From an uncultured bacterium (GTDB lineage: Bacteria > Krumholzibacteriota > Krumholzibacteriia > Krumholzibacteriales > Krumholzibacteriaceae): a stretch of DNA of 64,000 nt. Below the pieces are notes generated by a model, which was not told the DNA's origin, ran no database searches, and saw only the letters and a program-made list of their open reading frames with translations. How positions within the stretch are numbered: position 1 is the stretch's first letter; each line of letters starts with the position of its first letter. The position numbers and the translations under genes are program-made. The stretch covers positions 1,180 to 65,179 of the forward strand of contig CAWFAD010000011.1 of assembly GCA_963813815.1 (NCBI GenBank), in the 5' to 3' direction. Positions 1 through 64,000 of the stretch are shown here, piece after piece.

Positions 1-508
1 CTATCAAATTCCGGCTTCGCACAATGGTCAAAACGCACATTGGAATCCTGCGTTATCAAACGTAACATGTACCAGATTTGCTTTTGCCCTATGCATAAAG
101 GCATGGAGTTCTTGCGGATATAACGCTCCGGCAACTGGTACCTTAGCCAATAGCGAGTCGCCCAAGTACTTGTACATGCTGCTGTTGCAGCCCCGTTTCT
201 TCCCAGACTCTCGATACATCGCTGTTTCAGGGTCTTCGTCGCTATTTTATCCGCCTTGCGGGAACTGCCATGCGTTCACGCCCATCCGTTTTGCCCAAAA
301 CACGCGACCCTCGTCATTGCACTATGGACATTGGGCCGGTATCCTTTAGAGTCTATCATGTTAAAACCTGTGTCTTTTGCCCGCCCTATCTTAATCTTGC
401 GAACGGGTAAAGTTACAAGAGTAGGCCGGGTTGTTTATAATGGCTCCATTGTTCCATAAAAACTCTGGATACCAGAGTGCACAGACCTTTTAATTACTTC
501 AGACAGGT

Positions 509-1017
509 TTAACGTGAGTTTAGCGATTTTTGATTTAGATAATACCCTGATAGCCGATGACAGCGATTTCTTGTGGGGACAATTTCTTGTTGATCAAGGC
601 ATTGTCGATAAAGAGTACTATGAAAGCGCCAACGCCAGATTCTTATGATGATTACAAACACGGTACGCTGGATATTGTTGAGTTTTTGCGCTTTTCCCTG
701 CAACCTTTGGCCGATAACGATCCTGAGCAACTGTATCAATGGCGTGCGCAATTTGTCCAGGACGTCATCACGCCGATATTATTAACGCCGGCACAGCAAC
801 TGATTTCCAAACACAGGGATAGGGGCGATACCTTACTGGTCATTACCGCCACCACCGTTTCGTTACCGAACCCATTGTTAAGCTGTATGGCATCAACCTA
901 CTGGCAACCACGCCTGAATTTGTAGCGGGTCGATACACCGGTGGTTTTAATGGCGTTCCTTGTTTTCAGGAAGGTAAAGTGAAGTTATTGGAAGAGTGGT
1001 TAAACTCAACGCGCGAG
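509..1017 (+). pseudogene. HAD-superfamily (subfamily IB-like) hydrolase, disrupted by at least two frameshifts; part of the low-GC foreign-looking 5' segment
   Basis: Frame starting at 509 gives VSLAIFDLDNTLIADDSDFLWGQFL (HAD motif I DxDxT). The protein continues in two other frames (ORF 557..925 and the EGKVKLLEEWLNSTRE frame feeding ORF 979). GC content and codon usage look enterobacterial and are unlike the rest of the window. Confidence 0.4.
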
Positions 1018-2160
1018 GGCGCCCTCAAGGTGTTCATCGAGAATTTTCCGTCCGATTACGTGCGCGAAAATATCCCTTTCGTGAACTACGTCCGCGACAA
1101 GAACGCCGCCGGGTTGTATGCCGTCCTCAGCAGCCTCTACTCGGCCACAGGAGGCGCGGAATACACGATCGAGCTGCACGGACGCGGGCGGTTCGCCGGC
1201 ATGGACGACACGCTCAAGTACTTTTCCGGTCCGACGGAGCTCTATGACGAAACGCGGGAAGGCATCCTGCGCGTGTTGAAGATGGGCCTCATGCGATACG
1301 TCGCGCGAACGCCGCTCGCGGGGGAAATCGACATCACGAGCCGGCACGCCGCGCCGCCCCGCACGGTCGTCGATCCGTGGGATTCATGGGTGTTCACGAC
1401 GAGCGCGAGCAGCGGACTCTCCGGAAATCAGCGGGAAGGGGACTACAGCGTGCGCAGCTCCTTCTCGGCGTCGCGGGTCACGGAAGAGCTCAAGATCGAC
1501 TGCGGCGGCTTCATGAGCTATCGCGAGGACGAGACGGCGCTCACCACGAGGACGCTCAAGAACATATACCGCACGAACAGCTTCGACGCCCTCGTCGTCG
1601 CGAGCGTCAGCGACCGCTGGTCCGCGGGAGGGTTCGCGTCGGCGTACTACGCCACGACCGGCTCGAGGAAAGAGATCTATTCCGTCGCGCCGGCGGTCGA
1701 ATTCAGCGTATTTCCCTACAAGGAAGCGAGCCATCGTTTGATCACGTTCCTGTATCGAGTCGAGTACGCGGACGTGACGTATCACGACGTCACGATCTAC
1801 GACAAGCTCTCCGAGCAGCTCTGGCGGCACACCCTCAGCGGCAGCGTGAGCATGTACCGGGAGTGGGGATCCGCGTTCGCGATGCTCGGCGGTTCCCAGT
1901 ATCTCCACGACCTCGACATCAACAGTCTCTCGGCGACCGCGAGCCTCTCGTTCCGCCTCTTCAAGGGGTTCACGCTGAACGTCGGCGGGAGCTACGCGAG
2001 GAATCACGATCTCATCGACCAGCCGAGGCGCGATCTCACGGACGAGGAGATTCTGCTGCGGCTGCGGAGCATCGCGGAGACGTATTCCTACAGCGCCTCG
2101 CTCGGCTTCTCGTACACCTTCGGTTCGATCTACTCGAACGTCGTCAATCCGCGGTTCTGA
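1018..2160 (+). CDS. 3' portion of an outer-membrane beta-barrel-type protein (N-terminus missing, fused in frame to the HAD fragment)
   Basis: Part of ORF 979..2160. High-GC codon usage begins abruptly at about 1018. The product is Ser/Tyr/Thr-rich with alternating hydrophobic residues and ends ...NVVNPRF (C-terminal Phe, typical of OM beta-barrels). No start codon or signal peptide of its own. Confidence 0.35.
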   Translation, partial: GALKVFIENFPSDYVRENIPFVNYVRDKNAAGLYAVLSSLYSATGGAEYTIELHGRGRFAGMDDTLKYFSGPTELYDETREGILRVLKMGLMRYVARTPLAGEIDITSRHAAPPRTVVDPWDSWVFTTSASSGLSGNQREGDYSVRSSFSASRVTEELKIDCGGFMSYREDETALTTRTLKNIYRTNSFDALVVASVSDRWSAGGFASAYYATTGSRKEIYSVAPAVEFSVFPYKEASHRLITFLYRVEYADVTYHDVTIYDKLSEQLWRHTLSGSVSMYREWGSAFAMLGGSQYLHDLDINSLSATASLSFRLFKGFTLNVGGSYARNHDLIDQPRRDLTDEEILLRLRSIAETYSYSASLGFSYTFGSIYSNVVNPRF

Positions 2161-2324
2161 GCGCGCCGGCGCGCACGCGTCCGGTCGTATTCATGCGACC
2201 TGACGGGGCGGGGGACCGGCGCATTATTCGCTGGAACGCGGGCGAGCGTCGCGGGTATTATCACGTCGCTTCGGGAGCGGGGAACGTAGGATATCCCCGC
2301 GTCACCGGGCAAGGAGGATCTCTC

Positions 2325-2978
2325 GTGAAACGATCGATCATGACTCTCGGCGCGCTGGCGCTCGCGGCGATGCTCGCGCTGCCCGTTCTCGCGGAGAAGG
2401 CGACGACGAAAGCTCTCCCCACCCCGCAAACGACGGGCGGCATGCCGCTCATGGACGCGCTCATGGCGCGCCATTCCTCGCGCGAATACGCGCCCGATCC
2501 GCTCCCGCCGCAGGAGCTCTCGAATCTGCTCTGGGCCGCGTTCGGCGTGAACCGGCCGGAGAAGGGGCTCCGGACGGCTCCCTCGGCCCGCAACATGCAG
2601 GAGATCGACGTCTACGTCGCGACGGGGGAGGGGCTCTACCTCTACGACGCGAAGGCGAACGCTCTCGTTCTCGTTCTCGCGAAGGATATCCGCGGAGCGA
2701 CGGGCATGCAGCCCTTCGTGAAAGAGGCGCCCGTGAACCTCGTCTATGTCGTCGACGACGCGAAGATGGGCGACAAGATGCCGAGAGAGGCGAAGGACGC
2801 GTACGCCGCGGCGGACGCCGCGTTCATCAGCGAGAACGTGTATCTCTACTGCGCCTCGGCGGGTCTCGCCACGGTGGTTCGGGGCGCGGTCGACAAGGAA
2901 GCCCTCGGCGCGGCCATGGGGCTCGGCCCCGGCCGGAAGGTCGTTTTCGCCCAGACGGTCGGTTACCCGAAGAAGTAG
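2325..2978 (+). CDS. SagB-type dehydrogenase / nitroreductase-family protein with N-terminal signal peptide
   Basis: GTG start 7 nt after AAGGAGG. Signal-like MTLGALALAAMLALPVLA. Motif RTAPSARNMQEIDVYVATGEGLYLYDAKANALVLV resembles the SagB/nitroreductase fold. In frame with the 3' end of ORF 1377..2978. Confidence 0.6.
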   Translation: MKRSIMTLGALALAAMLALPVLAEKATTKALPTPQTTGGMPLMDALMARHSSREYAPDPLPPQELSNLLWAAFGVNRPEKGLRTAPSARNMQEIDVYVATGEGLYLYDAKANALVLVLAKDIRGATGMQPFVKEAPVNLVYVVDDAKMGDKMPREAKDAYAAADAAFISENVYLYCASAGLATVVRGAVDKEALGAAMGLGPGRKVVFAQTVGYPKK

Positions 2979-2983
2979 CTTCC

Positions 2984-3877
2984 ATGGCGCTCTGCGACAT
3001 CTGTCCGCGCGGCTGCGGCGCCGATCGAGCCGCCCGCGCGGGATACTGCCGTTCGGGAGAGGGGCTCGAGATCGCTTCGATCTGCCGCCATCGCGGCGAG
3101 GAGCCGGCGCTCTCGGGGAGGCGCGGCATCTGCAACGTGTTCTTCGCGCACTGCAACCTGCGGTGCGTGTTTTGCCAGAATCACCAGATCAGCCGCAACG
3201 AGTCCCCCGCCGGTGGCATGGCTCTCGAAGCGGCGGTTCGCGCGATCGTCGACGAGCTCGACGCGGGCGCGACGCACGTCGGCTTCGTCTCCCCTTCGCA
3301 TATGATCCCCCAGATGAAGCGGGTGATCGCCGCCGTCCGCGAAACCGGGCGCGCCCCCGTCGTCGTCATGAACACGAACTCCTACGACCGCTGCGAAACG
3401 ATCGCCTCGCTCGAGGGCCTCGTCGACGTGTATCTCCCCGATTTCAAGTACCTGGACGAGCGCCTCGCCCGCGAGCTCTCGGACGCCCCCGATTATCCCG
3501 CCGTCGCGCTCGCCGCGCTTCGCGAGATGCACCGCCAGAAAGGGTCGAATCTCGCGATGCGGGAGGACGGCACCGCAGCCTCCGGGCTCATCATCCGTCA
3601 CCTCGTTCTCCCGGGGCAGGTCGCGAACAGCGTCGACGTGCTCCGGGCGATCGCCGAGGAGCTCTCGACCTCCGTCCACCTTTCGCTCATGTCCCAGTAC
3701 TATCCGCCCGAAGCGGCCGCGGGGCGCCCGCCGCTCGATCGAACGCTCGCCGAGGATGAATACGAGACGGTGCGCGCGGAGATGGAACGGCTCGGTTTCC
3801 ACCGAGGGTGGATTCAGGAATGGGGGAGCGCCATCGCGTACCAGCCGGATTTCACGAGGCCGCATCCGTTCGAGTGA
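2984..3877 (+). CDS. radical SAM protein, PflX/AmrS-like (pyruvate formate-lyase activase family)
   Basis: CNLRCVFCQN CxxxCxxC motif preceded by an N-terminal Cys-rich stretch (CDICPRGC...YCRSGEG...ICRHRGEEP), typical of PflX/AmmeMemoRadiSam-type activases. Confidence 0.65.
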   Translation: MALCDICPRGCGADRAARAGYCRSGEGLEIASICRHRGEEPALSGRRGICNVFFAHCNLRCVFCQNHQISRNESPAGGMALEAAVRAIVDELDAGATHVGFVSPSHMIPQMKRVIAAVRETGRAPVVVMNTNSYDRCETIASLEGLVDVYLPDFKYLDERLARELSDAPDYPAVALAALREMHRQKGSNLAMREDGTAASGLIIRHLVLPGQVANSVDVLRAIAEELSTSVHLSLMSQYYPPEAAAGRPPLDRTLAEDEYETVRAEMERLGFHRGWIQEWGSAIAYQPDFTRPHPFE

Positions 3878-3892
3878 ACGCGGCTCGTCCCG

Positions 3893-5599
3893 CTACTTCG
3901 CCGCGCGGGATCTCGGCGCGTGCGCGCGGCGGGAGCGCCTGACCTCTTCCTTGATCCGCTGCACGTGCCCGCGGCCGAGCGCCTTGACCTCGCAGCCGAG
4001 CTCGAAAAAGCGGCGTATCTTCGCGTCCGGGAGGATCCCGTAGCAATCGATCACGGCGACCGCCCTGCCCGCCTTGCGCACCACCCAATCGGGGTCGAGG
4101 GCGAGGTACGGCTCGTGGGGGACGGCGAGGATGACCGCCTCGACGCCCCGCAGCTCCTTCGCCAGATCCTTTCCCACGCGCGCGTTTCGCAGCTCGCCCT
4201 GATTGCGGAAGAACCGGCTCCACGAATGACCCGGCGCGGGATACGTGTCCTGGCTCTCGAGCTCGTACCAGTGCTCCACGTAGGGATCGTGGATGCGCAT
4301 GAAGGCTCCCATCTCGGTGAGCTTGCGGACCACGAGCTCCGATCCGCTGTAGCGCGTGTCGCCGACGTCCTGACGGTAGCTCGCGCCGCAGATGAGGATC
4401 TCGGCGCCCGCGATGTAACGCCCCATGTTGCGGAGGGCGTCCCGCGCCATCTCGGCGACGTGAAGGCCGCGCGTGTCGTTGATGTCGATGGCGGACGGCG
4501 TGATCTTGAAGATCCTGTCGCCGTCCTCGAAACCGAGGATGTGCTGGTACGCCCAGTAGCCGAGTCCGCCGTCCTTCGGGAGGCAGTAGCCGCCGATCCC
4601 GGGGCCCGGAAAGATCATGTTGCTGTGCGTCGGGCGCATGCGGATCGCATTGATGACCTTGATGAGGTCCACGCCGTTGCGCTCGGCGAAGTGGCTCCAT
4701 TCGTTGAGAAAGGCGAGGATCGTCGCGCGGTAGCTGTTCTCCACGATCTTCGTCGTCTCGGACTCGATGGGACGGTCCATGACCGTGAGGGGGAAGTCCC
4801 GCGTGTTGAGCACCTCGCGGAGAAAGCGCTCGACGCGGCGCGTCGCCTCGGCGTTGCAGCCCGAGCAGACGCGCCAGAAATCCCGGATGCTCCGCACGTA
4901 TTCGCGGCCCGGCATCACGCGCTCGAAGCTGTGCGCGAGGAGCGGCGCCGTGCGGATGCGGCGCTCGGCGAAGGCGCGTTTGAGTATGGGCCATACGATG
5001 AACTCCGTCGTTCCGGGGGCGACCGTCGTCTCGATGAGGACGAGGCAGCGCGGAGGTATCTTATCCCCGACGGTCCGCATCGTCGCCTCGAGAGCCGCCA
5101 TGTCGGCCTCGCCGGTGCGCATGTCGCCGAGATCGTTTTTGAGATAGTCGCACTGGACGTCGATCACGACGCAGTCGGCGAATTTCAGGCAGTCGCTGTC
5201 GAAGGTGGCGGTGAAGGTTTTTTTCTTCTGCACCGTGCGCTCGATGATCTCGGCGACTTCGGGGTCCTCGGCCTTGACGGGCGCCGTGCCGCGGTTGAGA
5301 ACCGGAATCTTCCAGTAGCTTCGTGTGCTCGGCCGCTGGCAGCCGATGACGAACTTGCTCGGGTGGCCCTTTTTGTTCGTCGTGTCGGCGATGATCGCCG
5401 CCATGACGACGCCGACGAAGCCGACGCCCATGACGACGACGATCTCCTTTCCCTCGCCGCGCGCTTTTTTCGCGAGCCGTTCGACGCGCCGGTATTCGGG
5501 CGCGTACTCGCCGGGGAGGGGAAGAGGGAATCGCTCGCCGTCGGGGCTCGCGGAGTAGCTCGCGGCGTCCGGAGGATGAATGTCGGTTTTCTTCGCCAT
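3893..5599 (-). CDS. nucleotide-sugar dehydrogenase (UDP-glucose/GDP-mannose dehydrogenase family), long form
   Basis: 568 aa. GVGFVG Rossmann motif near the N-terminus and conserved catalytic-region similarity (GGYCLPKD). Other long ORFs here (3920..5635 +, 3852..4994 -) are low-complexity Arg/Pro-rich and overlap this gene. Confidence 0.65.
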   Translation of the reverse strand: MAKKTDIHPPDAASYSASPDGERFPLPLPGEYAPEYRRVERLAKKARGEGKEIVVVMGVGFVGVVMAAIIADTTNKKGHPSKFVIGCQRPSTRSYWKIPVLNRGTAPVKAEDPEVAEIIERTVQKKKTFTATFDSDCLKFADCVVIDVQCDYLKNDLGDMRTGEADMAALEATMRTVGDKIPPRCLVLIETTVAPGTTEFIVWPILKRAFAERRIRTAPLLAHSFERVMPGREYVRSIRDFWRVCSGCNAEATRRVERFLREVLNTRDFPLTVMDRPIESETTKIVENSYRATILAFLNEWSHFAERNGVDLIKVINAIRMRPTHSNMIFPGPGIGGYCLPKDGGLGYWAYQHILGFEDGDRIFKITPSAIDINDTRGLHVAEMARDALRNMGRYIAGAEILICGASYRQDVGDTRYSGSELVVRKLTEMGAFMRIHDPYVEHWYELESQDTYPAPGHSWSRFFRNQGELRNARVGKDLAKELRGVEAVILAVPHEPYLALDPDWVVRKAGRAVAVIDCYGILPDAKIRRFFELGCEVKALGRGHVQRIKEEVRRSRRAHAPRSRAAK

Positions 5600-5760
5600 G
5601 GGGATACCTCCCGGTTCGGGACGGGCTCATGGTAGCACGGGAGACCGCCGGAACCAAGGGGCGCTTTGGCGCCGCGGAGCGGAAGGATCGCGTTCATATT
5701 TCTTTTGCGCGGCGCTCGGCGGCGAGTGTATGATTCGCCGCGAAGGGGGCGCATCCGAAT

Positions 5761-6096
5761 ATGAAAGAGCCTTCGCACGACGATATCCGCGGGAAAGCTC
5801 TCGAGCTCGGCTCGCTCGCGGATTACCAGACGGGCGCCGTCGTGAGCCGGACGCTCGTCGACAAGAAGATCGGCACGATCACGATTTTCTCGTTCGACAA
5901 GGGGCAGGGCCTGAGCGAGCACACCGCGCCCTACGACGCCTTCGTCTACGTCGCGGACGGGGAGGCGGAGATCACGATCTCCGGAAGAGAGCTCCGGGCG
6001 CGGCGGGGAGAGATCGTCGTCATGCCGGCCGGCGAGCCCCATTCGCTTCACGCGGTCGAGCGCTTCAAGATGTTGCTCGTCATGATCCGCGCGTGA
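5761..6096 (+). CDS. cupin-domain protein
   Basis: 111 aa. Small beta-barrel pattern with GEAEITISG...GEIVVMPAGEPHSLHAV, typical of the cupin_2 family. Confidence 0.55.
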   Translation: MKEPSHDDIRGKALELGSLADYQTGAVVSRTLVDKKIGTITIFSFDKGQGLSEHTAPYDAFVYVADGEAEITISGRELRARRGEIVVMPAGEPHSLHAVERFKMLLVMIRA

Positions 6097-6115
6097 AGGG
6101 CGGCGAAGAGCTTCG

Positions 6116-7342
6116 TTGCGCTTCGCTCCGGCCCCGGTTATACTCGAGCTCGTCTCGGCCGCCGCGGCGCGCCGCGCCGGCCCGCCGGTATGGGTGTGGT
6201 GCAGGGGAGGTGGGGTCGTGGTTTGTTCTCCTATCGCTCGTCGTATCCTCGACATCGTTTCCGCAAAGGGCGTCTCTCCGGGCGCGTGGTCCGAGGCGCT
6301 CGGCCGTATCCCCCTCGACGACGTCGCGGGCATGCTCGCATCGGCCGAGGGGCGCGAGCGTCTGAGCCGCATCCTCGAGCGCCCCGTCGCGGCGCCCGAT
6401 CCGGCGTTCGTCGAGGAGCAGCTCCGGCGTCTCGAGGCGGGAGGGTACGGCCTCGTGTCGATCCTCGAAGAGAAATATCCGCGGCTCCTGCGCGAGATTC
6501 ACGAGCCGCCGCCGGTTCTCTTCTACGCGGGGGATATCGCGGCCCTCTCGAGGCCCGCTCTCTGCGTCGTCGGATCGCGCCGCGCGACGAGACGCGGCCT
6601 CATCGCCGCGCGGGAATTCGCGCGGGGGCTCTCGGACCTCGGATTTCACGTCGTGAGCGGCCTCGCCCGCGGCATCGACGGCGCGGCGCACGAGGGAGCG
6701 CTCGGCGGGGCGGGGGGCACCTCGGCCGTTCTCGGCTCCGGCATAGACGTCGTTTATCCGCCCGAGCATCGGAGTCTCGCCGCGCGCATGCTCGAATCGG
6801 GATGCATCGCGTCGGAGTTTCCGCTCGGCACCGAGCCCTTCCGGTACAACTTTCCGCGAAGGAATCGCGTTCTGAGCGGCGTCTCGCTCGGGGTCGTCGT
6901 CGTCGAGGCGGCGCTCGAGAGCGGAGCGATGGGCACGGCCGGGTGGGCGGCCGATCAGGGGCGGGAGGTCTTCGCGGTCCCCGGGCCCATAGACGATCCG
7001 CGAAGCCGCGGTCCCCACAAGCTCATCCGCGACGGCGCCCATCTCGTCGAGTCGCCGGGCGACGTCGCCGCCGCCCTGGGAGGCGAAGTGGCGGGATCGC
7101 GGTTCCGCGGGACGGCGCCGGGCGAGCGACCCCGCGAGGCGCCGCAGAGCGGACTTTTCGACGGCGACGAGCGGCGCGTGCTCGAGGCCCTCGATCTCGA
7201 CCCGAAACATATTGATGAGCTCGTGGAATTCTGCCATATTCCTCCCGCGATTATTCTGCCGATTCTCCTCGCCCTCGAGATGCGGGGCGTAATCGTATCG
7301 TGCGGGAGTGGCACGTACGCGCTCGCCGCGCCGGCTGGCTGA
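6116..7342 (+). CDS. dprA: DNA-processing protein DprA (Smf)
   Basis: Conserved DprA Rossmann-like core (LCVVGSRRATRRG...VVSGLARGIDGAAHEGAL...VLGSGIDVVYPPEH...NFPRRNRVLSG) and a C-terminal winged-helix tail. The true start may be an internal GTG (6194 or 6218). Confidence 0.75.
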   Translation: MRFAPAPVILELVSAAAARRAGPPVWVWCRGGGVVVCSPIARRILDIVSAKGVSPGAWSEALGRIPLDDVAGMLASAEGRERLSRILERPVAAPDPAFVEEQLRRLEAGGYGLVSILEEKYPRLLREIHEPPPVLFYAGDIAALSRPALCVVGSRRATRRGLIAAREFARGLSDLGFHVVSGLARGIDGAAHEGALGGAGGTSAVLGSGIDVVYPPEHRSLAARMLESGCIASEFPLGTEPFRYNFPRRNRVLSGVSLGVVVVEAALESGAMGTAGWAADQGREVFAVPGPIDDPRSRGPHKLIRDGAHLVESPGDVAAALGGEVAGSRFRGTAPGERPREAPQSGLFDGDERRVLEALDLDPKHIDELVEFCHIPPAIILPILLALEMRGVIVSCGSGTYALAAPAG

Positions 7343-7362
7343 AACACGCGGGAACACGAGCG

Positions 7363-8517
7363 ATGGAGCAGGCGACACAATCCACGCCGCGCGCGGCGAC
7401 GCGGAAAACCGTTTCCATCGTCCGCTGCCGGGCCTACGATCCGTCCGAGATCGCCGACGCGGTCAAGCGCGTCCTCGAGCCGCTCGGGGGAATGGAAGCC
7501 TTCGTGAAGAGCGGCCAGCGCGTGCTCCTCAAGCCGAATCTTCTCTCCGCGAAGGATCCGAAGCGCGCGATCACGACGCACCCGAATCTCGTCGAAGCCG
7601 TCGCGCGCGAGGTGCGCCGCTGCGGCGCCACGCCGGTCGTCGGCGACAGCCCCGGAGGCGCGATTCGCGGCATCAAGCGCGTTTGGGCCAACACGGGCAT
7701 GGAGGAGATGGCGCGGCGCGCGGGCGTGGAGCTCGTGAACTTCGAGGCCTCGGGCTCGCGCGGCGTCAAGTTCGGCTCCTACACCTTCTACGTGGCGAAG
7801 CCCGTGCTCGAGGCGGACGTCATCATCAACCTCCCGAAGCTCAAGACGCATTCGCTCACGCTCCTCACCTGCGCGGTGAAGAACATGTTCGGCGTGATGC
7901 CCGGATTCCGGAAGGGGGAGCAGCACAAGCTCTACCCGAAGCCCGTCGAGTTCGCGACGATGCTCGTTCACCTCTACAAGCTCGTGACGCCGTCTCTCTC
8001 GATCGTGGACGCCGCGCTCGCGATGGAGGGGAACGGCCCGAGCTCGGGAAATCCCACGTGGCTCGGGCTCCTCATGGCGGGGGAGGACGCCGTCGCCGTG
8101 GATGCCGCCGCGGCGAGGCTCGTCGGGTTTACCGGCGAATGCATCGACACGACGCGCATCGCCGCCGAAATGAATCTCGGCGAGGGGCGGGTCGAGGATC
8201 TGCGGCTCGCGGGCGACGCCGCGGACGCGCGGGCGGAGGGTTTTCTCCTCCCGACGAACGGCGCGCAGCGGCTCATTCCGCGCCCCCTCATGAAGCTCGT
8301 GGCGCCGCTCGTGTGGGTGAAGCCCGTGATCGTCCCGTCGAAGTGCATCGGGTGCGGTTTCTGCGCCGAGAGCTGCCCGGTGAAAACGATCAAGAAAGAG
8401 GGCGCCGTCTACCGCATCGTCGACAAGGACTGCATCAAGTGCCTCTGCTGCCACGAGCTCTGTCCCGAATCGAGCATCGAGATCAAGCTGAGCCCTCTCG
8501 CGCGCCTGTTCACCTGA
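7363..8517 (+). CDS. DUF362-domain protein with C-terminal 4Fe-4S ferredoxin domain
   Basis: ATG at 7363 follows the dprA stop. Two CxxCxxCxxxCP ferredoxin motifs near the C-terminus (CIGCGFCAESCP, CIKCLCCHELCP). N-terminal DUF362-like architecture. Confidence 0.55.
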   Translation: MEQATQSTPRAATRKTVSIVRCRAYDPSEIADAVKRVLEPLGGMEAFVKSGQRVLLKPNLLSAKDPKRAITTHPNLVEAVAREVRRCGATPVVGDSPGGAIRGIKRVWANTGMEEMARRAGVELVNFEASGSRGVKFGSYTFYVAKPVLEADVIINLPKLKTHSLTLLTCAVKNMFGVMPGFRKGEQHKLYPKPVEFATMLVHLYKLVTPSLSIVDAALAMEGNGPSSGNPTWLGLLMAGEDAVAVDAAAARLVGFTGECIDTTRIAAEMNLGEGRVEDLRLAGDAADARAEGFLLPTNGAQRLIPRPLMKLVAPLVWVKPVIVPSKCIGCGFCAESCPVKTIKKEGAVYRIVDKDCIKCLCCHELCPESSIEIKLSPLARLFT

Positions 8518-8540
8518 GGGCGGCGGAGGATGGAGACGCC

Positions 8541-9452
8541 ATGAGCGGCCCCTGGAAGCGGATTCGCCACCGTCTCGAGCTCGCCGGCGTGCGGCTTCTG
8601 ATCGCCATCCCGCGGCTCCTGCCGTTCGAGGCCGCGGTGAAGACCGGCGGAACGCTCGGAATCCTCGCCTTCGATCTCTTCCGCGTCCGGCGCCGCGTGA
8701 CGCTCGAAAACCTCGACCGCGCCTTCGGCGACGCCCTGACGCGCGCCGAAAAGATCCGCGTCGCCAGGCGCTCGTACGTCAACTTCGCGAAATCGATGAT
8801 CGACTTCGCATCGCTCGGGCGGTTTTCGAAGGAGAAGCGCCTCGCCATCGTGCGGCACGAGGGGCTCGAGCACGTTCGCGGCGCGATCGAGGGGGGACAC
8901 GGCGTTATCCTCCTCCCGGCGCATTTTGGAAGCTGGGAGCTTCTCGTCACGAGCCTCGTTCCCCACGGATTTCCGACGGATTTGCTCGTGGGCGAGCAGA
9001 CGAACGGCCTCGTGAACGACCTCATGAACGGCATCCGGCGCAGCACGGGCGCGGGCATCATCGAGCGGGGAATCGCTGCGCGGGGCGTGTTCCAGTCCCT
9101 GAAACAGAAACGCGTCGTGGCGCTGCTCGCCGATCAGGACGCGCGCAAATTCGGCATCTTCGTCGATTTCTTCGGGACGCCGGCGTCAACGCTCACGGGC
9201 CCCGCGCATTTCGCCGTGAGAACGGGTTGCCCCATCGTCTGCAGCTATATCGTGCGCGGGCCCGGCGAGACGCACCGGGCGTACCTCCTCCCGCCGATAT
9301 ACCCGCGGGCGGGCGCCGACCGCGACGGGGAGATCCGCCGCCTGACCGAGGAGTCGACGAGGATTCTCGAGGAGTACGTGCGGCGACACCCCGATCACTA
9401 TTTCTGGGCGCATCGCCGGTGGAAGACGCGGCCGAGCGCGCCGGGCTCATGA
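8541..9452 (+). CDS. lysophospholipid/lipid A acyltransferase (LpxL/HtrB family)
   Basis: ATG at 8541. HFGSWE acyltransferase motif and general LpxL/HtrB-like organisation. It is the 3' part of the long mixed ORF 7308..9452. Confidence 0.6.
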   Translation: MSGPWKRIRHRLELAGVRLLIAIPRLLPFEAAVKTGGTLGILAFDLFRVRRRVTLENLDRAFGDALTRAEKIRVARRSYVNFAKSMIDFASLGRFSKEKRLAIVRHEGLEHVRGAIEGGHGVILLPAHFGSWELLVTSLVPHGFPTDLLVGEQTNGLVNDLMNGIRRSTGAGIIERGIAARGVFQSLKQKRVVALLADQDARKFGIFVDFFGTPASTLTGPAHFAVRTGCPIVCSYIVRGPGETHRAYLLPPIYPRAGADRDGEIRRLTEESTRILEEYVRRHPDHYFWAHRRWKTRPSAPGS

Positions 9453-9513
9453 TACGAGCGCCCGCCGCCTGCGGCGGCTGGGCGCTTCGAAGAGAGCGAT
9501 ACTCCGCGGGCCT

Positions 9514-9852
9514 TCAATTCTTTTTCTTCTCGATATCCTCGGGCGAACCCGACTGAAAGCCGATCGCGCCGAGCGGCATGCCCCGCGGCGCCACGTTGAT
9601 CTTGCCGAACGAGCTTTCGAACTTGTTGATCGCGTCCGCGAGCGCGAGACTGAGCGATTTCGCCGATTGCGGCGTCATGATGACGCGCGCGTGCACCTTG
9701 GCCTTCGGGACGCCCGGCACGAGCCGCGCGAAATCGAAAACGAACTCCGCGGCGTTGTGCGCGGTGAGCACGAAGTTCGAGTAGATGCCCTCGGCCGCCT
9801 TCTCGTCGAGCTCGATCTGAATCTGCTGTTGCTGCTGCTGCGCCTTGTCCAT
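9514..9852 (-). CDS. DUF3467-like small protein with N-terminal poly-Gln run
   Basis: 112 aa. MDKAQQQQQQIQIELDEK... Family assignment is from memory of the DUF3467 pattern. Convergent with the acyltransferase gene. Confidence 0.4.
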   Translation of the reverse strand: MDKAQQQQQQIQIELDEKAAEGIYSNFVLTAHNAAEFVFDFARLVPGVPKAKVHARVIMTPQSAKSLSLALADAINKFESSFGKINVAPRGMPLGAIGFQSGSPEDIEKKKN

Positions 9853-9918
9853 GTAGGCTCCTTCCGGGATACTGCGTTTTCTGCTATAATTGAATCAGCT
9901 TCACGCCGGGGAGTCAAT

Positions 9919-10239
9919 ATGGATCGGGACGCTGACTGGAAAGCCTTTGAACGCGGGATATTCGAGTCGGTCGAGCGGCGCGAGCGCGAGCGCGGGTGGG
10001 AGCTCTCGTCCGAAATCCGCCGCCGCGCCGATCGCATCGTCTCGATCATTCTCATGAGCGACCTTCCCCGCGTCGACGTCGAGATAGAGATTCGCGGATT
10101 CCGCGCCTTCGTCTCGGAGGAGTTGCCCGGCAAGGAGGAGCTCTTCGACGCCGTCTACCTCGCCCGCTTCCGGAGAATCTGGGGGCAATGGCGGGGAGGC
10201 CGCGAGCGGCTCCTCCCCGGCCGCGGCTCGGGGGAATGA
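9919..10239 (+). CDS. hypothetical protein
   Basis: ATG at 9919 in frame with ORF 9667..10239. Coding-like codon usage but no recognisable domain. Confidence 0.3.
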   Translation: MDRDADWKAFERGIFESVERRERERGWELSSEIRRRADRIVSIILMSDLPRVDVEIEIRGFRAFVSEELPGKEELFDAVYLARFRRIWGQWRGGRERLLPGRGSGE

Positions 10240-10391
10240 TCCTCCCCGCGCGGCACGCAACTATCGGCTGCTCTTCGAATTTCAGCCTTGATAAGCTCCG
10301 CGCCCGTACGGTATATTTCCGGGAGCCTAAACTATAGTGTACGCGCCGGCCGGCCGCGAAACCGGCGAAACCCTCGAGAGGTAGTCTTTTC

Positions 10392-11354
10392 ATGCGCAGG
10401 AAGAGAGTCCGCGAGATCTGTCGCGGGATGAAGCGCGCCCGGGTCGCCGTAGTGGGGGACGTCATGCTCGACCGCTACATCTGGGGGCAGGTGGAGCGTA
10501 TAAGCCCCGAGGCGCCGGTGCCGGTCGTCGCCGTGAGCGAAACGAGCGTGCGGCTCGGAGGGGCGGCGAACGTGGCATGGAACCTCGCCTCGCTCGGCGT
10601 GCGGGCGAACCTCGCCGGTGTCGTGGGAAAGGACGCCTCGGGCGCCGATCTCAGGCGCATTCTCCGCGAGAGGGGAATTTCGACCACATCCCTCGTCGCC
10701 GATCCCCATCGCCCGACGACCGAGAAGATACGGATCGTCGCCCATAACCAGCAGGTCGTCCGGGCCGATTTCGAATCGCCGGCGCCGCTCGCCGAGGACG
10801 TTTTTCGAAGGCTCCACGCGGCGACGCGCCGCGCGCTCGCGGGAGCCCGCGTCGTCATCGTGTCGGATTACGGCAAGGGCGTGGTCTCCTCGGGGATCAT
10901 GGAGTTCATCCGCGCGCGCAACATCCCCTTTCTCATCGATCCGAAGGAGGGGCACTTCTCGCTCTACCGGGGCGCCTTCGCCGTGACGCCGAACAAGAAA
11001 GAGGCGGGGGGGTTCTACAACAGGAAGATCCGCAGCGACGCCGATCTCGAATCGGTCGGCGTTTCGCTCCTCGTCGATCTCGACGCCGCGGCGGTTCTCG
11101 TCACGCGCGGCGAAGAGGGTATGACGCTCTTCGAGCCGAGGAAGAAGCCGCGGCATTTCCCGACGCGCGCGAGCGAGGTGTACGACGTGACGGGCGCGGG
11201 CGACACGGTCATCAGCGTGCTCGGCGCGGGGCTCGCCGCGGGCGCCACCCTCTACGAGTCGATCGAGCTCGCGAACGCGGCCGCGGGGATCGTCATCCGC
11301 GAGCTCGGCACGGCGGCGGTGCGCACGGACGAGCTCGAGGGGGCCTTTTCCTGA
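10392..11354 (+). CDS. D-glycero-beta-D-manno-heptose-7-phosphate kinase (HldE kinase domain, RfaE domain I), stand-alone
   Basis: PfkB/ribokinase-like carbohydrate kinase with [15 protein letters not shown] and the C-terminal DVTGAGDT motif. Directly followed by the adenylyltransferase-domain gene. Confidence 0.75.
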
Positions 11355-11368
11355 GGCGGGAGACCGGT

Positions 11369-11839
11369 ATGGGCGGACGGATGCTCGCGAGGGGCGAGCT
11401 CGACGGATTCCGGAGGGAGCACGGCTCGAAGCGGATCGTTTTCACGAACGGCTGTTTCGACATCCTGCACCGCGGCCACGTCGATCTGCTCGAGAGGGCG
11501 CGGAGCCTCGGGGACGTCCTCGTCGTCGGGCTCAACAGCGACTCCTCGGTGCGCCGTCTCAAGGGAGCGGCGAGACCGTTCGTGGGGGAGGAAGACCGCG
11601 CGGAGGTGCTGCTCGCCCTCGCCTCGGTGGATTTCGTGACGGTCTTCGACGAGGACACGCCGCTCGAGACGATCGCGGCGCTTCGTCCGGACGTCCTCGT
11701 GAAGGGCGCGGAGTACGCGCACGGAGAGATCGTCGGCGCCCGGTTCGTCGAGGAGCACGGCGGCCGCGTGGAGCGAATCGACATGCTCCCGGGGTATTCG
11801 ACGACGGCCATCGTCGAACGCATTCGAAAGGGAACGTAA
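11369..11839 (+). CDS. D-glycero-beta-D-manno-heptose-1-phosphate adenylyltransferase (HldE domain II, RfaE2), stand-alone
   Basis: Cytidylyltransferase-like fold with [18 protein letters not shown] (HxGH motif). 156 aa. Confidence 0.75.
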
Positions 11840-11864
11840 CGTACGGAGGTGAATCCTTTATTTT

Positions 11865-13187
11865 ATGGCGCGTAAAAGAATGATCATCATGGGTGCCGCG
11901 GGCAGGGATTTCCACAACTTCAACACCCTCTACCGCGACCGCAAGGACGTCGAGGTGGTCGCGTTCACCGCGACGCAGATTCCCGACATCGAGGGGCGCA
12001 AGTATCCGGCCGCCCTGGCGGGAAAGCTCTATCCGAAGGGCATTCCCATCGAGGCGGAGGAGGATCTCGAGCGGCTCATCGTCGAAAAGAGCGTCGATGA
12101 GGTGCTGTTCTCGTACAGCGACGTCTCGAACCAGTACGTCATGGAGAAGGCCGCGCTCGTGAACGCCCTCGGAGCGCACTTCACGGTCGCCGGGGCTCGT
12201 CCGACGATGGTGGAGAGCTCGAAGCCCGTCATCTCGATTTGCGCCGTCCGCACAGGCGCCGGCAAGAGCCAGACGACCCGCAAGGTCGCGGAGCTCCTCG
12301 TCGGCGCGGGCAAGAGGGTCGTCGCCATCCGGCATCCGATGCCGTACGGGAACCTCGTGAAGCAGAGAGTGCAGCGGTTCGCCACGCTCGACGATCTCGT
12401 GAAGCACGAATGCACGATCGAGGAGATCGAAGAGTACGAACCCCACATCGTTCGCGGCATCACGGTGTACGCAGGAGTCGATTACGAGGCGATTCTCCGC
12501 CAGGCGGAGAAAGAGGCCGACGTCGTCCTCTGGGACGGCGGCAACAACGATCTTCCGTTCTACAAGCCGGATGTCCACATCGTCGTCGTCGATCCCCACC
12601 GGCCCGGCCACGAGCTCACGTACTATCCGGGACGGGCGAACCTGCTGCTGGCCGACGTCGTGGTCATCAACAAGATCGACACGGCCGATCTCGGCGCCGT
12701 CGAGGAGGTCCGCGCGAACGTCGCGCGCCTCAATCCGGCGGCCGTCGTCATAGACGGCGCCTCGCCGATTAAGATCGATCACCCCGAGCGCATCAAGGGG
12801 AAACGGGTCCTCTGCGTCGAGGACGGTCCGACGCTCACCCACGGCGGCATGAAGTACGGCGCGGCGATCATGGCGGCGCGCAAGTACCACGCGCGCGAGA
12901 TCGTCGATCCGCGTCCCTACGTCACGGGCAAGATCGCCGAGACGTACCGCAAATACCCCGGCATCGGGCTCCTGCTGCCGGCGATGGGGTACGGCACCGA
13001 GCAGGTCAAGGACCTCGAAAAGACGATCGCGCGGGTCGACTGCGACCTCGTCATCGTCGGCACGCCCATCGATCTCGGCCGCTACATCAAGATCAAGCGG
13101 CCGTCGCTCCGGGTCATGTACGATCTGCAGGAGATCGGGCACCCGGACCTCACGGACGTGCTCAAAGGGTACCTTAAGGCTAAATAA
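11865..13187 (+). CDS. P-loop protein resembling cyclic 2,3-diphosphoglycerate synthetase (CPGS-like)
   Basis: 440 aa. Walker A ICAVRTGAGKSQTT. Overall length and pattern recall archaeal CpgS homologues annotated in bacteria. Family recall is uncertain. Confidence 0.4.
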   Translation: MARKRMIIMGAAGRDFHNFNTLYRDRKDVEVVAFTATQIPDIEGRKYPAALAGKLYPKGIPIEAEEDLERLIVEKSVDEVLFSYSDVSNQYVMEKAALVNALGAHFTVAGARPTMVESSKPVISICAVRTGAGKSQTTRKVAELLVGAGKRVVAIRHPMPYGNLVKQRVQRFATLDDLVKHECTIEEIEEYEPHIVRGITVYAGVDYEAILRQAEKEADVVLWDGGNNDLPFYKPDVHIVVVDPHRPGHELTYYPGRANLLLADVVVINKIDTADLGAVEEVRANVARLNPAAVVIDGASPIKIDHPERIKGKRVLCVEDGPTLTHGGMKYGAAIMAARKYHAREIVDPRPYVTGKIAETYRKYPGIGLLLPAMGYGTEQVKDLEKTIARVDCDLVIVGTPIDLGRYIKIKRPSLRVMYDLQEIGHPDLTDVLKGYLKAK

Positions 13188-13244
13188 TCGACGTTAAGTA
13201 ATCGCGTTAACCCTCTGTGAATAAAGAGATAACGGAGGTATGCG

Positions 13245-14381
13245 TTGAAAATACACGAAGCGGACGCGAGGGCGATATTTGCGAAGTTCGGCCTGCCGGT
13301 TCCACCGAGCCGGCTCGTCATGAGCCCTGCGAACGCGAGCGCCGCGGCGGCGGAGCTCGGGTGCCCCGTCGTCGTCAAGGCGCAGGTGCTCGTCGGGGGG
13401 CGGGGCAAGGCGGGGGGCGTCAAGCTCGCCTCGAGCCCCGATGAGGCGGCCGCGAAGGCGAAGGCTATCCTCGGGATGGACCTCAAGGGGATCAAGGTCG
13501 AAAAGGTCCTCGTCGCCAAAGCGGTCGATATCGCGAGCGAGTTCTACGTCGGGATGGTCGTCGACCGGCGGAGCCGCAAGCCCCTCATGATGGTCTCGCC
13601 GGCGGGGGGGATCGACATCGAGGAGGTCGCCCGTGCGACGCCGGAGAAGATCCTCAAGGTCGCGATCGATCCCGGGTTCGGTCTCCTGCCGTTCCAGATC
13701 CGCCGCATGAGCTCGTTTCTCTCCGCCGACAAGGAGATTTCGAAAAAGATCGGCGGGATGCTCGTGTCGCTCTACGGGGCCTTCATCGGCGTCGACGCGT
13801 CGCTCGCGGAAATCAATCCGCTCGTCGTCACTCCCGCGGGGGAGGTCTGGGCCATCGACGCCAAGATCAACATCGACGACAGCGCCCTCTTCCGGCGGAA
13901 GGACGCCGCGGCGCTCCGCGACGATTCGGCGGAGGACAAGGGCGAGGTCGAGGCGCGCGAGGCGGGGCTCTCGTTCGTGAAGCTCGACGGCAGCATCGGC
14001 TGCGTCGTGAACGGCGCCGGGCTCGCCATGGCCACGATGGATATGATCAAGCACTTCGGCGGCGAGCCGGCGAACTTCCTCGATATCGGCGGATCCTCGA
14101 GCCCCGAGAAGGTGCTCGCCGCGATGCGGATCATCCTCCGCGACCGCAGCGTCAAGGCGATCCTCATCAACATTTTCGGCGGTATCACGCGCTGCGACGA
14201 CGTGGCGCTCGGCCTCATCGAGGCGAAAAAGCAGCTCGGCGTCGACGTGCCGCTCGTGGTGCGCCTCACGGGCACCAACGAGGAGCGCGGGCGGGAGCTC
14301 CTCGCCGGCACGGCGCTCATCCCGGCGGCGACGATGGAGGAAGGCGTTTCGAAGGCCATCGCGGCGGCGCGCGGGCGCTGA
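13245..14381 (+). CDS. sucC: succinyl-CoA ligase (ADP-forming) beta subunit
   Basis: TTG start after AACGGAGG. ATP-grasp N-domain with VVKAQVLVGGRGKAGGVK and a C-terminal CoA-ligase domain. Confidence 0.9.
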   Translation: MKIHEADARAIFAKFGLPVPPSRLVMSPANASAAAAELGCPVVVKAQVLVGGRGKAGGVKLASSPDEAAAKAKAILGMDLKGIKVEKVLVAKAVDIASEFYVGMVVDRRSRKPLMMVSPAGGIDIEEVARATPEKILKVAIDPGFGLLPFQIRRMSSFLSADKEISKKIGGMLVSLYGAFIGVDASLAEINPLVVTPAGEVWAIDAKINIDDSALFRRKDAAALRDDSAEDKGEVEAREAGLSFVKLDGSIGCVVNGAGLAMATMDMIKHFGGEPANFLDIGGSSSPEKVLAAMRIILRDRSVKAILINIFGGITRCDDVALGLIEAKKQLGVDVPLVVRLTGTNEERGRELLAGTALIPAATMEEGVSKAIAAARGR

Positions 14382-14405
14382 CGCTCTCGATAGAAGGAGG
14401 ATTTC

Positions 14406-15290
<885 letters not shown>

Positions 15291-15334
15291 GGGGCGCCGG
15301 GCGCCGGGCGTGCGCGAGAGGAGCAACGGAGACA

Positions 15335-15742
15335 ATGGCGAAGACGTATCTCATGATAAAGCCCGAGGCCGTGCAGGGCGGCAAGCAGGGCGAGATCATC
15401 GACCTTCTCATCAAGAACGGCTTCCGCATCGCGCGGATGAAGCAGTTCCGGTTCGATCGGGCGAAGGCCGGCTCGTTCTACGCGGTGCACGAGGAGAAGC
15501 CGTTCTTCGGCGACCTCGTTTCCTACATCGTCTCGGGCGACGTTATCGGCCTCGAGCTCGAAAAGGAAGGGGCGGCGGTCGAGCTCCTGCGGGAGCTCGT
15601 CGGCGCGACGGATCCGGCCAATGCGCGCCCGGGCACGATCCGGTACATGTACGGGACCAACCTGCAGCGGAACGCCGTCCACGCTTCCGACTCGCAGCCC
15701 AATGCGGAAAAAGAGCTTGCCATCGTTTTTGGCGAGCCATAG
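15335..15742 (+). CDS. ndk: nucleoside diphosphate kinase
   Basis: 135 aa. TYLMIKPEAVQ...NAVHASDS (active-site His). Confidence 0.9.
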   Translation: MAKTYLMIKPEAVQGGKQGEIIDLLIKNGFRIARMKQFRFDRAKAGSFYAVHEEKPFFGDLVSYIVSGDVIGLELEKEGAAVELLRELVGATDPANARPGTIRYMYGTNLQRNAVHASDSQPNAEKELAIVFGEP

Positions 15743-15754
15743 TATTATACGCTC

Positions 15755-16288
15755 ATGAGCGACGACGCAATCGTCATGGAGCTCGATCTCGCCCGGGTCG
15801 AGGACCGAGCGGTCGAGGAGTTCGAAAAGACCTTCGATCTTCCGACGCCCGAGGGGGGGACGGCTTTGTGCCACGCGCTCGCGACCGTCGAGGTCACGCG
15901 GTCGGGGGCGCGTTACGATATCAGGGCGCGCGCCAGCGGAACCGTTCGCGCCGAATGCCACCGCTGCGCCGCCGAGTTCGATCTCCCCGTCGAGGTCGAG
16001 ATCGTGCTCGCCGTTCATCGCGGGCAGGACGCCGCGCCGCCGGAGGAGGATGAGAGTGATTTCGTAGTCGTGCCGGCGGGGGACGTGCGCTACGACATTT
16101 TCCCGCGCGTGCGGGAAGCGCTCATCCTCGAGCTGCCCATCAAGGTTCTCTGCCGCGAGGATTGCAAGGGCATCTGCCGGTCCTGCGGCGCGAACCTGAA
16201 CGACGGCGAATGCGGGTGTCCGCGGGAGGGCGCGGATCCGCGCTGGAGCGCCCTGCGGAAGCTCATCGATCGCAAGGGCGGGTCGTAG
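15755..16288 (+). CDS. yceD: YceD/DUF177 family protein (large-subunit rRNA accumulation protein)
   Basis: C-terminal CxxC...CxC (CRSCGANLNDGECGC) and conserved position immediately upstream of rpmF-plsX. Confidence 0.7.
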   Translation: MSDDAIVMELDLARVEDRAVEEFEKTFDLPTPEGGTALCHALATVEVTRSGARYDIRARASGTVRAECHRCAAEFDLPVEVEIVLAVHRGQDAAPPEEDESDFVVVPAGDVRYDIFPRVREALILELPIKVLCREDCKGICRSCGANLNDGECGCPREGADPRWSALRKLIDRKGGS

Positions 16289-16339
16289 AGAGCGCCCGCC
16301 CGAGAGCGCATCACCGGGATGACGTAAGGAGGATACGAA

Positions 16340-16537
16340 ATGCCGCTACCGAAAAAGAAAGCCTCGAAGCAGCGCAGGCGCAAGCGCAAAACCCACTGGA
16401 AGGCCGAAGCGCCGAGCCTCACCAAGTGCTCGCACTGCCACCAGCCGAAGCCGCCGCACACGGTCTGTCCGAACTGCGGCTACTACGGGGGCCGCGAAGT
16501 CGTGAAGCCGAAGGTCGAGGAAAGCAAGGGCAAGTAG
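16340..16537 (+). CDS. rpmF: 50S ribosomal protein L32
   Basis: 65 aa, basic, CxxC...CxxC zinc ribbon, upstream of plsX. Confidence 0.9.
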   Translation: MPLPKKKASKQRRRKRKTHWKAEAPSLTKCSHCHQPKPPHTVCPNCGYYGGREVVKPKVEESKGK

Positions 16538-16555
16538 CCCGATCCCGGAGGAACA

Positions 16556-17563
16556 ATGAGGATCGCGCTCGATGCCATGGGCGGGGATAGCGCCCCGGCC
16601 GGGATCGTCGACGGAGCTTTCGATGCGGCGCGCGAGAGGGGCGGCTCGCTCGAGGTCGTCCTCGTCGGCAAGCGGGACAGCATCGAATCCTACGTCGCAT
16701 CGCGGGGGCTCGAGGCGCCGAACGTCTCGATCGTCGACGCGCCCGAGGTCATCGAGATGTCGGAGAGCCCCTCGACCGCCATCCGCCGCAAGCGCGGCGC
16801 CTCGATACCGGTCGCTATGAATCTCCACCGTTCCGGCGAGGTTCAGGCGGTCGTTGGTGCGGGAAACACGGGCGCCATGGTGGCGAGCTCGCTGCTGCAG
16901 CTCGGACGGCTGCCGCGCATCGAGCGCCCGGCGATCGCGATCTACCTGCCGACCCGCGAAAACGGCGGCACCGTGCTCCTCGACGGAGGCGCCAACTCGG
17001 ACTGCGATCCGCACAACCTCCTCCAGTTCGCCTTCATGGGATCGGTCTACGCCGAGACGCAGCTCGGGAAGACCGCTCCGCGCGTCGGGCTCCTTTCGAT
17101 CGGCGAGGAACGCTCGAAGGGGAACGAGCTGAGCCGCGCCGCCTACGAGCTTTTCGAGCGAGGCGCCTTCAACTTCGTCGGCAACGTGGAGGGGCGGGAC
17201 GTCTTCGCCGGCAAGGTCGACGTCGTCGTCACGGACGGCTTCGTCGGAAACGTCGTTTTGAAATTTACAGAGAGCATCGTTTATTATATAACGAGCCTGA
17301 TCGGCGACGAGGTGCGCCGCCACGCGTTCGCGCGTCTCGGCGCAGGGCTCATGCGGCCCGTGTTCCGCGTCATCAAGCGGAAGCTCGATTACGCCGAGTA
17401 CGGCGGGGCGCCGCTGCTCGGAGTGAACGGAGTCGTCATCATCAGCCACGGGAAGAGCTCGTCGCTCGCGATCAAGAACGCGATTCTGGCCGCCGAGCGG
17501 TTCGTCGCGGGCGGCATCAACGACCGGATACGGCAGAAGGCCGAGGAGACCGAACCGGCATGA
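16556..17563 (+). CDS. plsX: phosphate acyltransferase PlsX
   Basis: MRIALDAMGGD N-terminus, 335 aa, position ahead of fabH. Confidence 0.9.
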   Translation: MRIALDAMGGDSAPAGIVDGAFDAARERGGSLEVVLVGKRDSIESYVASRGLEAPNVSIVDAPEVIEMSESPSTAIRRKRGASIPVAMNLHRSGEVQAVVGAGNTGAMVASSLLQLGRLPRIERPAIAIYLPTRENGGTVLLDGGANSDCDPHNLLQFAFMGSVYAETQLGKTAPRVGLLSIGEERSKGNELSRAAYELFERGAFNFVGNVEGRDVFAGKVDVVVTDGFVGNVVLKFTESIVYYITSLIGDEVRRHAFARLGAGLMRPVFRVIKRKLDYAEYGGAPLLGVNGVVIISHGKSSSLAIKNAILAAERFVAGGINDRIRQKAEETEPA

Positions 17564-18558
17564 CATCCCAGCAACGGCCCGGCGGCGCGCGCTTCGCCGG
17601 CATCGGGTATTACCTCCCCGACGTCGTGCTGACGAACGCGGATTTCGAGCGCATGGTGGACACCTCCGACGAGTGGATCGTCACGCGGACGGGGATCAGG
17701 GAACGCCGGATCGCCCGGCCGGAGCAGGCGACGAGCGACCTCGCGATCGAGGCGGCAAAACGCGCGCTCGCCGACGCGGGAGTGTCGGCGGAGGAGATCG
17801 ACATCATCATCGTCGGCACGGCGACTCCCGACATGCCCTTTCCGTCGACGGCCTGTATCATTCAGGACCGCCTCGGCGCGCGCGGGGCCGCGGCCTTCGA
17901 TATCACGGCGGCGTGCTCGGGATTCATCTACGGCGTCACGATCGCGCAGTCGCTCATCGTCGCGGGCAAGGCCCGCAGGGTGCTCGTCATCGGCGTCGAG
18001 ACGCTCTCGCGCATTCTCGACTATCAGGACCGCGCCACCTGCGTCCTCTTCGGCGACGGGGCGGGGGCGGTCGTCATGGAGGCGTGCGAGAGCGGCGACG
18101 GCGTGCTCGGCACGTATCTCCGGAGCGACGGCTCCTACGCCGATCTTCTCTATCTCCCCGGCGGCGGTTCGCGGCGCCCCCTCACGGAGGAGGGGCTCCG
18201 CAACCGCGAGCAATACGTCAAAATGAAGGGGGACGGGCTCTTCAAGTACGCCGTCAAGGCGATGGTCGAGGCGTCCGAGGCGGTGCTGCGGGAGGCGGGG
18301 CTCACGACGGCCGACATCGATTTTCTCGTGCCGCATCAGGCCAATATCCGCATCATCGAGGGAGTGCGATCGCGGCTGCACGTTCCCCCGGAGAAGGCGA
18401 TCGTCAATATCGACAAAGTGGGCAACACCTCCTCGGCGAGCATTCCGATCGCGCTCGGCGAGGCGAAAGACAAAGGGCTCATCAAGCGCGGCGACCGGAT
18501 ACTCATGGTCGCCTTCGGCGGCGGCCTCACCTGGGGCGCCCTGCTGCTCAAGTACTGA
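17560..18558 (+). CDS. fabH: 3-oxoacyl-ACP synthase III
   Basis: GIGYYLPDVVLTN, active-site Cys region AACSGF, C-terminal AFGGGLTWGA. Confidence 0.9.
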   Translation: MTSQQRPGGARFAGIGYYLPDVVLTNADFERMVDTSDEWIVTRTGIRERRIARPEQATSDLAIEAAKRALADAGVSAEEIDIIIVGTATPDMPFPSTACIIQDRLGARGAAAFDITAACSGFIYGVTIAQSLIVAGKARRVLVIGVETLSRILDYQDRATCVLFGDGAGAVVMEACESGDGVLGTYLRSDGSYADLLYLPGGGSRRPLTEEGLRNREQYVKMKGDGLFKYAVKAMVEASEAVLREAGLTTADIDFLVPHQANIRIIEGVRSRLHVPPEKAIVNIDKVGNTSSASIPIALGEAKDKGLIKRGDRILMVAFGGGLTWGALLLKY

Positions 18559-18580
18559 CGTTCGGAAGGGGACTCGCGCC

Positions 18581-19519
18581 ATGACGAAGGCGGCAATGCT
18601 GTTTCCCGGGCAGGGATCGCAGTACGCGGGAATGGGGAAGGATCTCGCCGCCGCCTATCCGCGTGCGCGCGAGCTCTACGAGCGCGCGGACGACGCGCTC
18701 GGATTCTCCCTCTCGCGGCTCTGCTTCGAGGGGGACGCCGAGACGCTCACGCAGACGAAGAACGCGCAGCCCGCGATTCTGCTGCACAGCGTCGCGGCGA
18801 TGCGGGTCCTGCGCGAGGAGGCCGGGATCGAGCCCGCGATCGCGGCCGGGCACAGCCTCGGCGAGTACTCCGCCCTCGTCGCCGCGGGCGTTCTCGACGA
18901 GATCGACGCGCTGAGGATCGTCCGGCGGCGCGGGGAGCTCATGTACGAAGCCGGGCTCGAGCAGCCGGGCACGATGGCCGCGATCATCGGCCTCGAGCGG
19001 GAGGACGTCGAGGAGGCGTGCCGGCAAGCGGCGGGGAACGAGACGGTCGTCGTCGCGAACGTCAACTCTCCCGGCCAGATCGTCGTCTCGGGGCACGTCG
19101 GCGCGGTCGAGCGGGCCATGAAGGAGGCCGCCGCGCGCGGCGCCAAGAAGACGATCCCGCTCACGGTGAGCGGCGCCTTCCACTCGCCGCTCGTGGCCTC
19201 CGCCGAGAAGGAGCTCGTCGCGTACATCGAGAGCTTCCCGCTCCGCGGCGCGGCGGTCGGAGTCGTCACGAACGCGGACGCCCGTATCGTGCGGACCGAG
19301 GGGGAGATCGTGGACGCGCTTTCGCGGCAGCTCACGAGCCCCGTCCGCTGGAGCGAATCGATGACGGTGCTTCTCCGCGAGTGGGGCGGCGCCGTGATCG
19401 AGGTGGGGCCGGGCAAGGTGCTCGCGGGACTTCTCAAACGGATCGACGCCGCGCGCAGCGCGCAGAGCGCGGGCACGGCCGCCGAGCTCGCGGCCATCGC
19501 CGCGGCGCGGACGGCGTGA
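18581..19519 (+). CDS. fabD: malonyl-CoA:ACP transacylase
   Basis: LFPGQGSQYAGMG and GHSLGEYSALV active-site Ser motif. Confidence 0.9.
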   Translation: MTKAAMLFPGQGSQYAGMGKDLAAAYPRARELYERADDALGFSLSRLCFEGDAETLTQTKNAQPAILLHSVAAMRVLREEAGIEPAIAAGHSLGEYSALVAAGVLDEIDALRIVRRRGELMYEAGLEQPGTMAAIIGLEREDVEEACRQAAGNETVVVANVNSPGQIVVSGHVGAVERAMKEAAARGAKKTIPLTVSGAFHSPLVASAEKELVAYIESFPLRGAAVGVVTNADARIVRTEGEIVDALSRQLTSPVRWSESMTVLLREWGGAVIEVGPGKVLAGLLKRIDAARSAQSAGTAAELAAIAAARTA

Positions 19520-19539
19520 ACGCGGAATCGGAGACGGAC

Positions 19540-20286
19540 ATGATCGGAATAGACGGAAAGACCGCGGTCGTGACGGGGGCCGGGCAGGGCATCGGCCGCG
19601 ACATAGCGGTGCTGCTCGCCGAGCACGGCGCGGATGTCGCCGCGGTCGACGTCAACGAAGCGGGCGCCGCGGAGACGGCCTCCCTCGTGCGCGCGAAGGG
19701 GCGGGACGCGGCCCCCTTCCGGTGCGACGTGGGGAGCGCCTCCGACGTCGAGCGCTGCGTCCGCGAGATTCTCGCCTGGAAGGCGGACGTGCATTTTCTC
19801 GTGAACAACGCCGGCATAGCGCGGGACAATCTCCTGCTCCGCATGAGCGAGGCGGAGTGGGAGAGCGTCCTTCGCGTGAACCTCACCGGGACGTTCAATC
19901 TCACCAAGGCGCTGTCGCGCCCGATGATCAAGAACCGTTTCGGACGCATTGTGAACATCTCTTCCGTCATCGGGGTTTTCGGCAACGCCGGTCAGGCCAA
20001 CTACGCGGCGAGCAAGGCGGGGGTCATCGGCTTCACGAAGTCCGTCGCGAAGGAGCTCGCGGGGAGGAACGTCCTCGTGAACGCCGTCGCGCCGGGGTTC
20101 ATCGAAACGGCGATGACGGCGGCCTTGCCGGAAGAGCGGCGGGAATGGATGCGGCAGCAGATACCGCTCGCCCGGTTCGGCACGGGCCGGGACGTCGCCT
20201 CCGTCGTGCTCTTCCTGCTCTCGGATCTCGGGAGCTACGTGACGGGGCAGGTCGTGCACTGCGATGGTGGAATGGTGATGTCGTAA
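19540..20286 (+). CDS. fabG: 3-oxoacyl-ACP reductase
   Basis: ATG at 19540 in frame with ORF 19018..20286. TGAGQGIGR Rossmann motif, NNAG and YAASKAG SDR motifs. Confidence 0.9.
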
Positions 20287-20317
20287 GCAACCGTTCGAGA
20301 AGGAGGTCGGTCGTTTC

Positions 20318-20554
20318 ATGGCAACAATCGAGGAAAGAGTGAAGAAGGTCGTCGAGGAGCAGCTGTCGGTCAATCCCGACCAGATCACGCGCGAAGCGTC
20401 GTTTATCGACGATCTCGGCGCCGATTCGCTCGACACGGTCGAGCTCGTCATGGCGCTCGAGGAGGAGTTCGGCCTCGAGATTCCGGACGAGGAAGCCGAG
20501 AAGATCACGAAGGTCGGAGAGGCGATCAGCTACATCGAGGCGCATTCGAAGTAA
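20318..20554 (+). CDS. acpP: acyl carrier protein
   Basis: 78 aa with the DLGADSLD phosphopantetheine-attachment motif. Confidence 0.9.
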
Positions 20555-20599
20555 GCGCGCCCGCCGCTGCGGATCGCGTTTTACGAACAGGGGGGTGTT

Positions 20600-21841
20600 G
20601 TGTCGACGAACGGGAGAAGGGTGGTCGTCACCGGCATGGGGCTCGTCTCCCCGTGCGGACACACCGTCGAGGAAAGCTGGGCCAATATCTCGGCCGGCGT
20701 GTCGGGGCTCGCGCGCATCACGGCGTTCGACGTGAGCGCGTACGACTCCCAGATCGGCGGCGAGGTCAAGGGGTTCGACCCCGAACGGTACATGGACCGG
20801 AAGGAAGCGCGCCGCAACGACCGCTCCGTCCAGCTCGCTTTCGCCGCGGCGGCGGGGGCGATGGCGGGGATCGAGGGGTCGGGGTTCGATCCGGAGCGCT
20901 TCGGGGCGATCATCGGCTCGGGCATCGGCGGCATCACGACCTTCGAGCAGCAGCACACGGTGCTCATGGAGAAGGGTCCGTCGCGCATCAGCCCCTTCTT
21001 CATCCCGATGATGATCTCCGATATGTCGGCCGGGCAGCTCTCGATCCGCTACGGGCTCAAAGGCCCCAATTTCGGGACGGTGTCGGCGTGCGCCTCGGGC
21101 GGCCACGCGATATGCGACGCCTTCATGTACATCAAGCAGGGCTTCGCCGACACGATACTTTCCGGGGGCGCCGAGGCGACGATTTCGCCGATGGCGCTCG
21201 GAGGGTTCTGCTCGATGAAGGCGCTCTCGACTCGCAACGACGCCCCCGAGCGGGCGAGCCGCCCCTTCGACCGCGATCGCGACGGATTCGTGATGGCGGA
21301 AGGGTGCGGGCTCGTCGTGCTCGAGGAGCTCGAGCACGCGCGGCGCCGCGGAGCGCCGATTCTCGCCGAGCTCGCCGGCATCGGACTCACCGGCGACGCG
21401 TACCACATCACCTCTCCGGCTCCAGGGGGAGCCGGCGCGGTGAACGCGATGCGCATGGCGCTCGCCGTGGCCGGACTCGATCCCCGGGAGATCGACTACA
21501 TCAACGCGCACGGCACGTCGACCGCCTACAACGACAAGACGGAATCGGACGCGATCAGGGCCGTCTTCGGCCCGGAGAGCGCGGTCAAGGTGAGCTCGAC
21601 GAAGTCCGTGCACGGGCACATGCTCGGAGCGGCCGCGGCGATCGAGCTCATCGTGTGCGTGAGCGCCATGCGGGACGGGATCATCCCCCCGACGATGAAC
21701 CTCGACAATCCCGATCCGGAGTGCCCCCTGAACCACGTTTCCAACGCCGCCGAGCGCCGCGAGCTCCGCGCCGTCATGAGCAACTCATTTGGCTTCGGCG
21801 GGCACAACGTCTGCCTGCTCCTGAGGAGGTACGATCAATAA
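20600..21841 (+). CDS. fabF: 3-oxoacyl-ACP synthase II
   Basis: RVVVTGMGLVSP, active-site SACASG, HGTSTAYND and NSFGFGGHN motifs. Confidence 0.9.
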   Translation: MSTNGRRVVVTGMGLVSPCGHTVEESWANISAGVSGLARITAFDVSAYDSQIGGEVKGFDPERYMDRKEARRNDRSVQLAFAAAAGAMAGIEGSGFDPERFGAIIGSGIGGITTFEQQHTVLMEKGPSRISPFFIPMMISDMSAGQLSIRYGLKGPNFGTVSACASGGHAICDAFMYIKQGFADTILSGGAEATISPMALGGFCSMKALSTRNDAPERASRPFDRDRDGFVMAEGCGLVVLEELEHARRRGAPILAELAGIGLTGDAYHITSPAPGGAGAVNAMRMALAVAGLDPREIDYINAHGTSTAYNDKTESDAIRAVFGPESAVKVSSTKSVHGHMLGAAAAIELIVCVSAMRDGIIPPTMNLDNPDPECPLNHVSNAAERRELRAVMSNSFGFGGHNVCLLLRRYDQ

Positions 21842-21867
21842 CGATCGGGGAGAACCCGACCGCCGAT

Positions 21868-22623
21868 ATGAATTCCTACATCGAAAGGTTCATCGACCTG
21901 TTCCGCCGGGGCCCCCGCGCCGACGGAAATGATACGTCGGCTCTCGAACGCCGAGTCGGATACCGGTTCCGGAACCGCGAGCGCCTCATCGAGGCTCTCA
22001 CGCATCGTTCGACGATCGGGGACCTGCGCCCCGGCGAAAAGCGCATCACGTACGAGCGGCTCGAGTTTCTCGGCGACTCGGTCCTCTCGCTCGTCACGAG
22101 CGATTTTCTCGTCAGGAACTATCCCGAGGAGAACGAGGGGCAGCTCACGAAGAAGAAATCCCTCATCGTGAGCACGGGGGTGCTTGCCAAGATCGCCGAC
22201 GAGATCGGGATGAAGCAGTTCATCATCCTGAGCGACAGCGCCGCGCGGGGCGGCGTGGCGGATCAGGAATCGGTTCTCACGGCGGCGCTCGAGGCGCTCA
22301 TCGGCGCCATCTACCTCGACGGCGGCCTCGAGCGGGCGCGGATCTTCATCGAGACCAATCTCCTCTCCTCCCTCGACGAATTTCTCGAGCACCGCGACCA
22401 CATCAACTACAAGAGCCTGCTGCAGGAATACAGCCAGTCGCGTTTTCACACCTACCCGCGCTACGCCGTGCGCTCGACGGCGGGGCCGGAGCACGACAAG
22501 ATATTCCTCGTCGAGGTGAAGGTCCGCGGCAAGGAAGTGGGCAAGGGGCGGGGGAAGAGCAAGAAGGACGCCGAGCAGATGGCCGCCAAGGAAGCGCTCG
22601 GCATACTGCGCAAGCGCCAATAG
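21868..22623 (+). CDS. rnc: ribonuclease III
   Basis: ATG at 21868 in frame with the tail of ORF 20653..22623. RNase III signature ERLEFLGDSVL and a C-terminal dsRBD (KSKKDAEQMAAKEAL). Confidence 0.85.
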   Translation: MNSYIERFIDLFRRGPRADGNDTSALERRVGYRFRNRERLIEALTHRSTIGDLRPGEKRITYERLEFLGDSVLSLVTSDFLVRNYPEENEGQLTKKKSLIVSTGVLAKIADEIGMKQFIILSDSAARGGVADQESVLTAALEALIGAIYLDGGLERARIFIETNLLSSLDEFLEHRDHINYKSLLQEYSQSRFHTYPRYAVRSTAGPEHDKIFLVEVKVRGKEVGKGRGKSKKDAEQMAAKEALGILRKRQ

Positions 22624-22635
22624 AGGAGCGGGGCG

Positions 22636-23124
22636 ATGGGCGAAGAGGGCAAGGCGATACGTTATTCCTTCACGATCGGAGGGGATCCGGAGGCCTTCTG
22701 CGGCGAGTGCAAGCTCCCGTGCAACCTCGAGGAGATGAACGTCGACTGCCACCGCCGGTTCTTTCTCCACGGGCTCACGAACTGCTCCTACTTCGTGTAC
22801 GGATACTGCTTCCTCGTCGACCAGCCCGGCTGCGTGTTCGACAACGGCGGCCGGCACGACGAATACTGGCTCCAGCTCCTGAACGCCTACTTCCATCGAT
22901 CGGAGACGGAATCGGAAGAGCCGGATTTCGCGGCGCGGCGCGCCGAGGTGCTCCGTCTCGTCGAGACGCAGCTCGAGGGGAAGGCGACCTATCTATGCCG
23001 CTACCTCGAGGAGTATTACCAGCAGATCATGGGAACGGGCGGGGGGCTCTCCGAGGAGATGCAGACCCGGCTCGACGACGCCTACCTCTCGCTGCTCCGG
23101 GGAATCAGCAGAAAGCCCGACTGA
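22636..23124 (+). CDS. hypothetical Cys-rich protein
   Basis: 162 aa with 9 Cys in the N-terminal half (CGECKLPCN...CHRRF...CSYFVYGYCF...PGCVF). No family recognised. Confidence 0.3.
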   Translation: MGEEGKAIRYSFTIGGDPEAFCGECKLPCNLEEMNVDCHRRFFLHGLTNCSYFVYGYCFLVDQPGCVFDNGGRHDEYWLQLLNAYFHRSETESEEPDFAARRAEVLRLVETQLEGKATYLCRYLEEYYQQIMGTGGGLSEEMQTRLDDAYLSLLRGISRKPD

Positions 23125-23128
23125 CCCT

Positions 23129-24466
23129 CTAGAACCGGTACGTTCCCGATACGACGACCTCGGTGACGCTCCGCTTCTCGGAGAATATCGCCCCGATCTC
23201 GTCGTCGCTCGTGACCTTCTCGTAGCCGCTGAGCACGACGGCGAGATCGAGAGCGAGCACGCGATCCACGACGCCGCCGATACCGAAGCTCCAATACTGC
23301 CGCTCGCGCTCGGCCTCGAAATCCGCTATCACGGAGAGCGGCGCGTCGTCCACGATGTAGGCGATCTCCTCGATGCCCGTGAGCTCGAGCGGTACGTAGG
23401 CGTAACCGCCGCGCACGCTCACGGGAACCATCGGCAGCCGCGCCTCCGCCCCGGCGCGAAAGCTCCACGCGGCCTCGAGCACCGATTGCTTGCCGGGATC
23501 GATCTCGCTTCGGATCGTGAGGCCGTTGTATTTCGTCTGGGAGTAGTCGGTGTAGGAGACGTCAGCCGCGGCCGTGAGGAGCGGGAGCTCGAGGGCGAGG
23601 CCGCCGCTCCACTTCATCGGCAGCGTGAAGTCGTCCTCGATGGCGCCGTAGAGCGGATCGGTCGTCCAGCCGCCGCCGCTCGTGTACGTCCCCGTGTAGC
23701 TCGTCACTCCCTCGCCGTCGTACGAAAGCCACACGGGGCTCGTGAACGAGAACCCCGCCCGCAGCGATTCGACGAGGCGGATGAGGAGTCCGACGTTGAA
23801 GCTCGCGCCGTCGAGGTCGAGCGAGACGTCGTCGCGCCAGTAGGCCTGCGAATCGGGATCGGCGTAGTTGATCTCGTCGCTGAATTCGATCGATTCGTCC
23901 CAGATCGTGAGCCCCGCGCCGAGCGAAATCCGGGGCGATACGTCGATCCCGGCTCCGAGACAGTACTGGTACAGAGTTCCCGTCTGCACGTACATGTTCT
24001 CGACCATCGCGGGGATTCCGTCGAGATACGCGCTCTTGACCGATTCGAGGTTCGAGTTGGCCGCCTGAAAGACGCCGAAACCGAGCACGAGGTTGCCCCG
24101 GTACGTGGGGTAGGGATACGCGGCGGAGATGTGGCCGAGCGTCGTGCTCGAGTTGGTCTGCACGGAGCTCAGCGACCGGTAGGTGTTGTCGATCTCGTCG
24201 CTGCGCTGGTGGAGGCCGATGGAGAACTCCTTGCTCTGGATATTGACGAGCCCCGCCGGATTGTAGAGGAGGGCGAAGACGTCGTTTCCCGCCGCCGTGT
24301 AAGCGCCTCCCATGGCGAGCGGCCGCGGGCCGGAGCCCGGGACCGAGAGGACGCCGAGCCGCTCGAGCGCGAGACCGGCGAGGATCTGCGCGCGCGGCAG
24401 GCACGGCGCCGCGACGACGGCTGCGAAGAGCACGAGAGCGAGCGTCATACGGACGTGTTGTTTCAT
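23129..24466 (-). CDS. outer-membrane beta-barrel protein, FadL/OmpP1/TodX-like (possibly PorV-like)
   Basis: Signal peptide, alternating amphipathic beta-strands, Gly/Tyr/Ser-rich, C-terminal ...SGTYRF. The PorV suggestion rests only on the T9SS context and FadL-like topology. Confidence 0.45.
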   Translation of the reverse strand: MKQHVRMTLALVLFAAVVAAPCLPRAQILAGLALERLGVLSVPGSGPRPLAMGGAYTAAGNDVFALLYNPAGLVNIQSKEFSIGLHQRSDEIDNTYRSLSSVQTNSSTTLGHISAAYPYPTYRGNLVLGFGVFQAANSNLESVKSAYLDGIPAMVENMYVQTGTLYQYCLGAGIDVSPRISLGAGLTIWDESIEFSDEINYADPDSQAYWRDDVSLDLDGASFNVGLLIRLVESLRAGFSFTSPVWLSYDGEGVTSYTGTYTSGGGWTTDPLYGAIEDDFTLPMKWSGGLALELPLLTAAADVSYTDYSQTKYNGLTIRSEIDPGKQSVLEAAWSFRAGAEARLPMVPVSVRGGYAYVPLELTGIEEIAYIVDDAPLSVIADFEAERERQYWSFGIGGVVDRVLALDLAVVLSGYEKVTSDDEIGAIFSEKRSVTEVVVSGTYRF

Positions 24467-24954
24467 GACCGTTCCTTCTTCGTGTCGGAGGTTTTTTTCT
24501 CGTCGCCCGAGCTTTTCGATTTGTCATCGGCGTCGCGTTTGACGGGCGTCTTGCCGCCGGATGCGTTCTTCTTGATCGTTTCGGGGCTCGCCTCTTTCGC
24601 CTCGCCGTCCGTCTTGGAGTCGCTCGAGGTCCCGCCGGTTCCCGTTGCGGCCGGTAGCGTCGGGCCGACGCCGCCGCCCATGGCGCGAACGGGGGTGGCG
24701 GGATCGATGTGCCGGAGAGGGAGGGGCTCCGTTCCGCCGCCGCCGCCTTCCTCCGGAGGCAGGTACAGGATCGGCAGCGGCCGGGTGACGGCGTGGCATT
24801 CGCCGCAGTGGGCGATGACGACCGGCCCCTGATCGTCTTCCATCTCGTATTCGCCGGAGATGTCGGGGTGCCGGAGGAGGGTGTAGCAGCCGGCGAGCGA
24901 GGCCGCGAAGGCGGCGATCGCAAGGGGCAGAAGCATTCGTCTCGAGATGCGCAT
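24463..24954 (-). CDS. hypothetical lipoprotein with Lys/Asp/Ser-rich acidic-basic tail
   Basis: Lipobox LAGC after MRISRRMLLPLAIAAFAAS (start taken at the internal Met at 24954). A 4-nt overlap with the downstream OMP gene suggests an operon. Confidence 0.35.
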   Translation of the reverse strand: MRISRRMLLPLAIAAFAASLAGCYTLLRHPDISGEYEMEDDQGPVVIAHCGECHAVTRPLPILYLPPEEGGGGGTEPLPLRHIDPATPVRAMGGGVGPTLPAATGTGGTSSDSKTDGEAKEASPETIKKNASGGKTPVKRDADDKSKSSGDEKKTSDTKKERS

Positions 24955-25071
24955 GCGGTGACCTCCTCGTGTCCGAAGTATACGTCGCGCGAAAGGCCGT
25001 GTCAATTACACCCGCGTTCCGCGCGCGCCGAAACATTTGCCCGCGGCGCCCCGCTTCGCTATACTGAACCC

Positions 25072-26790
25072 ATGAACGGAAAAACCTCCGCCCTGAAACG
25101 ATCCCTGCCGCTCGCCGCCGCCGCAGTCCTCGCCGCCTCCCTTCTCCGGGCAGGCGAGACGTACGACGGAAGCGCCCTCTCCGCGTACCTCAAGGGCGCC
25201 TATTTCGAATCGCAGGGCGAGCTCCACGAGGCCTACCAATATTACCTGTACGCGGCGGCGCGCGAGCCTGAGAGCCCCCGCGTCCTGCTCCGCCTCGCCA
25301 AGATCGCGGCGCAGGTCGGCGATTTCGATCCGGCGAAGGGGTACGCCGAGAAGCTCCTCCGGAGCGGCGAGTACGGCGTCGAGGCGCGCCTCATTCTGGC
25401 CGAGGTCGAATACCGTCTCGGCGACCGCGAGCGCTCGCTTGCCGTACTGCGGGAGCTCCGCTCGATGAAGGACGCGCCGCTCTTCGACGTGCTCGCGTTC
25501 TACGCGCGCGTCGCGCAGGAGGCCGGCAAGCGCGGCGAGGCGATCGCCGCTCTCGAGGAGGCCTCCGCGCTCGAGGATTCAGACGAGTCGCTCTGGTACG
25601 ATCTCGGGATGCTTCGCGCCGAGGGGGGCGACATGACCGGGGCGGCCGAGGCGCTCGAGCGGGCGATCGAGATGAATCCGGATCACGCCGCGGCCCGTCT
25701 CGCGCTCGCGCGAATCCACGCGGGCGCCGGCCGCCGCGAGGACGCGAAACGGGAATACCGCGAAACCCTCCGCGCCGACCCGCGCTCGGGGAGCGCCGTC
25801 AAGGAGCTCATGGATCTTCTCTATCAGGACGGAGATTACGTCGAGGGCGCGGCAATCCTCGATCCGTTCTTCCGCGACGGCGTGCTGGACGAGGGGGGAG
25901 AGATCGTCTACGGACGGTTCCTGTACCGGGCGGGGAGGATCGCCGACGCGCTCGCCGTGTTCGGCAAGCTGCTCGGCACGATGGGAGACCGGCCGGCGAT
26001 ACTCCGCGTCATGGCCGAGATGGAAACGGAGCAGGGCCGCTACCGTACGGCCCTCGGATATATCGAGCGCCTCGTCGCGGCCGAGCCCGGCCGGTTCGAG
26101 AACTACGTCGGAGCGCTCATCATTTTCTACGCTCCCTCGAGGGCGCCGGTTTCCCCGGACGAGGCGGTCGAGGTGGACGACGCCGAGAAGAGGCGGTATC
26201 TCGACGAAGCGGCCGAGAGAGTGACCGAGAGCTCGGCGGAGCAGAACTTCCTCATGGGCACGATTCTGCGCAAGTCGGGCGATCTCGCCCGGGCCGAGCC
26301 CTACCTGCTCCGCGCCGAGAAGATCGATCCGAAGAACGAGAACACGCTCCTCGAGATCGCCGCTCTCTACGGCCGCATGGAGCGGTACGACGACGCCCTC
26401 CGGAGAATCATCCCGCTCTACAACCGGAACTCCGATGACGCCTCGCTCGCCAATTTTTACGGCTTTCTCCTCGCTGAAAAGGGCGAGAGCCTCGATCTCG
26501 CCGAGAAGCTCATCGCCAAGGCGCTCGCCAAGGAGCCGGAGAACGGGTACTTTCTCGACAGCCTCGGATGGGTGCGTTTCAAACAGGGGAATGCCCGGGC
26601 GGCGCTCGACATACTCCTCTCGGCCGTCGAAAAGGCCGGCGACGACGCCGTTATCTGGGAGCACATCGGCGACGCGTACTCCGCGCTCGCCGAGCGGGGC
26701 AAGGCCCGCGAGGCCTATCGCCGCTCGCTCGAGCTCGATCCCGAGAGCCGATCGGCCGCCCTCAAAATGAAAAACCTCGGAGATCGATGA
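25072..26790 (+). CDS. TPR-repeat protein (secreted)
   Basis: ATG at 25072 in frame with ORF 24709..26790. Signal peptide. Multiple 34-aa TPR-like A/L/Y/G patterns. Confidence 0.6.
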   Translation: MNGKTSALKRSLPLAAAAVLAASLLRAGETYDGSALSAYLKGAYFESQGELHEAYQYYLYAAAREPESPRVLLRLAKIAAQVGDFDPAKGYAEKLLRSGEYGVEARLILAEVEYRLGDRERSLAVLRELRSMKDAPLFDVLAFYARVAQEAGKRGEAIAALEEASALEDSDESLWYDLGMLRAEGGDMTGAAEALERAIEMNPDHAAARLALARIHAGAGRREDAKREYRETLRADPRSGSAVKELMDLLYQDGDYVEGAAILDPFFRDGVLDEGGEIVYGRFLYRAGRIADALAVFGKLLGTMGDRPAILRVMAEMETEQGRYRTALGYIERLVAAEPGRFENYVGALIIFYAPSRAPVSPDEAVEVDDAEKRRYLDEAAERVTESSAEQNFLMGTILRKSGDLARAEPYLLRAEKIDPKNENTLLEIAALYGRMERYDDALRRIIPLYNRNSDDASLANFYGFLLAEKGESLDLAEKLIAKALAKEPENGYFLDSLGWVRFKQGNARAALDILLSAVEKAGDDAVIWEHIGDAYSALAERGKAREAYRRSLELDPESRSAALKMKNLGDR

Positions 26791-27539
26791 AACGTTTTCC
26801 CGGCAGATCGGCGCTCTGCGCCTGCGTCGCGGCCGCGCTCGCGGCCGGGTCCTGCGCGTTCGCCGGGAGGCGCGAGGCGCCGATTCCCTGCGCCGACGAG
26901 CATCTCGCCTGCTTGCCCTTCGGCGCCTCGGCGCCGGGTTGCGAGCTCGCGGGCAGGGTGCGCATCGATCTCCCGCGGTACCGCTTCCGCGGGCTCTGCC
27001 GCATACTGCACGGAGAGGGAGGGCGGCTCCGCATCGACTTCGAGCATTCGAGCCTCTTCGGCGCCGTCGAGCGGCATCTCACAATTCTTGCGGGAGAGAG
27101 TCTCGTCATTCACGACAACGGGGAGGGGAGCTACCTCGCCGGAGACTCGGCGCTCGCGGCCGTCGCCGGGGAGCTCGGGGCGCGCATCGAGCCCGACGAC
27201 ATTCTCTACGCTCTCCTGCTCGCATTCCCGGGATGCGCCGGAATCAGCGAGCCATCGCTCGAGCGGCGCGGCGGAGACCTCGATTTGAAGGGTCTGTGGC
27301 GGGGACGGGAGATCGTTCTCCGTTGCTCCGAGCGCGAGGGCGTGCGGCGGTTCGAGCAGCGCTTCCCCTCGAGCGGGCGCCGGTTCATTATCGAATACGA
27401 AGGCGTTCTCGAGGCGGGAGAATGGCGCTATCCCCGGCGGATCCGCCTTTCGCGGGAAGGCGGGCCGGAGAGGGTCAGTATAGACCTTATTGAAATTAAA
27501 TCCGTTACGCCGGATTCCCTGGAGCTCGTGGCCGGGTAG
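26787..27539 (+). CDS. hypothetical lipoprotein
   Basis: ATG overlaps the TPR stop (ATGA). Lipobox LAAGSC. No domain recognised. Confidence 0.4.
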   Translation: MKRFPGRSALCACVAAALAAGSCAFAGRREAPIPCADEHLACLPFGASAPGCELAGRVRIDLPRYRFRGLCRILHGEGGRLRIDFEHSSLFGAVERHLTILAGESLVIHDNGEGSYLAGDSALAAVAGELGARIEPDDILYALLLAFPGCAGISEPSLERRGGDLDLKGLWRGREIVLRCSEREGVRRFEQRFPSSGRRFIIEYEGVLEAGEWRYPRRIRLSREGGPERVSIDLIEIKSVTPDSLELVAG

Positions 27540-27585
27540 GGCCGTGGGCGGCGGGGAACTTTTGCCGGGACTGGGTGTATCAGGT

Positions 27586-28269
27586 ATGGCGGATAACAGC
27601 AACGGAGACGACGGATTGAACAGACCGGCGGAACTCGCGTCGCAGAAGATAGATTTCCGGGAGCTCACGGACGAGGATCTCATGCTGCTCGTTCAGGAGG
27701 GGCGAAGCCGGGCCTACGACGTCATCGTCAACCGGTACAAGAACCGGCTGTTCACGTATCTCTTCCGTATGCTCGGCGACCGGGACGAGGCGGAGGAGTT
27801 CGCGCAGGAGGCCCTGGTGAAGGCGTACATACACGCCGACAAATACCGGACCGTAGCGCGTTTCTCGACGTGGCTCTACACGATCGCCACGAATCTCGTC
27901 CGCAACCGAATCCGGACCATCAAGCGCCGCCCGCCGACCGTGAGCCTCTGGTCGGGGACCGAGGGGAGCGAGGGGGACGGGAAATGGCTCGAGGTCCGCG
28001 ACGATTCGCAGAGACCCGACGAGGATCTCGAGCGGCGCGATCTGCAGGGGATCGTTCAGGGCGCCGTCGAGCGCATTCCGGAAAAATACCGGTCCGCGTT
28101 CGTGCTCCGCGAGATGAACGAGCTGAGCTACGAGGAGATCGCGGCGGTGACCGGGCTCAAGCTCGGCACGGTGCGTTCGCGCATCAATAGGGGGCGCATG
28201 CATTTCAAAAAGATGGTCGCGCCCTACGCCGCAGGAGGCAACTGCTCGCCAAAGGGGAACAAGCGATGA
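27586..28269 (+). CDS. ECF (sigma-24 type) RNA polymerase sigma factor
   Basis: Region 2 (YLFRMLGDRDEAEEFAQEALVKAY) and a region 4 helix-turn-helix (LSYEEIAAVTGLKLGTVRSRINRGR). Confidence 0.8.
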   Translation: MADNSNGDDGLNRPAELASQKIDFRELTDEDLMLLVQEGRSRAYDVIVNRYKNRLFTYLFRMLGDRDEAEEFAQEALVKAYIHADKYRTVARFSTWLYTIATNLVRNRIRTIKRRPPTVSLWSGTEGSEGDGKWLEVRDDSQRPDEDLERRDLQGIVQGAVERIPEKYRSAFVLREMNELSYEEIAAVTGLKLGTVRSRINRGRMHFKKMVAPYAAGGNCSPKGNKR

Positions 28270-28955
28270 AGTGCAACAAAGCGCTCGATCTGTACTTCGC
28301 CAGCCGCGACGACGCTCTCGATGAAACGGGGCGTCTGCGGCTCGCCGAGCATCTCGGGCGGTGCCCGGCGTGCGCGCGGTACGTCAAGGAAATGGAAGCG
28401 AGCCTCGACGCGCTGGCCGGGCTTCCGGAGCTCGCCCCGTCGGACGGCTTCGAGTGGAACGTCAAGCGCCGCATACACGAGGAGCGAGACAGGGCCTTCC
28501 GCCGCGGCGGTTTCGCGGGCGTCCGAGGCAGACGCTGGGTGCCGTCGTTCGCCGGCGCGGCCCTCGCGGCCGCGGCCGCGGTCGTTCTCGTGGCCGTGCT
28601 CGTCGCGGGGCGTCTGGGCGCTCCGGAGCCCTCGGTGCGCTCGATCGCGCGCACGGACCGCTCCGAGGCGGGTCCGGGCGTTTCCGCGGCCGATCCCGCG
28701 GCGTACCCCGACTACGCGACGGGGGGCTTCGCCGGTCCGCGCATGGTCTCGGACAACGTTCTCTCCATCGGGAGCGGCTCGGCGGGGGAGGAGCAGTCCG
28801 CCTTCCGGTTCGTCGCGAGCTCGCGCGAGGATTCGCTGCTCCGCGAGAACGAGCTTCTGCGCCGCCGGATCGACGGTCTCGAGCGCCGGATGATCTATCT
28901 CCAGAAGGCGCTCGATCGCGAGCGGGCGCAGCGACTCAATTTATCCTTGCCCTGA
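28266..28955 (+). CDS. anti-sigma factor (zf-HC2 / ZAS-like) with a transmembrane segment
   Basis: Start overlaps the sigma gene stop. HLGRCPACARYV motif (Hx3Cx2C). Central TM helix AGAALAAAAAVVLVAVLVAG. Confidence 0.6.
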   Translation: MKCNKALDLYFASRDDALDETGRLRLAEHLGRCPACARYVKEMEASLDALAGLPELAPSDGFEWNVKRRIHEERDRAFRRGGFAGVRGRRWVPSFAGAALAAAAAVVLVAVLVAGRLGAPEPSVRSIARTDRSEAGPGVSAADPAAYPDYATGGFAGPRMVSDNVLSIGSGSAGEEQSAFRFVASSREDSLLRENELLRRRIDGLERRMIYLQKALDRERAQRLNLSLP

Positions 28956-28994
28956 CGGGCCGCCTGTCCTATCGTTTCGTCGGGTGATCGACCG

Positions 28995-30020
28995 ATGAAA
29001 CGCATTCGTCTCCTCCGCTCGTGTATCGTCGCAACTCTCGCGTTCGCCGCGCTCTCGTGCGGCACGCGCGACGCCTACCTCGCTCCGCCCGCCGGCTCCT
29101 ACAGCAACGTCGTTCTCGTCACCGAGTCGGGGAAGATCGAAGGCCCGTCCGAGGCGATGGTGCGCACGCTTCAGCACGAGCTCGATTTCTACACGAAGAT
29201 GGAATACCAGTTCAACGTGAAGATCGTTCCGGCGGCCGAGCTCGAGGAGGAGATCCCGTCGAAAAACATGGTGCTCTTCGGGATCGTCAACCAGGGGAGC
29301 ATCGGCGGCTACATCCGGCAGTTCATCGGCGACGCGGCGGCGGGGGACGTGCTCGCCGGGCGCGCGAGCATCTTCAAAAAGATGGACTATCCCGTGAAGG
29401 GGCAGCTCACGCTCATCGTGACCGCCGCCTCGAACGAGGATCTTGCGCGGGCGGCGGAAGCCGAGGGCGAAATCATCCGCGGCATCATCGAGGAGGAGAA
29501 CCGCGAGCGGCTCCGCGAATCCCTCCTCCGCAAGGAGAACCTCGACGTGGAGCGGCTGCTGCGGGCCCGGTACGGATTCACGCTGCGCGTGCCGGCGGAG
29601 TACGCGCTCAATCAGGAGCGCCCCGAGGTTCCCGGCGTGGAGCTCCTGAACCCGACCCCGAACCGCATGCTCTCCGTGTCGTGGCGCCGGTTCGAGCGGG
29701 GAGAAGCGTCGCTCGCCGATTCGTCGGCGCTCTTCGACGTCCGCGCGGAGTTCGCCTACCGGATGTACGACAAGGACGTCATGCGGCGCGAGCTCGTGAA
29801 ATTCCGCGAGACGCGGCTCGGCCCGTACGAAGCGATCCGTATGGACGGCTACTGGGAAAGCAGCGTCGCCGCGTACGGCGGCTCCTTCGTCGCGTTCTTC
29901 GTCGTCGACCGCGTCACCTCGCGCCTGTGGCTCATCGACTGCGTCGTCTACGCGCCGGGGACGGACAAGAACGAGCTGCTGCGCGAGCTGTACGCCCTCG
30001 CGGAGACCTTCCGGCTCTAG
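28995..30020 (+). CDS. DUF4837-like lipoprotein
   Basis: Lipobox LSCG. 341 aa. Pattern recalled from Bacteroidota-type DUF4837 proteins. Uncertain. Confidence 0.4.
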   Translation: MKRIRLLRSCIVATLAFAALSCGTRDAYLAPPAGSYSNVVLVTESGKIEGPSEAMVRTLQHELDFYTKMEYQFNVKIVPAAELEEEIPSKNMVLFGIVNQGSIGGYIRQFIGDAAAGDVLAGRASIFKKMDYPVKGQLTLIVTAASNEDLARAAEAEGEIIRGIIEEENRERLRESLLRKENLDVERLLRARYGFTLRVPAEYALNQERPEVPGVELLNPTPNRMLSVSWRRFERGEASLADSSALFDVRAEFAYRMYDKDVMRRELVKFRETRLGPYEAIRMDGYWESSVAAYGGSFVAFFVVDRVTSRLWLIDCVVYAPGTDKNELLRELYALAETFRL

Positions 30021-30117
30021 GGCGCCGTTCCGGGCGGCGCGCCCCCCTTGACAGATCGCACGCGGCTCTGCTACCGTTCACCTACGGGGACCCGATCCTA
30101 TCGAAAGGAATGACGGC

Positions 30118-31056
30118 ATGGGCGGAAATCTCGGCGACGAGCTTCAGAATCTGATCGAGCGCTACGAGCGCGCGGGGGATTCGCGTCTCTTCGCCCCGCT
30201 CGCGGACGCATACCGGAAAAAGGGCGATACGGTCAAGGCGATCGAGATTCTCGAGCAGGGGCTCGAGCGGTTTCCCCAGTACGCGAGCGGCCGCGTGATT
30301 CTCGGCAAATGTTTCTACGACACCGGCGCCACCGAGCGGGCGAAGGCCGAGTTCCGCCGCGTGCTCGAGATCGACGCGGACAACATGGTGGCCCTCAAGT
30401 ATCTCGGCGACATACTGCTCGCCGAGGAGCGGCGCCCCGAAGCGGCCGACTGCTACCGCAAGCTCCTCGCGATCGATCCGCTGAACGAGGAGGTCTCGCG
30501 TTCGCTCAAGGAAATAGAGCATTCCTTCGTCGCCAAAGAGATCGATCTCGCCGACGGAAAGAGAGCACGCGACGAGCGTCCGCGCGATCTCGCCACGATA
30601 ACGCTGGCGGGGATCTACGCGGCGCAGGGGTATCACAACAAGGCGCTGGCGATCTATCGCGATGTGCTCGCGCGGGAGCCCTCGAACCGCGAGGCGAAGG
30701 AGATGCTCGCCAAACTTCAATCGATGCTCGACTCGGGCGAAGGGGGACGCGAGGGGTCGGTGGAGGAGCCCGTTCTCACCATCAGCATCGACGACGTGGG
30801 AGATGACATCGCCTCGAGCACGGTCGGCCGCGGCGGCTCGGAGGCGGGCGTGCGGGCCGAGCTGGCCCGCGAGATGAGCGTGGAGGCGGGCGAGGGGGCG
30901 GACGGGAAGGCTTCCCTTTCCGCTCCCGAGACCGGGGCGCCGGCGGCGGACTCCGGGGAGAAGGCGCCGGCCGGGACTGAAGAAGCGCCGCCCCAGGGAG
31001 AATCGGCCGCGAGCATGGATCAGTTCCGCGAGTGGCTCAAGAAACACGCCAAGTAG
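30118..31056 (+). CDS. TPR-repeat protein with acidic C-terminal tail
   Basis: Three to four TPR units (AIEILEQGLERFPQYASGRVILGKCFYDTG...) followed by a low-complexity acidic tail. Confidence 0.55.
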   Translation: MGGNLGDELQNLIERYERAGDSRLFAPLADAYRKKGDTVKAIEILEQGLERFPQYASGRVILGKCFYDTGATERAKAEFRRVLEIDADNMVALKYLGDILLAEERRPEAADCYRKLLAIDPLNEEVSRSLKEIEHSFVAKEIDLADGKRARDERPRDLATITLAGIYAAQGYHNKALAIYRDVLAREPSNREAKEMLAKLQSMLDSGEGGREGSVEEPVLTISIDDVGDDIASSTVGRGGSEAGVRAELAREMSVEAGEGADGKASLSAPETGAPAADSGEKAPAGTEEAPPQGESAASMDQFREWLKKHAK

Positions 31057-31254
31057 GGGCGCCCCGCCCGCCCGGCGAAACTTCCGCTCCAGCGTCTTTT
31101 CCGCAGGAATCGGCCTAATCCTTGCACAAAACTTCAGTCGGACGACTCCCGGCCGGCGGGCATGGGCCGGGATTCATAATGCATTGCAATATATAATGTT
31201 ACGAAACCACCGCAAGGCGTGCGTGGCGATCTGCAATCGGAAAGGTGCAGGGCG

Positions 31255-32388
31255 ATGAACATTAAGAAGATCCTCGAGGAAATGATCAACCAGGGCGCAT
31301 CCGACCTCCATCTCAAGGCCGGGCTTCCGCCGGTCGTCCGCGTCGACGGCAAGCTGAGGCACCTCTCGCTGGAGCGTCCCTCGCCGAAGGACCTCGAGGA
31401 CGTCGCGAGCCAGATTCTCACCCCGTCGCAGAAGGACCGCTTCACGAAAACGCGCGAGGTCGATTTCGCGTTCGGCGTGGCGGGGCTCGCGCGCTTCCGC
31501 GCGAACTTCTACGTGCAGCGCGGCTCGATCGCCATGGTGTTCCGTCACGTTCCGGTGAACATCAGGAACATCGACGAGCTGTCGCTCCCCGTGATCCTCA
31601 AGGAGCTCGCGCTGCGTCCGCGCGGCCTCATCTTCGTCACAGGAACGGTCGGCAGCGGCAAGTCGACGACCCTCGCCGCGATCGTGAACGAGATCAATAA
31701 AACCGCCAACAAGAACATCATCACGGTCGAGGACCCGATCGAGTTTCTCCACCACGACGAAAAGAGCATCATCAACCAGCGCGAGATCGGCAGCGACACC
31801 ACCTCGTTTCACGAGGCGCTCCGGCACATCCTGCGCCAGGATCCCGACGTGATCCTCGTCGGCGAGATCCGCGACGCGCTGACGATGGAGATCGCGCTTA
31901 TGGCCGCCGACACCGGCCATCTCGTTCTCTCGACGCTCCACACGGTCGACGCCACGCAGACGATCAACCGCGTCATTTCGTTCTTTCCGCCCCACCAGCA
32001 TCAGGAGATCCGCTATCTCCTCGCCGCGACCCTCCAGTCGGTCGTGGCCCAGCGCCTCATTCCGATCAAGGATACGAAGGGGCGCGTGCCTGCCGTGGAA
32101 GTAATGATTGTCACCTCGACGATCCGCGAGTATATTATTGACCCTGAAAAGACGCCTCTCATCCAGCAGGCCATCCGCGAGGGCGTGACGGCGCACGGCA
32201 TGCAGAGCTTCGATCAGTCTCTCATGAAGCTCATGACCGACGGCGTCATCACGATAGAAGAGGCGCTCAGAAACAGCTCCAATCCGCACGAGTTCAGCCT
32301 GCGGATGAAGGGTATCCAGGCCACGAGCGACAAGACGTGGGAGTCGTTCGAGGGCGCGGCGAAGGGGGACGGCACGAGCGGTCTCTAG
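31255..32388 (+). CDS. pilT: twitching-motility ATPase PilT
   Basis: ATG at 31255. Walker A GTVGSGKSTT, Asp box, Walker B VILVGEIRD, His box. PilT-type length of about 377 aa. Confidence 0.85.
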   Translation: MNIKKILEEMINQGASDLHLKAGLPPVVRVDGKLRHLSLERPSPKDLEDVASQILTPSQKDRFTKTREVDFAFGVAGLARFRANFYVQRGSIAMVFRHVPVNIRNIDELSLPVILKELALRPRGLIFVTGTVGSGKSTTLAAIVNEINKTANKNIITVEDPIEFLHHDEKSIINQREIGSDTTSFHEALRHILRQDPDVILVGEIRDALTMEIALMAADTGHLVLSTLHTVDATQTINRVISFFPPHQHQEIRYLLAATLQSVVAQRLIPIKDTKGRVPAVEVMIVTSTIREYIIDPEKTPLIQQAIREGVTAHGMQSFDQSLMKLMTDGVITIEEALRNSSNPHEFSLRMKGIQATSDKTWESFEGAAKGDGTSGL

Positions 32389-32436
32389 AGTTCCCCTGAA
32401 CGAGCATCTCCGCCATCCGCGCCGGGGGGACACGGC

Positions 32437-33150
32437 GTGAAGATCGGGTATTTCGCTTCCGTCGAACAGGTCGACCGCGAATCGCTCGCCGGCGCGTGCG
32501 TCGTCGTCATCGACGTGCTGCGCGCGTCGAGCACGATTCTGGCGGCGCTCGCGAGCGGCGCCGAGCGGATCATTCCCATCGCGGACGTCGCGACGGCCTG
32601 CCGGCTGGCACGCCCCGGCGAGCACAAGGCCAAGCTCCTCGCCGGCGAGCGCCACGGGACCGCCGTCGACGGGTTCGATCTCGGCAACTCGCCGCTCGAG
32701 TTTTCTCCGCAGCGCGTGCAGGGCAAGACGATCGTGTTCACGACGACGAACGGCACGCGCGCCCTGACCGCGGCGGTCAAGGCGGATCGCGTGATCGTGG
32801 CGGGTCTCACGAACGTTCACGCCGTCGCCGAGGCGGTTCGCGGGGAGAGCACGCTTGTCGTCATCTGCTGCGGCACCGAGGGCTCCGTTGCGGCGGAGGA
32901 TCTCCTCTGCGGCGGATTGCTCCTCGAGCTCCTTGGCGATCTCGTGGACCGCGTGGCTCTGAACGACGCGGCGCGGATGTCGATGTTGTTGGCCGAGCGG
33001 TTCGGCGGGGAGGTCGAGAGCTTTCTCCGCGGCACCGATCACGGCCGCACGCTCGCCTCGCTCGGGTTCGCGGACGATATCGCCGCCTGCGCGGCGGTCG
33101 CGACGATCGATATCGTGCCCGAGTTCCGCGAGGGCGCGATCGCCCGCTAA
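32437..33150 (+). CDS. 2-phosphosulfolactate phosphatase (ComB) family protein
   Basis: 237 aa. Overall ComB-like pattern (VVVIDVLRASSTI...FTTTNGTRAL). Confidence 0.65.
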   Translation: MKIGYFASVEQVDRESLAGACVVVIDVLRASSTILAALASGAERIIPIADVATACRLARPGEHKAKLLAGERHGTAVDGFDLGNSPLEFSPQRVQGKTIVFTTTNGTRALTAAVKADRVIVAGLTNVHAVAEAVRGESTLVVICCGTEGSVAAEDLLCGGLLLELLGDLVDRVALNDAARMSMLLAERFGGEVESFLRGTDHGRTLASLGFADDIAACAAVATIDIVPEFREGAIAR

Positions 33151-33191
33151 CGGGTTGGTGCCCCCGCCCGGGCGCGGCCGGAAGGATATTC

Positions 33192-34262
33192 ATGGAAATG
33201 CAGAGCGAGCCCGATCGCGGCGCGATCGCGAGGATCATCGACGCGAACGCCAACCGCGCCGCCGAGGGAGTGCGGGTGGTCGAGGAGATCGCGCGCTTCT
33301 CGCTCCGGGAGGAGACGCTCACGGCGCGTCTCAAGGATCTCCGCCACGAGATTCGCGCCGCCGCGGGCGGAATCGCCGCGGGGGCGATCCGTCACCGCGA
33401 CGCCGCCGCCGACGTGGGGAGGGAGAGCGCCACCGCCTCCGAGCTCTCGCGCGGATCGATCGGGGTCGTAGCGCGGGCGAACTTCTCGCGGGCGCAGGAG
33501 GCGCTCCGCGTTCTCGAGGAGTTCGGAAAGCTCGTCGACGAAGAGGCCTCGCGCCGTTTCAAGCGGATCCGCTTCGAGCTCTACTCGATCGAGCGGACCT
33601 TTCTCGGGGTCTCATCCGTCGCTTCCGCGCTGCCCGGCCGCCCCTTCCTCTATCCGATCCTCGACCGCTCACTCGTCGCCCCGCGCGACGTGCCGGCCGC
33701 CGCCGCGGCGCTCGTCGCGGGCGGCGCGGGGATCATCCAGTACCGCGCGAAGGGCGTCGATCGATCGGCGATGCGGCGCGACCTCGCGGGGATCATCGCC
33801 GCCGCCCGTCCCGCGGCCGTTCCGGTCGTCGTGAACGACGACGTGGAGCTCGCCGTCGAGACGGGGGCCGAGGGAGCGCACATCGGCGCGGCCGACATGG
33901 ATCCCGCGGAAGCCCGCGCGATCCTCGGCCCGCTCGCCATCCTCGGCGTCACCGTGATCGATCCCGACGATCTCGCCGGCGTGCCGGTGGAGAAGGTGAG
34001 CTACGTCGCCGTCGGCCCGGTTTTCGCCTCGCCGACGAAGCCGGAAGTCGCCCCGGTCGGTCTCGACGCCGTCAGGCGCGCGCGTCGGCGCGTCGGGACG
34101 GGGCTCGTCGCGATCGGGGGGATCACGCCGTCGAACGCCGCCTCCGTCATCGCCGCGGGAGCGGACGGAATCGCCGTCGTATCGGCGCTTCTCTGCGGCG
34201 ACATCAGGAAAAACTGCTTTACCTTCCTCTCCGTCATTGGTACAAAAGGGGAATGCGGATAA
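33192..34262 (+). CDS. thiE: thiamine-phosphate synthase with about 170-aa N-terminal extension domain
   Basis: ATG at 33192. The C-terminal half carries ThiE motifs (ILQYRAKG, VVNDDVELA, AHIGAADM, VAVGPVFASPTKP, IGGI). The N-terminal half is a ThiE-associated domain of the kind found fused in some thermophile ThiE proteins. Confidence 0.7.
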   Translation: MEMQSEPDRGAIARIIDANANRAAEGVRVVEEIARFSLREETLTARLKDLRHEIRAAAGGIAAGAIRHRDAAADVGRESATASELSRGSIGVVARANFSRAQEALRVLEEFGKLVDEEASRRFKRIRFELYSIERTFLGVSSVASALPGRPFLYPILDRSLVAPRDVPAAAAALVAGGAGIIQYRAKGVDRSAMRRDLAGIIAAARPAAVPVVVNDDVELAVETGAEGAHIGAADMDPAEARAILGPLAILGVTVIDPDDLAGVPVEKVSYVAVGPVFASPTKPEVAPVGLDAVRRARRRVGTGLVAIGGITPSNAASVIAAGADGIAVVSALLCGDIRKNCFTFLSVIGTKGECG

Positions 34263-36442
34263 CGAAGGGTGTTCTTCTCCTCATTCTCGGCGGCTTTCTG
34301 GCGGTCGCCCTCGCGTCGCACCACGAGACGGACTGGGGAGAGTTCTGGCGGGTAGAGAATCTCTGCGGGCCCGCCGGCGCGGCGATCGCCGGCTCGCTCC
34401 GGATCCTCTTCGGCCCCGTCTTCGCGTGGTTCTGGCCGCTCCTCGTCGTTTTCTTCGCGGTTCTGGCCTTTAAGGACATTGACGCCCGCTCGCAGCTCCG
34501 GCGAGTCGTTTGCTCCGCCTTCCTGCTGACGGCCGCCGCCGCGACGGCGGCGACATTCAGCGGGAAGAGCGGTGGGGGAATCGTCGGAGCCAAGACGCTC
34601 GCCTTTCTCCGCCTCCTCGTCGGCCGCGTCGGTTCGGTGTTCGCGCTCTTCGCGGCGCTCCTTTTCTTCGCGTTCCTCCTCTTTCCGGGAAGCGTCGAGA
34701 CTCTCCTCGGCGCCATGCGCCATCTGCGCCTGCCGCGCATTGCGCTGCCCTCGGTGGCCGGAGGCGGGGGAAAGAAGGCGGAGCGTCGGAAGAAGGAGCA
34801 GGGCGCCGGCGTGCCCGAGATCCCCGTGATCGTCGAGGGCGAGGGCGGAAGGAGGCCCCGGCGCCCGCGCGGGGAGCGCGCGGAGGAGCCGGTGGAGGAG
34901 GCGAGGCCCCCGAAGATCACCATGGCTCCCGTCCCGCCGCCGCGCCGCGAGGCGCCCGCGGCGCCTCTCCTCGACGAGCTTCCGCCGCCGATATCGCCGG
35001 AATCGGGGGAGATTCCGCTTCCTGATCTCTCGCTCCTCGACGATCGCGAGTCGCGCGGCGTTTCCTACAGCAAGAACGATCTGCTGGCGCGATCCGAGAT
35101 CATCGAGCGCAAGCTCCGCGATTACGGACTCGACGGCAAGATACAGGAGGTCCGCCCGGGCCCCGTCGTCACGACCTTCGAGTTCGTTCCGGCGGCCGCC
35201 GTCAAGGTGAGCCAGATCGCGAGCCGCGCGGACGACATATCGCTCGCGCTCGCGGCGCGCTCGATCCGCATTCAAGCGCCGATTCCGGGGCGCGGCGCGG
35301 TCGGCATCGAAGTGCCGAATCCCGAGCCGAGCGTCGTCTCGCTCAAGGAGCTTCTCCAGCAGTACCCCGAGGGGAAGGACGGACTCGTCATCGCGCTCGG
35401 CAAAACGGTGACGGGCGAGTCGTATTTCACCGATCTCGCGGACATGCCGCACCTCCTCATCGCGGGGGCGACGGGAAGCGGGAAGAGCGTGTGCATCAAC
35501 ACGATCATCTGCAGCCTGCTGTTCCACCACACGCCCGCCACCTGCAAGTTCATACTCGTCGATCCGAAGAGGCTCGAGCTCATCTCGTACAACGATATTC
35601 CGCATCTGCTGCACCCCGTCATCACCGAGGCGAAGACGGTGCTCAAGGTGCTCCAATGGCTCACGAACGAAATGGATCGCCGGTACAAGCTCCTCGCCTC
35701 GGTCGCCGTCAAGAACATTCAGGGTTTCAACCGCAAGGTGGCCGAGGAGGAGATCGTTTCGCCGCAGACGGGCGAGCGTCTCACGCGGCTGCCGTACTAC
35801 GTGACGATCATCGACGAGCTCGCCGACATCATGGTTCTCATGGGAAACGAGATCTATCCGCCGATCACGAGGCTCTCGCAAATGGCCCGCGCGGTGGGGA
35901 TCCACCTCGTCTTCGCCACGCAGCGACCCTCCGTCGACGTCGTCACGGGGCTCATCAAGGCGAACTTCCCCGCCCGCATCGCGTTTCAGGTCTCCTCCAA
36001 GACCGACTCGCGCACGATTCTCGACGCGAACGGCGGGGAGAAGCTCCTCGGCAACGGCGACATGCTCTACCTGCCCAAGAATCTGCCGAGCCCGGTTCGT
36101 CTCCAGGGCGCGTTCATCTCCGAGTCCGAGACGGAGCGCGTCGCGAGCTACTGGCGCACGCGCGCCCACGCCGAGGAGCAACTCGATCTCACCGAGGAGG
36201 CGGCGGCGTCGGCGCCGGACGACGACGCGCCGATCGACGACGACCTGTACCAGAAGGCTCGCGGGCTCGTCATCATCCACCAGCAGGGCTCCATATCGCT
36301 CCTCCAGCGGCGCCTGCGCGTCGGGTACGCTCGGGCCGCCCGCCTCATCGACATGCTCGAGCAGGCGGGCGTCGTCGGCCCCTTCGAGGGGAGCAAGGCG
36401 CGTCGCGTTCTCGTCGGCCGCGAGGAATATGATGAACGCTGA
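34253..36442 (+). CDS. ftsK: DNA translocase FtsK
   Basis: ATG at 34253 overlaps the thiE end. N-terminal TM helices, a Pro/Arg/Glu-rich linker, a motor domain with Walker A GATGSGKS, and a C-terminal gamma winged-helix domain. Confidence 0.85.
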   Translation: MRITKGVLLLILGGFLAVALASHHETDWGEFWRVENLCGPAGAAIAGSLRILFGPVFAWFWPLLVVFFAVLAFKDIDARSQLRRVVCSAFLLTAAAATAATFSGKSGGGIVGAKTLAFLRLLVGRVGSVFALFAALLFFAFLLFPGSVETLLGAMRHLRLPRIALPSVAGGGGKKAERRKKEQGAGVPEIPVIVEGEGGRRPRRPRGERAEEPVEEARPPKITMAPVPPPRREAPAAPLLDELPPPISPESGEIPLPDLSLLDDRESRGVSYSKNDLLARSEIIERKLRDYGLDGKIQEVRPGPVVTTFEFVPAAAVKVSQIASRADDISLALAARSIRIQAPIPGRGAVGIEVPNPEPSVVSLKELLQQYPEGKDGLVIALGKTVTGESYFTDLADMPHLLIAGATGSGKSVCINTIICSLLFHHTPATCKFILVDPKRLELISYNDIPHLLHPVITEAKTVLKVLQWLTNEMDRRYKLLASVAVKNIQGFNRKVAEEEIVSPQTGERLTRLPYYVTIIDELADIMVLMGNEIYPPITRLSQMARAVGIHLVFATQRPSVDVVTGLIKANFPARIAFQVSSKTDSRTILDANGGEKLLGNGDMLYLPKNLPSPVRLQGAFISESETERVASYWRTRAHAEEQLDLTEEAAASAPDDDAPIDDDLYQKARGLVIIHQQGSISLLQRRLRVGYARAARLIDMLEQAGVVGPFEGSKARRVLVGREEYDER

Positions 36443-37805
36443 TACGCCCCTTGATCGCACCTACCGGTTCATCAATCTCGGCTGCTCCAAGAATCTCGTC
36501 GACGCCGAGCGAGTTGCCTCGCTCCTCGAGAGCGACGGATGGCGCGAGACCCCCGCGGTCGAGGAAGCGTCGCTTCTCGTCCTCACGACCTGCGCCTTCA
36601 TTGCGAGCGCGCGCGAGGAGTCGGTCGATGAAATCGTGCAGGCCGTGGCTTCGCGTCGGCCCGGGCAGCGCATCGCCGTCCTCGGCTGCCTCGTGACCCG
36701 CGAGGGGGCCGACACGCTGCGGCGTCTTCTCCCCGAAGTGGAGGTCTTCTGCGACGTCGCCGAGATGATGGAGCTTCCCTCGCGGCTCGCGGGCTCGACG
36801 GCGCCGCGTCCTCCGCGCTCGCCGGGAGAGGGCGGGGGCTGCCCGGTCATCACCGCCCCGCGCAAGCTCTTCACGTTGCCCCACCTCGCGTATCTCAAGG
36901 TGGCGGACGGCTGCTCGAACGGCTGCACCTACTGCACGATTCCCTCGATTCGGGGGCCGCTCGCGAGCCGGACGAGGCGGGAGGCGGTGGAGGAGGCGCG
37001 CGAGCTCGCCGGGATGGGCGTGCGCGAGCTCGTCGTCGTGGCGCAGGATACGACCGCGTGGGGCTTCGATCGCGGCGGAGACGAGCGGGTGTACGATCTC
37101 ATCGAGGAGATCGCGGGCCTCGGCCGCTTCGACTGGATCCGGCTTCTCTACGCGCACCCGGCGCATATCGATCCCGCGCGGATCGTTCCGCTCATCAAGG
37201 GTGGCGCTCTCGTCCCCTATATCGACATGCCGATTCAGCACGCCTCCGATCGCGTGCTCGAGCTCATGGGCCGCACGTACACGCGCCGCTCGCTCGAGAG
37301 CCTTCTCGATGCGCTCCGCTCGGGAGTCGGCGATCTCGTGCTCCGCACGACGGTTCTCGTCGGGTTTCCGGGCGAGCGGGAGAGCGATTTCCGCGAGCTC
37401 CTCTCGTTCATCGAGGAAGCGGCGTTCGACCACGTGGGAGTCTTCGCCTACTCGCGCGAAAGCGGGACTCGGGCGGCCTCGCTCGGAAACCGGGTGAGCG
37501 CGCGGGTGGCCGCGCAGCGGCGGGACGAAATTCTCGAGCTCCAGATGGAGATCTCGGAGGAACGCCTCGCCTCGCGCGTCGGCGCGGAGCTCGACGTTCT
37601 CGTCGACGAGGAGATTCCGGACGAGGAGCGCCCGGAGGACGCGTTCACCCTCGCGGGGCGTTTCTACGGACAGACGCACGAGGTCGACGGAGTGACGTAC
37701 ATCGGCGGGGCGTCGTCGCGCCCGGGCGAGTTTGTCCGCGCCCGCGTCGTCAAGGCCGGGCCCTACGATCTCTTCGCGGAGGCGCTTCCGGGAGATTTCC
37801 GTTGA
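36429..37805 (+). CDS. rimO: MiaB-family methylthiotransferase, RimO-like (ribosomal protein S12 methylthiotransferase)
   Basis: N-terminal MTTase domain, radical SAM CSNGCTYC, C-terminal TRAM-like domain. The RimO versus MiaB call rests on length and N-terminal pattern. Confidence 0.65.
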   Translation: MMNADTPLDRTYRFINLGCSKNLVDAERVASLLESDGWRETPAVEEASLLVLTTCAFIASAREESVDEIVQAVASRRPGQRIAVLGCLVTREGADTLRRLLPEVEVFCDVAEMMELPSRLAGSTAPRPPRSPGEGGGCPVITAPRKLFTLPHLAYLKVADGCSNGCTYCTIPSIRGPLASRTRREAVEEARELAGMGVRELVVVAQDTTAWGFDRGGDERVYDLIEEIAGLGRFDWIRLLYAHPAHIDPARIVPLIKGGALVPYIDMPIQHASDRVLELMGRTYTRRSLESLLDALRSGVGDLVLRTTVLVGFPGERESDFRELLSFIEEAAFDHVGVFAYSRESGTRAASLGNRVSARVAAQRRDEILELQMEISEERLASRVGAELDVLVDEEIPDEERPEDAFTLAGRFYGQTHEVDGVTYIGGASSRPGEFVRARVVKAGPYDLFAEALPGDFR

Positions 37806-37840
37806 CATTTTACCGCAATTGCAGATGATTATTAGGGTTA
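37803..37840 (+). promoter_or_regulatory. sigma-70-like promoter candidate TTGACA-N17-ATGATTATTA upstream of the secreted-protein gene
   Basis: TTGACATTTTACCGCAATTGCAGATGATTATTAGGG read directly from the sequence, in an AT-rich intergenic region. Confidence 0.25.
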
Positions 37841-37937
37841 TCGTATTTTTCGAAGCGTTCGGCGCAAGCCGTATTCCCGACTGGTCTTAAGGCGCGGAGG
37901 TAACTTCTTGTATTCCTTCTCACCAGAGAGGCCGTTC

Positions 37938-38597
37938 ATGAAGGTTCTCTCGCTGGCGCTGCTCTGCGCGCTCGTCGCGCTCGAGGCCGCGCCGGCCGTC
38001 GCGGGATCCTCCGGGGCGGCCGTCCCGACGAACTACGACGTGCTGCGGTCGATATCCGAGGAGGCGGCGCGAGGCATCGTCGCGGCCGTCGTTTCCGCGC
38101 CGCCGGAGAACATCGTCCGTCTCTCGAAGAACAAGGGAGCCGGCGATGCCGATTTTCTGCTGGAGAACGCCTTCATCGATCAGCTGCGGGAGGCCGGGAT
38201 CAGGGCCGGTTTCGACGCGAAGCAGGATGCCGCCGCCGACACGGGTTCCTTCGTCCTCTCGTATCAGGTGATCCGCCTCGATATGCGGTACACGAGGATA
38301 TCGAGGCGCTACTGGTTCGGGCCGAAGGAGGTCGCGCGGGAGGCCCGCGCGGACGTCGTGGCCCGGCTCATCGACCGCCGCACGGGGGACGTTCTCTGGA
38401 TGCGCGAGGGAAGCGGCCGGTACGAGGACGTCATATCGTATTCGCTCCTCAAGAGGGTCGAGGAGGAGCAGTACAAGTTCACGCAGCCGCCGCGAACGGA
38501 GTTCAAGATGTCGCGCATCATAGAGCCCGTGATCGTGGCGGGGGTCGTGATCGGTCTCGTGGCGCTCTTTTTCTCCAACCAGAGCAGCAATGATTAA
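37938..38597 (+). CDS. hypothetical secreted protein
   Basis: ATG at 37938. Signal peptide MKVLSLALLCALVALEAAPAVAG. Sits downstream of an AT-rich promoter-like region. Confidence 0.35.
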   Translation: MKVLSLALLCALVALEAAPAVAGSSGAAVPTNYDVLRSISEEAARGIVAAVVSAPPENIVRLSKNKGAGDADFLLENAFIDQLREAGIRAGFDAKQDAAADTGSFVLSYQVIRLDMRYTRISRRYWFGPKEVAREARADVVARLIDRRTGDVLWMREGSGRYEDVISYSLLKRVEEEQYKFTQPPRTEFKMSRIIEPVIVAGVVIGLVALFFSNQSSND

Positions 38598-39540
38598 CGG
38601 AGCTTTCACAACGGCCGTCGGGCGCGCTTTCGCCCCCCGCGCGGCGCGGGCGGCGGTCGTGCTCCTGCTCCTCTCCGCGCTCGCCTCGTGCGGCGCCGAT
38701 CCGGCGCTCGAGCGCGCGCAGCGCGAGTACGACGCGGGAAGGTACCGCGACGCGGCGGCCATCATCCGGCTCCATCTCAAGAAGGGGGGGGAGAAGACCC
38801 CCGAGATCCTGTTCCTCGCGGGTTCGGCGTGGCTGCGCGCGGGGAGCGAGGCCGAGGCGCAGAGCGCTTTCGACGAATGCCGGGCCGCCGATCCGTCCCG
38901 CGCGGGATCGATCGCCGATTTTCTGCGGGAGGAGGCTCTCGCCGCCCTCGGCGGCGGGGACGCCGCCCGCGGCAAGCGTCTCATGAGCCTCGCCGTCGGC
39001 TACCGGCCGGGCACCGATTTCGGGAAGCAAAACGTCGCAGCGGCCGAGATCTTTCTCGATCGCCGCGATTTCGCTCAGGCGATCACGTACCTCGAGCGGT
39101 TCGTGCGGGAGGAGCCCGACGATCCGCGCGCCGCGGAGGCGTTCATCGACCTCGCCGCGGCGTATCAGAAAAACGGGCAGAGCGGTCGGGCCATCGAGGT
39201 CTACCGGACGTTTCAGGAGCGGTATCCGCGGAGCCGGCTCGCCTCCGACGCCGCATGGGAGCTCGAGGGCCTTCTCCTGCGCGAGGCGGAGGAGCGCGCC
39301 TCATCGGGCGGGGCCGCCGAGGCGGAGTCGATGCTCGTCGATCTCTCCGCGACGGCGACGAGCCCCATCGTGAAAGACCGGGGAAACTTCTTGCTCGGAG
39401 AGCTCTGCGAGGCGCGCGGCGACGCGCGGGCCGCGGTGCGATACTATCGAGCCGTCGTCGACGCCGGAACGGGCGGGCGGCTCATCGACAAGGCAAAGGA
39501 GCGAATTGAAAAGCTGGAGATATCCACGCGGCGCCGCTAG
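38590..39540 (+). CDS. TPR-like outer-membrane lipoprotein
   Basis: Lipobox LASCG. TPR-like helical repeats. 316 aa. Confidence 0.5.
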   Translation: MINGAFTTAVGRAFAPRAARAAVVLLLLSALASCGADPALERAQREYDAGRYRDAAAIIRLHLKKGGEKTPEILFLAGSAWLRAGSEAEAQSAFDECRAADPSRAGSIADFLREEALAALGGGDAARGKRLMSLAVGYRPGTDFGKQNVAAAEIFLDRRDFAQAITYLERFVREEPDDPRAAEAFIDLAAAYQKNGQSGRAIEVYRTFQERYPRSRLASDAAWELEGLLLREAEERASSGGAAEAESMLVDLSATATSPIVKDRGNFLLGELCEARGDARAAVRYYRAVVDAGTGGRLIDKAKERIEKLEISTRRR

Positions 39541-39541
39541 G

Positions 39542-40321
39542 GTGCCACTCGTCGCGGCGCTCGCCGCGGCGTTGCTCGTCTCGTCGTGCGGCGGCCCGTA
39601 TACGCCGAAGCGGATCAGCGTCGCGGGCGACAAGATCGCTCTCGCCGACCGGCTCTTCGATCGCGGCAAATTCGGCGACGCGGCGGTCGAGTACAAGGAT
39701 TTTCTCGCGACCTTCGCCGGGGACGACAGAAGCGACTACGCGCAATTCCGCCTCGCCGAGTCGTACCGGCGCGACAAGCAGTACGCCCTCGCCGAGGTGG
39801 AGTGCCGGATCCTCATCAACGAGTTCGGATACAGCCAGTACGTGGACGACGCCTTCTATCTCGAGTCCGTGAGCGCCCTGCGGCAGGCGCCGCGCATCGA
39901 GCGGGATCAGAGCAAGGCGTACGAGGCGCTCACGCGCCTGCAGCGATTTCTGGAGACCTTCCCCGCGAGCGATCGCACCGCCGAGGCGAAGGCGACGCTC
40001 GCCGAGATCCACGACCGGCTCGGGCACAAGGAGTTTCTCAACGCGCGCCTCTACATCTCGCGGAAGGCGCACGACGCGGCGCTCGTTTACATCGACAAGG
40101 TGATCGACGTGTATCCGGCGACGACCTGGGCCGCGCGATGCCTCTACTACCGCGGACAGATCAAGGAGCTCCGGGGGGACGCGGCCGGAGCGGTGGACGA
40201 CTACCGCGCCGTCGCGGCCTCGAAGGGGGACGTGCCCGAGCGGGCGGACGCGCGCGCGCGGCTTGAGGCCCTCGCGGCGCGGGCGGGGGGAGCAAAGCCG
40301 GATGACGGCGGCGCGAACTGA
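39542..40321 (+). CDS. bamD: outer-membrane protein assembly factor BamD-like TPR lipoprotein
   Basis: GTG at 39542 gives the signal MPLVAALAAALLVSSCGG (lipobox). The body has a BamD/YfiO-like TPR pattern (FDRGKFGDAAVEYKDF...AESYRR...AL). The alternative TTG at 39506 would overlap the upstream gene. Confidence 0.55.
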   Translation: MPLVAALAAALLVSSCGGPYTPKRISVAGDKIALADRLFDRGKFGDAAVEYKDFLATFAGDDRSDYAQFRLAESYRRDKQYALAEVECRILINEFGYSQYVDDAFYLESVSALRQAPRIERDQSKAYEALTRLQRFLETFPASDRTAEAKATLAEIHDRLGHKEFLNARLYISRKAHDAALVYIDKVIDVYPATTWAARCLYYRGQIKELRGDAAGAVDDYRAVAASKGDVPERADARARLEALAARAGGAKPDDGGAN

Positions 40322-40898
40322 GAAGATAGGTCTTTTCGGCGGCTCGTTCGATCCGATCCACACGGGGCACCTCATCTTCGCCGAGGCTGCGGTCAACGCC
40401 GCCGGCCTCGACCGCGTGCTCTTCATACCGACGGCGTCGCCTCCCCACAAGCCGTCCGGGGCCTTGAGCGATTTTGCGCTTCGAACCGAGATGGTGAGAC
40501 TCGCGATCGCAGGCAACGCGCGCTTCGAGCTGAGCCTCGCCGAATCGTCTCCGGAGGTTTCCTTCACGTACCGGACGATAGCGTCGTTCGCGGAGCGGGG
40601 TTTCGGGAGGGGCGACGTTCATCTTCTCGTCGGAAGCGACAGCCTCGGCGAGATGCTCGGCTGGAGGAACCCCGGCGAGATATTCTCGCGGGCGACGCTC
40701 GTCGTGCTCATGAGGCCGGGGCACGAGCGGCTTCCGGCGCTCCCGCCGGGGGCGGCCGTGATCTGCGTGACGGAGGGGATGAACGCCATCTCCTCGAGCG
40801 CGATACGCCGCCTGCGAGCCGAGGGGAAATCGATCCGGTACCTCGTCCCCGAGGCGGTCGAGCGATACATCGAGGAACGCTTCCTCTACCGCCCGTGA
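40302..40898 (+). CDS. nadD: nicotinate-nucleotide adenylyltransferase
   Basis: IGLFGGSFDPIHTGHL (HxGH) and the SSSAIR C-terminal motif. Start chosen at the internal ATG at 40302. Confidence 0.8.
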   Translation: MTAARTEKIGLFGGSFDPIHTGHLIFAEAAVNAAGLDRVLFIPTASPPHKPSGALSDFALRTEMVRLAIAGNARFELSLAESSPEVSFTYRTIASFAERGFGRGDVHLLVGSDSLGEMLGWRNPGEIFSRATLVVLMRPGHERLPALPPGAAVICVTEGMNAISSSAIRRLRAEGKSIRYLVPEAVERYIEERFLYRP

Positions 40899-40904
40899 GG
40901 CGTC

Positions 40905-43631
40905 ATGGATTCGAAGGACAGCCTCTTCATCGTCGACGGACACGCGCTCGCGTACCGTGCGTACTTCGCCCTCATACGGAGCCCCCTCATCAACTCGCGG
41001 GGCGAGAACACGAGCGCCGCGTTCGGTTTCGCCCGCATGCTGCTGCTCCTCCTCAAGAAATACGAGCCGCGACGCCTCGCCGTCGTCTTCGACAGCGGCG
41101 AGGAAACGGACCGCCACCGCGAGTACGAGGAGTACAAGGCCACGCGCGAGGAGATGCCGGAAGAGATGGTGAGCGCGCTCCCGTGGATATTCGACATCGT
41201 CAGATCGCTCGGGGTGGCGATGATCATGCAGCCGGGAGTCGAGGCTGACGACCTCATCGCCACGCTCGCGCGAAGATCCGTCGCCGAGGGGCGCGAGGCC
41301 GTGATCGTGACCGGCGACAAGGATTTTCTCCAGCTTCTCTCGGATCACATCAAGATCATACGCCCCGAGAAGGGAACCGCCCTCGAAGAGGAGGTCGGCC
41401 CCGAGTACTGCCGCGAGCGCTGGGGGATCGAGCCGCGTCAGGTCGTCGATCTTCTCGCTCTCATGGGGGACGCCTCGGACAATATCCCCGGCGTCAAGGG
41501 GATCGGAGAAAAGACGGCCGTGAAGCTGCTCGCCGAGTTCCACTCGCTCGACGCGATTCTCGGGCGCCTCGACGAGGTGGAGCCCCCGAGCCTCCGCGAG
41601 AAGATCCGCGCCGGGCGCGAGAGCGCGCTCCTCTCGCGCGATCTCGTGACGCTTCGCGACGCGCCGCTCGATCTCTCGCCCGACGAGCTCGCCGTGTCGA
41701 AGCCGGACGAGGAGCGCCTCGTCGATCTCCTGCTCCGGCTCGAGTTTCATCAGCTCCTGAGGGAGCTCTCGCTCGGCGCGACGTCCGCGAGGGAATCCGC
41801 GAGCGACTACGCGGCGATCGGCGAGGACGGACTCGACGAGCTCGCCCGCACGCTCTCCTCGGCGCGGGAGCTCGTGTTCGACGTCGAGACGACCTCCGTC
41901 GATCCGATGCACGCGGATCTCGTTGGGATATCGTTCTCGGTCGAGGCGGAAAAGGCGCGCTACGTTCCCGTGGACTCGGGAGAGCGCCGCGCGCCGGCGG
42001 GCCTCCTCGACGAGGAGCCGCCCGCGGGCGGAATCCCGCTCGAGAGGGTGCGGGCCGCGCTCGGGGGGGTGTTCGCGAACAAGGGAATCGCGAAAATCGG
42101 GCACAACGTCAAGTACGACCTCCTCGTCCTCGAGCGGCACGGATTCGCCGTGCGCGGCGTTTCGTTCGATACGATGGTCGCCTCCTACGTGCTCGATCCG
42201 GAGCGGAGGTCCCATTCGCTCGACAATCTCTCGCTCGAGTTCACCCGCCACCGAAAGGTTCCCTACAACGAGCTCTTTGCGCCGAAGGATCGCGTGCGGG
42301 ATATCCGCACGGTGCCGCTCGCGCGGCTCGCCCAATACTCGTGCGAGGACGCGGACTATACGATGCGGCTGCGCCGCATCTTCGAACCGAGCCTCGTCTC
42401 GCTCGGTTTTGAACGCCTCTTTCACGAGATCGAAATGCCGCTCTGCCTCGTCCTCGCCCGGATGGAGCGCGAGGGGGTCGCGATCGACTCGGGGGCGCTC
42501 GGCGCCCTCTCGACGAAGCTCGCCGCGGACATCGAGGCCGCCGAGCGGCGCATATACGAAGCGGCGGGGGAGGAGTTCAACGTCAACTCGAGCCGCCAGC
42601 TCCAGCGAATTCTCTTCGAGAAGCTGGGGCTCCGGACGGCGCGTCGAACGAAGACCGGTTTCTCGACCGACGAGGACGTCCTCGGCGAGCTCGTTTCGCA
42701 GAACCCCATAGCGGGGCTCGTTCTCGAGCACCGGCAGCTCTCGAAGCTGCGGAGCACCTACGTCGAGGCGCTCCCGCGGCTCGTAAATCCCTCGACGGGG
42801 CGCATCCACACGTCGTTCAACCAGACGGTGACGGCGACGGGGCGCCTCTCGTCGAGCGAGCCCAATCTCCAGAATATCCCGATCCGCACCGAGCTCGGGC
42901 GGCGCATCCGCGCCGCTTTCGTGCCGCGCGCCGGCGGAACGCTTCTCGACGCCGATTACTCGCAGATCGAGCTCCGGATCGTGGCGCACCTTTCGCGGGA
43001 CGCGGGGTTCGTCGAGGCCTTTCGCGAGGGGGGCGACATTCACACGCGCACGGCGGCGCGGATTTACGACGTCCCCGAGTCGAGAGTGACCCCGGAGATG
43101 CGCGCGCGCGCCAAGACGACGAACTTCGGCGTCATCTACGGCATGGGGCCCCGCGGCCTCTCGAAGCAGCTCGATCTCTCGCTCGACGAGGCGAAGCGCT
43201 TCATCGACGAGTATTTCGAAAAATACCCGGGCGTCAAGGCGTTCATCGACCGCTCCATCGCCGAGGCTCGCAAACGCCGCTACGCCGAGACGCTGCTCGG
43301 CCGCCGGCGCCTCCTCCCCGAGATCGAGAGCGAGGATACGATGACGCGAAGCTTCGCCGAGCGCATCGCGATCAACACGCCGATTCAGGGAACGGCCGCC
43401 GACATGATCAAGATCGCGATGATCCGGATCGACGCTGAAATCTCCTCGCGCGCGCTCGCGAGCCGCATGATTCTGCAGGTCCACGACGAGCTCGTCTTCG
43501 ACGTTGCGGCGGGGGAGCGCGGCGAGATGGAGGAGATCGTCCGCTCGCGCATGGAAGGGGCCCTCGCGCTCGAGGTGCCGGTGCGCGTCGACATCGGAGC
43601 GGGCTCGAACTGGCTGGAGGCGCACCCGTGA
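40905..43631 (+). CDS. polA: DNA polymerase I
   Basis: 908 aa with 5'-3' exonuclease, 3'-5' exonuclease and polymerase domains (motif A DYSQIELR, motif C QVHDEL). Confidence 0.9.
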   Translation: MDSKDSLFIVDGHALAYRAYFALIRSPLINSRGENTSAAFGFARMLLLLLKKYEPRRLAVVFDSGEETDRHREYEEYKATREEMPEEMVSALPWIFDIVRSLGVAMIMQPGVEADDLIATLARRSVAEGREAVIVTGDKDFLQLLSDHIKIIRPEKGTALEEEVGPEYCRERWGIEPRQVVDLLALMGDASDNIPGVKGIGEKTAVKLLAEFHSLDAILGRLDEVEPPSLREKIRAGRESALLSRDLVTLRDAPLDLSPDELAVSKPDEERLVDLLLRLEFHQLLRELSLGATSARESASDYAAIGEDGLDELARTLSSARELVFDVETTSVDPMHADLVGISFSVEAEKARYVPVDSGERRAPAGLLDEEPPAGGIPLERVRAALGGVFANKGIAKIGHNVKYDLLVLERHGFAVRGVSFDTMVASYVLDPERRSHSLDNLSLEFTRHRKVPYNELFAPKDRVRDIRTVPLARLAQYSCEDADYTMRLRRIFEPSLVSLGFERLFHEIEMPLCLVLARMEREGVAIDSGALGALSTKLAADIEAAERRIYEAAGEEFNVNSSRQLQRILFEKLGLRTARRTKTGFSTDEDVLGELVSQNPIAGLVLEHRQLSKLRSTYVEALPRLVNPSTGRIHTSFNQTVTATGRLSSSEPNLQNIPIRTELGRRIRAAFVPRAGGTLLDADYSQIELRIVAHLSRDAGFVEAFREGGDIHTRTAARIYDVPESRVTPEMRARAKTTNFGVIYGMGPRGLSKQLDLSLDEAKRFIDEYFEKYPGVKAFIDRSIAEARKRRYAETLLGRRRLLPEIESEDTMTRSFAERIAINTPIQGTAADMIKIAMIRIDAEISSRALASRMILQVHDELVFDVAAGERGEMEEIVRSRMEGALALEVPVRVDIGAGSNWLEAHP

Positions 43632-44278
43632 AGAGACCGCCCGTCATAGGAGTCACGGGGCCCATCGCCTCGGGGAAGACGACCGTGGCCCGCGCGATTG
43701 CGGGCCGCCGCGGCGCCCTCGTCGACTGCGACTCGCTCGCCCACCGCGCGCTCGAGGACCCGCTCGTGAAATGGCGTGTCGTCGCCGCTTTCGGCGAGGG
43801 GATTCTCGGGCCCTCCGGGCGCGTCTCGCGGCGGCGCCTTCGAGGCGTCGTCTTCGGGAACGAACGCTCGCTCCGCAGGTTCAACCGCATCGTGCGGGCG
43901 CGGGTGCGGGCCATTATCGAGGCGGAAGTGAAACGCGAGAAGGGGCGGGCCGAGTATATTGTCCTTGATGCGGTGCTTCTTTTTCAGTATAAATTCAAAT
44001 TCGAAATAGACTTCGCCGTCGCGACCCGGGCCCCGGCAGCCGCGCGCCTCGCGCGGATCATAAAGCGGGACGGCGTTACGAGGGCCGAGGCCAAGCGAGT
44101 CATGGAGCGCCAAAAGGGTCTCGAGCGCGGCTGGGCGAAGGCCGACGCCGCGATAGACACCGGGGCGGCGCTCGCGGAAGTCAGACGGGAGGCACGGCGC
44201 CTCCGCGACGAATTTTTCGCGCGCCCCCCGGGCGCAAGGAGCGGATCATGGCGGACAAGCTCACGGGCCGCGAAATAG
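43628..44278 (+). CDS. coaE: dephospho-CoA kinase
   Basis: IGVTGPIASGKTT P-loop, about 216 aa, start overlapping the polA stop. Confidence 0.75.
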   Translation: MKRPPVIGVTGPIASGKTTVARAIAGRRGALVDCDSLAHRALEDPLVKWRVVAAFGEGILGPSGRVSRRRLRGVVFGNERSLRRFNRIVRARVRAIIEAEVKREKGRAEYIVLDAVLLFQYKFKFEIDFAVATRAPAAARLARIIKRDGVTRAEAKRVMERQKGLERGWAKADAAIDTGAALAEVRREARRLRDEFFARPPGARSGSWRTSSRAAK

Positions 44279-45367
44279 AAGAATCGCTCGACGCGATGGA
44301 GCAGCAGCTTACGGGGCTGCGTGAATATCTTTGACCCCGAGAAAATGCGGAGCGAGGTCGCCGGCATAGAGACCGAGATGGGCCGGACGGGCTTCTGGGA
44401 CGAGCGCGAACGCGCCGAGGAGTTCGTCTCGCGCCTCAAGGAGCTCAAGAGCAAGATCGAGCCGCTGCGCTCCGTCGAGCACGACATCAAACAGCTCCGG
44501 GAGCTCGCCGCCATGGCGGGAGGCTCGGATGACGCGGCCATGATAGCCGAGGTCAACGCCGAGCTCGCGGGTCTTCGCAAGCGTCTCGCGGATTTCGAGC
44601 TCAAGACGCTCCTCTCGGGCGAGCACGACCGCGGCAACGCCCTCCTGAACATCCATCCCGGCGCGGGAGGGACCGAGTCGCAGGACTGGGCCGAGATGCT
44701 TCTGCGTCTCTACCGCAAATACTTCGACGCGCACGGCTGGCAGTACCGGCTCCTCGACCTCCAGCCGGGGGACGAGGCGGGCATCAAGAACGCCACGGTC
44801 GAGATCACGGGCGACTACGCCTACGGCAAATTGAAATCCGAAAGCGGCATCCACCGGCTCGTCCGCATATCGCCCTTCGACGGGAACCAGCGGCGGCACA
44901 CCTCCTTCGTGTCGGTCTTCATCTATCCCGAGATCGGAGAAAAGATCGAGGTCGACATCAATCCGAACGACATCCGGGTGGACACCTACCGCGCGAGCGG
45001 CGCCGGGGGCCAGCACGTGAACAAAGTTTCGTCCGCCGTGCGCATCACGCATTTTCCGACCGGCATCGTCGTCCAGTGCCAGAATGAGCGCTCGCAGCAC
45101 AAGAACCGCGAGATGGCGATGAAGGTGCTGCGCTCGCGCATCTTCGCGAAGCTCCTCGAGGAAGAAGAGGTGCGCAAGGCCAAGATCACGGGCGAGAAGA
45201 AAGACATCTCGTGGGGCAACCAGATCCGGAGCTACGTCTTCCAGCCCTACACCCTCGTCAAGGACCACCGCACGGGCGTCGAGACCTCGAACGTGCAGGC
45301 GGTGATGGACGGGGACATAGACGATTTCATCGAGGGCTACCTCAAGTGGAAGGAGCGCGCACGCTGA
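44248..45367 (+). CDS. prfB: peptide chain release factor 2 (requires programmed +1 ribosomal frameshift at 44332)
   Basis: Frame 0 gives [28 protein letters not shown] then in-frame TGA at 44332 within the canonical CTT TGA C shift site. The +1 frame continues [13 protein letters not shown]... through GGQHVNK and SPF motifs to the stop at 45367. Confidence 0.85.
44329..44335 (+). promoter_or_regulatory. prfB autoregulatory +1 frameshift site (CTT TGA C)
   Basis: Exact match to the conserved RF2 recoding heptamer. Confidence 0.8.
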
Positions 45368-46866
45368 TGAGCGGCACCCCGACCCATCCGGGCGGCTCCG
45401 AGCGCGAGCAGCGCGCGGCCAAGGTCGCGCGGCTCCGCGAGCTCGGCGTCGTACCGTACGCGTATCGATTCGATCGCACCTGCGCGATCTCGGAGGCGAT
45501 CGCCCGCGAGGCGGAGCTCGCTCCGGCCGGCACACCCGTGTCGCTCGCCGGACGGGTCATGGCGCTCCGCGGCCACGGTCATACGTCTTTCGGGCACATC
45601 AAGGACGCCTCGGGGAAGCTCCAAATCTACATCCGCGACGACGAGGTCACGCCCCGTGATTTCGAGATCTTCCGGCTCATCGACATGGGGGACATCATCG
45701 GCGTGACGGGGCCGCTCTTCCGCACCAAGACGGGGGAGCTCACGATTCGCGTCAAGAGCTTCGAGATCCTCAGCAAGGCCGTCACCCCGCTCCCCGAGAA
45801 GTGGCACGGGCTGCAGGACAAGGAGCTTCGCTACCGGCGCCGCTACGTCGATCTCATCGTGAACGACGACGTGTTCGCCACCTTCGTCGCCCGCTCGCGC
45901 ATCGTCGAGGCGGTGCGGCGGTTTCTCCTCGCGAAGGGGTTCCTCGAGGTCGAGACGCCGGTGCTCCAGCCCATCTACGGCGGCGCGCTCGCGCGCCCGT
46001 TCGTCACGCACCACAACGCGCTCGACGTCGATCTCTACCTCCGCATCGCCGACGAGCTCTATTTGAAAAGGCTCATCGTGGGAGGAATGGAGCGGGTTTT
46101 CGAGTTCTCGAAAGATTTTCGGAACGAGGGGATGGACCGCTCGCATAACCCCGAGTTTACGATGCTCGAGTGCTACGCGGCCTACTGGGACTACACCGAC
46201 ATGATGAGCTTCGTCGAGGAGCTCTTCGGACTACTCGCGCGCGAGATCGCGGGCGGCCCCGAGATTACCTACGGCGAGCATACGCTGAACATCGCCCCGC
46301 CGTGGCGGCGGCTCGCCTACTACGAGGGCCTTCGCGAGGCCGTGGGGAGCGACGTCCGCGAGGCGGACGCGGCGGCCCTGCGGAAGATCGCCGTCGCGCA
46401 CGGGCTCGAAGCCGAGGGGTGCTTCTCCCGCGGGGATTTCCTCGACCTTCTCTTCGGCGAGCTCGTGGAACCCAAGCTCATACAGCCCACGATCGTCATG
46501 GACTACCCGATAGAGATATCGCCGCTCGCCAAGCGCCACCGCTCGGAGGCCGGACTCGTCGAGCGGTTCGAGCCCTACATCGCGGGGTACGAGGTGGGGA
46601 ACGCCTTCAGCGAGCTCAGCGACCCCGTCGACCAGCGCGAGCGCTTCGAGGCGATCGCGAAGCTCTGGGACGGGGGCGCGCGGGAGACGCATCCGGTGGA
46701 TGAGGACTACATCCGGGCCCTCGAGTACGGCATGCCGCCCACGGGCGGGCTCGGAATCGGGATCGACCGGCTCGTCATGCTTCTCACGAACTCCCCGAGC
46801 ATCCGCGACGTGATCCTCTTCCCGCAGATGCGGCCCGAAGAGGGACGAAGCGGGGCCGGAGAATGA
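45367..46866 (+). CDS. lysS: lysyl-tRNA synthetase (class II)
   Basis: ATG at 45367 overlapping the prfB stop (TGATG). Class II motifs (FRNEG, GGLGIGIDRLVM). Conserved prfB-lysS linkage. Confidence 0.9.
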   Translation: MSGTPTHPGGSEREQRAAKVARLRELGVVPYAYRFDRTCAISEAIAREAELAPAGTPVSLAGRVMALRGHGHTSFGHIKDASGKLQIYIRDDEVTPRDFEIFRLIDMGDIIGVTGPLFRTKTGELTIRVKSFEILSKAVTPLPEKWHGLQDKELRYRRRYVDLIVNDDVFATFVARSRIVEAVRRFLLAKGFLEVETPVLQPIYGGALARPFVTHHNALDVDLYLRIADELYLKRLIVGGMERVFEFSKDFRNEGMDRSHNPEFTMLECYAAYWDYTDMMSFVEELFGLLAREIAGGPEITYGEHTLNIAPPWRRLAYYEGLREAVGSDVREADAAALRKIAVAHGLEAEGCFSRGDFLDLLFGELVEPKLIQPTIVMDYPIEISPLAKRHRSEAGLVERFEPYIAGYEVGNAFSELSDPVDQRERFEAIAKLWDGGARETHPVDEDYIRALEYGMPPTGGLGIGIDRLVMLLTNSPSIRDVILFPQMRPEEGRSGAGE

Positions 46867-48128
46867 GGCAGATGCATTACTCGCTCTCCATCGCGCTCAA
46901 GTATCTCAGAACCAAGCGGCGCGGGGGATTTCTCTCTCGCGTCACGGCGATCGCCATCGTCGGCACGCTCGTCGGGGTCGCGACCCTCATCATCGTTCTC
47001 TCCCTCATGAACGGGTTCACGAACGAGCTGCGCAACCGCATCGTCGAGTTCAACACGCACGTGCTCGTCTTCGCGCGCACGCCCGAGGCGTGGGCCAATG
47101 TCGACTCGGTCGCCGCGCGGGTCGCCGAGGTCCCCGGGGTCGTGGCCACGGCGCCCTTCGTGCGGGCCGAGGCGCTCGTCTTTTACGACGTCGTGCCCGG
47201 CGTGCGGGTCAAGACCAAGGGGGTCATCGTCAAGGGGCTCGATCTCGAGCGCGAGAGAGCCGTCTCGACGGTGATCGACTCGCTCCAGCCGCCCATCACG
47301 TCGTTTACGGCGGAGGGGTTCGACGACGGCAAGGACGTGCCCGGGATCGTTCTCGGCAAGGACCTCGCCGACGATCTCCTCGTCTATCCGGGCGAGGTCA
47401 TGACGCTCGTCACGGCCCCCTCGGAGATGCGGCTCGGCAAGGTCGAGCCCCGTACGCAGGAGTTCCGGATGATCGGATACTTCAAGACGGGGGTGTACGA
47501 GTTCGACTCGCGCTTCGTCTACCTCGACATCCGCGACGCCGAGCGTTTTTTCGACTTCGAGTCGGCGACGCGCGGGCTCGGCGTCCGCGTGCGCGACATT
47601 TACAGCGCCGACCGCGTGGACGAGGCGATCATGGACCTTCTCCAGAACCCGTCCTACAGCACGAACAACTGGATCCTCCTCAACAGGAACCTCTTCAGCT
47701 ACATCAAGGTCGAGAAGATCTTGATGTTCCTGCTGCTCGCCCTCATCATCCTCGTCGCGGCTTTCAACCTCATCGCCATGCTCACGATGGTCATCATGGA
47801 GAAGCGGAGCGAGATCGGCATCCTGCGCTCGATGGGGGCGTCGTCGCGGGGCGTGATGTCGATCTTCATGCTGCAGGGGAGTTTCATCGGCGGGGTGGGA
47901 ACGGCGCTCGGGGTCGCCGTGGGGCTCGTGGTTTGCGGCGTGCTCGCCAAGGTTCACATCGACCTCCCAGCGGACGTTTATTTCATAAATACGCTGCCGG
48001 TCCTCGTTAAATGGACCGACGTCGTCATGGTGAGCGTCGCGTCGCTCGTAATCTGCTTCGGCGCGACGCTGTACCCGAGCTGGGAGGCCTGCCGCATCCC
48101 GCCGCTCGAGGCGATAAAGTATGATTGA
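46863..48128 (+). CDS. lipoprotein-releasing system permease (LolC/LolE family, FtsX-like)
   Basis: 421 aa. N-terminal TM, large periplasmic loop, three C-terminal TM helices. Followed by an ATPase gene. Confidence 0.7.
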   Translation: MRQMHYSLSIALKYLRTKRRGGFLSRVTAIAIVGTLVGVATLIIVLSLMNGFTNELRNRIVEFNTHVLVFARTPEAWANVDSVAARVAEVPGVVATAPFVRAEALVFYDVVPGVRVKTKGVIVKGLDLERERAVSTVIDSLQPPITSFTAEGFDDGKDVPGIVLGKDLADDLLVYPGEVMTLVTAPSEMRLGKVEPRTQEFRMIGYFKTGVYEFDSRFVYLDIRDAERFFDFESATRGLGVRVRDIYSADRVDEAIMDLLQNPSYSTNNWILLNRNLFSYIKVEKILMFLLLALIILVAAFNLIAMLTMVIMEKRSEIGILRSMGASSRGVMSIFMLQGSFIGGVGTALGVAVGLVVCGVLAKVHIDLPADVYFINTLPVLVKWTDVVMVSVASLVICFGATLYPSWEACRIPPLEAIKYD

Positions 48129-48200
48129 TTCTATGCGATATACATACGCCGCATACGGCGAAATAGGACGGCTTGCATTGCGGCCGCTCCCGAGGTTATA

Positions 48201-48894
<694 letters not shown>

Positions 48895-48914
<20 letters not shown>

Positions 48915-49431
48915 AAAACGCGAGGCGACGATCCACGTCACGAACGCGGAAGGGTCGAAGGTCCGCGCGATCCATATCTGCCGCGAGTGCGCCGAGGAGC
49001 GCGGCTTCGACGAGCTCAAGAAGAGCAACTTCGCGATGAACGACTTTATCGCGGGGCTCTTCGACTCGGCCTTCGCCGCGGTCGAAAAGGGCGAGACGGG
49101 GGACGCCTGCCCCAACTGCGGGACGAGCTACTCGGCCTTTCAGGACGTGGGGCGCCTCGGTTGCTCGCAGTGCTACGAGTTTTTTCAGAAGCAGCTCCTG
49201 CCGCTGCTGCGCAGCATTCACGGCAACACGCGGCACGTCGGAAAGATCCCGCAGCGATACGGCCAGCAGGTGAGCCGCCGCCGCAAGGTTCGAAAGCTTC
49301 AGGAGGAGCTCGAGCTCGCCATCCAGCTCGAGCAGTTCGAGCGAGCCGCCGAGCTCCGCGACGAGATTCGCAAGCTCGCCGAGCCCGAAAAGGGGGAGGA
49401 GAAGCCGTGTCGCCGCTCGACGAGCTCATAG
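48895..49431 (+). CDS. mcsA: McsA-like UVR-domain zinc-finger protein (protein arginine kinase activator)
   Basis: Four CxxC pairs (CHIC, CREC, CPNC, CSQC) followed by a UVR motif (EQFERAAELRDEIRKL). Start overlaps the lolD end by 20 nt. Confidence 0.6.
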
Positions 49432-50468
49432 CGAAGCCGAGCCGCTGGCTTTCGGGCGACGGCGAAGAGGCGGAGCTCGTGCTCTCGAGCCGGGTGCGCC
49501 TCGCGCGGAACCTCGAGCGGCGTCCCTTCACGCACGGCGCCACCCCCGAGGTGCTGGCGGAGATTCGAGGCGAGACGGCCGGGGCGCTCTCGAGCTGCCC
49601 GACGCTCGCCGGGGCGATGAGCTTCGACATCGAGACGCTCGACGATCAGGAACGCTGGCTGCTGGCCGAGCGGCGGCTCATAAGCCGCGAGATGGCCAAA
49701 AACCACCGCAACCGCGCCCTCTTCGTCCAGCGCGCCGAGGATCTCGGCGTCATGGTGAACGAGGAAGACCACCTCCGGCTCCAATCCTTCGAGCCGGGGC
49801 TCGCCCTCGGGGCCGCCTTCGAGCGGCTCATGGCGCTCGACAACGAGCTCGACGAGCGGCTCTGCTACGCGTATTCGGACGAGCTCGGATATCTCACCGC
49901 CTGCCCGACGAACGTGGGCACGGGGCTTCGGGTGTCGGCCATGGTGCACCTGCCGGGGCTCGTTCACAACAAGGACATAGGGCAGGTGCTCGAGGGACTT
50001 CGCAATATCCGCCTCACCGTGCGGGGCATCTACGGCGAGGGGAGCGACATCATCGGCAACTTCTTTCAGGTCTCGAACAGCATCACCCTCGGGCTATCCG
50101 AGGAGGATACCGTGAAGAACCTCGAGGGGCACGTCCGCAAGGTCATAGAATTCGAGAAAAAAGCCCGCGAGGTGCTTCTCCGCAAGGCACGGAGTTTGCT
50201 CGAAGACAAGATTTGGAGGGCCTACGGCATCCTCAGAACGGCGCGCCTTGTAAATTCAAAAGAGGCAATGAGTTTGATATCGGCCGTTCGTCTCGGGATC
50301 GGGCTCGGTGTCATAACCGATCTCAGGCTTTCCATTTTGAACGAGCTTTTCATCATGATTCAGCCGAGGCATCTCGAGAGGCTCCACGGGAGGGCGCTCA
50401 AGGCGGAGGAGAGGGACAGGGCGAGGGCCGATTACATCCGAGAAAAGCTCGGCGGTACGGTTGCATAA
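49407..50468 (+). CDS. mcsB: protein arginine kinase McsB (ATP:guanido phosphotransferase family)
   Basis: GTG at 49407. Conserved CPTNVGTGLR phosphagen-kinase active-site motif. Confidence 0.75.
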   Translation: MSPLDELIAKPSRWLSGDGEEAELVLSSRVRLARNLERRPFTHGATPEVLAEIRGETAGALSSCPTLAGAMSFDIETLDDQERWLLAERRLISREMAKNHRNRALFVQRAEDLGVMVNEEDHLRLQSFEPGLALGAAFERLMALDNELDERLCYAYSDELGYLTACPTNVGTGLRVSAMVHLPGLVHNKDIGQVLEGLRNIRLTVRGIYGEGSDIIGNFFQVSNSITLGLSEEDTVKNLEGHVRKVIEFEKKAREVLLRKARSLLEDKIWRAYGILRTARLVNSKEAMSLISAVRLGIGLGVITDLRLSILNELFIMIQPRHLERLHGRALKAEERDRARADYIREKLGGTVA

Positions 50469-50512
50469 CGCATTATTTAGCAATACTTAAGAAAGGACGC
50501 TGAAAGCGCCGT

Positions 50513-52975
50513 ATGAACGACAAATTCACCGAACGGGTGCGAAAGGTAATTTATCTCGCGCGGGACGAGGCGAACCGGCTCCAGCACGAGTACATCGGCA
50601 CCGAGCACTTGCTTCTCGGAATTCTCCGTCTCGGCGAAGGGATAGCGGCCGAGGTTCTCGCGCGCCTCGAGGTCGACCCCGAGCAGATACAGCAGGCGAT
50701 CGAGAACATGGTCAAGGCCTCGGGCGGCACGCTCACCGTGGGCGAGATCCCGCTCACCCCGCGCGCGAAGCGCGTGCTCGAGCTCGCCGTCGAGGAAGCG
50801 CGGCTTCTCAGCCACAACTACGTCGGCACCGAGCACCTGCTCCTCGGCCTCATCCGCGAGGGCGAAGGGGTCGCGGCGCGAGTGCTTCTCGAGCTCGGCG
50901 TCGATCGCAAGCGCGTGCGCGAGGAGATCATGAAGAGCCTCGCCCGGAGCGGCGGCGCCCCCGGCTCGAAGCAGCGGGGCGGGCGCGGCAGCAAGCCCGA
51001 GACCTCGACGCTCGATCAGTTCGGACGCGACCTCACCCAGCACGCCCGCGACGGAAAGCTCGATCCCATCATCGGGAGAGATCAGGAGATTCACCGGGTC
51101 GTGCAGATCCTCTGCCGGCGCAAGAAGAACAACCCCGTCCTCATCGGCGAGCCGGGCGTGGGGAAAACGGCGATCGTCGAGGGCCTCGCCCAGCGGATCG
51201 TCGAGGGCAAGGTGCCGGAGCTGCTGCGGGATAAGCGCATCACGACCCTCGACCTCGCCTCGATTGTCGCGGGCACCAAGTACCGCGGCCAGTTCGAGGA
51301 GCGCCTCAAGACGATCATCAACGAGATCCGCGAGAACGACCAGGTCATCATCTTCATCGACGAGATTCATACGATCGTGGGAGCCGGCGGGGCCGAGGGC
51401 GCCATCGACGCCTCCAACATGCTGAAGCCGGCGCTCGCGCGGGGCGAGATCCAGTGCATCGGAGCGACGACGCTCGACGAGTACCGCAAGCACATCGAAA
51501 AGGACGGCGCCCTCGAGCGGCGTTTTCAGCCCATTATCATCAATCCGCCCTCCGAGGACGAGACCGTGCGCATCATACGGGGGCTTCGCGACAAGTACGA
51601 GGCGCACCACCGCACGAAGTACACGGACGGGGCCATCCGGCAGGCCGTCTATCTCTCGCAGCGCTACATACAGGGACGCTTTCTCCCCGACAAGGCCATC
51701 GACGTGATCGACGAGGCGGGCGCCCGGGCGCGCCTCTCGATGACGACCGTGCCCGAGGGGCTCCGCGATCTCGAGCGAAAGAGCGAGGATATCTCGAAGG
51801 AAAAGGAATCCGCCATTCACGCGCAGGAGTTCGAGAAGGCGGCGAGCTACCGGGACGAGGAAAAGGAAATAAAGAAGCGCATACTCGAGGTTCAGAAGGA
51901 GTGGAACGAGACCCGGCAGGAGAGCGAATCGAGCGTCACGGAGCGCGAGATAGCTGTCGTGATCTCCGATATGACGGGAATCCCCGTTTCCGAGGTTCAG
52001 GAAGAGGAGACGGAGAAGCTCCTCCACCTCGAGGACGAGCTGCGCAAGCGCGTCATCGGTCAGGAAGAGGCCTTGAAGGCGATCGCGACGGCCGTGCGGC
52101 GCAACCGCGCGGGGCTTCGCGATCCGCGGCGTCCTATCGGCTCTTTCTTCTTCCTCGGGCCGACGGGCGTCGGTAAGACGGAGCTCGCCCGCGCCATCTC
52201 GGCGATACTCTTCGAGAGCGAAGAGGCGATGCTCCGCATCGACATGTCGGAGTACATGGAGAAGTTCGCCATCTCGCGCCTCATCGGCGCGCCGCCGGGA
52301 TACGTGGGATACGAGGAGGGCGGCCAGCTCACCGAGAAGGTGCGGCGGAAGCCCTACTCCGTGGTGCTGCTCGACGAGATCGAGAAGGCGCATCCCGACG
52401 TCTTCAACCTCCTGCTCCAGATACTCGAGGAGGGGTGCCTCACCGATAGCTTCGGGCGGCGGGTGGATTTCAAGAACACGGTGCTCATCATGACCTCGAA
52501 CGTCGGGGCCAAAGAGATAAAGGGCAAGAAGGGGATGGGGTTCATCTCCGAGGACAGCGACGCGGGCTACCAGCAGATGAAAGCGCGCGTGCTGGACGAG
52601 CTGCGCAAGGTCTTCAACCCCGAGTTCCTGAACCGTCTCGACGAGATCATCGTCTTCCGCCAGCTCGAAAAGACCGATCTCATCAAGATCATCGACATCC
52701 TCCTCAAGGACCTCTACAAGCGGCTCGTGTCGCAGAAGATCGAGTTCGAGATCACGGAGGGTGCGCGCGAGTTCATACTGGAGAAGGGGTACAACCCCGA
52801 GCACGGCGCGCGGCCCCTGAAGCGAGCCATCCAGAAGTACCTCGAGGATCCCCTCAGCGAAAAGCTCCTCTCGGGCGAGTTCACGCGGAACGATCAGCTC
52901 CGCATCACGTACGAGCCGGGAGCGCCGAGCCTCGTCTTCGCGGCGGTGAAAAAGGTGGGGGAGAACCTCAAGTAG
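50513..52975 (+). CDS. clpC: ATP-dependent Clp protease ATP-binding subunit ClpC
   Basis: 820 aa. Duplicated Clp-N repeats, two AAA+ modules ([16 protein letters not shown]), and a UVR-like middle-domain coiled coil. Confidence 0.9.
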
Positions 52976-52977
52976 GG

Positions 52978-53018
52978 CCGAGCGTCAAACATATTTGACG
53001 TATTCTCGGCTCGAGATC
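52978..53018 (+). terminator. stem-loop downstream of clpC (GGCCGAGCGTCAAACATATTTGACG...CTCGGCTC, nested palindrome GTCAAA-CATA-TTTGAC)
   Basis: Inverted repeats read directly from the sequence. No strong T-tract follows. Confidence 0.3.
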
Positions 53019-53184
53019 TCCGCACAGTCTGGGCAAGGTTTGGGCGCCGGCGTGAGTCTCATGCTGTCCGCAAGCTGGGGTTTAGGTATGCTTCTTGCTC
53101 TAAAACCTATTTACGTCGGGGTCCAGGAAGTCCGCGGGTTCGGCCAGCCGAGGAGCTGGCGTCGTAACGCTGAGGCGGACGATC

Positions 53185-53952
53185 ATGCAGAAGCAATTGG
53201 TACAACCGCAGAAGAGAGCGCAGTTCGATAGCGACGCTTACTACGCGACGCTCGCCCTCTCCGATGGCGGCCTCCGAGCAAAACGAAAGCCGTGCGAGGC
53301 GAAGGGCGTTCCTCGCTGGGCAATCGTCGTCGCGGGCTTCGTTCTGCTCGCCATCGGCGGGTATTTCATCAGGTGGACGTCGCATCGCATCGACCATCAG
53401 ATGCGCGCCGAAATCCTTCTTCAGGCGAAGATGGTCGCGCAGGCGGTCGATTTCAAGAATGTGGCCGCCCTTTCAGGCACTGATGCCGATCTCTCTTCGC
53501 CCGACTACCTGAGGCTCAAAGAGCAGCTCTCCCTCGTCTGCAAGGCCAATCCAAAATGCCGTTTTATCTATCTCATGGGGCGAAAGTCGGACGGCAATCT
53601 CTTCTTCTACGTCGATTCCGAGGACCCGGGCTCCGATGACTACTCGCCGCCCGGACAAATCTTTGAAGAGGCGACGGAGGATGACCGTCAGGTGTTCGAG
53701 GCCGGCGTGGGAAACGCGGATGGCGGGCCTTACGAAGACCGCTGGGGCACGTGGATCAGCGCGATGGTCCCGGTGTTCCATCCGGAAACCAGCGATGTGA
53801 TGGCGGTGCTCGGCATGGATTTCAACGCCGCTTCATGGAAGCTCGACGTGGCGAGCAAGACGGCCCTGTGGGCGTTGCCCGCGGCGCTCGCGCTGCTTCT
53901 CGGAATCGTGCTGCTCGCTCTTCCCACTCGCTTCGAATGGAGCTACTGTTAA
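53185..53952 (+). CDS. membrane protein consisting only of a periplasmic sensor-like domain between two TM helices (orphan or truncated sensor)
   Basis: TM1 WAIVVAGFVLLAIGGYFI, a periplasmic domain of about 190 aa, TM2 ALWALPAALALLLGIVLLALP, then a stop 7 codons later. No HAMP, kinase or GGDEF module. Confidence 0.4.
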   Translation: MQKQLVQPQKRAQFDSDAYYATLALSDGGLRAKRKPCEAKGVPRWAIVVAGFVLLAIGGYFIRWTSHRIDHQMRAEILLQAKMVAQAVDFKNVAALSGTDADLSSPDYLRLKEQLSLVCKANPKCRFIYLMGRKSDGNLFFYVDSEDPGSDDYSPPGQIFEEATEDDRQVFEAGVGNADGGPYEDRWGTWISAMVPVFHPETSDVMAVLGMDFNAASWKLDVASKTALWALPAALALLLGIVLLALPTRFEWSYC

Positions 53953-53978
53953 TCATCGTGAGTTGGATAGCCGGGTAG

Positions 53979-54010
53979 AAAAAAGCCGGGCGATTCGCCC
54001 GGCTTTTTTC
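53979..54010. terminator. bidirectional rho-independent terminator AAAAAAGCCGGGCGattCGCCCGGCTTTTTT
   Basis: Perfect 8-bp GC stem with A6 upstream and T6 downstream, between convergent genes. Confidence 0.65.
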
Positions 54011-54062
54011 AGGCAAGCTTGGGTTGCCGATGCTCCCCAAGCCCGTTTCTTTTGAGGCCGCT

Positions 54063-54674
54063 CTAGTTCGTGGCCGTGGTTGTGGCGACCGGCGGCTGCA
54101 TGCCGAGGGCCGTCATCGCCTCGACGACCTTCTCCTTCACCGTATTCGCCTTGGTCATCGCATCGGCCACGTCGCCGGCCGAGAAGGCGGTTTGCGCTTC
54201 GGTCCACATCGTGGATGCGGTCTCGTAAGCGCCCTTGGCGCCGTCGAGCGTCGCTTTGTCCATGCCCGCGGGCAACTTCCTGCCGGCCGATAGGGCGTCG
54301 AGCTTGCTCTTGATCTCTTCGAGCATTGTGGGCATCCCGGCGCTCATCTCTTCCCAGCTTTTTGTGAGCTCGATCTTTTTGGTCTCGGCGAGGGCGATGA
54401 GCTCCTTGACCTTGTCGGGGAGGACCTTGACCGCGGTGAGGACCTCATCGAACTTGTTCTGGCTGAGATTCTCCTTCGCGGACGCGATCGCGTCTTCCAC
54501 GCCCTTCGCCTCATCGGGGATGTACTTCACGAGCTCGACCTTGGCGGCGTTGTAGGCGTCTTCGGCCGCTTGAAGCGCGGTCGTCGCCGCCAGTTTCTTG
54601 CCCGCGCCGCAGGCCGCGAGCATCAGACACATAACGGAAACGAGAACAGGCAACAGGTGCTTTGTCGACTTCAT
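54063..54674 (-). CDS. alpha-helical Ala/Lys/Glu-rich lipoprotein
   Basis: RBS AAGGAGGAAG. MKSTKHLLPVLVSVMCLMLAACG lipobox. Low-complexity helical body. Start chosen at the internal Met (54674). Confidence 0.4.
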   Translation of the reverse strand: MKSTKHLLPVLVSVMCLMLAACGAGKKLAATTALQAAEDAYNAAKVELVKYIPDEAKGVEDAIASAKENLSQNKFDEVLTAVKVLPDKVKELIALAETKKIELTKSWEEMSAGMPTMLEEIKSKLDALSAGRKLPAGMDKATLDGAKGAYETASTMWTEAQTAFSAGDVADAMTKANTVKEKVVEAMTALGMQPPVATTTATN

Positions 54675-54764
54675 CTCGCTTCCTCCTTTCTTTAGGGAAA
54701 GGGGAATGCTAAGAGAGAAGCTCCGGAAATGCAAACAGTATTTAGGAACCGTCTGTTCCGGGCG

Positions 54765-57188
54765 CTACCTCGCGAGCACCATCTTCTTCGTTTCCGAGTA
54801 GGCGCCCGTCTCGAGCCGGTAGAAATACACTCCGCTCGCGACGGCCCGCCCCGATGCGTCGCACCCGTCCCAGATCTCGGTATACCGCCCCGCCGTGCGA
54901 TGCTCCTCAACGAGCGCGCGAACGAGCCGCCCCGCGGGGTCGTAGATGCGGAGCGATACGCGCGCCGGCGTCCCGAGGCCGAACTCGACCCGCGTCATCG
55001 GATTGAAAGGATTCGGATAGTTCTGCGCGAGGTAGCTCGCCTCGGGCGGCGGAGGCGTCTCTCCGCCCGTGATCTGCTCGGGCGCGAGAATCGCGAAGCC
55101 GCTCTCGTTTCCATGGATATCGACCGCCGAGACCTTGTAGTAGTAGCCCACACTCCAGCTCCAGCCCGCGTCGAAGCAGATCGTGTCCTCGGGAGAGGCG
55201 ATGAGGTTCCCCTCATCGGGAATGAAATCCTCCGCGATCCCGCGGTACACGCGATAGCCCGCGAGGTCGGCCTCGGTATTGCCGTCCCACGAGAGCTCGA
55301 GGCCGTCGGGCACGTAGCTCTGCTCGGCCGCGAGGCCGAGAGGCAGGGTAGGGGCGAGGTTGTCGACCGAGTAGCCGCTGTCCGGCGCCGATTTCCAGAA
55401 CACGAAGGGGTCGGACGTGTGAGCCACCACCTGGAAGTAATGATACTCGCCGCAAGCGGCGGTCGAGTCGAAGAGAGTGGCCACGGGCTTCCCGTATGCC
55501 TCCATGTAGAGCGCGTCGACCGTCTCCACGAGCTCCCAGAAGTAGGTGAGCGCTCCGATCTGCTCGACCCGTACGACGGGCTTGTCGGCCGCGGTATCGA
55601 GCTCGGATAGAGACGCGAGGGGCGAAACGCCCGAGTCGAGGGCGAGCGCCGCCTGCGTCGGACTGATGGCGCGCCAGATCGAGTAGTACGACATATCGCC
55701 CGTCATGAAGAGGTCGGGGCGGGCCGCGTACCAGGAGAGGTACACCTTGCCTCCCTGATCGCCGGGGACGTCGCGGACGGTGTGGATCTCCGGCGACAGC
55801 ATGCCGGTGCGACCGAACGTGTCTATGAATTGAACGTAGATGTCGCCGTTCCCATCGCGGTAATCCGACCATGCGACGATCGCGCCGCCCCTGTTATCTG
55901 AGGCGATCACGGGATACTCCTGCGTCTGTGCCGCGGTGCAAAGAGCGACCCCATCCGCGGCCCATTGAACCGCTCCCGAAGGATTCACTCGCTGGGCGTA
56001 GATGTCATAGATCCCGCTGCGGGCGTCGAACCATGAGATGATGGCGCCGCCGTCGACGTCGGAAGCGATGACGGGATAATACTGAGTCCCGGTCGCCGTG
56101 CAGACGGCGATGCCGTTGGCGATCCACTGGACGACACCCGAGGCATCCAGCTTTTGAGCGTAGATGTCATAGTTGCTGCCGTTGCGATAGTCGTACCACG
56201 AGACGATGGCGCCGCCGGCATCGTCGGATACGATGACTGGATAATATTGAGCTCCCGTCGCAGTGCAGAGAGCGACGCCGGTCGTCGTCCATTGAACGAC
56301 TCCAGAGGCGTTCACGCGCTGGGCATAGATGTCGTAGTTCGCGCTGCGGTAGTCGTACCACGTGACGATCGCGCCGCCCGTCCCGTCGGAGGCAATGGTG
56401 GGATACTGCTGATTCCACGCGACGGTACAGAGGGCGACGCCGTCGACGGTCCATTGAGCGACTCCAGAGTTGCTCACTCGCTGAGCATAGATGTCATAGT
56501 TGCTGCCGTTGCGATAGTCCTGCCATGCGACGAGGGCTCCGCCGGCGCCGTCTGAGACGGTGGTGAGAGACAACTGGCCGTTCGCCGCCGCGCAGACGGC
56601 GACGCCATTGGCGGTCCACTGAACGACCCCCGAGGCATTCACCCTCTGAGCATAGACATCGTAGTTGGAGCCGCTCCGGTAGTCGTGCCACGTGATGATC
56701 GCGCCGCCGACACCGTCCGAGACTATCTTCGGGTTCAACTGATCGCCTGTCCCTGCGCACAGAACCACCCCGTTCGCCGCCCACTGAACGGCTCCCGAGG
56801 CATCGACCCTCTGCGCGTAGATGTCCCAGCTGGTGCTCGTGCGGTAATCGTGCCATGCGACGATCGCGCCGCCCGCGCCGTCGGAGACGATCGCCGGTAC
56901 CTGCTGGTCAAACGCCATCGTGCAAAGAGCGACTCCGTTGGCCGTCCACAAGACTTCTCCAGAGGCGCTCACGCGTTGCGCGTAGATGTCCGTGTTCGAG
57001 TTGCGGTAGTCGTTCCACGCGATGATCGCGCCGCCCGCGCCGTCGGAGCCGATTGCAGGGCGCAATTGATCTCCCGTGGCCGTACAGAGAGCGACGCCGT
57101 TTCCTACCCAATAAGCCCAGATCGAAGGCACGGCGATTACGAGCGAACCGAGCGCCAGCGCAAACGCAACCTTCATAGCCTTGCTCAT
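54765..57188 (-). CDS. secreted repeat protein with T9SS (Por) C-terminal sorting domain
   Basis: RBS GGGAG before MSKAMKVAFALALGSLVIA (signal peptide). Eight tandem repeats of about 54 aa (consensus G-V-A-L-C-T-A-x-x-Q-x-x-P-x-I-V-S-D-G-A-G-G-A-I-V-A-W-x-D-Y-R-x-G-S-N-Y-D-I-Y-A-Q-R-V-N-A-S-G-V-V-Q-W). C-terminus ...GVYFYRLETGAYSETKKMVLAR matches the T9SS type-A CTD pattern. Confidence 0.6.
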   Translation of the reverse strand: MSKAMKVAFALALGSLVIAVPSIWAYWVGNGVALCTATGDQLRPAIGSDGAGGAIIAWNDYRNSNTDIYAQRVSASGEVLWTANGVALCTMAFDQQVPAIVSDGAGGAIVAWHDYRTSTSWDIYAQRVDASGAVQWAANGVVLCAGTGDQLNPKIVSDGVGGAIITWHDYRSGSNYDVYAQRVNASGVVQWTANGVAVCAAANGQLSLTTVSDGAGGALVAWQDYRNGSNYDIYAQRVSNSGVAQWTVDGVALCTVAWNQQYPTIASDGTGGAIVTWYDYRSANYDIYAQRVNASGVVQWTTTGVALCTATGAQYYPVIVSDDAGGAIVSWYDYRNGSNYDIYAQKLDASGVVQWIANGIAVCTATGTQYYPVIASDVDGGAIISWFDARSGIYDIYAQRVNPSGAVQWAADGVALCTAAQTQEYPVIASDNRGGAIVAWSDYRDGNGDIYVQFIDTFGRTGMLSPEIHTVRDVPGDQGGKVYLSWYAARPDLFMTGDMSYYSIWRAISPTQAALALDSGVSPLASLSELDTAADKPVVRVEQIGALTYFWELVETVDALYMEAYGKPVATLFDSTAACGEYHYFQVVAHTSDPFVFWKSAPDSGYSVDNLAPTLPLGLAAEQSYVPDGLELSWDGNTEADLAGYRVYRGIAEDFIPDEGNLIASPEDTICFDAGWSWSVGYYYKVSAVDIHGNESGFAILAPEQITGGETPPPPEASYLAQNYPNPFNPMTRVEFGLGTPARVSLRIYDPAGRLVRALVEEHRTAGRYTEIWDGCDASGRAVASGVYFYRLETGAYSETKKMVLAR
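55814..57113. repeat. eight about 162-bp tandem DNA repeats encoding the propeller-like repeats of the T9SS protein
   Basis: Near-identical peptide repeats and a cluster of spurious same-length ORFs in the six-frame track across this interval. Confidence 0.6.
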
Positions 57189-57396
57189 GGTCGTTTCTCC
57201 CTTCAAGGATGAATTTCGAAGCTATTTATTTATAGTAGCATACAGCGACAGCCTCATAAAGCAGAATATATGGCTTCGAAGAGCTTGCTGCCCGCCTTTT
57301 GGCTTTGACTCGGCGCGCCATGCGCAATACACTGGTCTCGGTGGCGCAATGCTCATTCACCTATGAGACGCGTCTCCGTAAGATGAACCGGGAGCC

Positions 57397-58536
57397 GTGA
57401 GCGGGGTTCTCATGAAGCACCGCTACGTCGCGCTGGATTGGATGCGCGGGATCGTCATGATCCTCATGGCCTTGGACCACGCCTCCGGCGCGTTCAACAA
57501 GAGCAGACTCTTCACCGACTCGTTCTATCTCTATGAAACCGGCATGAGGCTTCCGGCGCTTCAGTTCTTCACGAGATGGATCACCCACATCTGCGCGCCG
57601 ACGTTTCTCTTTCTCGCCGGGACCGCCCTTGCCCTGAGCTTGGAGCGGCGGGGGAGAGCCGGCGAGTCGAACGCCTCCATCGACCGTTACTTGTTGACGC
57701 GGGGGCTCATCATCGCCGCGCTCGATCCGATTCTCATTTCATGGCTCTTCGGCTACGGCGGGATCATGTTTCAGGTCCTCTATGCGATCGGCATATCGCT
57801 CATTGTGATGATCCCGCTGAGGCGTCTCGGATCGAGTTGGCTCTTGGGAACATCCATGGGGTTCATTCTGCTGAGCGAAGCCCTGACCGGAATCCTGCAC
57901 AGTCTCAACAACGGTCGGCCCACGGCGATAGGAACCCTATTGATCCACGGCGGCGTGTATCCTCGTCTCATCGTCTCGTATCCGGTGTTCCCATGGCTCG
58001 CGGTGATGATGCTGGGCTTCGTGTTCGGGAAGAGGCTGCTGCGCTTCAGAGACTCCGGATCGACGCGATGGTCTCCTGCAAAGGCGCTTTTAGCGAGCGG
58101 AGCAGCCTCATTGCTCGCATTCAGCGTCATACGAGATTTAAATGGCTATGGGAATATGATGCTTCTCAGGGAGAGCGGCTCTCTCATCCAATGGCTTCAC
58201 GTCAGCAAATACCCACCGAGCTTGTCGTTTCTGACGCTGGAGCTCGGACTGATGGCGCTCGTTCTGAGCCTATTATTCGGGCTTCAAGGCAGGTCCCGCG
58301 GACCGATACGGATAAATAGTCCGATACTCGTTTTCGGGCAGACGGCATTCTTTTTCTATATTCTGCATATCGTGATTCTCGAGCTTTCGGCTCGGGGCCT
58401 GCGCGTCCATGCGAGCAGGGGCCTGGGAACCGCGTACCTAGCGGCGGTGGCCGTTCTCGTTCTTCTCTATCCCTGCTGTCTCTGGTATCGGCGCCATAAG
58501 GCTTCCCACCCGAATGGCTGGGCGCGCTATGTTTAG
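57397..58536 (+). CDS. polytopic membrane protein, DUF1624/acyltransferase_3-like
   Basis: About 10 predicted TM helices. N-terminal ALDWMRGIVMILMALDHA resembles the DUF1624/heparan N-acetyltransferase-like motif. Lower GC than the core genes. Confidence 0.4.
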   Translation: MSGVLMKHRYVALDWMRGIVMILMALDHASGAFNKSRLFTDSFYLYETGMRLPALQFFTRWITHICAPTFLFLAGTALALSLERRGRAGESNASIDRYLLTRGLIIAALDPILISWLFGYGGIMFQVLYAIGISLIVMIPLRRLGSSWLLGTSMGFILLSEALTGILHSLNNGRPTAIGTLLIHGGVYPRLIVSYPVFPWLAVMMLGFVFGKRLLRFRDSGSTRWSPAKALLASGAASLLAFSVIRDLNGYGNMMLLRESGSLIQWLHVSKYPPSLSFLTLELGLMALVLSLLFGLQGRSRGPIRINSPILVFGQTAFFFYILHIVILELSARGLRVHASRGLGTAYLAAVAVLVLLYPCCLWYRRHKASHPNGWARYV

Positions 58537-58619
58537 AGCCCGGGCGACGCTCGATCGATCCCCCCGCGGCGGAGGGGGCGAGAGGCCCATCGAGCGGGAC
58601 ACAGGAGAGCCTAGCCGTT

Positions 58620-60374
58620 TTACTGAATCTCCCTCGACTGCTCGTCGAAAAGGACGCGGTAGAGGCCGCCCGCCTGATAGAGCGTGTTGTGCGTGCCCGA
58701 CTCGACCAGCCTGCCTTCGCTCAGCACGAAGATACGGTCCGCGTTCGTCACGCTCGTGAGGCGGTGGGCGATGATGATGACGGTTTGGCCTCTCACCTTC
58801 TCGAAGTAGCTCCCGAGCACCTGCCGCTCCGTGCGCGGATCGAGGGCGGAGGTGGCCTCGTCGAGGACGTGGATGCGGGGCGCCTTGAGGAGCGACCGCG
58901 CGAGCGCGAGCCGCTGGCGCTCTCCGCCCGAGAGGCGGAGCCCCTGCTGGCCGACGATCGTCTCGAGCCCCTCCGGCAGATTCGCGAGAAACTCCCCGAG
59001 AGAGGCCGTCTCCATGGCCGCGACGAGCTCCGCCTCCGTGGCCCGCGGCCGGGCCATCCGCAGGTTCCCCGCGATCGTGTCGTGAAACAGCTGCGTCTCC
59101 TGCGGAACGACGCCGATCGCGCGGCGGAGGCTCTTGAGCTTCCAGCGCCTGAGGTCGAGATCGTCGATGTAGACCGCGCCTTGCTGCGGATCGAGGTAAC
59201 GGGCGATGATCGCGGCGAGCGTGGATTTGCCGCTTCCCGAGGGACCGACGAGCGCGATCACCTGCCCCGGCTCCACCGAGAGACTGATATTCTCTATCGC
59301 CCTCGCGCCGTTGGGCCACGTGAGGCCGACCTGCTCGAGGCGGATCGCGCCCGTGACGCGGGGCGGCGCCGTCGCCTCCGCGTGCTCCTGAATCTGCGGT
59401 TCCGTGTCGATGAGGTCGTACACTCGGGCGAGCGACGCCCTCGCCATCTGGAGCTCGATGTTGATGTCGATGAGCTGCGAGATCGGCCGGTAGAGACGGC
59501 TCGCGAGCGTGTAGAACGCCACGAGACTGCCGAGGCTGAGCGTTCCGCCGAGCACCCGTCTGCCTCCCATGAGAAATACGAGGATAAAGGCGCCGGTCGA
59601 CATGACGTCCGCGAGCGAGACTTGTCCCGCGCCGATCACGGAGAGGGCGAGGTTGCTGCGGATCCACGGCCGCGACACGCGGACGAGGCGGCGGGTCTCG
59701 GCCTTCTCCCGGATAAGTTCCTGAACGAGGCGGATGCTCGAAATCCGCTCCTCGAGAAACGAGAAGAGGTCGGAGATCGCGTCCCTCGCCTTGATTCCCT
59801 CTTCCTGAATGCGGTGGTTGATTTTCGCGAGGATGGCGACGAGGAACGGATAGACGAGGAGGAGCAGGAGCGTGAGGCTCGGATCGATCCAGAAGAGGAT
59901 CGTCAATATCCCGACGATCGTCAAAACGTCCTGAATCGCGTTGACGATCGTGTGGGCGGCCGCGTGCTGGAGCACGTCGATGTCGGAGCTGATTCTCGCG
60001 AGTATGTCGCCCGTCTGCTCTCCGCGGAAGAAGAAGGGGGAGAGGCGTTCGACGTGCTCGAAGGCCTGCCGGCGGTAGTCGAAGAGGATCCGAAGCCCCG
60101 AGTAGCTGTAGAGCCAGACCGAGATGAGACGGAATCCCGTGCGAAAGACGAGCACGCCGAGAAGTATGGACACGAGCATGAGAAGAAGCGAGTAGTTGCC
60201 GTCGCCGATCGCGCGGTCGATGATGGTTCGCAGGATCAGCGGATCGATCAGGTTGAGAAAGACGTTGATGATGAGGCAGACCGCGATTTCGGCCTGAAGG
60301 CCGTAGTAGGGGCTCACGCGCTCGCGGAGGAAGCGCCGCAAGAGCCCGCGTCGGCTGGGATTCGCCTGTTTCAT
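58620..60374 (-). CDS. ABC exporter (fused 6-TM permease + ATPase), bacteriocin/type I secretion-like but without an N-terminal C39 peptidase domain
   Basis: 584 aa. TM domain from residue about 20. Walker A GPSGSGKST, signature LSGGERQRLALAR, Walker B IHVLDEATSALD. Confidence 0.8.
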   Translation of the reverse strand: MKQANPSRRGLLRRFLRERVSPYYGLQAEIAVCLIINVFLNLIDPLILRTIIDRAIGDGNYSLLLMLVSILLGVLVFRTGFRLISVWLYSYSGLRILFDYRRQAFEHVERLSPFFFRGEQTGDILARISSDIDVLQHAAAHTIVNAIQDVLTIVGILTILFWIDPSLTLLLLLVYPFLVAILAKINHRIQEEGIKARDAISDLFSFLEERISSIRLVQELIREKAETRRLVRVSRPWIRSNLALSVIGAGQVSLADVMSTGAFILVFLMGGRRVLGGTLSLGSLVAFYTLASRLYRPISQLIDINIELQMARASLARVYDLIDTEPQIQEHAEATAPPRVTGAIRLEQVGLTWPNGARAIENISLSVEPGQVIALVGPSGSGKSTLAAIIARYLDPQQGAVYIDDLDLRRWKLKSLRRAIGVVPQETQLFHDTIAGNLRMARPRATEAELVAAMETASLGEFLANLPEGLETIVGQQGLRLSGGERQRLALARSLLKAPRIHVLDEATSALDPRTERQVLGSYFEKVRGQTVIIIAHRLTSVTNADRIFVLSEGRLVESGTHNTLYQAGGLYRVLFDEQSREIQ

Positions 60375-61441
60375 CGCTTCTTCGTCCCGGCGAGCCTTTC
60401 GATGAGGAGGTGGCCGAGAGAGACCTTCTCATCGACGATGATCCGCGCCTGCCCTTTCATTCCGTCATAGAGCGGGCCCGGCGCGGTCGAGGGGTCGAAG
60501 GACACCTTTACGGGAAAGCCGCCGCCGCTCCGGCAGTCGTCCACGAAATCGAGCCGCCCGGCGAGGGTGCCGTGGAGAAGCCAAGGGTATCCCTCGAGCC
60601 GGATTTTGACCCTGTGTCCGGGACGCGCGGAGGCGCGGCCGGCGTCGAAGACGGCGCCCTCGAAGCGGTCGGCCGGGCCGGTCGAGAGGCGCAGTATCTC
60701 CTCGCCGCGCGTTACGGTTCGTCCCATGAGCTCGAAGAGGTTCGCGCCGAGCACGATCCCCCGGGTATCCGCCGCGAGCGTGTCGAGGGCGAGCATGCGG
60801 TCCGTTTCACCCACAGCCGCGCGCTCCTCGGCGATTTGCCCGGCGAGATTCCGAATTTCCCCGTCGAGCTTCTCGATTTGGTCCCGATGCCGCGCTTCGA
60901 GCACGGGGCCCGCGGCCTCGGCTTCCTTGAGCGCCACCCGGGCGAGATCGAGGGCGAGCTCGGAATCCTGAAGCTCCAGCTTCGTCGTGAGCCCCATGTC
61001 CCAGAGCTGCTTCTTGAGATCGAACTGTATCTCGGCGCTCGAAAGCTCGAGCCGGCTCCGCTCGAGATCCCGCGAGGCTTGGAGAACCTCGGCGGGGTGG
61101 ATCTGCGAGGCGAGTCGCCCGCGCTCGGCTCGGAGCACGACGATGCGGTCCGACAGGTTCGCGATCCGCGCCCTGATCTGCTCGTCCTGCGCGCGGAGCG
61201 GGGAGGACTCGAATGCGACGAGCGGCGCGCCGGCCCTAACGCTGTCCCCCGGCGCCACGAAAATCCCTTCGACGCGGCCTTCCCACGGCGCATACACAGC
61301 GACGGTGCCGCCGGCGAGACGGCCCTCGGCGATGACGACCCGGTCGATTCGCACAAAGAGGAGGAGACAGACCACGGCGACGAAAAGGCAGGAGCCGAGC
61401 GTCAAAAGGGGACGCAAAAGAGGCAGTGGGCGACGATGCAT
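60371..61441 (-). CDS. HlyD-family membrane fusion / secretion adaptor protein
   Basis: N-terminal TM anchor, biotinyl/lipoyl-like hairpin, long coiled coil and a C-terminal beta domain. The stop overlaps the ABC gene start (ATGA). Confidence 0.8.
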   Translation of the reverse strand: MHRRPLPLLRPLLTLGSCLFVAVVCLLLFVRIDRVVIAEGRLAGGTVAVYAPWEGRVEGIFVAPGDSVRAGAPLVAFESSPLRAQDEQIRARIANLSDRIVVLRAERGRLASQIHPAEVLQASRDLERSRLELSSAEIQFDLKKQLWDMGLTTKLELQDSELALDLARVALKEAEAAGPVLEARHRDQIEKLDGEIRNLAGQIAEERAAVGETDRMLALDTLAADTRGIVLGANLFELMGRTVTRGEEILRLSTGPADRFEGAVFDAGRASARPGHRVKIRLEGYPWLLHGTLAGRLDFVDDCRSGGGFPVKVSFDPSTAPGPLYDGMKGQARIIVDEKVSLGHLLIERLAGTKKR

Positions 61442-61499
61442 AAACCTCGCCGTGGGGTTAGAAGACTATTAACTGCGGTCGCGGCCTCGGAGCTTCGAC

Positions 61500-61610
61500 T
61501 CAGAGAGGGCCGATTTCGCACGCGGGCGGATACTCGGCGCACTGCATGCAGTGCGTGAGCGGCGGTTTCACGTGCGCGATGTTCGTGGAATGCTTGACGA
61601 CGAACTTCAT
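61500..61610 (-). CDS. candidate RiPP precursor peptide 1 (36 aa): MKFVVKHSTNIAHVKPPLTHCMQCAEYPPACEIGPL
   Basis: RBS GAGGTG 7 nt upstream. One of six paralogous small ORFs sharing the MKFVVK N-terminus and the T-x-C-x-x-C-x-E-x-P-x-x-C C-terminal motif. Below the ORF-track size cutoff. Confidence 0.6.
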   Translation of the reverse strand: MKFVVKHSTNIAHVKPPLTHCMQCAEYPPACEIGPL

Positions 61611-61705
61611 TTATTTTCACCTCTTCGATGGGACGAAGTGGCGCGGTCGCAGGGACCGCGCCACTCGCCGAGCCATATCGATCGACGATTATCGAGAAAT
61701 CGCGA

Positions 61706-61813
61706 TCAAATGGGGTCGATGACGCAGGCTGCCGGATTCTCCTTGCAGAGCCAGCACAGCGTATAGTTGACCCTCTTCGCCACCTCGGCGTTACGCTTTA
61801 CGACGAACTTCAT
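61706..61813 (-). CDS. candidate RiPP precursor peptide 2 (35 aa): MKFVVKRNAEVAKRVNYTLCWLCKENPAACVIDPI
   Basis: RBS GGGAGGG upstream. Same family motif. Confidence 0.6.
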   Translation of the reverse strand: MKFVVKRNAEVAKRVNYTLCWLCKENPAACVIDPI

Positions 61814-61859
61814 TGTTTCCCTCCCTTCCCTTTCCTTGCCCGTACGGGCTCACCTGGCG

Positions 61860-61958
61860 CTAGAAGCAGAATATGGGGTTTTCCGAGCACTGGGCGCAGC
61901 GGGTCGTGGGACCATTATGCGGTCCGACGCCGTTACGGCCGAGAACGATGAACTTCAT
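61860..61958 (-). CDS. candidate RiPP precursor peptide 3 (32 aa): MKFIVLGRNGVGPHNGPTTRCAQCSENPIFCF
   Basis: RBS GAGGAG upstream. Same family motif. First gene after the putative internal operator/promoter. Confidence 0.6.
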   Translation of the reverse strand: MKFIVLGRNGVGPHNGPTTRCAQCSENPIFCF

Positions 61959-62016
61959 GAGGATCGCTCCTCTCGCAACGATTGGAGATACGGCAGCCGA
62001 AATTTAGAGAGTCCCT

Positions 62017-62033
62017 TGAACAATCAGTTCAAA
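62017..62033. promoter_or_regulatory. perfect palindrome TTGAAC-aatca-GTTCAA in the gap between precursor genes 4 and 3 (candidate operator or internal promoter element)
   Basis: Read directly from the sequence. Lies in the only long (about 250 bp) spacer inside the peptide array, about 75 bp upstream of the peptide 3 start codon. Confidence 0.3.
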
Positions 62034-62106
62034 AATAACCCTTTAATTTTGTCATAGAGCGCGGCGGGAGTCAAGGTATTTGGGAGTGGCCCGCGGAAAG
62101 GGAAAT

Positions 62107-62130
62107 GGCGCGCTCCCGGAGGAGCGCGCC
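62107..62130 (-). terminator. GC-rich hairpin GGCGCGCTCC-cgga-GGAGCGCGCC downstream of precursor gene 4 (possible attenuator or partial terminator)
   Basis: 10-bp perfect stem with a 4-nt loop. On the minus strand it is followed by a pyrimidine-rich ATTTCCCTTTCC stretch. A second, weaker hairpin (AGCACTT...AAGTGCT) lies at 62149-62174. Confidence 0.35.
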
Positions 62131-62209
62131 ATTCCATGGCGCATTCTCAGCACTTCGGAAATCCGCAAAGTGCTTGCGGGCACCGATGCTCATCGCGCGC
62201 CGGCTCCGA

Positions 62210-62308
62210 TCAGTAGCAGGCGAGTGGATTCTCCTTGCAGAGAAAGCACATTGTGATCCTCGGCATGGCCGATTTGCGCGTCTCGGCGGGCTTTACGACG
62301 AACTTCAT
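62210..62308 (-). CDS. candidate RiPP precursor peptide 4 (32 aa): MKFVVKPAETRKSAMPRITMCFLCKENPLACY
   Basis: RBS AAGGAGGTG upstream. Same family motif. Followed by two hairpins. Confidence 0.6.
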   Translation of the reverse strand: MKFVVKPAETRKSAMPRITMCFLCKENPLACY

Positions 62309-62349
62309 ACTTCACCTCCTTACGATGAACTTGATGTGTTCCCCCTCGC

Positions 62350-62466
62350 TCACTCGCACCAGTGCGGGTCTTCCGAGCAGAGGGCGCAGAGCGTATGTCT
62401 CGGAATAACGCCATCCGAAGGCTTCGCATGGCGCGTTTCGGGGTTTGATGTCACGATGAACTTCAT
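62350..62466 (-). CDS. candidate RiPP precursor peptide 5 (38 aa): MKFIVTSNPETRHAKPSDGVIPRHTLCALCSEDPHWCE
   Basis: RBS GGAGGAG upstream. Same family motif. Confidence 0.6.
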   Translation of the reverse strand: MKFIVTSNPETRHAKPSDGVIPRHTLCALCSEDPHWCE

Positions 62467-62486
62467 AGCGCCTCTCCTCCCTATTA

Positions 62487-62591
62487 TCACTCTTCGCAGG
62501 CGCGGGGCTCCTCATGGCAAAGCCAGCAGCGCGTCAAATGAGTGGAATTCGATCCGCGCGTCCCGAGCAACGGCTTCACGACGAATCTCAT
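62487..62591 (-). CDS. candidate RiPP precursor peptide 6 (34 aa): MRFVVKPLLGTRGSNSTHLTRCWLCHEEPRACEE
   Basis: RBS AGGAGGG upstream. Same family motif. First gene of the array, next to the divergent promoter region. Confidence 0.6.
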   Translation of the reverse strand: MRFVVKPLLGTRGSNSTHLTRCWLCHEEPRACEE

Positions 62592-62687
62592 GAGTACCCT
62601 CCTTTCCCCTAGGCTGAATTGGATGCTGAATTCGTTAAGCTTGACATATATGAAATAAGCTGTCAACATATTTAACGTGAGACTGTT
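62592..62687. promoter_or_regulatory. AT-rich divergent intergenic region between precursor gene 6 and the ATP-grasp gene, with TTGACA and repeated TGACATAT / CAACATAT half-sites flanked by GTTAA...TTAAC
   Basis: TTGACATATATGAAATAAGCTGTCAACATATTTAAC is read directly. It is the only strongly AT-rich spacer in the cluster and sits between divergent transcription units. Confidence 0.3.
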
Positions 62688-63599
62688 ATGGAAAAAGAGA
62701 TAATCCTCGTCGGAATTCCCGGATCGGGTCTCGCGAGGGAGATTGCCGCGCATCTCAGCGGCACTCTTTTTACTCCGAGGATCCTGTCCGTCGACGCGCC
62801 CTTCGAGGGGCGGGCGGTGACGTTTGCTCCCGGGACCATCGTGTGGGAAGGGGTCGAGCTGCTCGAGGCGAGCGCCATATTCGCGGAGTGTTCGGTATTC
62901 AACTGGCCGCAGGCGCTCCTTCCCTTCGAAAACGATTCCAGTGGGCTCGCGTATAAGGAATGGGCCATCTTCCAGCGGGAGGCGCGTTCGCTCGTCGTAT
63001 CCTCGCTCTGGGCGGCGGGGAGGGAGCGCCCGATGATAAACCCGCCGTCCGCGGCTCACCTCGCTCTCTCGCCCTCGATAGCGCTCGATTATCTGAAGCA
63101 AGCGGGGATCCAGGTCCATCCGTGGAGCGTCGAATCGGCTCCGCCGGATGAAGGGGCGGGAGCGGGGTTGGTTCTCGATGTCTGCGGGCGCGAGCGCTGG
63201 CATTCCCCGCGCCGGCCGCCGGCCGGCGACCCGGCTCTCGTGCTCGAGCCGCACGATAATGAGGTCGTGACCTTCATGGTCGCGGGCGGCTCGGTCCTCG
63301 GAGCGCTTCGCTACGCGCGAGGGGAATCGTGGGCGAAACGGCAGACGGGATCGATCGGGGCGGATGAGCCCGGGCTCACGATCGATCTCGCGCCTTTTTC
63401 CGAAGCGGCCGACCTCGCGAAACGCTCGACCGAAGCGCTCGGGCTCGTTTTCGCGGCGGTATCCGTTCGCGCGGGCGCTCATCCCCCCTCGGTCATGCTC
63501 GTCGAGGCGAGCCCCGATCTCGAATCATGGAACGCGAAACTCGCGGGGCGCGTCGCGCGCTCCCTCGCCGATTGTCTCGTCGCCGCGGCCAGCTCCTGA
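62688..63599 (+). CDS. ATP-grasp-like (RimK-type) protein, candidate peptide maturase
   Basis: 303 aa. An N-terminal pre-ATP-grasp-like region is followed by a C-terminal region resembling the RimK ATP-grasp core (...LGLVFAAVSVRAGAHPPSVMLVEASPDL...). The usual E-x-N metal motif appears as E-A-S, so catalytic competence is uncertain. Confidence 0.45.
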   Translation: MEKEIILVGIPGSGLAREIAAHLSGTLFTPRILSVDAPFEGRAVTFAPGTIVWEGVELLEASAIFAECSVFNWPQALLPFENDSSGLAYKEWAIFQREARSLVVSSLWAAGRERPMINPPSAAHLALSPSIALDYLKQAGIQVHPWSVESAPPDEGAGAGLVLDVCGRERWHSPRRPPAGDPALVLEPHDNEVVTFMVAGGSVLGALRYARGESWAKRQTGSIGADEPGLTIDLAPFSEAADLAKRSTEALGLVFAAVSVRAGAHPPSVMLVEASPDLESWNAKLAGRVARSLADCLVAAASS

Positions 63600-63631
63600 G
63601 CCGGGGCCCCGAAGCAAAGGAGTCGGATTCG

Positions 63632-64000
63632 ATGAAAGCGTCGCGCTACAATAAGCTCTTCCAGGCTTCGAACGGCGCGTGGCTCGCCTTCAACGGGTGG
63701 ACCACCTCGCTCGCCGAGATCGAGCCGGAGCAGCTCGAGTTCTTCAGGGCCCTTCTCGCCGATCCCGACCATGTTCCGTGCGACACGGCCGAGAAACGCG
63801 ATATGCGCGAGGCGATGATCGAGGCTAATTTTCTCATCGAGGACGGCATGGACGAGCTCAGCGCGACCAAGGTCGACAGCATGCGCGACCGGTTCGGCGG
63901 AGATTACCTGTATCTCACGATAGCGCCGACCCTCAACTGCAACTTCCGGTGCGATTACTGCTACGAGGAGCACCTCAAGATCACGATGCCGAAGGCGATC
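63632..64000 (+). CDS. radical SAM / SPASM-domain peptide-modifying enzyme (5' part; runs off the window end)
   Basis: RBS AAGGAG. N-terminus MKASRYNKLFQASNGAWLAFNGWTTSLAEI... is typical of anSME-like peptide maturases. CNFRCDYCY CxxxCxxC motif at 63940-63966. Confidence 0.7.
   Translation, partial: MKASRYNKLFQASNGAWLAFNGWTTSLAEIEPEQLEFFRALLADPDHVPCDTAEKRDMREAMIEANFLIEDGMDELSATKVDSMRDRFGGDYLYLTIAPTLNCNFRCDYCYEEHLKITMPKAI

Follow-up and report, generated by a model that had tools for sequence, protein, structure and literature searches.

The gene on the minus strand at positions 54765-57188 of the window (the whole 64,000-nucleotide stretch of DNA analysed) is best read as encoding a secreted or surface-located, modular protein with a propeller head, a two-domain stalk and a T9SS sorting tail. 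Moderate confidence is placed in the fuller reading, in which the product would be exported through Sec and T9SS and would act as a multivalent binding protein without catalytic activity. The gene can be annotated beyond "hypothetical" by a signal peptide, an eight-bladed beta-propeller, a beta-sandwich, an Fn3-like domain and a T9SS type A C-terminal domain (CTD).

Gene, export signals and stalk

The ORF list contains a single minus-strand ORF at this locus (54765-57206), which reaches a TTG at 57206 by mechanical extension. The likely start codon, judged from a GGGAG Shine-Dalgarno sequence 8 nt upstream (57197-57201), is the ATG at 57188; it gives a complete CDS of 807 aa plus stop, in agreement with the gene coordinates of the initial annotation. 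An 807-aa protein identical to that of the window is recorded in NCBI/ENA (P0001, on a 258-kb contig), and the host is a Krumholzibacteriota MAG.

A Sec (signal peptidase I type) signal peptide, MSKAMKVAFALALGSLVIAVPSIWA (aa 1-25; 57114-57188, minus strand), predicted to be cleaved before YW, was identified by inspection; its hydrophobic helix was placed at aa 3-18 by AF2. The pattern ..AVPS(I/V)WA|YW is conserved in the orthologues (A25 in at least 90%, W27 without exception), and the signal peptide contains no lipobox Cys. The N-terminal Sec signal typical of T9SS cargo is thus present, by inspection and by conservation among the orthologues.

The C-terminal end (aa 706-807; 54768-55073, minus strand) comprises a Pro-rich linker (GGETPPPPE) and a T9SS type A sorting domain. 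A Por-secretion sorting domain had been proposed earlier, with a match to a T9SS CTD HMM as the test set in advance, and was confirmed by TIGR04183 (33.3 bits, cutoff 23; window positions 54777-55019, residues 730-810 of the 813-aa ORF, profile positions 2-70 of 72). The type B model TIGR04131, named as the alternative, was absent from the NCBIfam matches; on CHU_C, the corresponding Pfam model, the score was 20.4 against a threshold of 27. With Pfam, the CTD scored 34.4 bits on PF13860 FlgD_ig (gathering score 27) and stayed below the gathering score of PF18962 Por_Secre_tail (23.1 against 27); many orthologues carry a precomputed PF18962 match, and the NCBI name of close orthologues is "T9SS type A sorting domain-containing protein". 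T9SS CTDs are described as seven-strand Ig-like sandwiches in which a Gly at the beta3-beta4 loop and a Lys in beta7 are conserved (PMC11285876). These features are all found here: seven strands were modelled by AF2 at aa 719-805, and among 36 orthologues G753, which lies between strands 3 and 4, never varies and K802 of the last strand is kept in at least 90%.

The protein resembles type A cargo such as RgpB and HBP35 of P. gingivalis in its Sec signal, its C-terminal seven-strand Ig-like sandwich of about 80 aa, its TIGR04183 score and the Gly and Lys residues; it differs in that the Pfam model remains below threshold and in that its host phylum has no documented T9SS in the literature searched, which yielded no relevant report for Krumholzibacteriota, Latescibacteria or Eisenbacteria. 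Its CTD also bears the motif QNYPNPFNP, typical of non-Bacteroidota FCB lineages, and scores as FlgD_ig, although it is no FlgD equivalog: PRK12633 and PRK06655 reached 23.7 bits against cutoffs of 383 and 230, over the Ig-like domain only. Among the approximately 38 larger ORFs of the window, no T9SS machinery (sprA/sov, porV, porU, gldKLMN) was detected at threshold; a FadL-like outer-membrane protein at 23129-24466 scored 31.8 bits on PorV_fam (cutoff 90). The gene counts as indirect evidence for a T9SS-like export route in Krumholzibacteriota. By this route, the signal peptide would carry the protein to the periplasm and the CTD, going by its domain type, would direct it across the outer membrane; it might then be released or, by analogy with Bacteroidota, have its CTD cut off and be anchored on the surface.

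Two domains stand between propeller and tail, as had been proposed from their Ig/Fn-like appearance and as was borne out by the orthologue profile and AF2. The first part of the stalk (aa 462-612; 55353-55805, minus strand) is a beta-sandwich with a helical insert (AF2 strands at 467-599) that carries a conserved VRDVPGDQGG motif, in which D473, P475, D477 and G479 are invariant in the 36 orthologues; neither a Pfam match nor a PDB sequence match was obtained for it. The second part (aa 613-705; 55074-55352, minus strand) is Fn3-like: an orthologue profile matched the Fn3-like protein PDB 3mpc at E = 0.0028 (positions 609-687), and AF2 strands were placed at 622-701. Residues ~460-807 align at 29-36% identity to proteins of other FCB phyla. 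Relatives of this region were collected by scanning contigs for the patterns QN[YFV]PNPFN (the CTD motif) and DSG[YR]SVDN[LI]; most of the 80 loci found match the CTD alone, and the N-termini scanned in cassette relatives bear multihaem cytochrome, FG-GAP propeller, M6 peptidase and PETase-like domains. The two stalk domains and the CTD thus form a generic stalk-plus-sorting cassette that is put on quite different heads in other FCB lineages.

The eight-bladed propeller

The head (aa 29-461; 55806-57104, minus strand) was delimited by repeat parsing, tblastn, AF2 and Foldseek. It consists of exactly eight tandem repeats of 54, 55, 55, 55, 54, 55, 54 and 51 aa, located by repeat parsing on the minus strand at 56943-57104 (blade 1), 56778-56942 (blade 2), 56613-56777 (blade 3), 56448-56612 (blade 4), 56286-56447 (blade 5), 56121-56285 (blade 6), 55959-56120 (blade 7) and 55806-55958 (blade 8). 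With the blade consensus as query, tblastn gave eight matches in the 64-kb window, all within this gene, and no significant blade-like sequence outside it. The count of eight in the initial annotation therefore stands; its uniform units of 54 aa and 162 bp are replaced by units of 51-55 aa encoded with a DNA period of 162/165 bp (TRF period 165; spacings 162/165).

The repeats had further been called near-identical, with a warning that the array could have collapsed or expanded during assembly, and neither statement holds. Pairwise identity among the repeats averages 62% (range 49-70%) for protein and 68% (range 56-75%) for DNA; since the DNA value is so close to the protein value, synonymous sites are effectively saturated. 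That the array is an assembly artefact with a different true blade number is very improbable. Its tandem, regular arrangement and a 32-nt exact word common to two units, the longest of its kind, would fit such an artefact, but units that are 56-75% identical (71% matches by TRF) have diverged far too much for collapse at the k-mer or read level. Moreover, eight blades and the N-terminal YW cap are kept in 36 aligned orthologues and in more than 60 matches of ~800 aa whose sequences were assembled independently of one another, one of them on a closed 4.1-Mb chromosome, which makes collapse or expansion unlikely. The repeats are thus regarded as old and diverged, and the gene as correctly assembled.

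The structure was modelled with AF2 from an alignment of the 36 orthologues (mean pLDDT 85); the single-sequence model (mean pLDDT 32) was unusable. Thirty-two strands, arranged as 8 x 4, were obtained at aa 32-455, with a pLDDT above 90 across most of the repeat region, followed by the beta-sandwich, the Fn3-like domain, the Pro-rich linker and the seven-strand CTD. On this model, the repeats are predicted to form an eight-bladed beta-propeller. Of the two folds suggested at the outset, the eight-bladed propeller is upheld by the 8 x 4 strands and the beta-helix is rejected by them; the best Foldseek matches are likewise propellers. The mature N-terminal cap YWV (57105-57113, minus strand), whose W27 is invariant in the 36 orthologues, resembles the VQW that ends blades 2-7 and is missing from blade 8, and is likely a ring-closure element, if the ring closes as these sequences suggest.

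The best structural neighbour in Foldseek is the propeller lectin CV39L of Chromobacterium violaceum (PDB 6gxs; E = 5.6e-11, target-normalised TM-score 0.68), and propeller enzymes (sialidases, GH145/PL42, DPP8) were returned at similar scores. Lectins of the PLL family are secreted, seven-bladed propellers in which highly similar tandem four-strand blades provide repeated binding sites. The likeness to CV39L is one of fold and design only: identity amounts to 13-14%, the present propeller has eight blades, and PLL-family lectins lack a stalk and a C-terminal sorting domain. CV39L was undetected by sequence with either the blade profile or the full-length profile, so that by homology and blade number the protein falls outside the PLL-type lectins.

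Blade family, framework and variable positions

Pfam, NCBIfam and the PDB contain no family for the blade, and a blade profile found no PDB sequence at E values up to 10. The earlier description as an unknown family is correct to that extent; under generic names, however, the blade is already present in the databases in 29,462 protein clusters at 50% identity, in many architectures and in proteins of up to 5,506 aa. The family is very large, and the present protein adds one member to it. The only curated repeat model to recognise the blades is TIGR04275 (beta_prop_Msarc), which matched six stretches around the core W.D.R...DIY.Q; it is 40 positions long, as against 54-55 aa for the blade, its summed score of 63 bits lies below the cutoff of 85, and a literature search on it returned nothing relevant. 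A weak repeat-level resemblance to PF03640 (Lipoprotein_15) near the DIYAQ / W.D.R segment reached 22.6 bits (gathering score 24.4). Many orthologues are named "predicted lipoprotein with Yx(FWY)xxD motif" by JGI, a name unsupported for this protein because PF03640 stays below its gathering score and a lipobox is lacking. Pfam Mtf2_C (35.6 bits) and DUF3873 (29 bits) exceeded their gathering scores and were rejected as false positives because these scores sum weak repeat matches of which no single stretch passes alone. The misleading names attracted by the blade thus include Mtf2_C, DUF1491, the Yx(FWY)xxD lipoprotein and FlgD. With no blade model in Pfam or NCBIfam and no solved structure, a dedicated family model would improve the annotation of many MAGs of the FCB group.

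The blade framework is nearly invariant (G..xC....Q..P.I.SDGxGGAIVxW.D.R....DIYAQR...G..QW). Fifteen positions, namely G3, C7, Q13, S20, D21, G24, G25, A26, W30, D32, R34, D39, Y41, Q43 and G49, are identical in all eight blades. The invariant Cys, the SDGxGGA..W core and the D.R....D.Y.Q motif of the initial annotation are therefore real, and its terminal VQW applies to blades 2-7 only, being VLW in blade 1 and missing from blade 8, which ends in ..TFGRT. Blades 1-7 have no positional orthology (identity 0.58 between orthologues for blades in the same position, 0.56 for blades in other positions), so that each blade appears to be held to one consensus. Any residue conserved within one blade is found in the other seven as well, so that no one place stands out as an active site.

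A disulfide or metal-binding role was considered for the Cys of each blade and rejected. The position is 89% Cys and otherwise mainly Ser, and 14 of 36 orthologues have odd Cys counts (7, 9, 5, 11), which makes obligate disulfide pairs unlikely. A thiol ring near the hub is possible.

Against this framework, seven positions per blade, namely 12, 14, 15, 17, 31, 33 and 38, have an entropy above 3 bits in the blades of the orthologues; 19% of their residues are Tyr, and Gln, Ser, Asn and Asp are also frequent. In the AF2 model they occupy the beginnings of strands B and D and the end of strand C, a strand topology that would bring all seven onto a single face of the ring. Two orthologues that are 92% identical differ by 44 substitutions in the propeller, of which 15 fall at hypervariable positions (expected fraction 13%; binomial P = 2.7e-4), and dN is 0.176 there as against 0.040 in the framework. 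Calculated with the dS of the variable positions themselves, their dN/dS ratio is 0.72; a value above 1 is reached only if the gene-wide dS is used instead. Relaxed constraint on exposed residues accounts for this pattern as well as diversifying selection does.

A diversity-generating retroelement was also considered as the source of the hypervariable positions and rejected. No template-like second copy of a blade occurs elsewhere in the window, and no reverse transcriptase was found among the window ORFs scanned. In addition, several variable blade positions are often occupied by Gln, Glu or Trp, residues that adenine mutagenesis of AAY codons does not yield, and this counts against such an element.

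Proposed function and genomic context

The working part of the protein would be the N-terminal eight-bladed propeller, acting as a non-catalytic, multivalent, lectin- or adhesin-like binding module whose specificity would be set by the variable face; among putative ligands, a glycan or some other repetitive polymer or surface is the most plausible. Binding is favoured over catalysis because the conserved residues recur in every blade and blades 1-7 lack positional orthology, because each blade has seven Tyr-rich hypervariable positions at which substitutions are in excess and dN is higher, and because the best structural neighbour is a lectin and the partner domains are almost all non-catalytic. 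The latter were recorded as Pfam domains co-occurring with the blade in 39 sampled members of the family and are nearly all adhesin-like in character (FlgD_ig/Por_Secre_tail, DUF4114, PKD, Big_9, cadherin-like, LTD); the only enzyme-associated names among them are the GH85 non-catalytic C-terminal domain (three members) and beta-helix (one member).

That the propeller is itself an enzyme (a glycoside hydrolase, a polysaccharide lyase or a sialidase-like protein), and the whole a secreted degradative enzyme, is considered improbable. Sialidases (2bzd, 1eut), GH145/PL42 proteins (5mum, 5mul, 7esn), GH43 and DPP8 were matched by Foldseek at E values of ~1e-7 to 1e-8, and the same C-terminal cassette bears an M6 peptidase or a PETase-like hydrolase in other lineages. 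These structural matches, however, have 8-14% identity and target-normalised TM-scores of 0.3-0.6, values that indicate generic propeller similarity, and no catalytic family was recognised by sequence. In enzyme propellers the blades have diverged and the active site is single and asymmetric, whereas the conserved polar residues of this protein are repeated from blade to blade, and the sampled relatives pair the blade almost exclusively with domains that are not catalytic.

A structural component of a surface coat, or an accessory of secretion or attachment on the model of PorZ, would be a different kind of protein from a ligand-binding adhesin, and is held to be unlikely, if a little less so than an enzyme. 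PorZ is a T9SS component whose CTD is described as non-cleaved (PMC11285876). It belongs to the same class of architecture, with one or more propellers followed by a T9SS CTD, and its structure (PDB 5m11) ranks sixth in Foldseek (E = 6.4e-10); PorZ is also matched by the orthologue profile at sequence level, over the CTD. More than 60 orthologues of the present protein show no change in length or in the number of blades. All four domains are conserved evenly (~60%) in the orthologues, and conservation of the whole protein across the phylum (55-68%) is similar to that of PolA (62-72%), which would also fit a structural or housekeeping role at the surface. On the other hand, the NCBIfam PorZ equivalog model (NF052228) matched the CTD only, with 20.6 bits against a cutoff of 260, and the TM-score to 5m11 is 0.16-0.17. 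The protein differs from PorZ in having one eight-bladed propeller with a beta-sandwich and an Fn3-like domain, and in occurring as several paralogues per genome (two in CP070727.1, a tandem pair in L081). The spread of the blade module over so many clusters, architectures and protein lengths also speaks against a dedicated accessory, as does fast evolution at short range (overall dN/dS 0.42), which is unlike that of core machinery.

The preferred reading as a binding protein can be extended, speculatively, to the family as a whole. The blade would then be a natural scaffold of a consensus framework with hypervariable positions, its eight nearly interchangeable copies presenting seven Tyr/Ser/Asn/Asp-rich residues per blade and 56 per propeller on one face, and the 29,462 clusters would constitute a large, unrecognised repertoire of variable surface receptors in candidate phyla of the FCB group. 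Like variable binders of the leucine-rich-repeat or ankyrin type, these receptors would be under diversifying selection for ligands, for phages or for neighbouring cells. If the variable face does bind, such proteins would be candidates for the attachment of uncultured Krumholzibacteriota, Latescibacterota and Eisenbacteria to polymers or cells.

The genomic neighbourhood was compared with those of four orthologues, which share no neighbours with the window or with one another apart from paralogues and CTD proteins, so that no operon partner can be proposed. The position of the gene beside a RiPP-like cluster had also been remarked upon; a functional link is not supported, as a divergent acyltransferase gene lies between and no common synteny was found in the four neighbourhoods. 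The promoter and terminator scan was uninformative, the sigma-70 consensus being probably inappropriate for this phylum. Finally, the lower-GC island in which the gene had been placed is not specific to it: throughout the 50-64 kb region, in which clpC and mcsB also lie, the GC content is 0.59-0.65, as against ~0.64-0.71 over most other parts of the window, and the GC3 of the gene (0.81) lies within the range of its neighbours (0.72-0.92).

Gene and repeat array

The target is a single long open reading frame (ORF; 54765–57206, minus strand), for which the ORF finder lists a TTG start. This TTG overlaps the GGGAG ribosome-binding site, and translation probably begins at the ATG at 57188, with GGGAG as its Shine–Dalgarno sequence 8 nt upstream; the resulting product of 807 aa agrees with the coordinates 54765–57188 of the initial annotation. 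An identical protein (P0001) is found on a 258-kb contig in NCBI/ENA.

Eight tandem repeats (blades) occupy 55806–57104 (minus strand) with a DNA period of 162/165 bp, and were parsed at the protein level into units of 54, 55, 55, 55, 54, 55, 54, and 51 aa. Searching of the whole window with the blade consensus (tblastn) gave eight matches, all of them repeats of the target, and no further significant blade match outside these; a single C-terminal sorting domain was likewise found in the whole window. Fifteen residues are invariant in 8/8 blades (G3, C7, Q13, S20, D21, G24, G25, A26, W30, D32, R34, D39, Y41, Q43, and G49), and the repeat motif first described, Cys included, was essentially right. 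The terminal VQW ends blades 2–7; blade 1 has VLW, and blade 8 lacks the element.

The repeats had been described as near-identical and hence prone to assembly collapse, which did not hold. Identity between repeat pairs averages 62% for protein (range 49–70%) and 68% for DNA (range 56–75%), TRF reports 71% matches, and the longest exact word common to any two units is 32 nt. Because DNA identity is barely higher than protein identity, synonymous sites were taken to be saturated and the duplication to be ancient. All 36 full-length orthologues aligned (45–68% identity) keep eight repeats and the same length, and more than 60 proteins of ≈800 aa with seven or eight W.D.R motifs, among the best 120 matches, stem from mutually independent assemblies (JGI, ENA, NCBI), one of which is a closed chromosome of 4.13 Mb. 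With this conservation and the 56–75% DNA identity set against it, an assembly artefact as the origin of the eight-repeat array is hardly credible.

Predicted fold and two probable faces of the propeller

AlphaFold2 gave a pLDDT of 32 from the single sequence; with the 36-orthologue alignment the mean pLDDT was 85, and most of the repeat array scored above 90. Four strands per repeat (e.g., residues 32–35, 41–48, 54–60, and 67–73) are predicted, and the repeats are modelled as an eight-bladed beta-propeller. The initial annotation had offered a propeller or a beta-helix; the latter was rejected on account of the strict register of the 32 strands (8×4). The mature N-terminus starts with YW (W27 invariant in the 36 aligned orthologues) and resembles the VQW of blades 2–7 that is missing from blade 8; we infer that it closes the propeller ring. 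The repeats are followed, on the same minus-strand reading frame, by a beta-sandwich with a helical insert (aa 462–612; conserved VRDVPGDQGG motif, AlphaFold2 strands), an Fn3-like domain (aa 613–705; orthologue profile versus PDB 3mpc, E=0.0028), a Pro-rich linker, and a seven-strand C-terminal domain (aa 719–805; AlphaFold2). The Ig/Fn-like domains expected behind the repeats were thereby recovered, and this architecture is put forward with high confidence.

The blades of 36 orthologues (288 in total, eight each) were pooled, giving the consensus ADGVALCTAxGxQxxPxIxSDGAGGAIVTWxDxRSGNxDIYAQRVNASGxVQWT, in which G3, Q13, D21, G24/25, W30, D32, R34, D39, Y41, Q43, G49, and W53 are near-invariant. 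Entropy exceeds 3 bits at seven positions (12, 14, 15, 17, 31, 33, and 38), where Tyr is the commonest residue (19% when pooled), with Gln, Ser, Asn, Asp, and Thr next; the model puts these positions where strand B begins, where strand C ends, and immediately ahead of strand D. The A–B and C–D connections of an up-down four-strand blade share one face. Both the invariant SDGxGG hairpin (B–C) and the NASGxVQW linker (D–A) are on the opposite face, and because the two sets of connections are so separated, the modelled propeller probably has, on topological grounds, one invariant and one variable face. At the per-blade Cys position, 89% of blades have Cys and most of the others Ser, and odd Cys counts are common, for which reasons a role as obligate disulfide partner was rejected.

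Blades 1–7 show no positional orthology (identity 0.58 to the same position versus 0.56 to any orthologue blade), only blade 8 being position-specific; every blade is therefore held to one framework, with its variable positions randomised. Over short evolutionary distances, too, the variable positions change fastest: between two 92%-identical orthologues, 15 of the 44 propeller substitutions fall at variable positions (expected fraction 13%, P=2.7e-4). For this pair, dN was 0.176 at variable positions, 0.040 for the framework, and 0.029 for the C-terminal half; dN/dS was 0.42 for the whole gene and, at variable positions, 0.72 with their own dS or ≈1.7 with the gene-wide dS of 0.104. These rates are compatible with relaxed or with diversifying selection, between which one pair cannot distinguish.

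Blade family, structural neighbours and proposed function

At least 8000 significant candidates (8000/8000) were returned by a word-indexed search with the target, and an exhaustive phmmer search with the propeller, covering 1.84 billion representatives, matched 29,462 clusters at E≤1e-3 and 9,002 at E≤1e-30, in proteins as long as 5,506 aa. None of the curated families accounts for the blade. TIGR04275 is the only genuine repeat-level match, but stays below its cutoff (63 versus 85 bits), and Lipoprotein_15 was under threshold on the target. PF14061 Mtf2_C (eukaryotic Polycomb-like; 35.6 bits) and PF12989 DUF3873 (29 bits) exceed their gathering scores only through summed weak repeat matches, with no single stretch passing, and were rejected; the precomputed Pfam labels on orthologues (Mtf2_C, DUF1491, Lipoprotein_15) were dismissed as repeat artefacts. 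This very large repeat family is without a curated model or a characterised member. One strong family match (51% identity) is a 1325-aa protein (P0012) with ≈13–15 blades and DUF4114, labelled by NCBI as a Candidatus Hermodarchaeota archaeon MAG; it is either a bin contaminant or a repeat-module transfer into an Asgard archaeon.

The blade profile had no match among PDB sequences at E up to 10. The top Foldseek neighbour was CV39L, a propeller lectin from Chromobacterium (6gxs; 13–14% identity, E=5.6e-11, target-normalised TM-score 0.68); the next matches (integrin alpha, PorZ, sialidases, GH145/PL42, and DPP8) amount to generic propeller similarity. Sialidases and PorZ being among these, an enzymatic propeller and a structural or PorZ-like accessory role were both considered. 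In 39 diverse blade-carrying proteins, nearly all Pfam domains found alongside the blade are non-catalytic (FlgD_ig/Por_Secre_tail, DUF4114, PKD, Big_9, cadherin-like, LTD, CARDB), the only enzyme-associated names being a non-catalytic GH85 C-terminal domain (three members) and a beta-helix (one member), and catalysis by the propeller is quite improbable. The accessory role is unlikely.

Residues ≈460–807 (beta-sandwich, Fn3-like, and C-terminal domains) align at 29–36% identity to KSB1, Neomarinimicrobiota, and unclassified FCB-group MAG proteins, the N-terminal parts of which are MtrC-like multihaem cytochrome domains, FG-GAP propellers, an M6 peptidase with beta-helix, or a PETase-like hydrolase. 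Loci in other FCB-group phyla with this ≈340-aa cassette are L005:8237–11005, L006:1392–5273, L007:6011–10912, and L012:2484–4124. This cassette seems to be a portable unit for display; since it stands behind different N-termini, the C-terminal half is read as a generic stalk-plus-sorting cassette and the propeller as the functional head.

The target is read as a C-terminal-domain-tagged surface propeller protein, a kind already known, and its framework-plus-hypervariable-face pattern is the only feature worth pursuing. From sequence and model, the protein would be exported by Sec via its signal peptide, with a T9SS type A signal at the C-terminus and the eight-blade propeller on a two-domain stalk. 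Translocation by T9SS would then be followed by release or surface anchoring, and the variable face might bind a repetitive ligand (glycan, polymer, or other cell surface) multivalently and without catalysis. Such a binding function is given an even chance.

Export signals and genomic neighbourhood

A classical signal peptide (MSKAMKVAFALALGSLVIAVPSIWA, followed by YW) forms the N-terminus; it is conserved in orthologues and has no lipobox. The C-terminal domain passes TIGR04183 (T9SS type A sorting domain; 33.3 bits, cutoff 23), as the proposed T9SS tail demands, and PF13860 FlgD_ig (34.4, cutoff 27); PF18962 Por_Secre_tail was narrowly missed (23.1, cutoff 27) and CHU_C (type B) was under threshold. 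The orthologue profile also matches the C-terminal domains of PorU (6za2) and PorZ (5m11). T9SS cargo domains are marked by a 3+4 seven-strand sandwich, a conserved Gly at the beta3–beta4 loop, and a Lys in beta7 (PMC11285876); the target shares all of these (seven strands; G753 invariant and K802 at least 90% conserved in 36 orthologues).

A scan of ≈38 of the larger window ORFs turned up no T9SS component. The only ORF resembling any part of a T9SS is a FadL/TodX-like outer-membrane beta-barrel protein (23129–24466, minus strand), with sub-threshold matches to the PorV/PorQ family (PorV_fam, 31.8 bits, cutoff 90) and BamG (71 bits, cutoff 250). T9SS has been placed in Bacteroidota and "possibly" other FCB phyla (PMC11285876), and a literature search found no paper linking it to Krumholzibacteriota. 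The export route is for these reasons deduced from the cargo signal only, and T9SS is its likely form.

The window is ordinary chromosome (ftsK, polA, lysS, lolCE, rnc, fabH/fabF, plsX, sucC, rimO, prfB-like, pilT, mcsB, and clpC). Named PolA relatives at 62–69% identity are Krumholzibacteria in every case, and named target orthologues come from Krumholzibacteria, Latescibacterota, and Eisenbacteria. A low-GC island around the target is weakly founded: GC is 0.59–0.65 throughout 50–64 kb, clpC included, and the target GC3 (0.81) lies inside the neighbours' range (0.72–0.92). With the island fall near-identity and assembly risk; the Cys-containing eight-repeat array and the reading as a propeller with a T9SS type A tail are retained.

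In four orthologue neighbourhoods, no synteny was conserved except for paralogues and further proteins with the C-terminal domain. Genomes with orthologues have at least two paralogues of ≈800 aa, sometimes in tandem (L081:5508–7955 and 8001–10427; P0102 and P0110 on CP070727.1), and, close by, many other proteins with the same C-terminal domain, FG-GAP and Chlam_PMP types among them. A lipoprotein-like ORF (54063–54734, minus strand) lies 30 nt downstream of the target on the same strand (≈90 nt if its first ATG is the start); its lipoprotein-type signal (..LMLAAC before G) precedes a body rich in Ala, Lys, and Glu that is probably helical, no family was matched, and the ORF does not recur beside the target orthologues examined.

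The annotated neighbouring RiPP-like cluster is real, and a divergently oriented acyltransferase gene separates it from the target. Six tandem small ORFs (61500–62590, minus strand), all beginning M(K/R)F(I/V)V and ending C-x2-C-x-E-x-P-x2-C (e.g., MKFVVKPAETRKSAMPRITMCFLCKENPLACY at 62308–62210 and MKFIVLGRNGVGPHNGPTTRCAQCSENPIFCF at 61958–61860), immediately precede, on the same strand, the genes for an HlyD-like protein (60371–61441) and an ABC exporter (58620–60374); together these resemble an export locus for several RiPP or bacteriocin precursors. At the window start, a SagB-family peptide dehydrogenase-like ORF (TIGR03605, 41.8 bits, under the cutoff of 78.4) followed by a radical SAM protein (1377–3877, plus strand) may form a second peptide-modification locus.

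Follow-up and report, generated by a model that had tools for sequence, protein, structure and literature searches.

Paralogous cysteine-containing peptides as probable precursors of a RiPP cluster with graspetide-type and radical SAM enzymes

Six short open reading frames in the 64,000-nucleotide stretch of DNA analysed here (the window) are probably paralogous precursors of a RiPP cluster that would combine graspetide and radical SAM chemistry, judging from sequence comparison. The initial annotation had read them as RiPP precursors, and the genomic context supports this: the ORFs are short, carry Shine-Dalgarno (SD) sequences and adjoin genes for peptide-modifying enzymes, an association that is kept across genomes. 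The peptide family and its cluster apparently represent a complete, undescribed RiPP family, defined by a precursor motif, at least 135 distinct natural variants and a conserved cluster in which six protein-coding genes accompany those of the precursors, with uncultured bacteria as hosts (MAGs labelled Planctomycetes or Acidobacteriia). The crosslinks proposed below are all deduced from homology and conservation.

Six probable precursor genes and their constraint

The six ORFs (Table 1) are present exactly as initially described, with lengths of 32–38 aa between 61500 and 62591; they lie on the minus strand, about which that description was silent. The claimed SD sequence precedes every one of them (6/6), purine-rich and 5–10 nt before the ATG. 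Two of the starts were placed within longer frames, that of p5 (ATG 62466, inside a longer GTG ORF) by its SD and N-terminal homology and that of p6 (ATG 62591, inside a 331-aa antisense ORF) by its SD and homology. All six peptides begin with M-[KR]-F-[VI]-V and end with T-x-C-x-x-C-x-E-x-P-x-x-C, the six C-termini agree letter for letter with those first quoted, and their alignment gives M1, F3, V5, T, C, C, E, P and C as invariant. The paralogue nearest to p2 is p4 (pS 0.28) and that nearest to p3 is p5 (a pair also found as DNA repeat D5), and the exact sequence of p1 is already in public collections as the unnamed protein P0136. The six ORFs are real, translated-looking genes, and none of the six peptides matched Pfam or NCBIfam at E ≤ 1.

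Table 1. Features of the precursor locus and adjoining genes, in coordinates of the window.
Feature	Position	Strand	Length	Sequence	Details
ABC exporter	58620-60374	-	584 aa		Fused permease-ATPase; Pfam ABC_membrane + ABC_tran
HlyD-type membrane-fusion (periplasmic adaptor) protein	60371-61441	-	356 aa		TIGR01843 2.2e-15; Pfam HlyD_D23
p1	61500-61610	-	36 aa	MKFVVKHSTNIAHVKPPLTHCMQCAEYPPACEIGPL	SD GAGGTG; family profile 57 bits
Hairpin (I2, D8, D9)	61637-61665	-	12 bp, perfect		Between p2 and p1; paralogue of the 62104-62133 hairpin; -33.9 kcal/mol, z -3.7
p2	61706-61813	-	35 aa	MKFVVKRNAEVAKRVNYTLCWLCKENPAACVIDPI	SD GGGAGGG; family profile 58 bits
p3	61860-61958	-	32 aa	MKFIVLGRNGVGPHNGPTTRCAQCSENPIFCF	SD GAGAGGAG; family profile 59 bits
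Hairpin (inverted repeat I1)	62104-62133	-	13 bp, perfect		Downstream of p4, followed by AUUUCCCUUUCC on the minus strand; -34.6 kcal/mol, z -4.2
p4	62210-62308	-	32 aa	MKFVVKPAETRKSAMPRITMCFLCKENPLACY	SD AAGGAGGTG; family profile 60 bits
Vestigial 5' gene end	62312-62335	-		ATC AAG TTC ATC GTA AGG AGG TGA (IKFIVRR*)	Seventh member of direct-repeat family D4
p5	62350-62466	-	38 aa	MKFIVTSNPETRHAKPSDGVIPRHTLCALCSEDPHWCE	SD GGGAGGAG; family profile 57 bits
p6	62487-62591	-	34 aa	MRFVVKPLLGTRGSNSTHLTRCWLCHEEPRACEE	SD AAGGAGGG; family profile 54 bits
AT-rich intergenic region	62592-62687				40% GC; divergent, between p6 and the enzyme operon
grasp1	62688-63599	+	303 aa		Graspetide-type ATP-grasp fold without ATP/Mg and acid-recognition residues
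Radical SAM/SPASM peptide maturase, N-terminal part	63632-64000	+	123 aa		CNFRCDYC motif; TIGR04334 8e-23, TIGR04463 2.3e-17

A chance origin of the motifs is excluded. In the six-frame translation of the window, T.C..C.E.P..C, M[KR]F[VI]V and the combined pattern were each matched six times, always at the precursor locus, against means per window of 0, 0.03 and 0 in 200 windows simulated with a first-order Markov model, and a family profile HMM found exactly the six peptides (54–60 bits) with nothing else below E = 3. A recent duplication of a non-coding repeat without purifying selection, which the initial annotation had named as fatal to its reading, does not account for the synonymous variation at the invariant residues (Thr ACG/ACC/ACA, Glu GAG/GAA, Pro CCG/CCC/CCA, Val GTC/GTA/GTT/GTG), and the pS between paralogues is about 0.58 in the conserved blocks. 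These synonymous codons, together with a pN/pS of 0.08 in the conserved parts, indicate conservation of a protein and not of a DNA repeat.

A profile built from 12 peptides gave 128 matches at E ≤ 10 among 5.8 billion proteins; the 120 listed of these span E = 9e-15 to 3e-6, and all are unnamed and without a Pfam domain. The family consensus is MKFIV[KE]P...T[ML]CA[LQK]CSE[DN]PRFC, and T.C..C.E.P..C is kept in 134 of the 135 distinct peptides, with Thr and Glu invariant in these, an invariance that is partly circular because a profile of the motif served to collect the peptides. The family is without a Pfam or NCBIfam model, a search of the literature for the motif strings returned no paper containing them, and the precursor genes are mostly missed or unnamed in current annotation.

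Between orthologues, pN/pS is 0.08 for the N-terminal 7 and core 13 codons and 0.95 for the middle segment, which amounts to strong purifying selection on the heptad at the N-terminus and on the 13-residue core, with about neutral evolution in between. Such a bipartite constraint is expected of a RiPP precursor with a recognition (leader) element and a modified core; which part is which is inferred. The N-terminal recognition sequence that had been suggested is in keeping with the selection on the heptad. The middle segment is variable, as claimed, whereas the selection for diversity proposed for it is not demonstrated, because a pN/pS of about 0.95 is compatible with neutrality. The pairing of a conserved N-terminus with a variable middle had also been called unusual; a variable linker behind a conserved leader motif is less exceptional among RiPPs than this implies.

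The conserved gene set

Complete loci share the peptides, the HlyD adaptor, the ABC exporter, grasp1, the radical SAM/SPASM maturase, a second ATP-grasp protein (grasp2) and a PrdB-like Cys protein. As far as the contigs reach, one gene order is found in the window and in related loci L001, L004, L005, L007, L012, L014, L015 and L016, and the same genes occur in other orders in L008, L010 and L018. The association of peptides and enzymes covers more than 10 independent loci, the rearranged ones included, and of the loci chosen for their PrdB-like gene, 3/3 have the enzyme set complete. Every homologous locus that carries precursors keeps the motif, as the initial annotation required of related genomes. 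Locus L017 has the enzymes and no precursor within 9 kb, and L013 has precursors and a decayed enzyme set. The genes for grasp2 and the PrdB-like protein lie beyond the end of the window, and for the source organism the sole evidence of them is gene calls made on short Logan contigs; on those that contain the identical grasp1, the radical SAM gene (454 aa) and a RimK-like ATP-grasp gene (313 aa) follow, and after these another ORF that is 244 aa or longer.

The gene for the HlyD protein follows those of the peptides on the same strand, and its product is 66% identical to the L001 orthologue. The start of the ABC exporter gene overlaps the HlyD stop by 4 nt, and the exporter is 78% identical to its L001 orthologue. 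It is without an N-terminal C39 peptidase domain, the L001 orthologue covering only positions 148–693 of the HlyB model, and the gene set of the cluster includes neither a dedicated leader protease nor a peptidase-ABC transporter.

The pairing of invariant Thr and Glu had been put forward as a candidate for an ATP-grasp ester, and this is strengthened by the two ATP-grasp homologues that flank the radical SAM gene, the intact one being nearest to PsnB. In related loci grasp2 has PsnB as its nearest solved relative (7.8e-36 over full length, against 1e-9 for RimK) and retains both ATP-binding Lys, the Gly-rich loop, the equivalent of Arg213, the D-x-R loop, the Mg-binding Asp and E-x-N, that is, the intact catalytic residues of a graspetide macrocyclase. 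PsnB makes Thr-Glu esters, and Arg213 and a D(F/W)R loop are required for its activity. In the source organism the gene call downstream of the radical SAM gene reads "RimK (weak), 313 aa". The peptides offer a conserved hydroxyl donor and carboxylate acceptor in Thr and Glu, and none of the six matches a known graspetide precursor model.

No match to Pfam or NCBIfam was obtained for grasp1. Its AF2 model (pLDDT 94) has its best fold matches in PsnB, PruB, AMdnB, CdnC and MdnB/C, and its profile finds the PsnB sequence at 4.7e-17. The family comprises 97 clusters at 50% identity. Among 49 members, the equivalents of the catalytic residues are Pro, Leu/Ile, a deletion, Ser/Thr and Leu-x-Asp/Glu, the equivalents of PsnB Arg213 and D(F/W)R are also missing, and the near-invariant columns of the family contain no Lys, Glu or Asn. 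Thus grasp1 does not have the residues that mark an active ATP-grasp enzyme (two ATP-binding Lys, Gly-rich loop, Mg-binding Asp and E-x-N), and it retains an invariant R97, a WPQ motif and several Trp. We predict from these sequence features that it is a non-catalytic partner subunit.

The maturase gene, 1 kb from the peptides, runs off the end of the window and encodes 454 aa in the same organism. The fragment in the window scores 80.8 bits against TIGR04334 and 62.9 bits against TIGR04463, both far below cutoff; the full-length L001 maturase reaches 291.3 bits (cutoff 600) and 292.2 bits (cutoff 525), respectively. Six orthologues share CxxxCxxC (CNFRCDYC) and C288, C331, C350, C391, C394, C400, C404 and C419, the radical SAM and auxiliary-cluster cysteines expected of ranthipeptide and sactipeptide maturases, and the SPASM domain model TIGR04085 is matched at 58.7 bits (cutoff 27; L001 maturase). 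The nearest solved relative is the thioether-forming CteB (5wgg, 1.6e-17), in line with the proposal that the invariant Cys are substrates of radical SAM thioether chemistry, and the best NCBIfam families are all maturases of Cys-rich peptides. The protein falls outside the characterised thioether-forming families, with 113 bits against PapB NF047865 (cutoff 340) and 66.9 bits against the SCIFF maturase TIGR03974 (cutoff 425) for L001. Its scores come to roughly half of the cutoff for each NCBIfam equivalog, so that thioether formation is a candidate reaction for the enzyme.

The PrdB-like protein (248–272 aa) matches the PrdB model TIGR04483 at 3.5e-28 over nearly full length, with 98.6 bits against a cutoff of 300, and matches Pfam GRDB weakly. 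It has an invariant C-x-x-C, with Cys and not Sec, at about what we take to be the position of the Sec-containing redox motif. The locus gene lists, in which part of the unannotated ORFs were examined, contain no PrdA-sized ORF and no Pfam-annotated PrdA/GrdE-like gene. Because of its location in a RiPP cluster, the protein is unlikely to be a proline reductase. The JGI label of the gene, "D-proline reductase", is probably wrong.

Proposed maturation and alternative readings

In the proposed pathway, the recognition (leader) element would be the MKFIVKP motif at the N-terminus, in which Phe is invariant. The invariant Glu would be phosphorylated by grasp2 and joined to the invariant Thr seven residues upstream, yielding a macrolactone that encloses CxxC. 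The dead paralogue grasp1 may be the second subunit of what is normally an asymmetric ATP-grasp dimer, and alignment suggests such a grasp1/grasp2 heterodimer: its invariant R97 would be the counterpart of Arg101, the residue through which PsnB touches the core peptide in trans. The radical SAM/SPASM enzyme would convert the three invariant Cys to thioether crosslinks, the PrdB-like CxxC protein may carry out some thiol-based redox step, and the product would leave through the ABC/HlyD exporter, a dedicated leader protease not being encoded. With 2–6 divergent precursor copies per locus, one enzyme set could yield a small library of products. Whether an ATP-grasp macrocyclase works as a heterodimer with a pseudo-enzyme paralogue, how a sub-cutoff SPASM enzyme acts on the T-x-C-x-x-C-x-E-x-P-x-x-C core, and why a Cys-type selenoprotein B of the proline/glycine-reductase kind is strictly tied to a peptide cluster are questions that can be tested.

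A bolder proposal, which we consider unlikely, is that the cluster stands for a distinct, unnamed RiPP class with an obligate heterodimer of active and dead graspetide synthetases, a new SPASM maturase acting on CxxC...C and the Cys homologue of PrdB/GrdB as a peptide-tailoring enzyme. The dead subunit would then supply an Arg in trans to the core peptide, and the PrdB/GrdB homologue might perform a thiol-dependent reduction, for example at the invariant Pro or at a C-S or C-N bond. We know of no such type of reaction in RiPP biosynthesis.

The pair of Thr and Glu does not uniquely indicate an ester, because both are also thioether acceptors for related radical SAM enzymes (Thr for CteB, Glu/Asp for QhpD and PapB). 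A core of thioethers only, in the style of ranthipeptides, would use Thr, Glu and the Asp/Asn at position +8 as acceptor carbons, three conserved candidates that equal the three invariant Cys in number, and the relationship of the maturase to CteB and to the NCBIfam maturases of Cys-rich peptides, PapB among them, fits this. The ATP-grasp pair would then have another role, such as forming a Ser-Glu ester or a lactam with a variable-region Lys, or adding amino acids as RimK does; the L001 grasp2 matches rimK_fam (1.2e-14) about as well as GRASP_SAV_5884 (1.3e-13), and a Ser is conserved at +6 in 95% of the family. We nevertheless judge this quite improbable: the match of the grasp2 profile to PsnB, a synthetase of Thr-Glu macrolactones, surpasses that to RimK by 26 orders of magnitude, the Arg213 and D-x-R loop specific to graspetide enzymes are retained, no conserved Lys was found across the family peptides, +8 is Asn in 25% of them, and an ATP-grasp enzyme requires a carboxylate, of which Glu is the sole invariant one.

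SPASM enzymes also make PQQ, mycofactocin and QhpC, and the peptides might be precursors of a redox cofactor or of a metal-binding prosthetic peptide (compare PqqA), with the PrdB-like protein as redox partner. MAGs that their depositors label Planctomycetes or Acidobacteriia have almost the same 13-residue core, a sameness unusual for antimicrobial cores; this core contains CxxC...C, with a fourth Cys in 40 of 134 peptides, and a redox-type selenoprotein B homologue is strictly associated with the cluster. A dedicated ABC exporter and HlyD adaptor in every complete locus, the presence in each locus of several divergent paralogues whose middle part drifts freely, where cofactor precursors are normally single and uniform, and the lack of a conserved cognate dehydrogenase or oxidoreductase beside the cluster make this reading very improbable. 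That the ORFs are unmodified Cys-rich peptides merely adjoining the enzymes (disulfide- or metal-stabilised bacteriocins or small regulatory proteins), or a non-coding tandem repeat, would suit peptides that are without database annotation and on which no modification has been observed, but is close to refuted by an enzyme association that survives rearrangement in L008, L010 and L018, by the low pN/pS and synonymous codons, by an SD at every copy and by an Rfam search of the window that returned no match.

Related systems and intergenic DNA

As in the graspetides (group 2 plesiocin/PsnB; microviridin MdnB/MdnC), the cluster pairs a PsnB-like ATP-grasp that has all catalytic and graspetide-specific residues with short precursors that have an N-terminal motif with a key Phe, invariant Thr and Glu in the core, and several copies per cluster, which is common in graspetide loci. 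It differs in that only a single Thr/Glu pair is available, that the core adds three invariant Cys and an invariant Pro, and that a radical SAM/SPASM enzyme, a degenerate second ATP-grasp and a PrdB-like protein are obligatory companions. With ranthipeptides and sactipeptides (SCIFF/thermocellin CteB; freyrasin PapB) it shares a SPASM maturase with auxiliary-cluster cysteines and a short Cys-rich core with possible acceptors nearby, whereas its precursor sequence is unrelated, its maturase is far below the PapB and SCIFF cutoffs, and ATP-grasp enzymes are not part of those systems. The families that score best with the maturase over full length, its N-terminal domain included, are Clo7bot (TIGR04334) and the "very short C-rich" TIGR04463; they resemble it in that a single SPASM maturase serves several short genes for Cys-rich precursors, but the present maturase is below the curated equivalog cutoff, and the lack of an NCBIfam match to the peptides at E ≤ 1 means that the precursor models of those systems, if in the library, do not match. 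To our knowledge, the Clo7bot and TIGR04463 systems have no ATP-grasp and are uncharacterised, and a literature search on their names gave nothing relevant.

A literature search for a characterised hybrid of graspetide and radical SAM enzymes found no report, although clusters with ATP-grasp and SPASM enzymes have been predicted, as "branch 5" of Bacteroidota with TIGR04193 (Makarova et al., 2022; PMC8939145) and as "group 14" (Carter et al., 2026; PMC13097080). Those clusters likewise have an ATP-grasp ligase, a SPASM radical SAM enzyme, HlyD, an ABC transporter and precursors with Cys, Thr and Asp/Glu (PMC8939145, PMC13097080), and are chemically uncharacterised too. Their GG-type leader, MKKL N-terminus, LPL-family small proteins and "cluster 23" lipoproteins do not occur here, where the loci have a pseudo-ATP-grasp and a PrdB-like protein instead, and TIGR04193 is not among the best 25 of the 64 NCBIfam matches of the maturase. 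A partner-dependent graspetide synthetase, a kind first reported only in 2026, is the rosaritide ATP-grasp MirB, which is active only with a strictly co-occurring non-catalytic partner, MirC, a PpiC-type PPIase or chaperone-domain protein (PMC13097080); a non-catalytic partner is proposed here as well, but the predicted one is a degenerate paralogue of the ATP-grasp itself. The cluster protein aligned with TIGR04483 resembles the selenoprotein B family (PrdB, GrdB) over nearly its full length and differs from these proteins in its sub-cutoff score, in having Cys for Sec and in its place in a RiPP cluster.

Two hairpins lie among the precursor genes. That downstream of p4 is probably a terminator, an attenuator or an mRNA-stabilising stem, and a sigma-70-like promoter match follows just downstream of it (62074–62046, minus strand). 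Its paralogue between p2 and p1 has no U-run after the stem and is therefore not a canonical terminator. The AT-rich region between p6 and the enzyme operon, with one weak sigma-70-type match only, presumably holds the promoters of both divergent sides. The vestigial gene end, apparently a scar left by a duplication, overlaps the p4 ribosome-binding site.

Precursor peptides, selection and growth of the array

The six small ORFs p1-p6, which the initial annotation had described as paralogous precursor peptides, all lie on the minus strand within 61500-62591, and upon re-reading, their sequences and the C-terminal motifs quoted for them are exact, with a strong Shine-Dalgarno sequence before the ATG in all six cases. 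The conserved N-terminus and core claimed for the peptides also stand, as M1, F3, V5 and T-x-C-x-x-C-x-E-x-P-x-x-C are invariant in the six-ORF alignment. In a six-frame translation of the 64-kb window the core, N-terminal and combined patterns give 6 matches each, all at the precursor locus, compared to 0, 0.03 and 0 per window, respectively, in 200 Markov simulations. Within the window, a profile HMM of the family picks out the six ORFs alone, with scores of 54-60 bits, and neither the peptides nor grasp1 (the ATP-grasp-like protein encoded on the opposite strand) match any Pfam or NCBIfam family.

To describe the wider family, a profile of 12 peptides was run against 5.8 billion proteins (E<=10), which resulted in 128 matches; the 120 listed score from 9e-15 to 3e-6, and these are all unnamed and carry no Pfam domain. 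Including the peptides from related loci, the family numbers 135 distinct sequences, 29-52 aa long with a median of 35, and the full T.C..C.E.P..C motif is found in 134 of them. This invariance is in part circular, since a profile of that motif served to find the peptides. The consensus runs from an N-terminal M-[KR]-F-[IV]-V-[KER]-P through 8-25 variable residues to the core [IHT]-T-[ML]-C-A-[LQK]-C-S-E-[DN]-P-R-F-C and on into 1-10 trailing residues; the final Cys of the core is never C-terminal. An additional Cys occurs in the middle segment of 40 peptides, and the P-x-x-C segment is atypical in the copies of the window and of the related loci L012 and L016 (AA, PA, LA, HW, RA and IF vs. 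the usual RF).

Over the alignable blocks of the six paralogues the pooled pS is 0.58 and the pooled pN is 0.25, which places synonymous divergence near saturation, and differing synonymous codons write the invariant Thr, Glu, Pro and Val across p1-p6. This rules out a recent DNA repeat as the origin of the six copies, and the concern raised initially, that the ORFs might be recent duplications of a non-coding repeat, fails on both observations. Between orthologous peptides (pairs among L001, L004 and L005, plus L012/L016), pN/pS is 0.08 for the first 7 codons and 13 core codons and 0.95, pooled, for the middle segment, which means that the ends of the peptide are strongly constrained while the middle drifts at an approximately neutral rate. 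Codon-level comparison, which had been proposed for the six paralogues, finds purifying selection at the conserved ends between these orthologues. The pooled value does not support positive selection on the middle segment; the closest pairs give ratios of ~1.4-1.8 from 1-8 substitutions each, and diversifying selection may act on this segment.

The closest pair of paralogues is p4/p2, followed by p5/p3, and the perfect hairpins that stand after p4 and p2 are nearly identical, with a T-rich tract after the first only. Taken together, this pairing and these hairpins point to growth of the array by duplication of a unit made up of two genes and a hairpin. A vestigial precursor 5' end overlaps the p4 ribosome-binding site and looks like the scar of unequal crossing-over between copies. 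The 251-bp gap past p4 holds the first hairpin along with a sigma-70-like promoter match, and the two hairpins may control how much precursor mRNA is present relative to transporter mRNA.

Coordinates of the cluster features in the window and in related loci
Feature	Sequence	Position	Strand	Remarks
ABC exporter	window	58620-60374	minus	downstream of p1; without peptidase domain
HlyD-type adaptor	window	60371-61441	minus	downstream of p1, same strand
p1	window	61500-61610	minus	36 aa
Perfect GC-rich hairpin	window	61637-61665		after p2, between p2 and p1; ~-34 kcal/mol
p2	window	61706-61813	minus	35 aa
p3	window	61860-61958	minus	32 aa
Perfect GC-rich hairpin	window	62104-62133		after p4; ~-34 kcal/mol, T-rich tract follows
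p4	window	62210-62308	minus	32 aa
Vestigial precursor 5' end	window	62312-62335	minus	ATC AAG TTC ATC GTA AGG AGG TGA = IKFIVRR*
p5	window	62350-62466	minus	38 aa
p6	window	62487-62591	minus	34 aa
grasp1	window	62688-63599	plus	303 aa
Radical SAM gene	window	from 63632	plus	123 codons kept; window ends just past CNFRCDYC
PrdB-like gene	L001	7372-8118
PrdB-like gene	L005	12443-13168
PrdB-like gene	L008	7896-8672
PrdB-like gene	L010	8341-9117
PrdB-like gene	L012	4842-5633
PrdB-like gene	L014	5332-6108
PrdB-like gene	L015	5670-6488
PrdB-like gene	L016	9001-9816
Extra protein, 401-402 aa	L010	10477-11685
Extra protein, 401-402 aa	L018	7088-8296
Decayed locus	L013 (ENA ERZ25039533 contig_49389)	7000-12200		three intact precursors, grasp1 fragment, split HlyD, ABC gene

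Related loci and the enzymes they encode

Eighteen related loci (L001-L018) were collected by word-index, pattern and exact-protein lookups starting from grasp1, the peptides and a PrdB-like protein (a Cys homologue of the selenoprotein PrdB), while a scan of 185,579 species representatives gave one locus, from the same organism as L001. With the exception of L013, every adequately flanked locus carries the ABC and HlyD genes, grasp1, a radical SAM/SPASM enzyme, a second ATP-grasp (grasp2) and a PrdB-like protein of 248-272 aa. The gene order of the window recurs, as far as the contigs allow, in L001, L004, L005, L007, L012, L014, L015 and L016, and the same genes are found in other orders and orientations in L008, L010 and L018. 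Of the evidence that the cluster genes all work together, this retention despite rearrangement is the strongest. The PrdB-like gene is strictly associated with the cluster, rearranged loci included, and all three loci picked via this protein hold the whole enzyme set.

The number of precursor copies ranges from 6 in the window through 5 in L008, 4 in L010 and L012, and 3 in L014 and L016, to 2 in L001, L004, L005 and L018 and at least 1 in L015. L017 (ENA ERZ27247996 k141_2248835, 18.8 kb) has the complete enzyme and transporter set with 85 bp between HlyD and grasp1; neither regex nor profile gives a precursor gene within 9 kb, and its precursors may be encoded elsewhere. L013, where a precursor follows the two pieces of HlyD and no radical SAM or grasp2 gene is found within 10 kb, appears to be a degraded form of the cluster. 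The extra protein inside the cluster in L010 and L018 matches neither Pfam nor NCBIfam and is absent from window-type loci. As for a leader protease, the M23, M16 and PD40 peptidase-like neighbors considered vary by locus, and no dedicated one is conserved across the loci compared. For the organism of the window, short Logan contigs with an identical 303-aa grasp1 continue into a radical SAM protein of 454 aa, a RimK-like ATP-grasp of 313 aa, this gene call being the only source for its grasp2, and an ORF of at least 244 aa.

Grasp1 has an ATP-grasp fold with a degenerate active site. The best structural matches of its AF2 model (pLDDT 94 with a 52-sequence alignment, 47.6 with 4 sequences) are all graspetide macrocyclases (PsnB, PruB, AMdnB, CdnC and MdnB/C), with RimK ranking below, and the match to the PsnB structure has an E of 4e-15 and a TM of ~0.7. 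The family, which comprises 97 clusters at 50% identity in an exhaustive profile search, matches the PsnB sequence at 4.7e-17 and grasp2 with an hhalign probability of 97.7. Compared residue by residue, its members have both ATP-binding lysines replaced, by Pro and Leu/Ile, the glycine-rich loop deleted, and no equivalents of the Mg-binding Asp and Glu of E-x-N or of PsnB Arg213 and the D(F/W)R loop, the latter two being required in PsnB for acid recognition and ATP binding (PsnB preprint). What is retained is W53, W73-P74-Q75, W146, D164, W281 and R97, the last of which is invariant in 49 of 49 aligned members and aligns with PsnB Arg101, a residue that makes contact across the dimer with the core peptide bound to the partner subunit (PsnB preprint). 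Since PsnB is an asymmetric dimer with one subunit loaded (PsnB preprint), a heterodimer of one live subunit (grasp2) and one dead subunit (grasp1) would be a natural reading. Grasp2 aligns to PsnB over its full length at 7.8e-36 (vs. ~1e-9 for RimK) and keeps every catalytic and graspetide-specific residue; its active site is intact.

The radical SAM enzyme has CxxxCxxC and eight further cysteines conserved in six orthologues, and these eight would fit, as expected, a SPASM domain with two auxiliary clusters. Its best NCBIfam families are TIGR04463 and the Clo7bot maturase (both ~292 bits, roughly half their cutoffs), followed by CefB, FlmE/OhkG, the geopeptide maturase and PapB, and among solved structures it comes closest to CteB, which forms thioethers. 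The PrdB-like protein matches TIGR04483 (PrdB) at 3.5e-28, with 98.6 bits vs. a cutoff of 300, and contains an invariant LLP[TS]C[SP]LCVQTV whose Cys-x-x-Cys, C152 and C155 in L001 numbering, we take to lie at about the position of the selenocysteine redox motif of the PrdB family. It has at least 209 close homologues, for which the JGI name "D-proline reductase PrdB" is probably a misannotation; the gene lists of the loci show no evident PrdA partner, and a comparison to solved structures gave no meaningful match.

Proposed maturation, alternatives and precedents

The peptides are best read as precursors of a hybrid graspetide/thioether RiPP. MKFIVKP with its invariant Phe would be the recognition element. 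In the PsnA2 leader, Phe15 engages its ATP-grasp in this manner, as does a comparable hydrophobic contact in the MdnC-MdnA structure (PsnB preprint). Grasp2, probably paired with grasp1, would then form an ester between the invariant Glu and the invariant Thr that precedes it by seven residues, the SPASM enzyme would convert the three Cys to thioethers, the PrdB-like protein would supply a thiol-redox step, and the product would be exported via ABC/HlyD. The usual activity of graspetides is inhibition of proteases.

The main rival to this assignment takes the Thr, Glu and Asp/Asn of the core to be thioether acceptors, with the ATP-grasp doing another job. CteB, PapB and QhpD use Thr, Glu or Asp as thioether acceptors, and the residues of the core are comparable to these. 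That the peptides are instead cofactor precursors is unlikely because the cluster includes an exporter and multiple divergent precursor copies.

RiPP clusters combining an ATP-grasp with a SPASM protein have been predicted earlier, for example in the Bacteroidota "branch 5" (PMC8939145) and in "group 14" (PMC13097080). Their precursors and accessory proteins differ from those of the present cluster, and we found no report in the literature that any such predicted cluster was characterized. The first report of graspetide synthesis that depends on a partner protein dates from 2026; the partner is of the PPIase type, and the paper describes no pseudo-ATP-grasp in this role (PMC13097080). Searches of full-text literature by motif strings, by Clo7bot/TIGR04463/OhkG and by graspetide/ranthipeptide hybrids returned no description of the present system, and we rate the precursors and their cluster as a distinct hybrid graspetide/radical SAM RiPP family.

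Surroundings of the cluster in the window

A divergent intergenic region of 96 bp and 40% GC separates the precursor side from the plus-strand enzyme genes. This AT-rich region has, at 62640-62675, a TTGACA together with an imperfect direct repeat (AAGCTTGACATAT / AAGCTGTCAACATAT), which may serve both operons as promoter or operator. Two long antisense ORFs do not look like real genes: one of 382 aa (60410-61558, plus strand, antisense to HlyD) and one of 331 aa (62487-63482, minus strand, antisense to grasp1). Both look like chance products of high-GC DNA, the homology matches fall on the other strand, and the true start of p6 is hidden inside the second. The inspected parts of the remaining window hold apparently ordinary housekeeping genes (e.g., ClpB, FtsK, ThiE-like), and tRNA and Rfam scans of the window gave no tRNA genes and no Rfam matches.

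Grasp1 is the fastest-diverging conserved protein of the cluster, with 52-69% identity where the radical SAM and ABC proteins have 77-89%, and its GC3 is 0.77 vs. 0.82-0.89 in neighboring genes. Proteins with T9SS C-terminal sorting domains adjoin the transporter end of the cluster (window 54768-57206, minus strand; L001 2-253), which hints at an FCB-group-like host, whereas the NCBI labels of the related MAGs are Planctomycetes or Acidobacteriia.

Follow-up and report, generated by a model that had tools for sequence, protein, structure and literature searches.

What is the role of the 251-nt gap (61959-62209) that lies between the fourth and the third of six precursor-peptide genes, and does it divide the array into separately expressed units? 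The genes belong to a 64,000-nt stretch of DNA that was analysed as a whole and is called the window here. Named pep6 to pep1 in transcription order (Table 1), they encode products of 32-38 aa that form one family with the common motif M[KR]F[VI]V...T-x-C-x-x-C-x-E-x-P-x-x-C, and a HlyD-type adaptor and an ABC exporter follow. Upstream of the array, on the other strand, are genes for a 303-aa protein of unknown family and for a radical-SAM/SPASM maturase, which is cut by the window end and which, as far as it goes, resembles most the Clo7bot-type maturase TIGR04334. Pfam and NCBIfam have no model that matches any of the six peptides or the 303-aa protein, and exact-sequence look-ups of HlyD and peptide 3 returned no identical record.

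From 6->5 to 2->1, the spacers of the array measure 20, 41, 251, 46 and 95 nt, with 58 nt between the last peptide gene and HlyD. The initial annotation had placed all spacers other than the gap at 20-50 bp and had read the gap, of about 250 bp, as the boundary between two units, formed by an attenuator and an operator-controlled internal promoter. The size of the gap agrees with our measurement; the 2->1 spacer, at 95 nt, is longer than had been claimed and holds a hairpin of its own. A gap ORF lacking the family motif had also been reported, and the gap ORFs that we find are 37-43 aa long and all motif-less. A decayed peptide gene in the gap was considered and rejected, there being no self-blastn similarity and no family motif in these ORFs.

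Table 1. Features of the peptide array and its surroundings in the window, in the order in which the array is read, followed by the 5' arms of hairpins from the window and from related loci.
Feature	Position	Strand	Description
Main divergent promoter core	62641-62666	both	palindrome TTGACA-N14-TGTCAA
pep6	62487-62591	minus	precursor-peptide gene 6; carries family motif
pep5	62350-62466	minus	precursor-peptide gene 5; carries family motif
pep4	62210-62308	minus	precursor-peptide gene 4; last gene upstream of gap
Weak 7-bp stem	62149-62174	minus	AGCACUU/AAGUGCU; overlaps alternative CCGCAA/UUGCGG pairing
H1	62102-62135	minus	15-bp GC stem, UCCG loop, core UGGCGCG...CGCGCCA
AT-rich island	61973-62090		60-nt GC minimum 0.30 vs 0.65 for the window
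P2 (putative promoter)	62074-62046	minus	-35 TTGACT (62074-62069), 17-nt spacer with TGa, -10 CAAAAT (62051-62046)
Palindrome	62016-62032		TTGAAC-aatca-GTTCAA; perfect 6+6 inverted repeat, -7.3 kcal/mol as stem-loop
pep3	61860-61958	minus	precursor-peptide gene 3; first gene after gap
pep2	61706-61813	minus	precursor-peptide gene 2; family motif
H2	61631-61669	minus	sister hairpin of H1, in 95-nt 2->1 spacer
pep1	61500-61610	minus	precursor-peptide gene 1; family motif
HlyD-type adaptor	60371-61441	minus	downstream of array, same orientation
ABC exporter	58620-60374	minus	downstream of array, same orientation
5' arm, L006 hairpin			CCUGGUGGCGCGG
5' arm, L007 hairpin			CCUGGCGGCGCGG
5' arm, L004 hairpin			GGGUGGCGCGCC
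5' arm, window H2			GAGUGGCGCGGUC
5' arm, window H1			GGAAUGGCGCGCUCC

Two sister hairpins in the array

On the transcribed strand, a stable GC stem-loop (H1) begins 74 nt past the pep4 stop codon, and a second one (H2) begins 37 nt past the stop codon of pep2 and ends about 20 nt before the pep1 start codon. H1 had been described as a 10-bp hairpin at 62107-62130; it is present and larger than that, with 13 perfect pairs (62104-62116 / 62121-62133), or 15 pairs when the stem is followed across 62102-62135. None of 200 shuffles was as stable as its predicted fold (-31.1 kcal/mol, z -7.0), and the low energy of the whole 4->3 spacer (-100.2 kcal/mol, z -3.9 against shuffles) is mainly owing to this one element. 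H2 folds at -31.9 kcal/mol (z -4.7) and its arms resemble those of H1. The shared core, TGGCGCG-N(4-24)-CGCGCCA, occurs only at these two sites in the 64 kb against 0.09 expected, which fits a locus-specific element rather than a genome-wide repeat. A REP- or MITE-like repeat was rejected on the same count, as both copies in 64 kb fall within the peptide array. An integron attC-like or CRISPR-like array was likewise dismissed: the hairpin is pure GC without an attC core, and what is repeated here are genes.

If counting starts at the conserved CGCGCCA core, the tail of H1 reads UUUCCCUUUCC and that of H2 CUUCGUCCCAUC; the full 15-bp stem of H1 pairs the first three U of its tail, leaving CCUUUCC. 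Neither hairpin has at least 5 U in 8 nt directly 3' of its stem, and a terminator scan flagged neither. An Rfam scan of 61300-62800 at E <= 10 gave as its best result a sub-threshold match on the hairpin, which scored 21 bits where the gathering score is 80 (E 0.78). A possible anti-terminator pairing just upstream of H1 (GCGCCA/UGGCGC) extends over 6 bp only, is missing at H2 and in the relatives, and was taken as chance.

The gap was also said to hold a second hairpin at 62149-62174, placed after the GC hairpin in transcription order. The stem found there is weak (z -1.0, with 38 of 200 shuffles as good) and precedes H1 in the transcript; the equivalent pre-hairpin segments of related loci give z values from -0.2 to -3.0, which makes it an inconsistent feature. 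As for the division of the array into two units, a hairpin does stand in the gap, but that division is too simple, as H2 is present too and both must be leaky. Because pep1 and the exporter can be reached only by read-through of H2, the hairpins are better seen as leaky punctuation than as boundaries of units.

Conservation of the hairpin in related clusters

Among 5.8 billion proteins, only three are homologous to the 303-aa neighbour, and scans of genome and metagenome collections added a few more. The two-peptide loci fall into four distinct versions (L001/L002/L005, L004, L006 and L007/L008), all of which keep the layout of 303-aa gene, divergent peptides and HlyD-ABC, with two peptide genes only, A and B. 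The A-B spacers are 122-145 nt long, and in each of the four versions a single GC hairpin dominates the spacer (-27 to -39 kcal/mol; z from -4.6 to -7.0), with GGCGCG in its 5' arm (Table 1). Every related locus retrieved has hairpins with this core, placed either between its peptide genes or behind them, and the perfect stems of H1, H2 and the relatives' hairpins run to 13-17 bp. Among homologous loci the GC hairpin is kept, the palindrome is absent from the 9 searched, and the second hairpin of the initial annotation is inconsistent.

The outer and inner stem positions vary among loci yet remain paired. RNAalifold finds double-sided (compensatory) changes in 8 of 14 stem pairs. In a model-guided alignment, 85.7% of stem cells pair, compared to 35-54% when the partners are slid by 1-3 columns, and the observed pairing and covariation values were matched by 0-1 of 500 shuffles. 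Because the set comprises six distinct sequences and the alignment was fitted to the model structure, we regard the covariation as supportive, not conclusive. A covariance model built from the six returns H1 (44.9 bits) and H2 (44.8 bits) in the window and nothing else above noise. It also detects weaker copies in the spacers between the last peptide gene and HlyD of L006 (E 0.003) and L001 (E 0.08), and in L004 a U-tailed hairpin lies 36 nt before HlyD. As a separate observation, in the minimum-energy folds of three A-B spacers (L001 3455-3599, L006 2913-3041, L004 793-923) the Shine-Dalgarno region of peptide B is paired to the bases that directly follow the stop codon of peptide A (UUCUCCC / CCCUCU), a predicted pairing that hints at translational coupling and that is absent from the 4->3 spacer of the window.

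A profile of the six window peptides retrieves 85 cluster representatives at 50% identity, and one made from a wider alignment of 22 peptides retrieves 352 clusters at 90% identity. None of these clusters is named, no Pfam or NCBIfam model covers the family, and a literature text search did not find its core motif strings. In its broader form, taken over the window and L001, L004, L006, L007 and L010-L012, the motif reads M-K-F-I/V-V ... T-x-C-x-x-C-S-E-D/N-P-x-x-C. The family co-occurs with a radical-SAM/SPASM enzyme, a RimK-like ATP-grasp protein, a protein of about 300 aa of unknown family and a HlyD/ABC exporter, and it looks like an uncharacterised RiPP class. In some members, namely P0009 (71 aa) and P0077 (65 aa), two cores are fused into a single precursor, so that the T-x-C-x-x-C-x-E-D-x-x-x-C module is present twice in one peptide.

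A larger array is found in L010, with 12 peptide genes (3648-7070) and the same set of enzymes, RimK-like, radical-SAM and 320-aa proteins. Its spacers measure 280, 189, 11, 169, 24, 95, 491, 53, 442, 63 and 22 nt, so that long and irregular spacers appear to be normal in large arrays of this family. The covariance model finds four hairpin copies in L010, after peptides 1, 7, 9 and 12, one example being AACGCCCGGCGGCGCGCUC...GCAUGCCGCCGGGCGUU at -34 kcal/mol. T-tails follow the copies in the DNA (TTTTGTAT or TTTTTT; UUUUGUAU or UUUUUU in RNA), they are flagged as terminator-like, and the last hairpin ends 23 nt before the HlyD start codon. Equivalent hairpins without U-tails are found in the high-GC loci L011 and L012, and likewise in L001 and L006. 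In addition, an AT-rich motif beginning TTTTTTGTATATATCACGG is repeated before four of the L010 peptide genes, where it may represent internal promoters or terminator tails.

The U-tails on the L010 homologues and on the pre-HlyD hairpin of L004 argue for termination as at least the ancestral role of the element. Where genes start only 20-36 nt behind a hairpin, as pep1 does behind H2 and HlyD does in L010 and L004, there is no room for a promoter and the hairpins must be leaky; from this spacing we infer read-through of hairpins of the H1/H2 type. At H1 and H2 themselves, termination and pure 3'-end protection or processing look alike, because a proper U-tract is absent. There is a coherent case that the hairpin would be an ancestral functional feature of the cluster family, originally at least an intrinsic terminator. 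The best reading of H1 is that of an attenuator, or a hairpin that stabilises the mRNA, conserved in the family, and the attenuator proposed earlier is upheld to the extent that relatives keep the GC hairpin, with the reservation that H1 carries no canonical U-tract.

A putative internal promoter in the AT-rich island

Between H1, which ends at 62102, and pep3, which starts at 61958, lies the 136-nt segment 61959-62094 with its AT-rich island, the second-deepest GC trough near the cluster; the deepest is the main divergent promoter region (62583-62731). The island holds a sigma-70-like match, TTGACT-N14-TGa-CAAAAT (P2), about 28 nt after H1 and 88 nt before the pep3 ATG. Its hexamers stand in the right orientation upstream of a gene and within the 16-18-nt spacing of sigma-70 promoters, with 9 of 12 consensus matches and a TG-extended -10. 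The whole 64-kb window has 20 sites that satisfy the criteria applied to P2, two of them with TG, and in shuffles of the 136-nt segment a promoter-like match arose in 4.8% of cases, and one with TG in 0.12%.

The main divergent promoter offers a template for comparison. Its palindrome reads as a -35 with a TGn-extended -10 both ways, towards the peptide array and towards the 303-aa gene. In L003 (15-40), the homologous gene is preceded by the same TTGACA-N14-TGTCAA palindrome, which is again flanked by AAGCTTGACA, L004 has the same spacing, and L001, L006 and L007 carry TTGACA/TTGATG-17-TAAAG[TA] at the equivalent promoter position. The pattern TTGAC-N15-TGNCAR, which was defined after three of the sequences had been seen and for which L003 is the sole independent confirmation, occurs in the 64 kb at P2 and the main promoter only, against 0.05 expected, and recurs upstream of homologous genes in L003 and L004. 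No homologue of the AT-rich segment was found in the relatives; local alignments to their spacers (z <= 2.7) and to the main promoter region do no better than shuffles, except for the hairpin itself.

On these sequence matches, an internal promoter at P2 is plausible, with chances that are perhaps even. The internal promoter claimed for the gap is thus retained as a sigma-70-like match in an AT trough with the architecture of the main promoter, and the operator control attached to it is dropped. A Bacteroidota-type -33/-7 promoter via TATTTTTG at 62037-62030 was also considered and set aside, since no upstream TTTG stands at a suitable distance and the main promoters of the family are sigma-70-like. 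Separately, contigs with an identical 303-aa protein and ABC exporter (runs ERR12035938 and ERR15459710) break at about 62061, inside the spacer of the putative internal promoter, and at about 60800, inside HlyD; the shared breaks suggest strain-level variation in the segment from pep3-pep1 to the HlyD N-terminus.

Possible explanations and known parallels

There are several possible explanations for the gap. In the one that we favour, with moderate confidence, transcription of the array would start at the divergent promoter near 62660 and follow the minus strand, and H1 and H2 would be copies of a GC-rich stem-loop kept after precursor genes in this family of radical-SAM peptide (RiPP-type) clusters. 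Each hairpin would most likely terminate leakily (as an attenuator), protect the 3' end of a processed transcript, or do both, and transcripts of upstream precursors would exceed those of downstream precursors and of the HlyD/ABC exporter. P2 would probably boost transcription of pep3-2-1 and the exporter. The palindrome would lie in the 5' leader of the P2 transcript and most likely be incidental, at most a small 5' stem-loop, not an operator.

The alternatives differ in what they make of the AT-rich part and of the hairpins. One combines H1 as attenuator with the palindrome as the operator of a dedicated regulator, which would gate the internal promoter and place pep3-2-1 and the exporter under separate control. 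The perfect palindrome reported for the gap is there, one base off the 62017-62033 first given, and at about +8 to +24 of a transcript starting at P2, just downstream of the -10, it occupies a frequent repressor position. However, shuffling the 71-nt AT-rich segment produces a perfect inverted repeat with 6-bp arms (spacer 0-10) in 10% of cases, and shuffling the 136-nt segment does so in 26%, and the window averages about 1.07 per 136 nt, so the palindrome is not a statistical anomaly. When TTGAAC-N5-GTTCAA was sought throughout the 64-kb window, the gap held the sole exact copy, with no second one at 0-1 mismatches and two 2-mismatch matches elsewhere. The palindrome is absent from the 9 related loci searched and from the main promoter, and no regulator gene is visible beside the array within the window, which leaves operator control very improbable. 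Another alternative takes the gap, the hairpin aside, for a rearrangement scar from tandem duplication or peptide gene loss, with a functionless AT-rich part. Signs of such a history exist: weak DNA similarity, hinting at an old duplication of about 490 nt, is seen between pep4 and pep2 and between pep5 and pep3, which are offset by 490-495 nt, and between H1 and H2, for which the offset is 468 nt. The 5->4 spacer (62317-62336, minus) contains a relic peptide 5' end, ATCAAGTTCATCGTA, in which ATC AAG TTC ATC GTA spells I-K-F-I-V, its former ATG now being ATC; the relic continues into the pep4 Shine-Dalgarno and is the apparent footprint of a lost array member. These traces suggest that the six-gene array grew from a peptide-peptide-hairpin unit by tandem duplication and decay. 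L010, in which two 436-nt spacer copies (5331-5765, 6121-6555) are 93% identical, shows the same duplication process in recent form, arrays growing by whole peptide-plus-spacer units. Nevertheless, leftover peptide-gene similarity is not detectable in the gap, and an AT trough with a correctly oriented -35/TGn/-10 match is unlikely as a random leftover; we consider a scar an improbable explanation of the gap.

For the hairpins, a further possibility is that they serve only in processing or stability, as an RNase III or RNase E site or as a block to 3' exonucleases, so that a polycistronic mRNA would be cut into segments with differing half-lives, with no termination and no internal promoter needed. 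Such a role would suit the lack of a U-tail at H1, at H2 and in the high-GC loci L001, L006, L011 and L012, as well as perfect stems long enough for a double-strand-specific nuclease and the continued need to express the genes directly behind the hairpins. The textbook U-tails in L010 and on the hairpin between the last peptide and HlyD in L004 speak against it, and termination and processing can coexist. A role confined to stability therefore has some chance of being right, though we think it unlikely. More speculative, and distinctly doubtful, is the idea that the GGCGCG-core hairpin is a sequence-specific cis-element of this radical-SAM RiPP family that sets the precursor:precursor ratio within the array, for example when bound by a cluster-encoded or host RNA-binding protein or nuclease; if true, it would be a new conserved RNA motif tied to a new class of peptide natural products.

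The favoured explanation, with leaky or stabilising hairpins and a booster promoter, has parallels among known systems. Imperfect terminators after RiPP precursor genes, damping the downstream transcripts, are described as the commonest strategy, and internal start sites are reported as well (PMC7113386). The cinnamycin cinA-cinM attenuator has been shown by S1 mapping (PMC5408092), and, as there and at btmD-btmE of the bottromycin cluster (PMC7113386), the GC inverted repeat here follows directly on precursor genes with downstream genes still needed; a role in the stoichiometry of precursor versus enzyme or exporter is proposed for attenuators of that type and for this one. Unlike those examples, the window hairpin is known from its sequence, stands between precursors in a multi-precursor array, is present in two copies and lacks a U-tract, and its GGCGCG stem core is kept across loci whose proteins are only about 45-57% identical. 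The established mccA-mccB terminator of microcin C (PMC6495379) likewise places a hairpin between a tiny precursor ORF and the operon genes, giving an abundant short precursor transcript plus read-through. Its termination is ribosome-coupled on a 7-codon ORF near the hairpin, whereas the window hairpins lie 37-74 nt past the stop codons and nothing suggests ribosome control.

For P2, the closest likeness is the internal start of bottromycin btmD (PMC7113386), in which an extra promoter inside the operon adjusts precursor genes that are not the first; P2 differs in being predicted from a -35/TGn/-10 match and in that it would drive three precursors and the exporter, not one precursor. The lack of a U-tract also has a precedent. 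In GC-rich Streptomyces, Term-seq places GC stem-loops without U at transcript 3' ends with intermediate read-through (PMC8269248), and H1 and H2 resemble these 'I-shaped' terminators, or HS-U-lack ends, as very stable GC stems without a U-tail in a 65% GC genome. That class was defined experimentally, by Term-seq in Streptomyces, whereas the window hairpins are recognised by their letters.

With this locus, a regulatory design that is already known gains a further example, here in a RiPP family that appears to be undescribed. As attenuators and internal start sites are already well documented in RiPP operons, it leaves the general picture unchanged. If confirmed, it would show graded expression along a multi-precursor RiPP array, with upstream precursors above downstream precursors and these above the exporter, the grading being achieved by repeated leaky hairpins and a booster promoter. 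This would be useful for the heterologous expression of this radical-SAM peptide family, and the hairpin would provide a searchable RNA signature for finding more such arrays.
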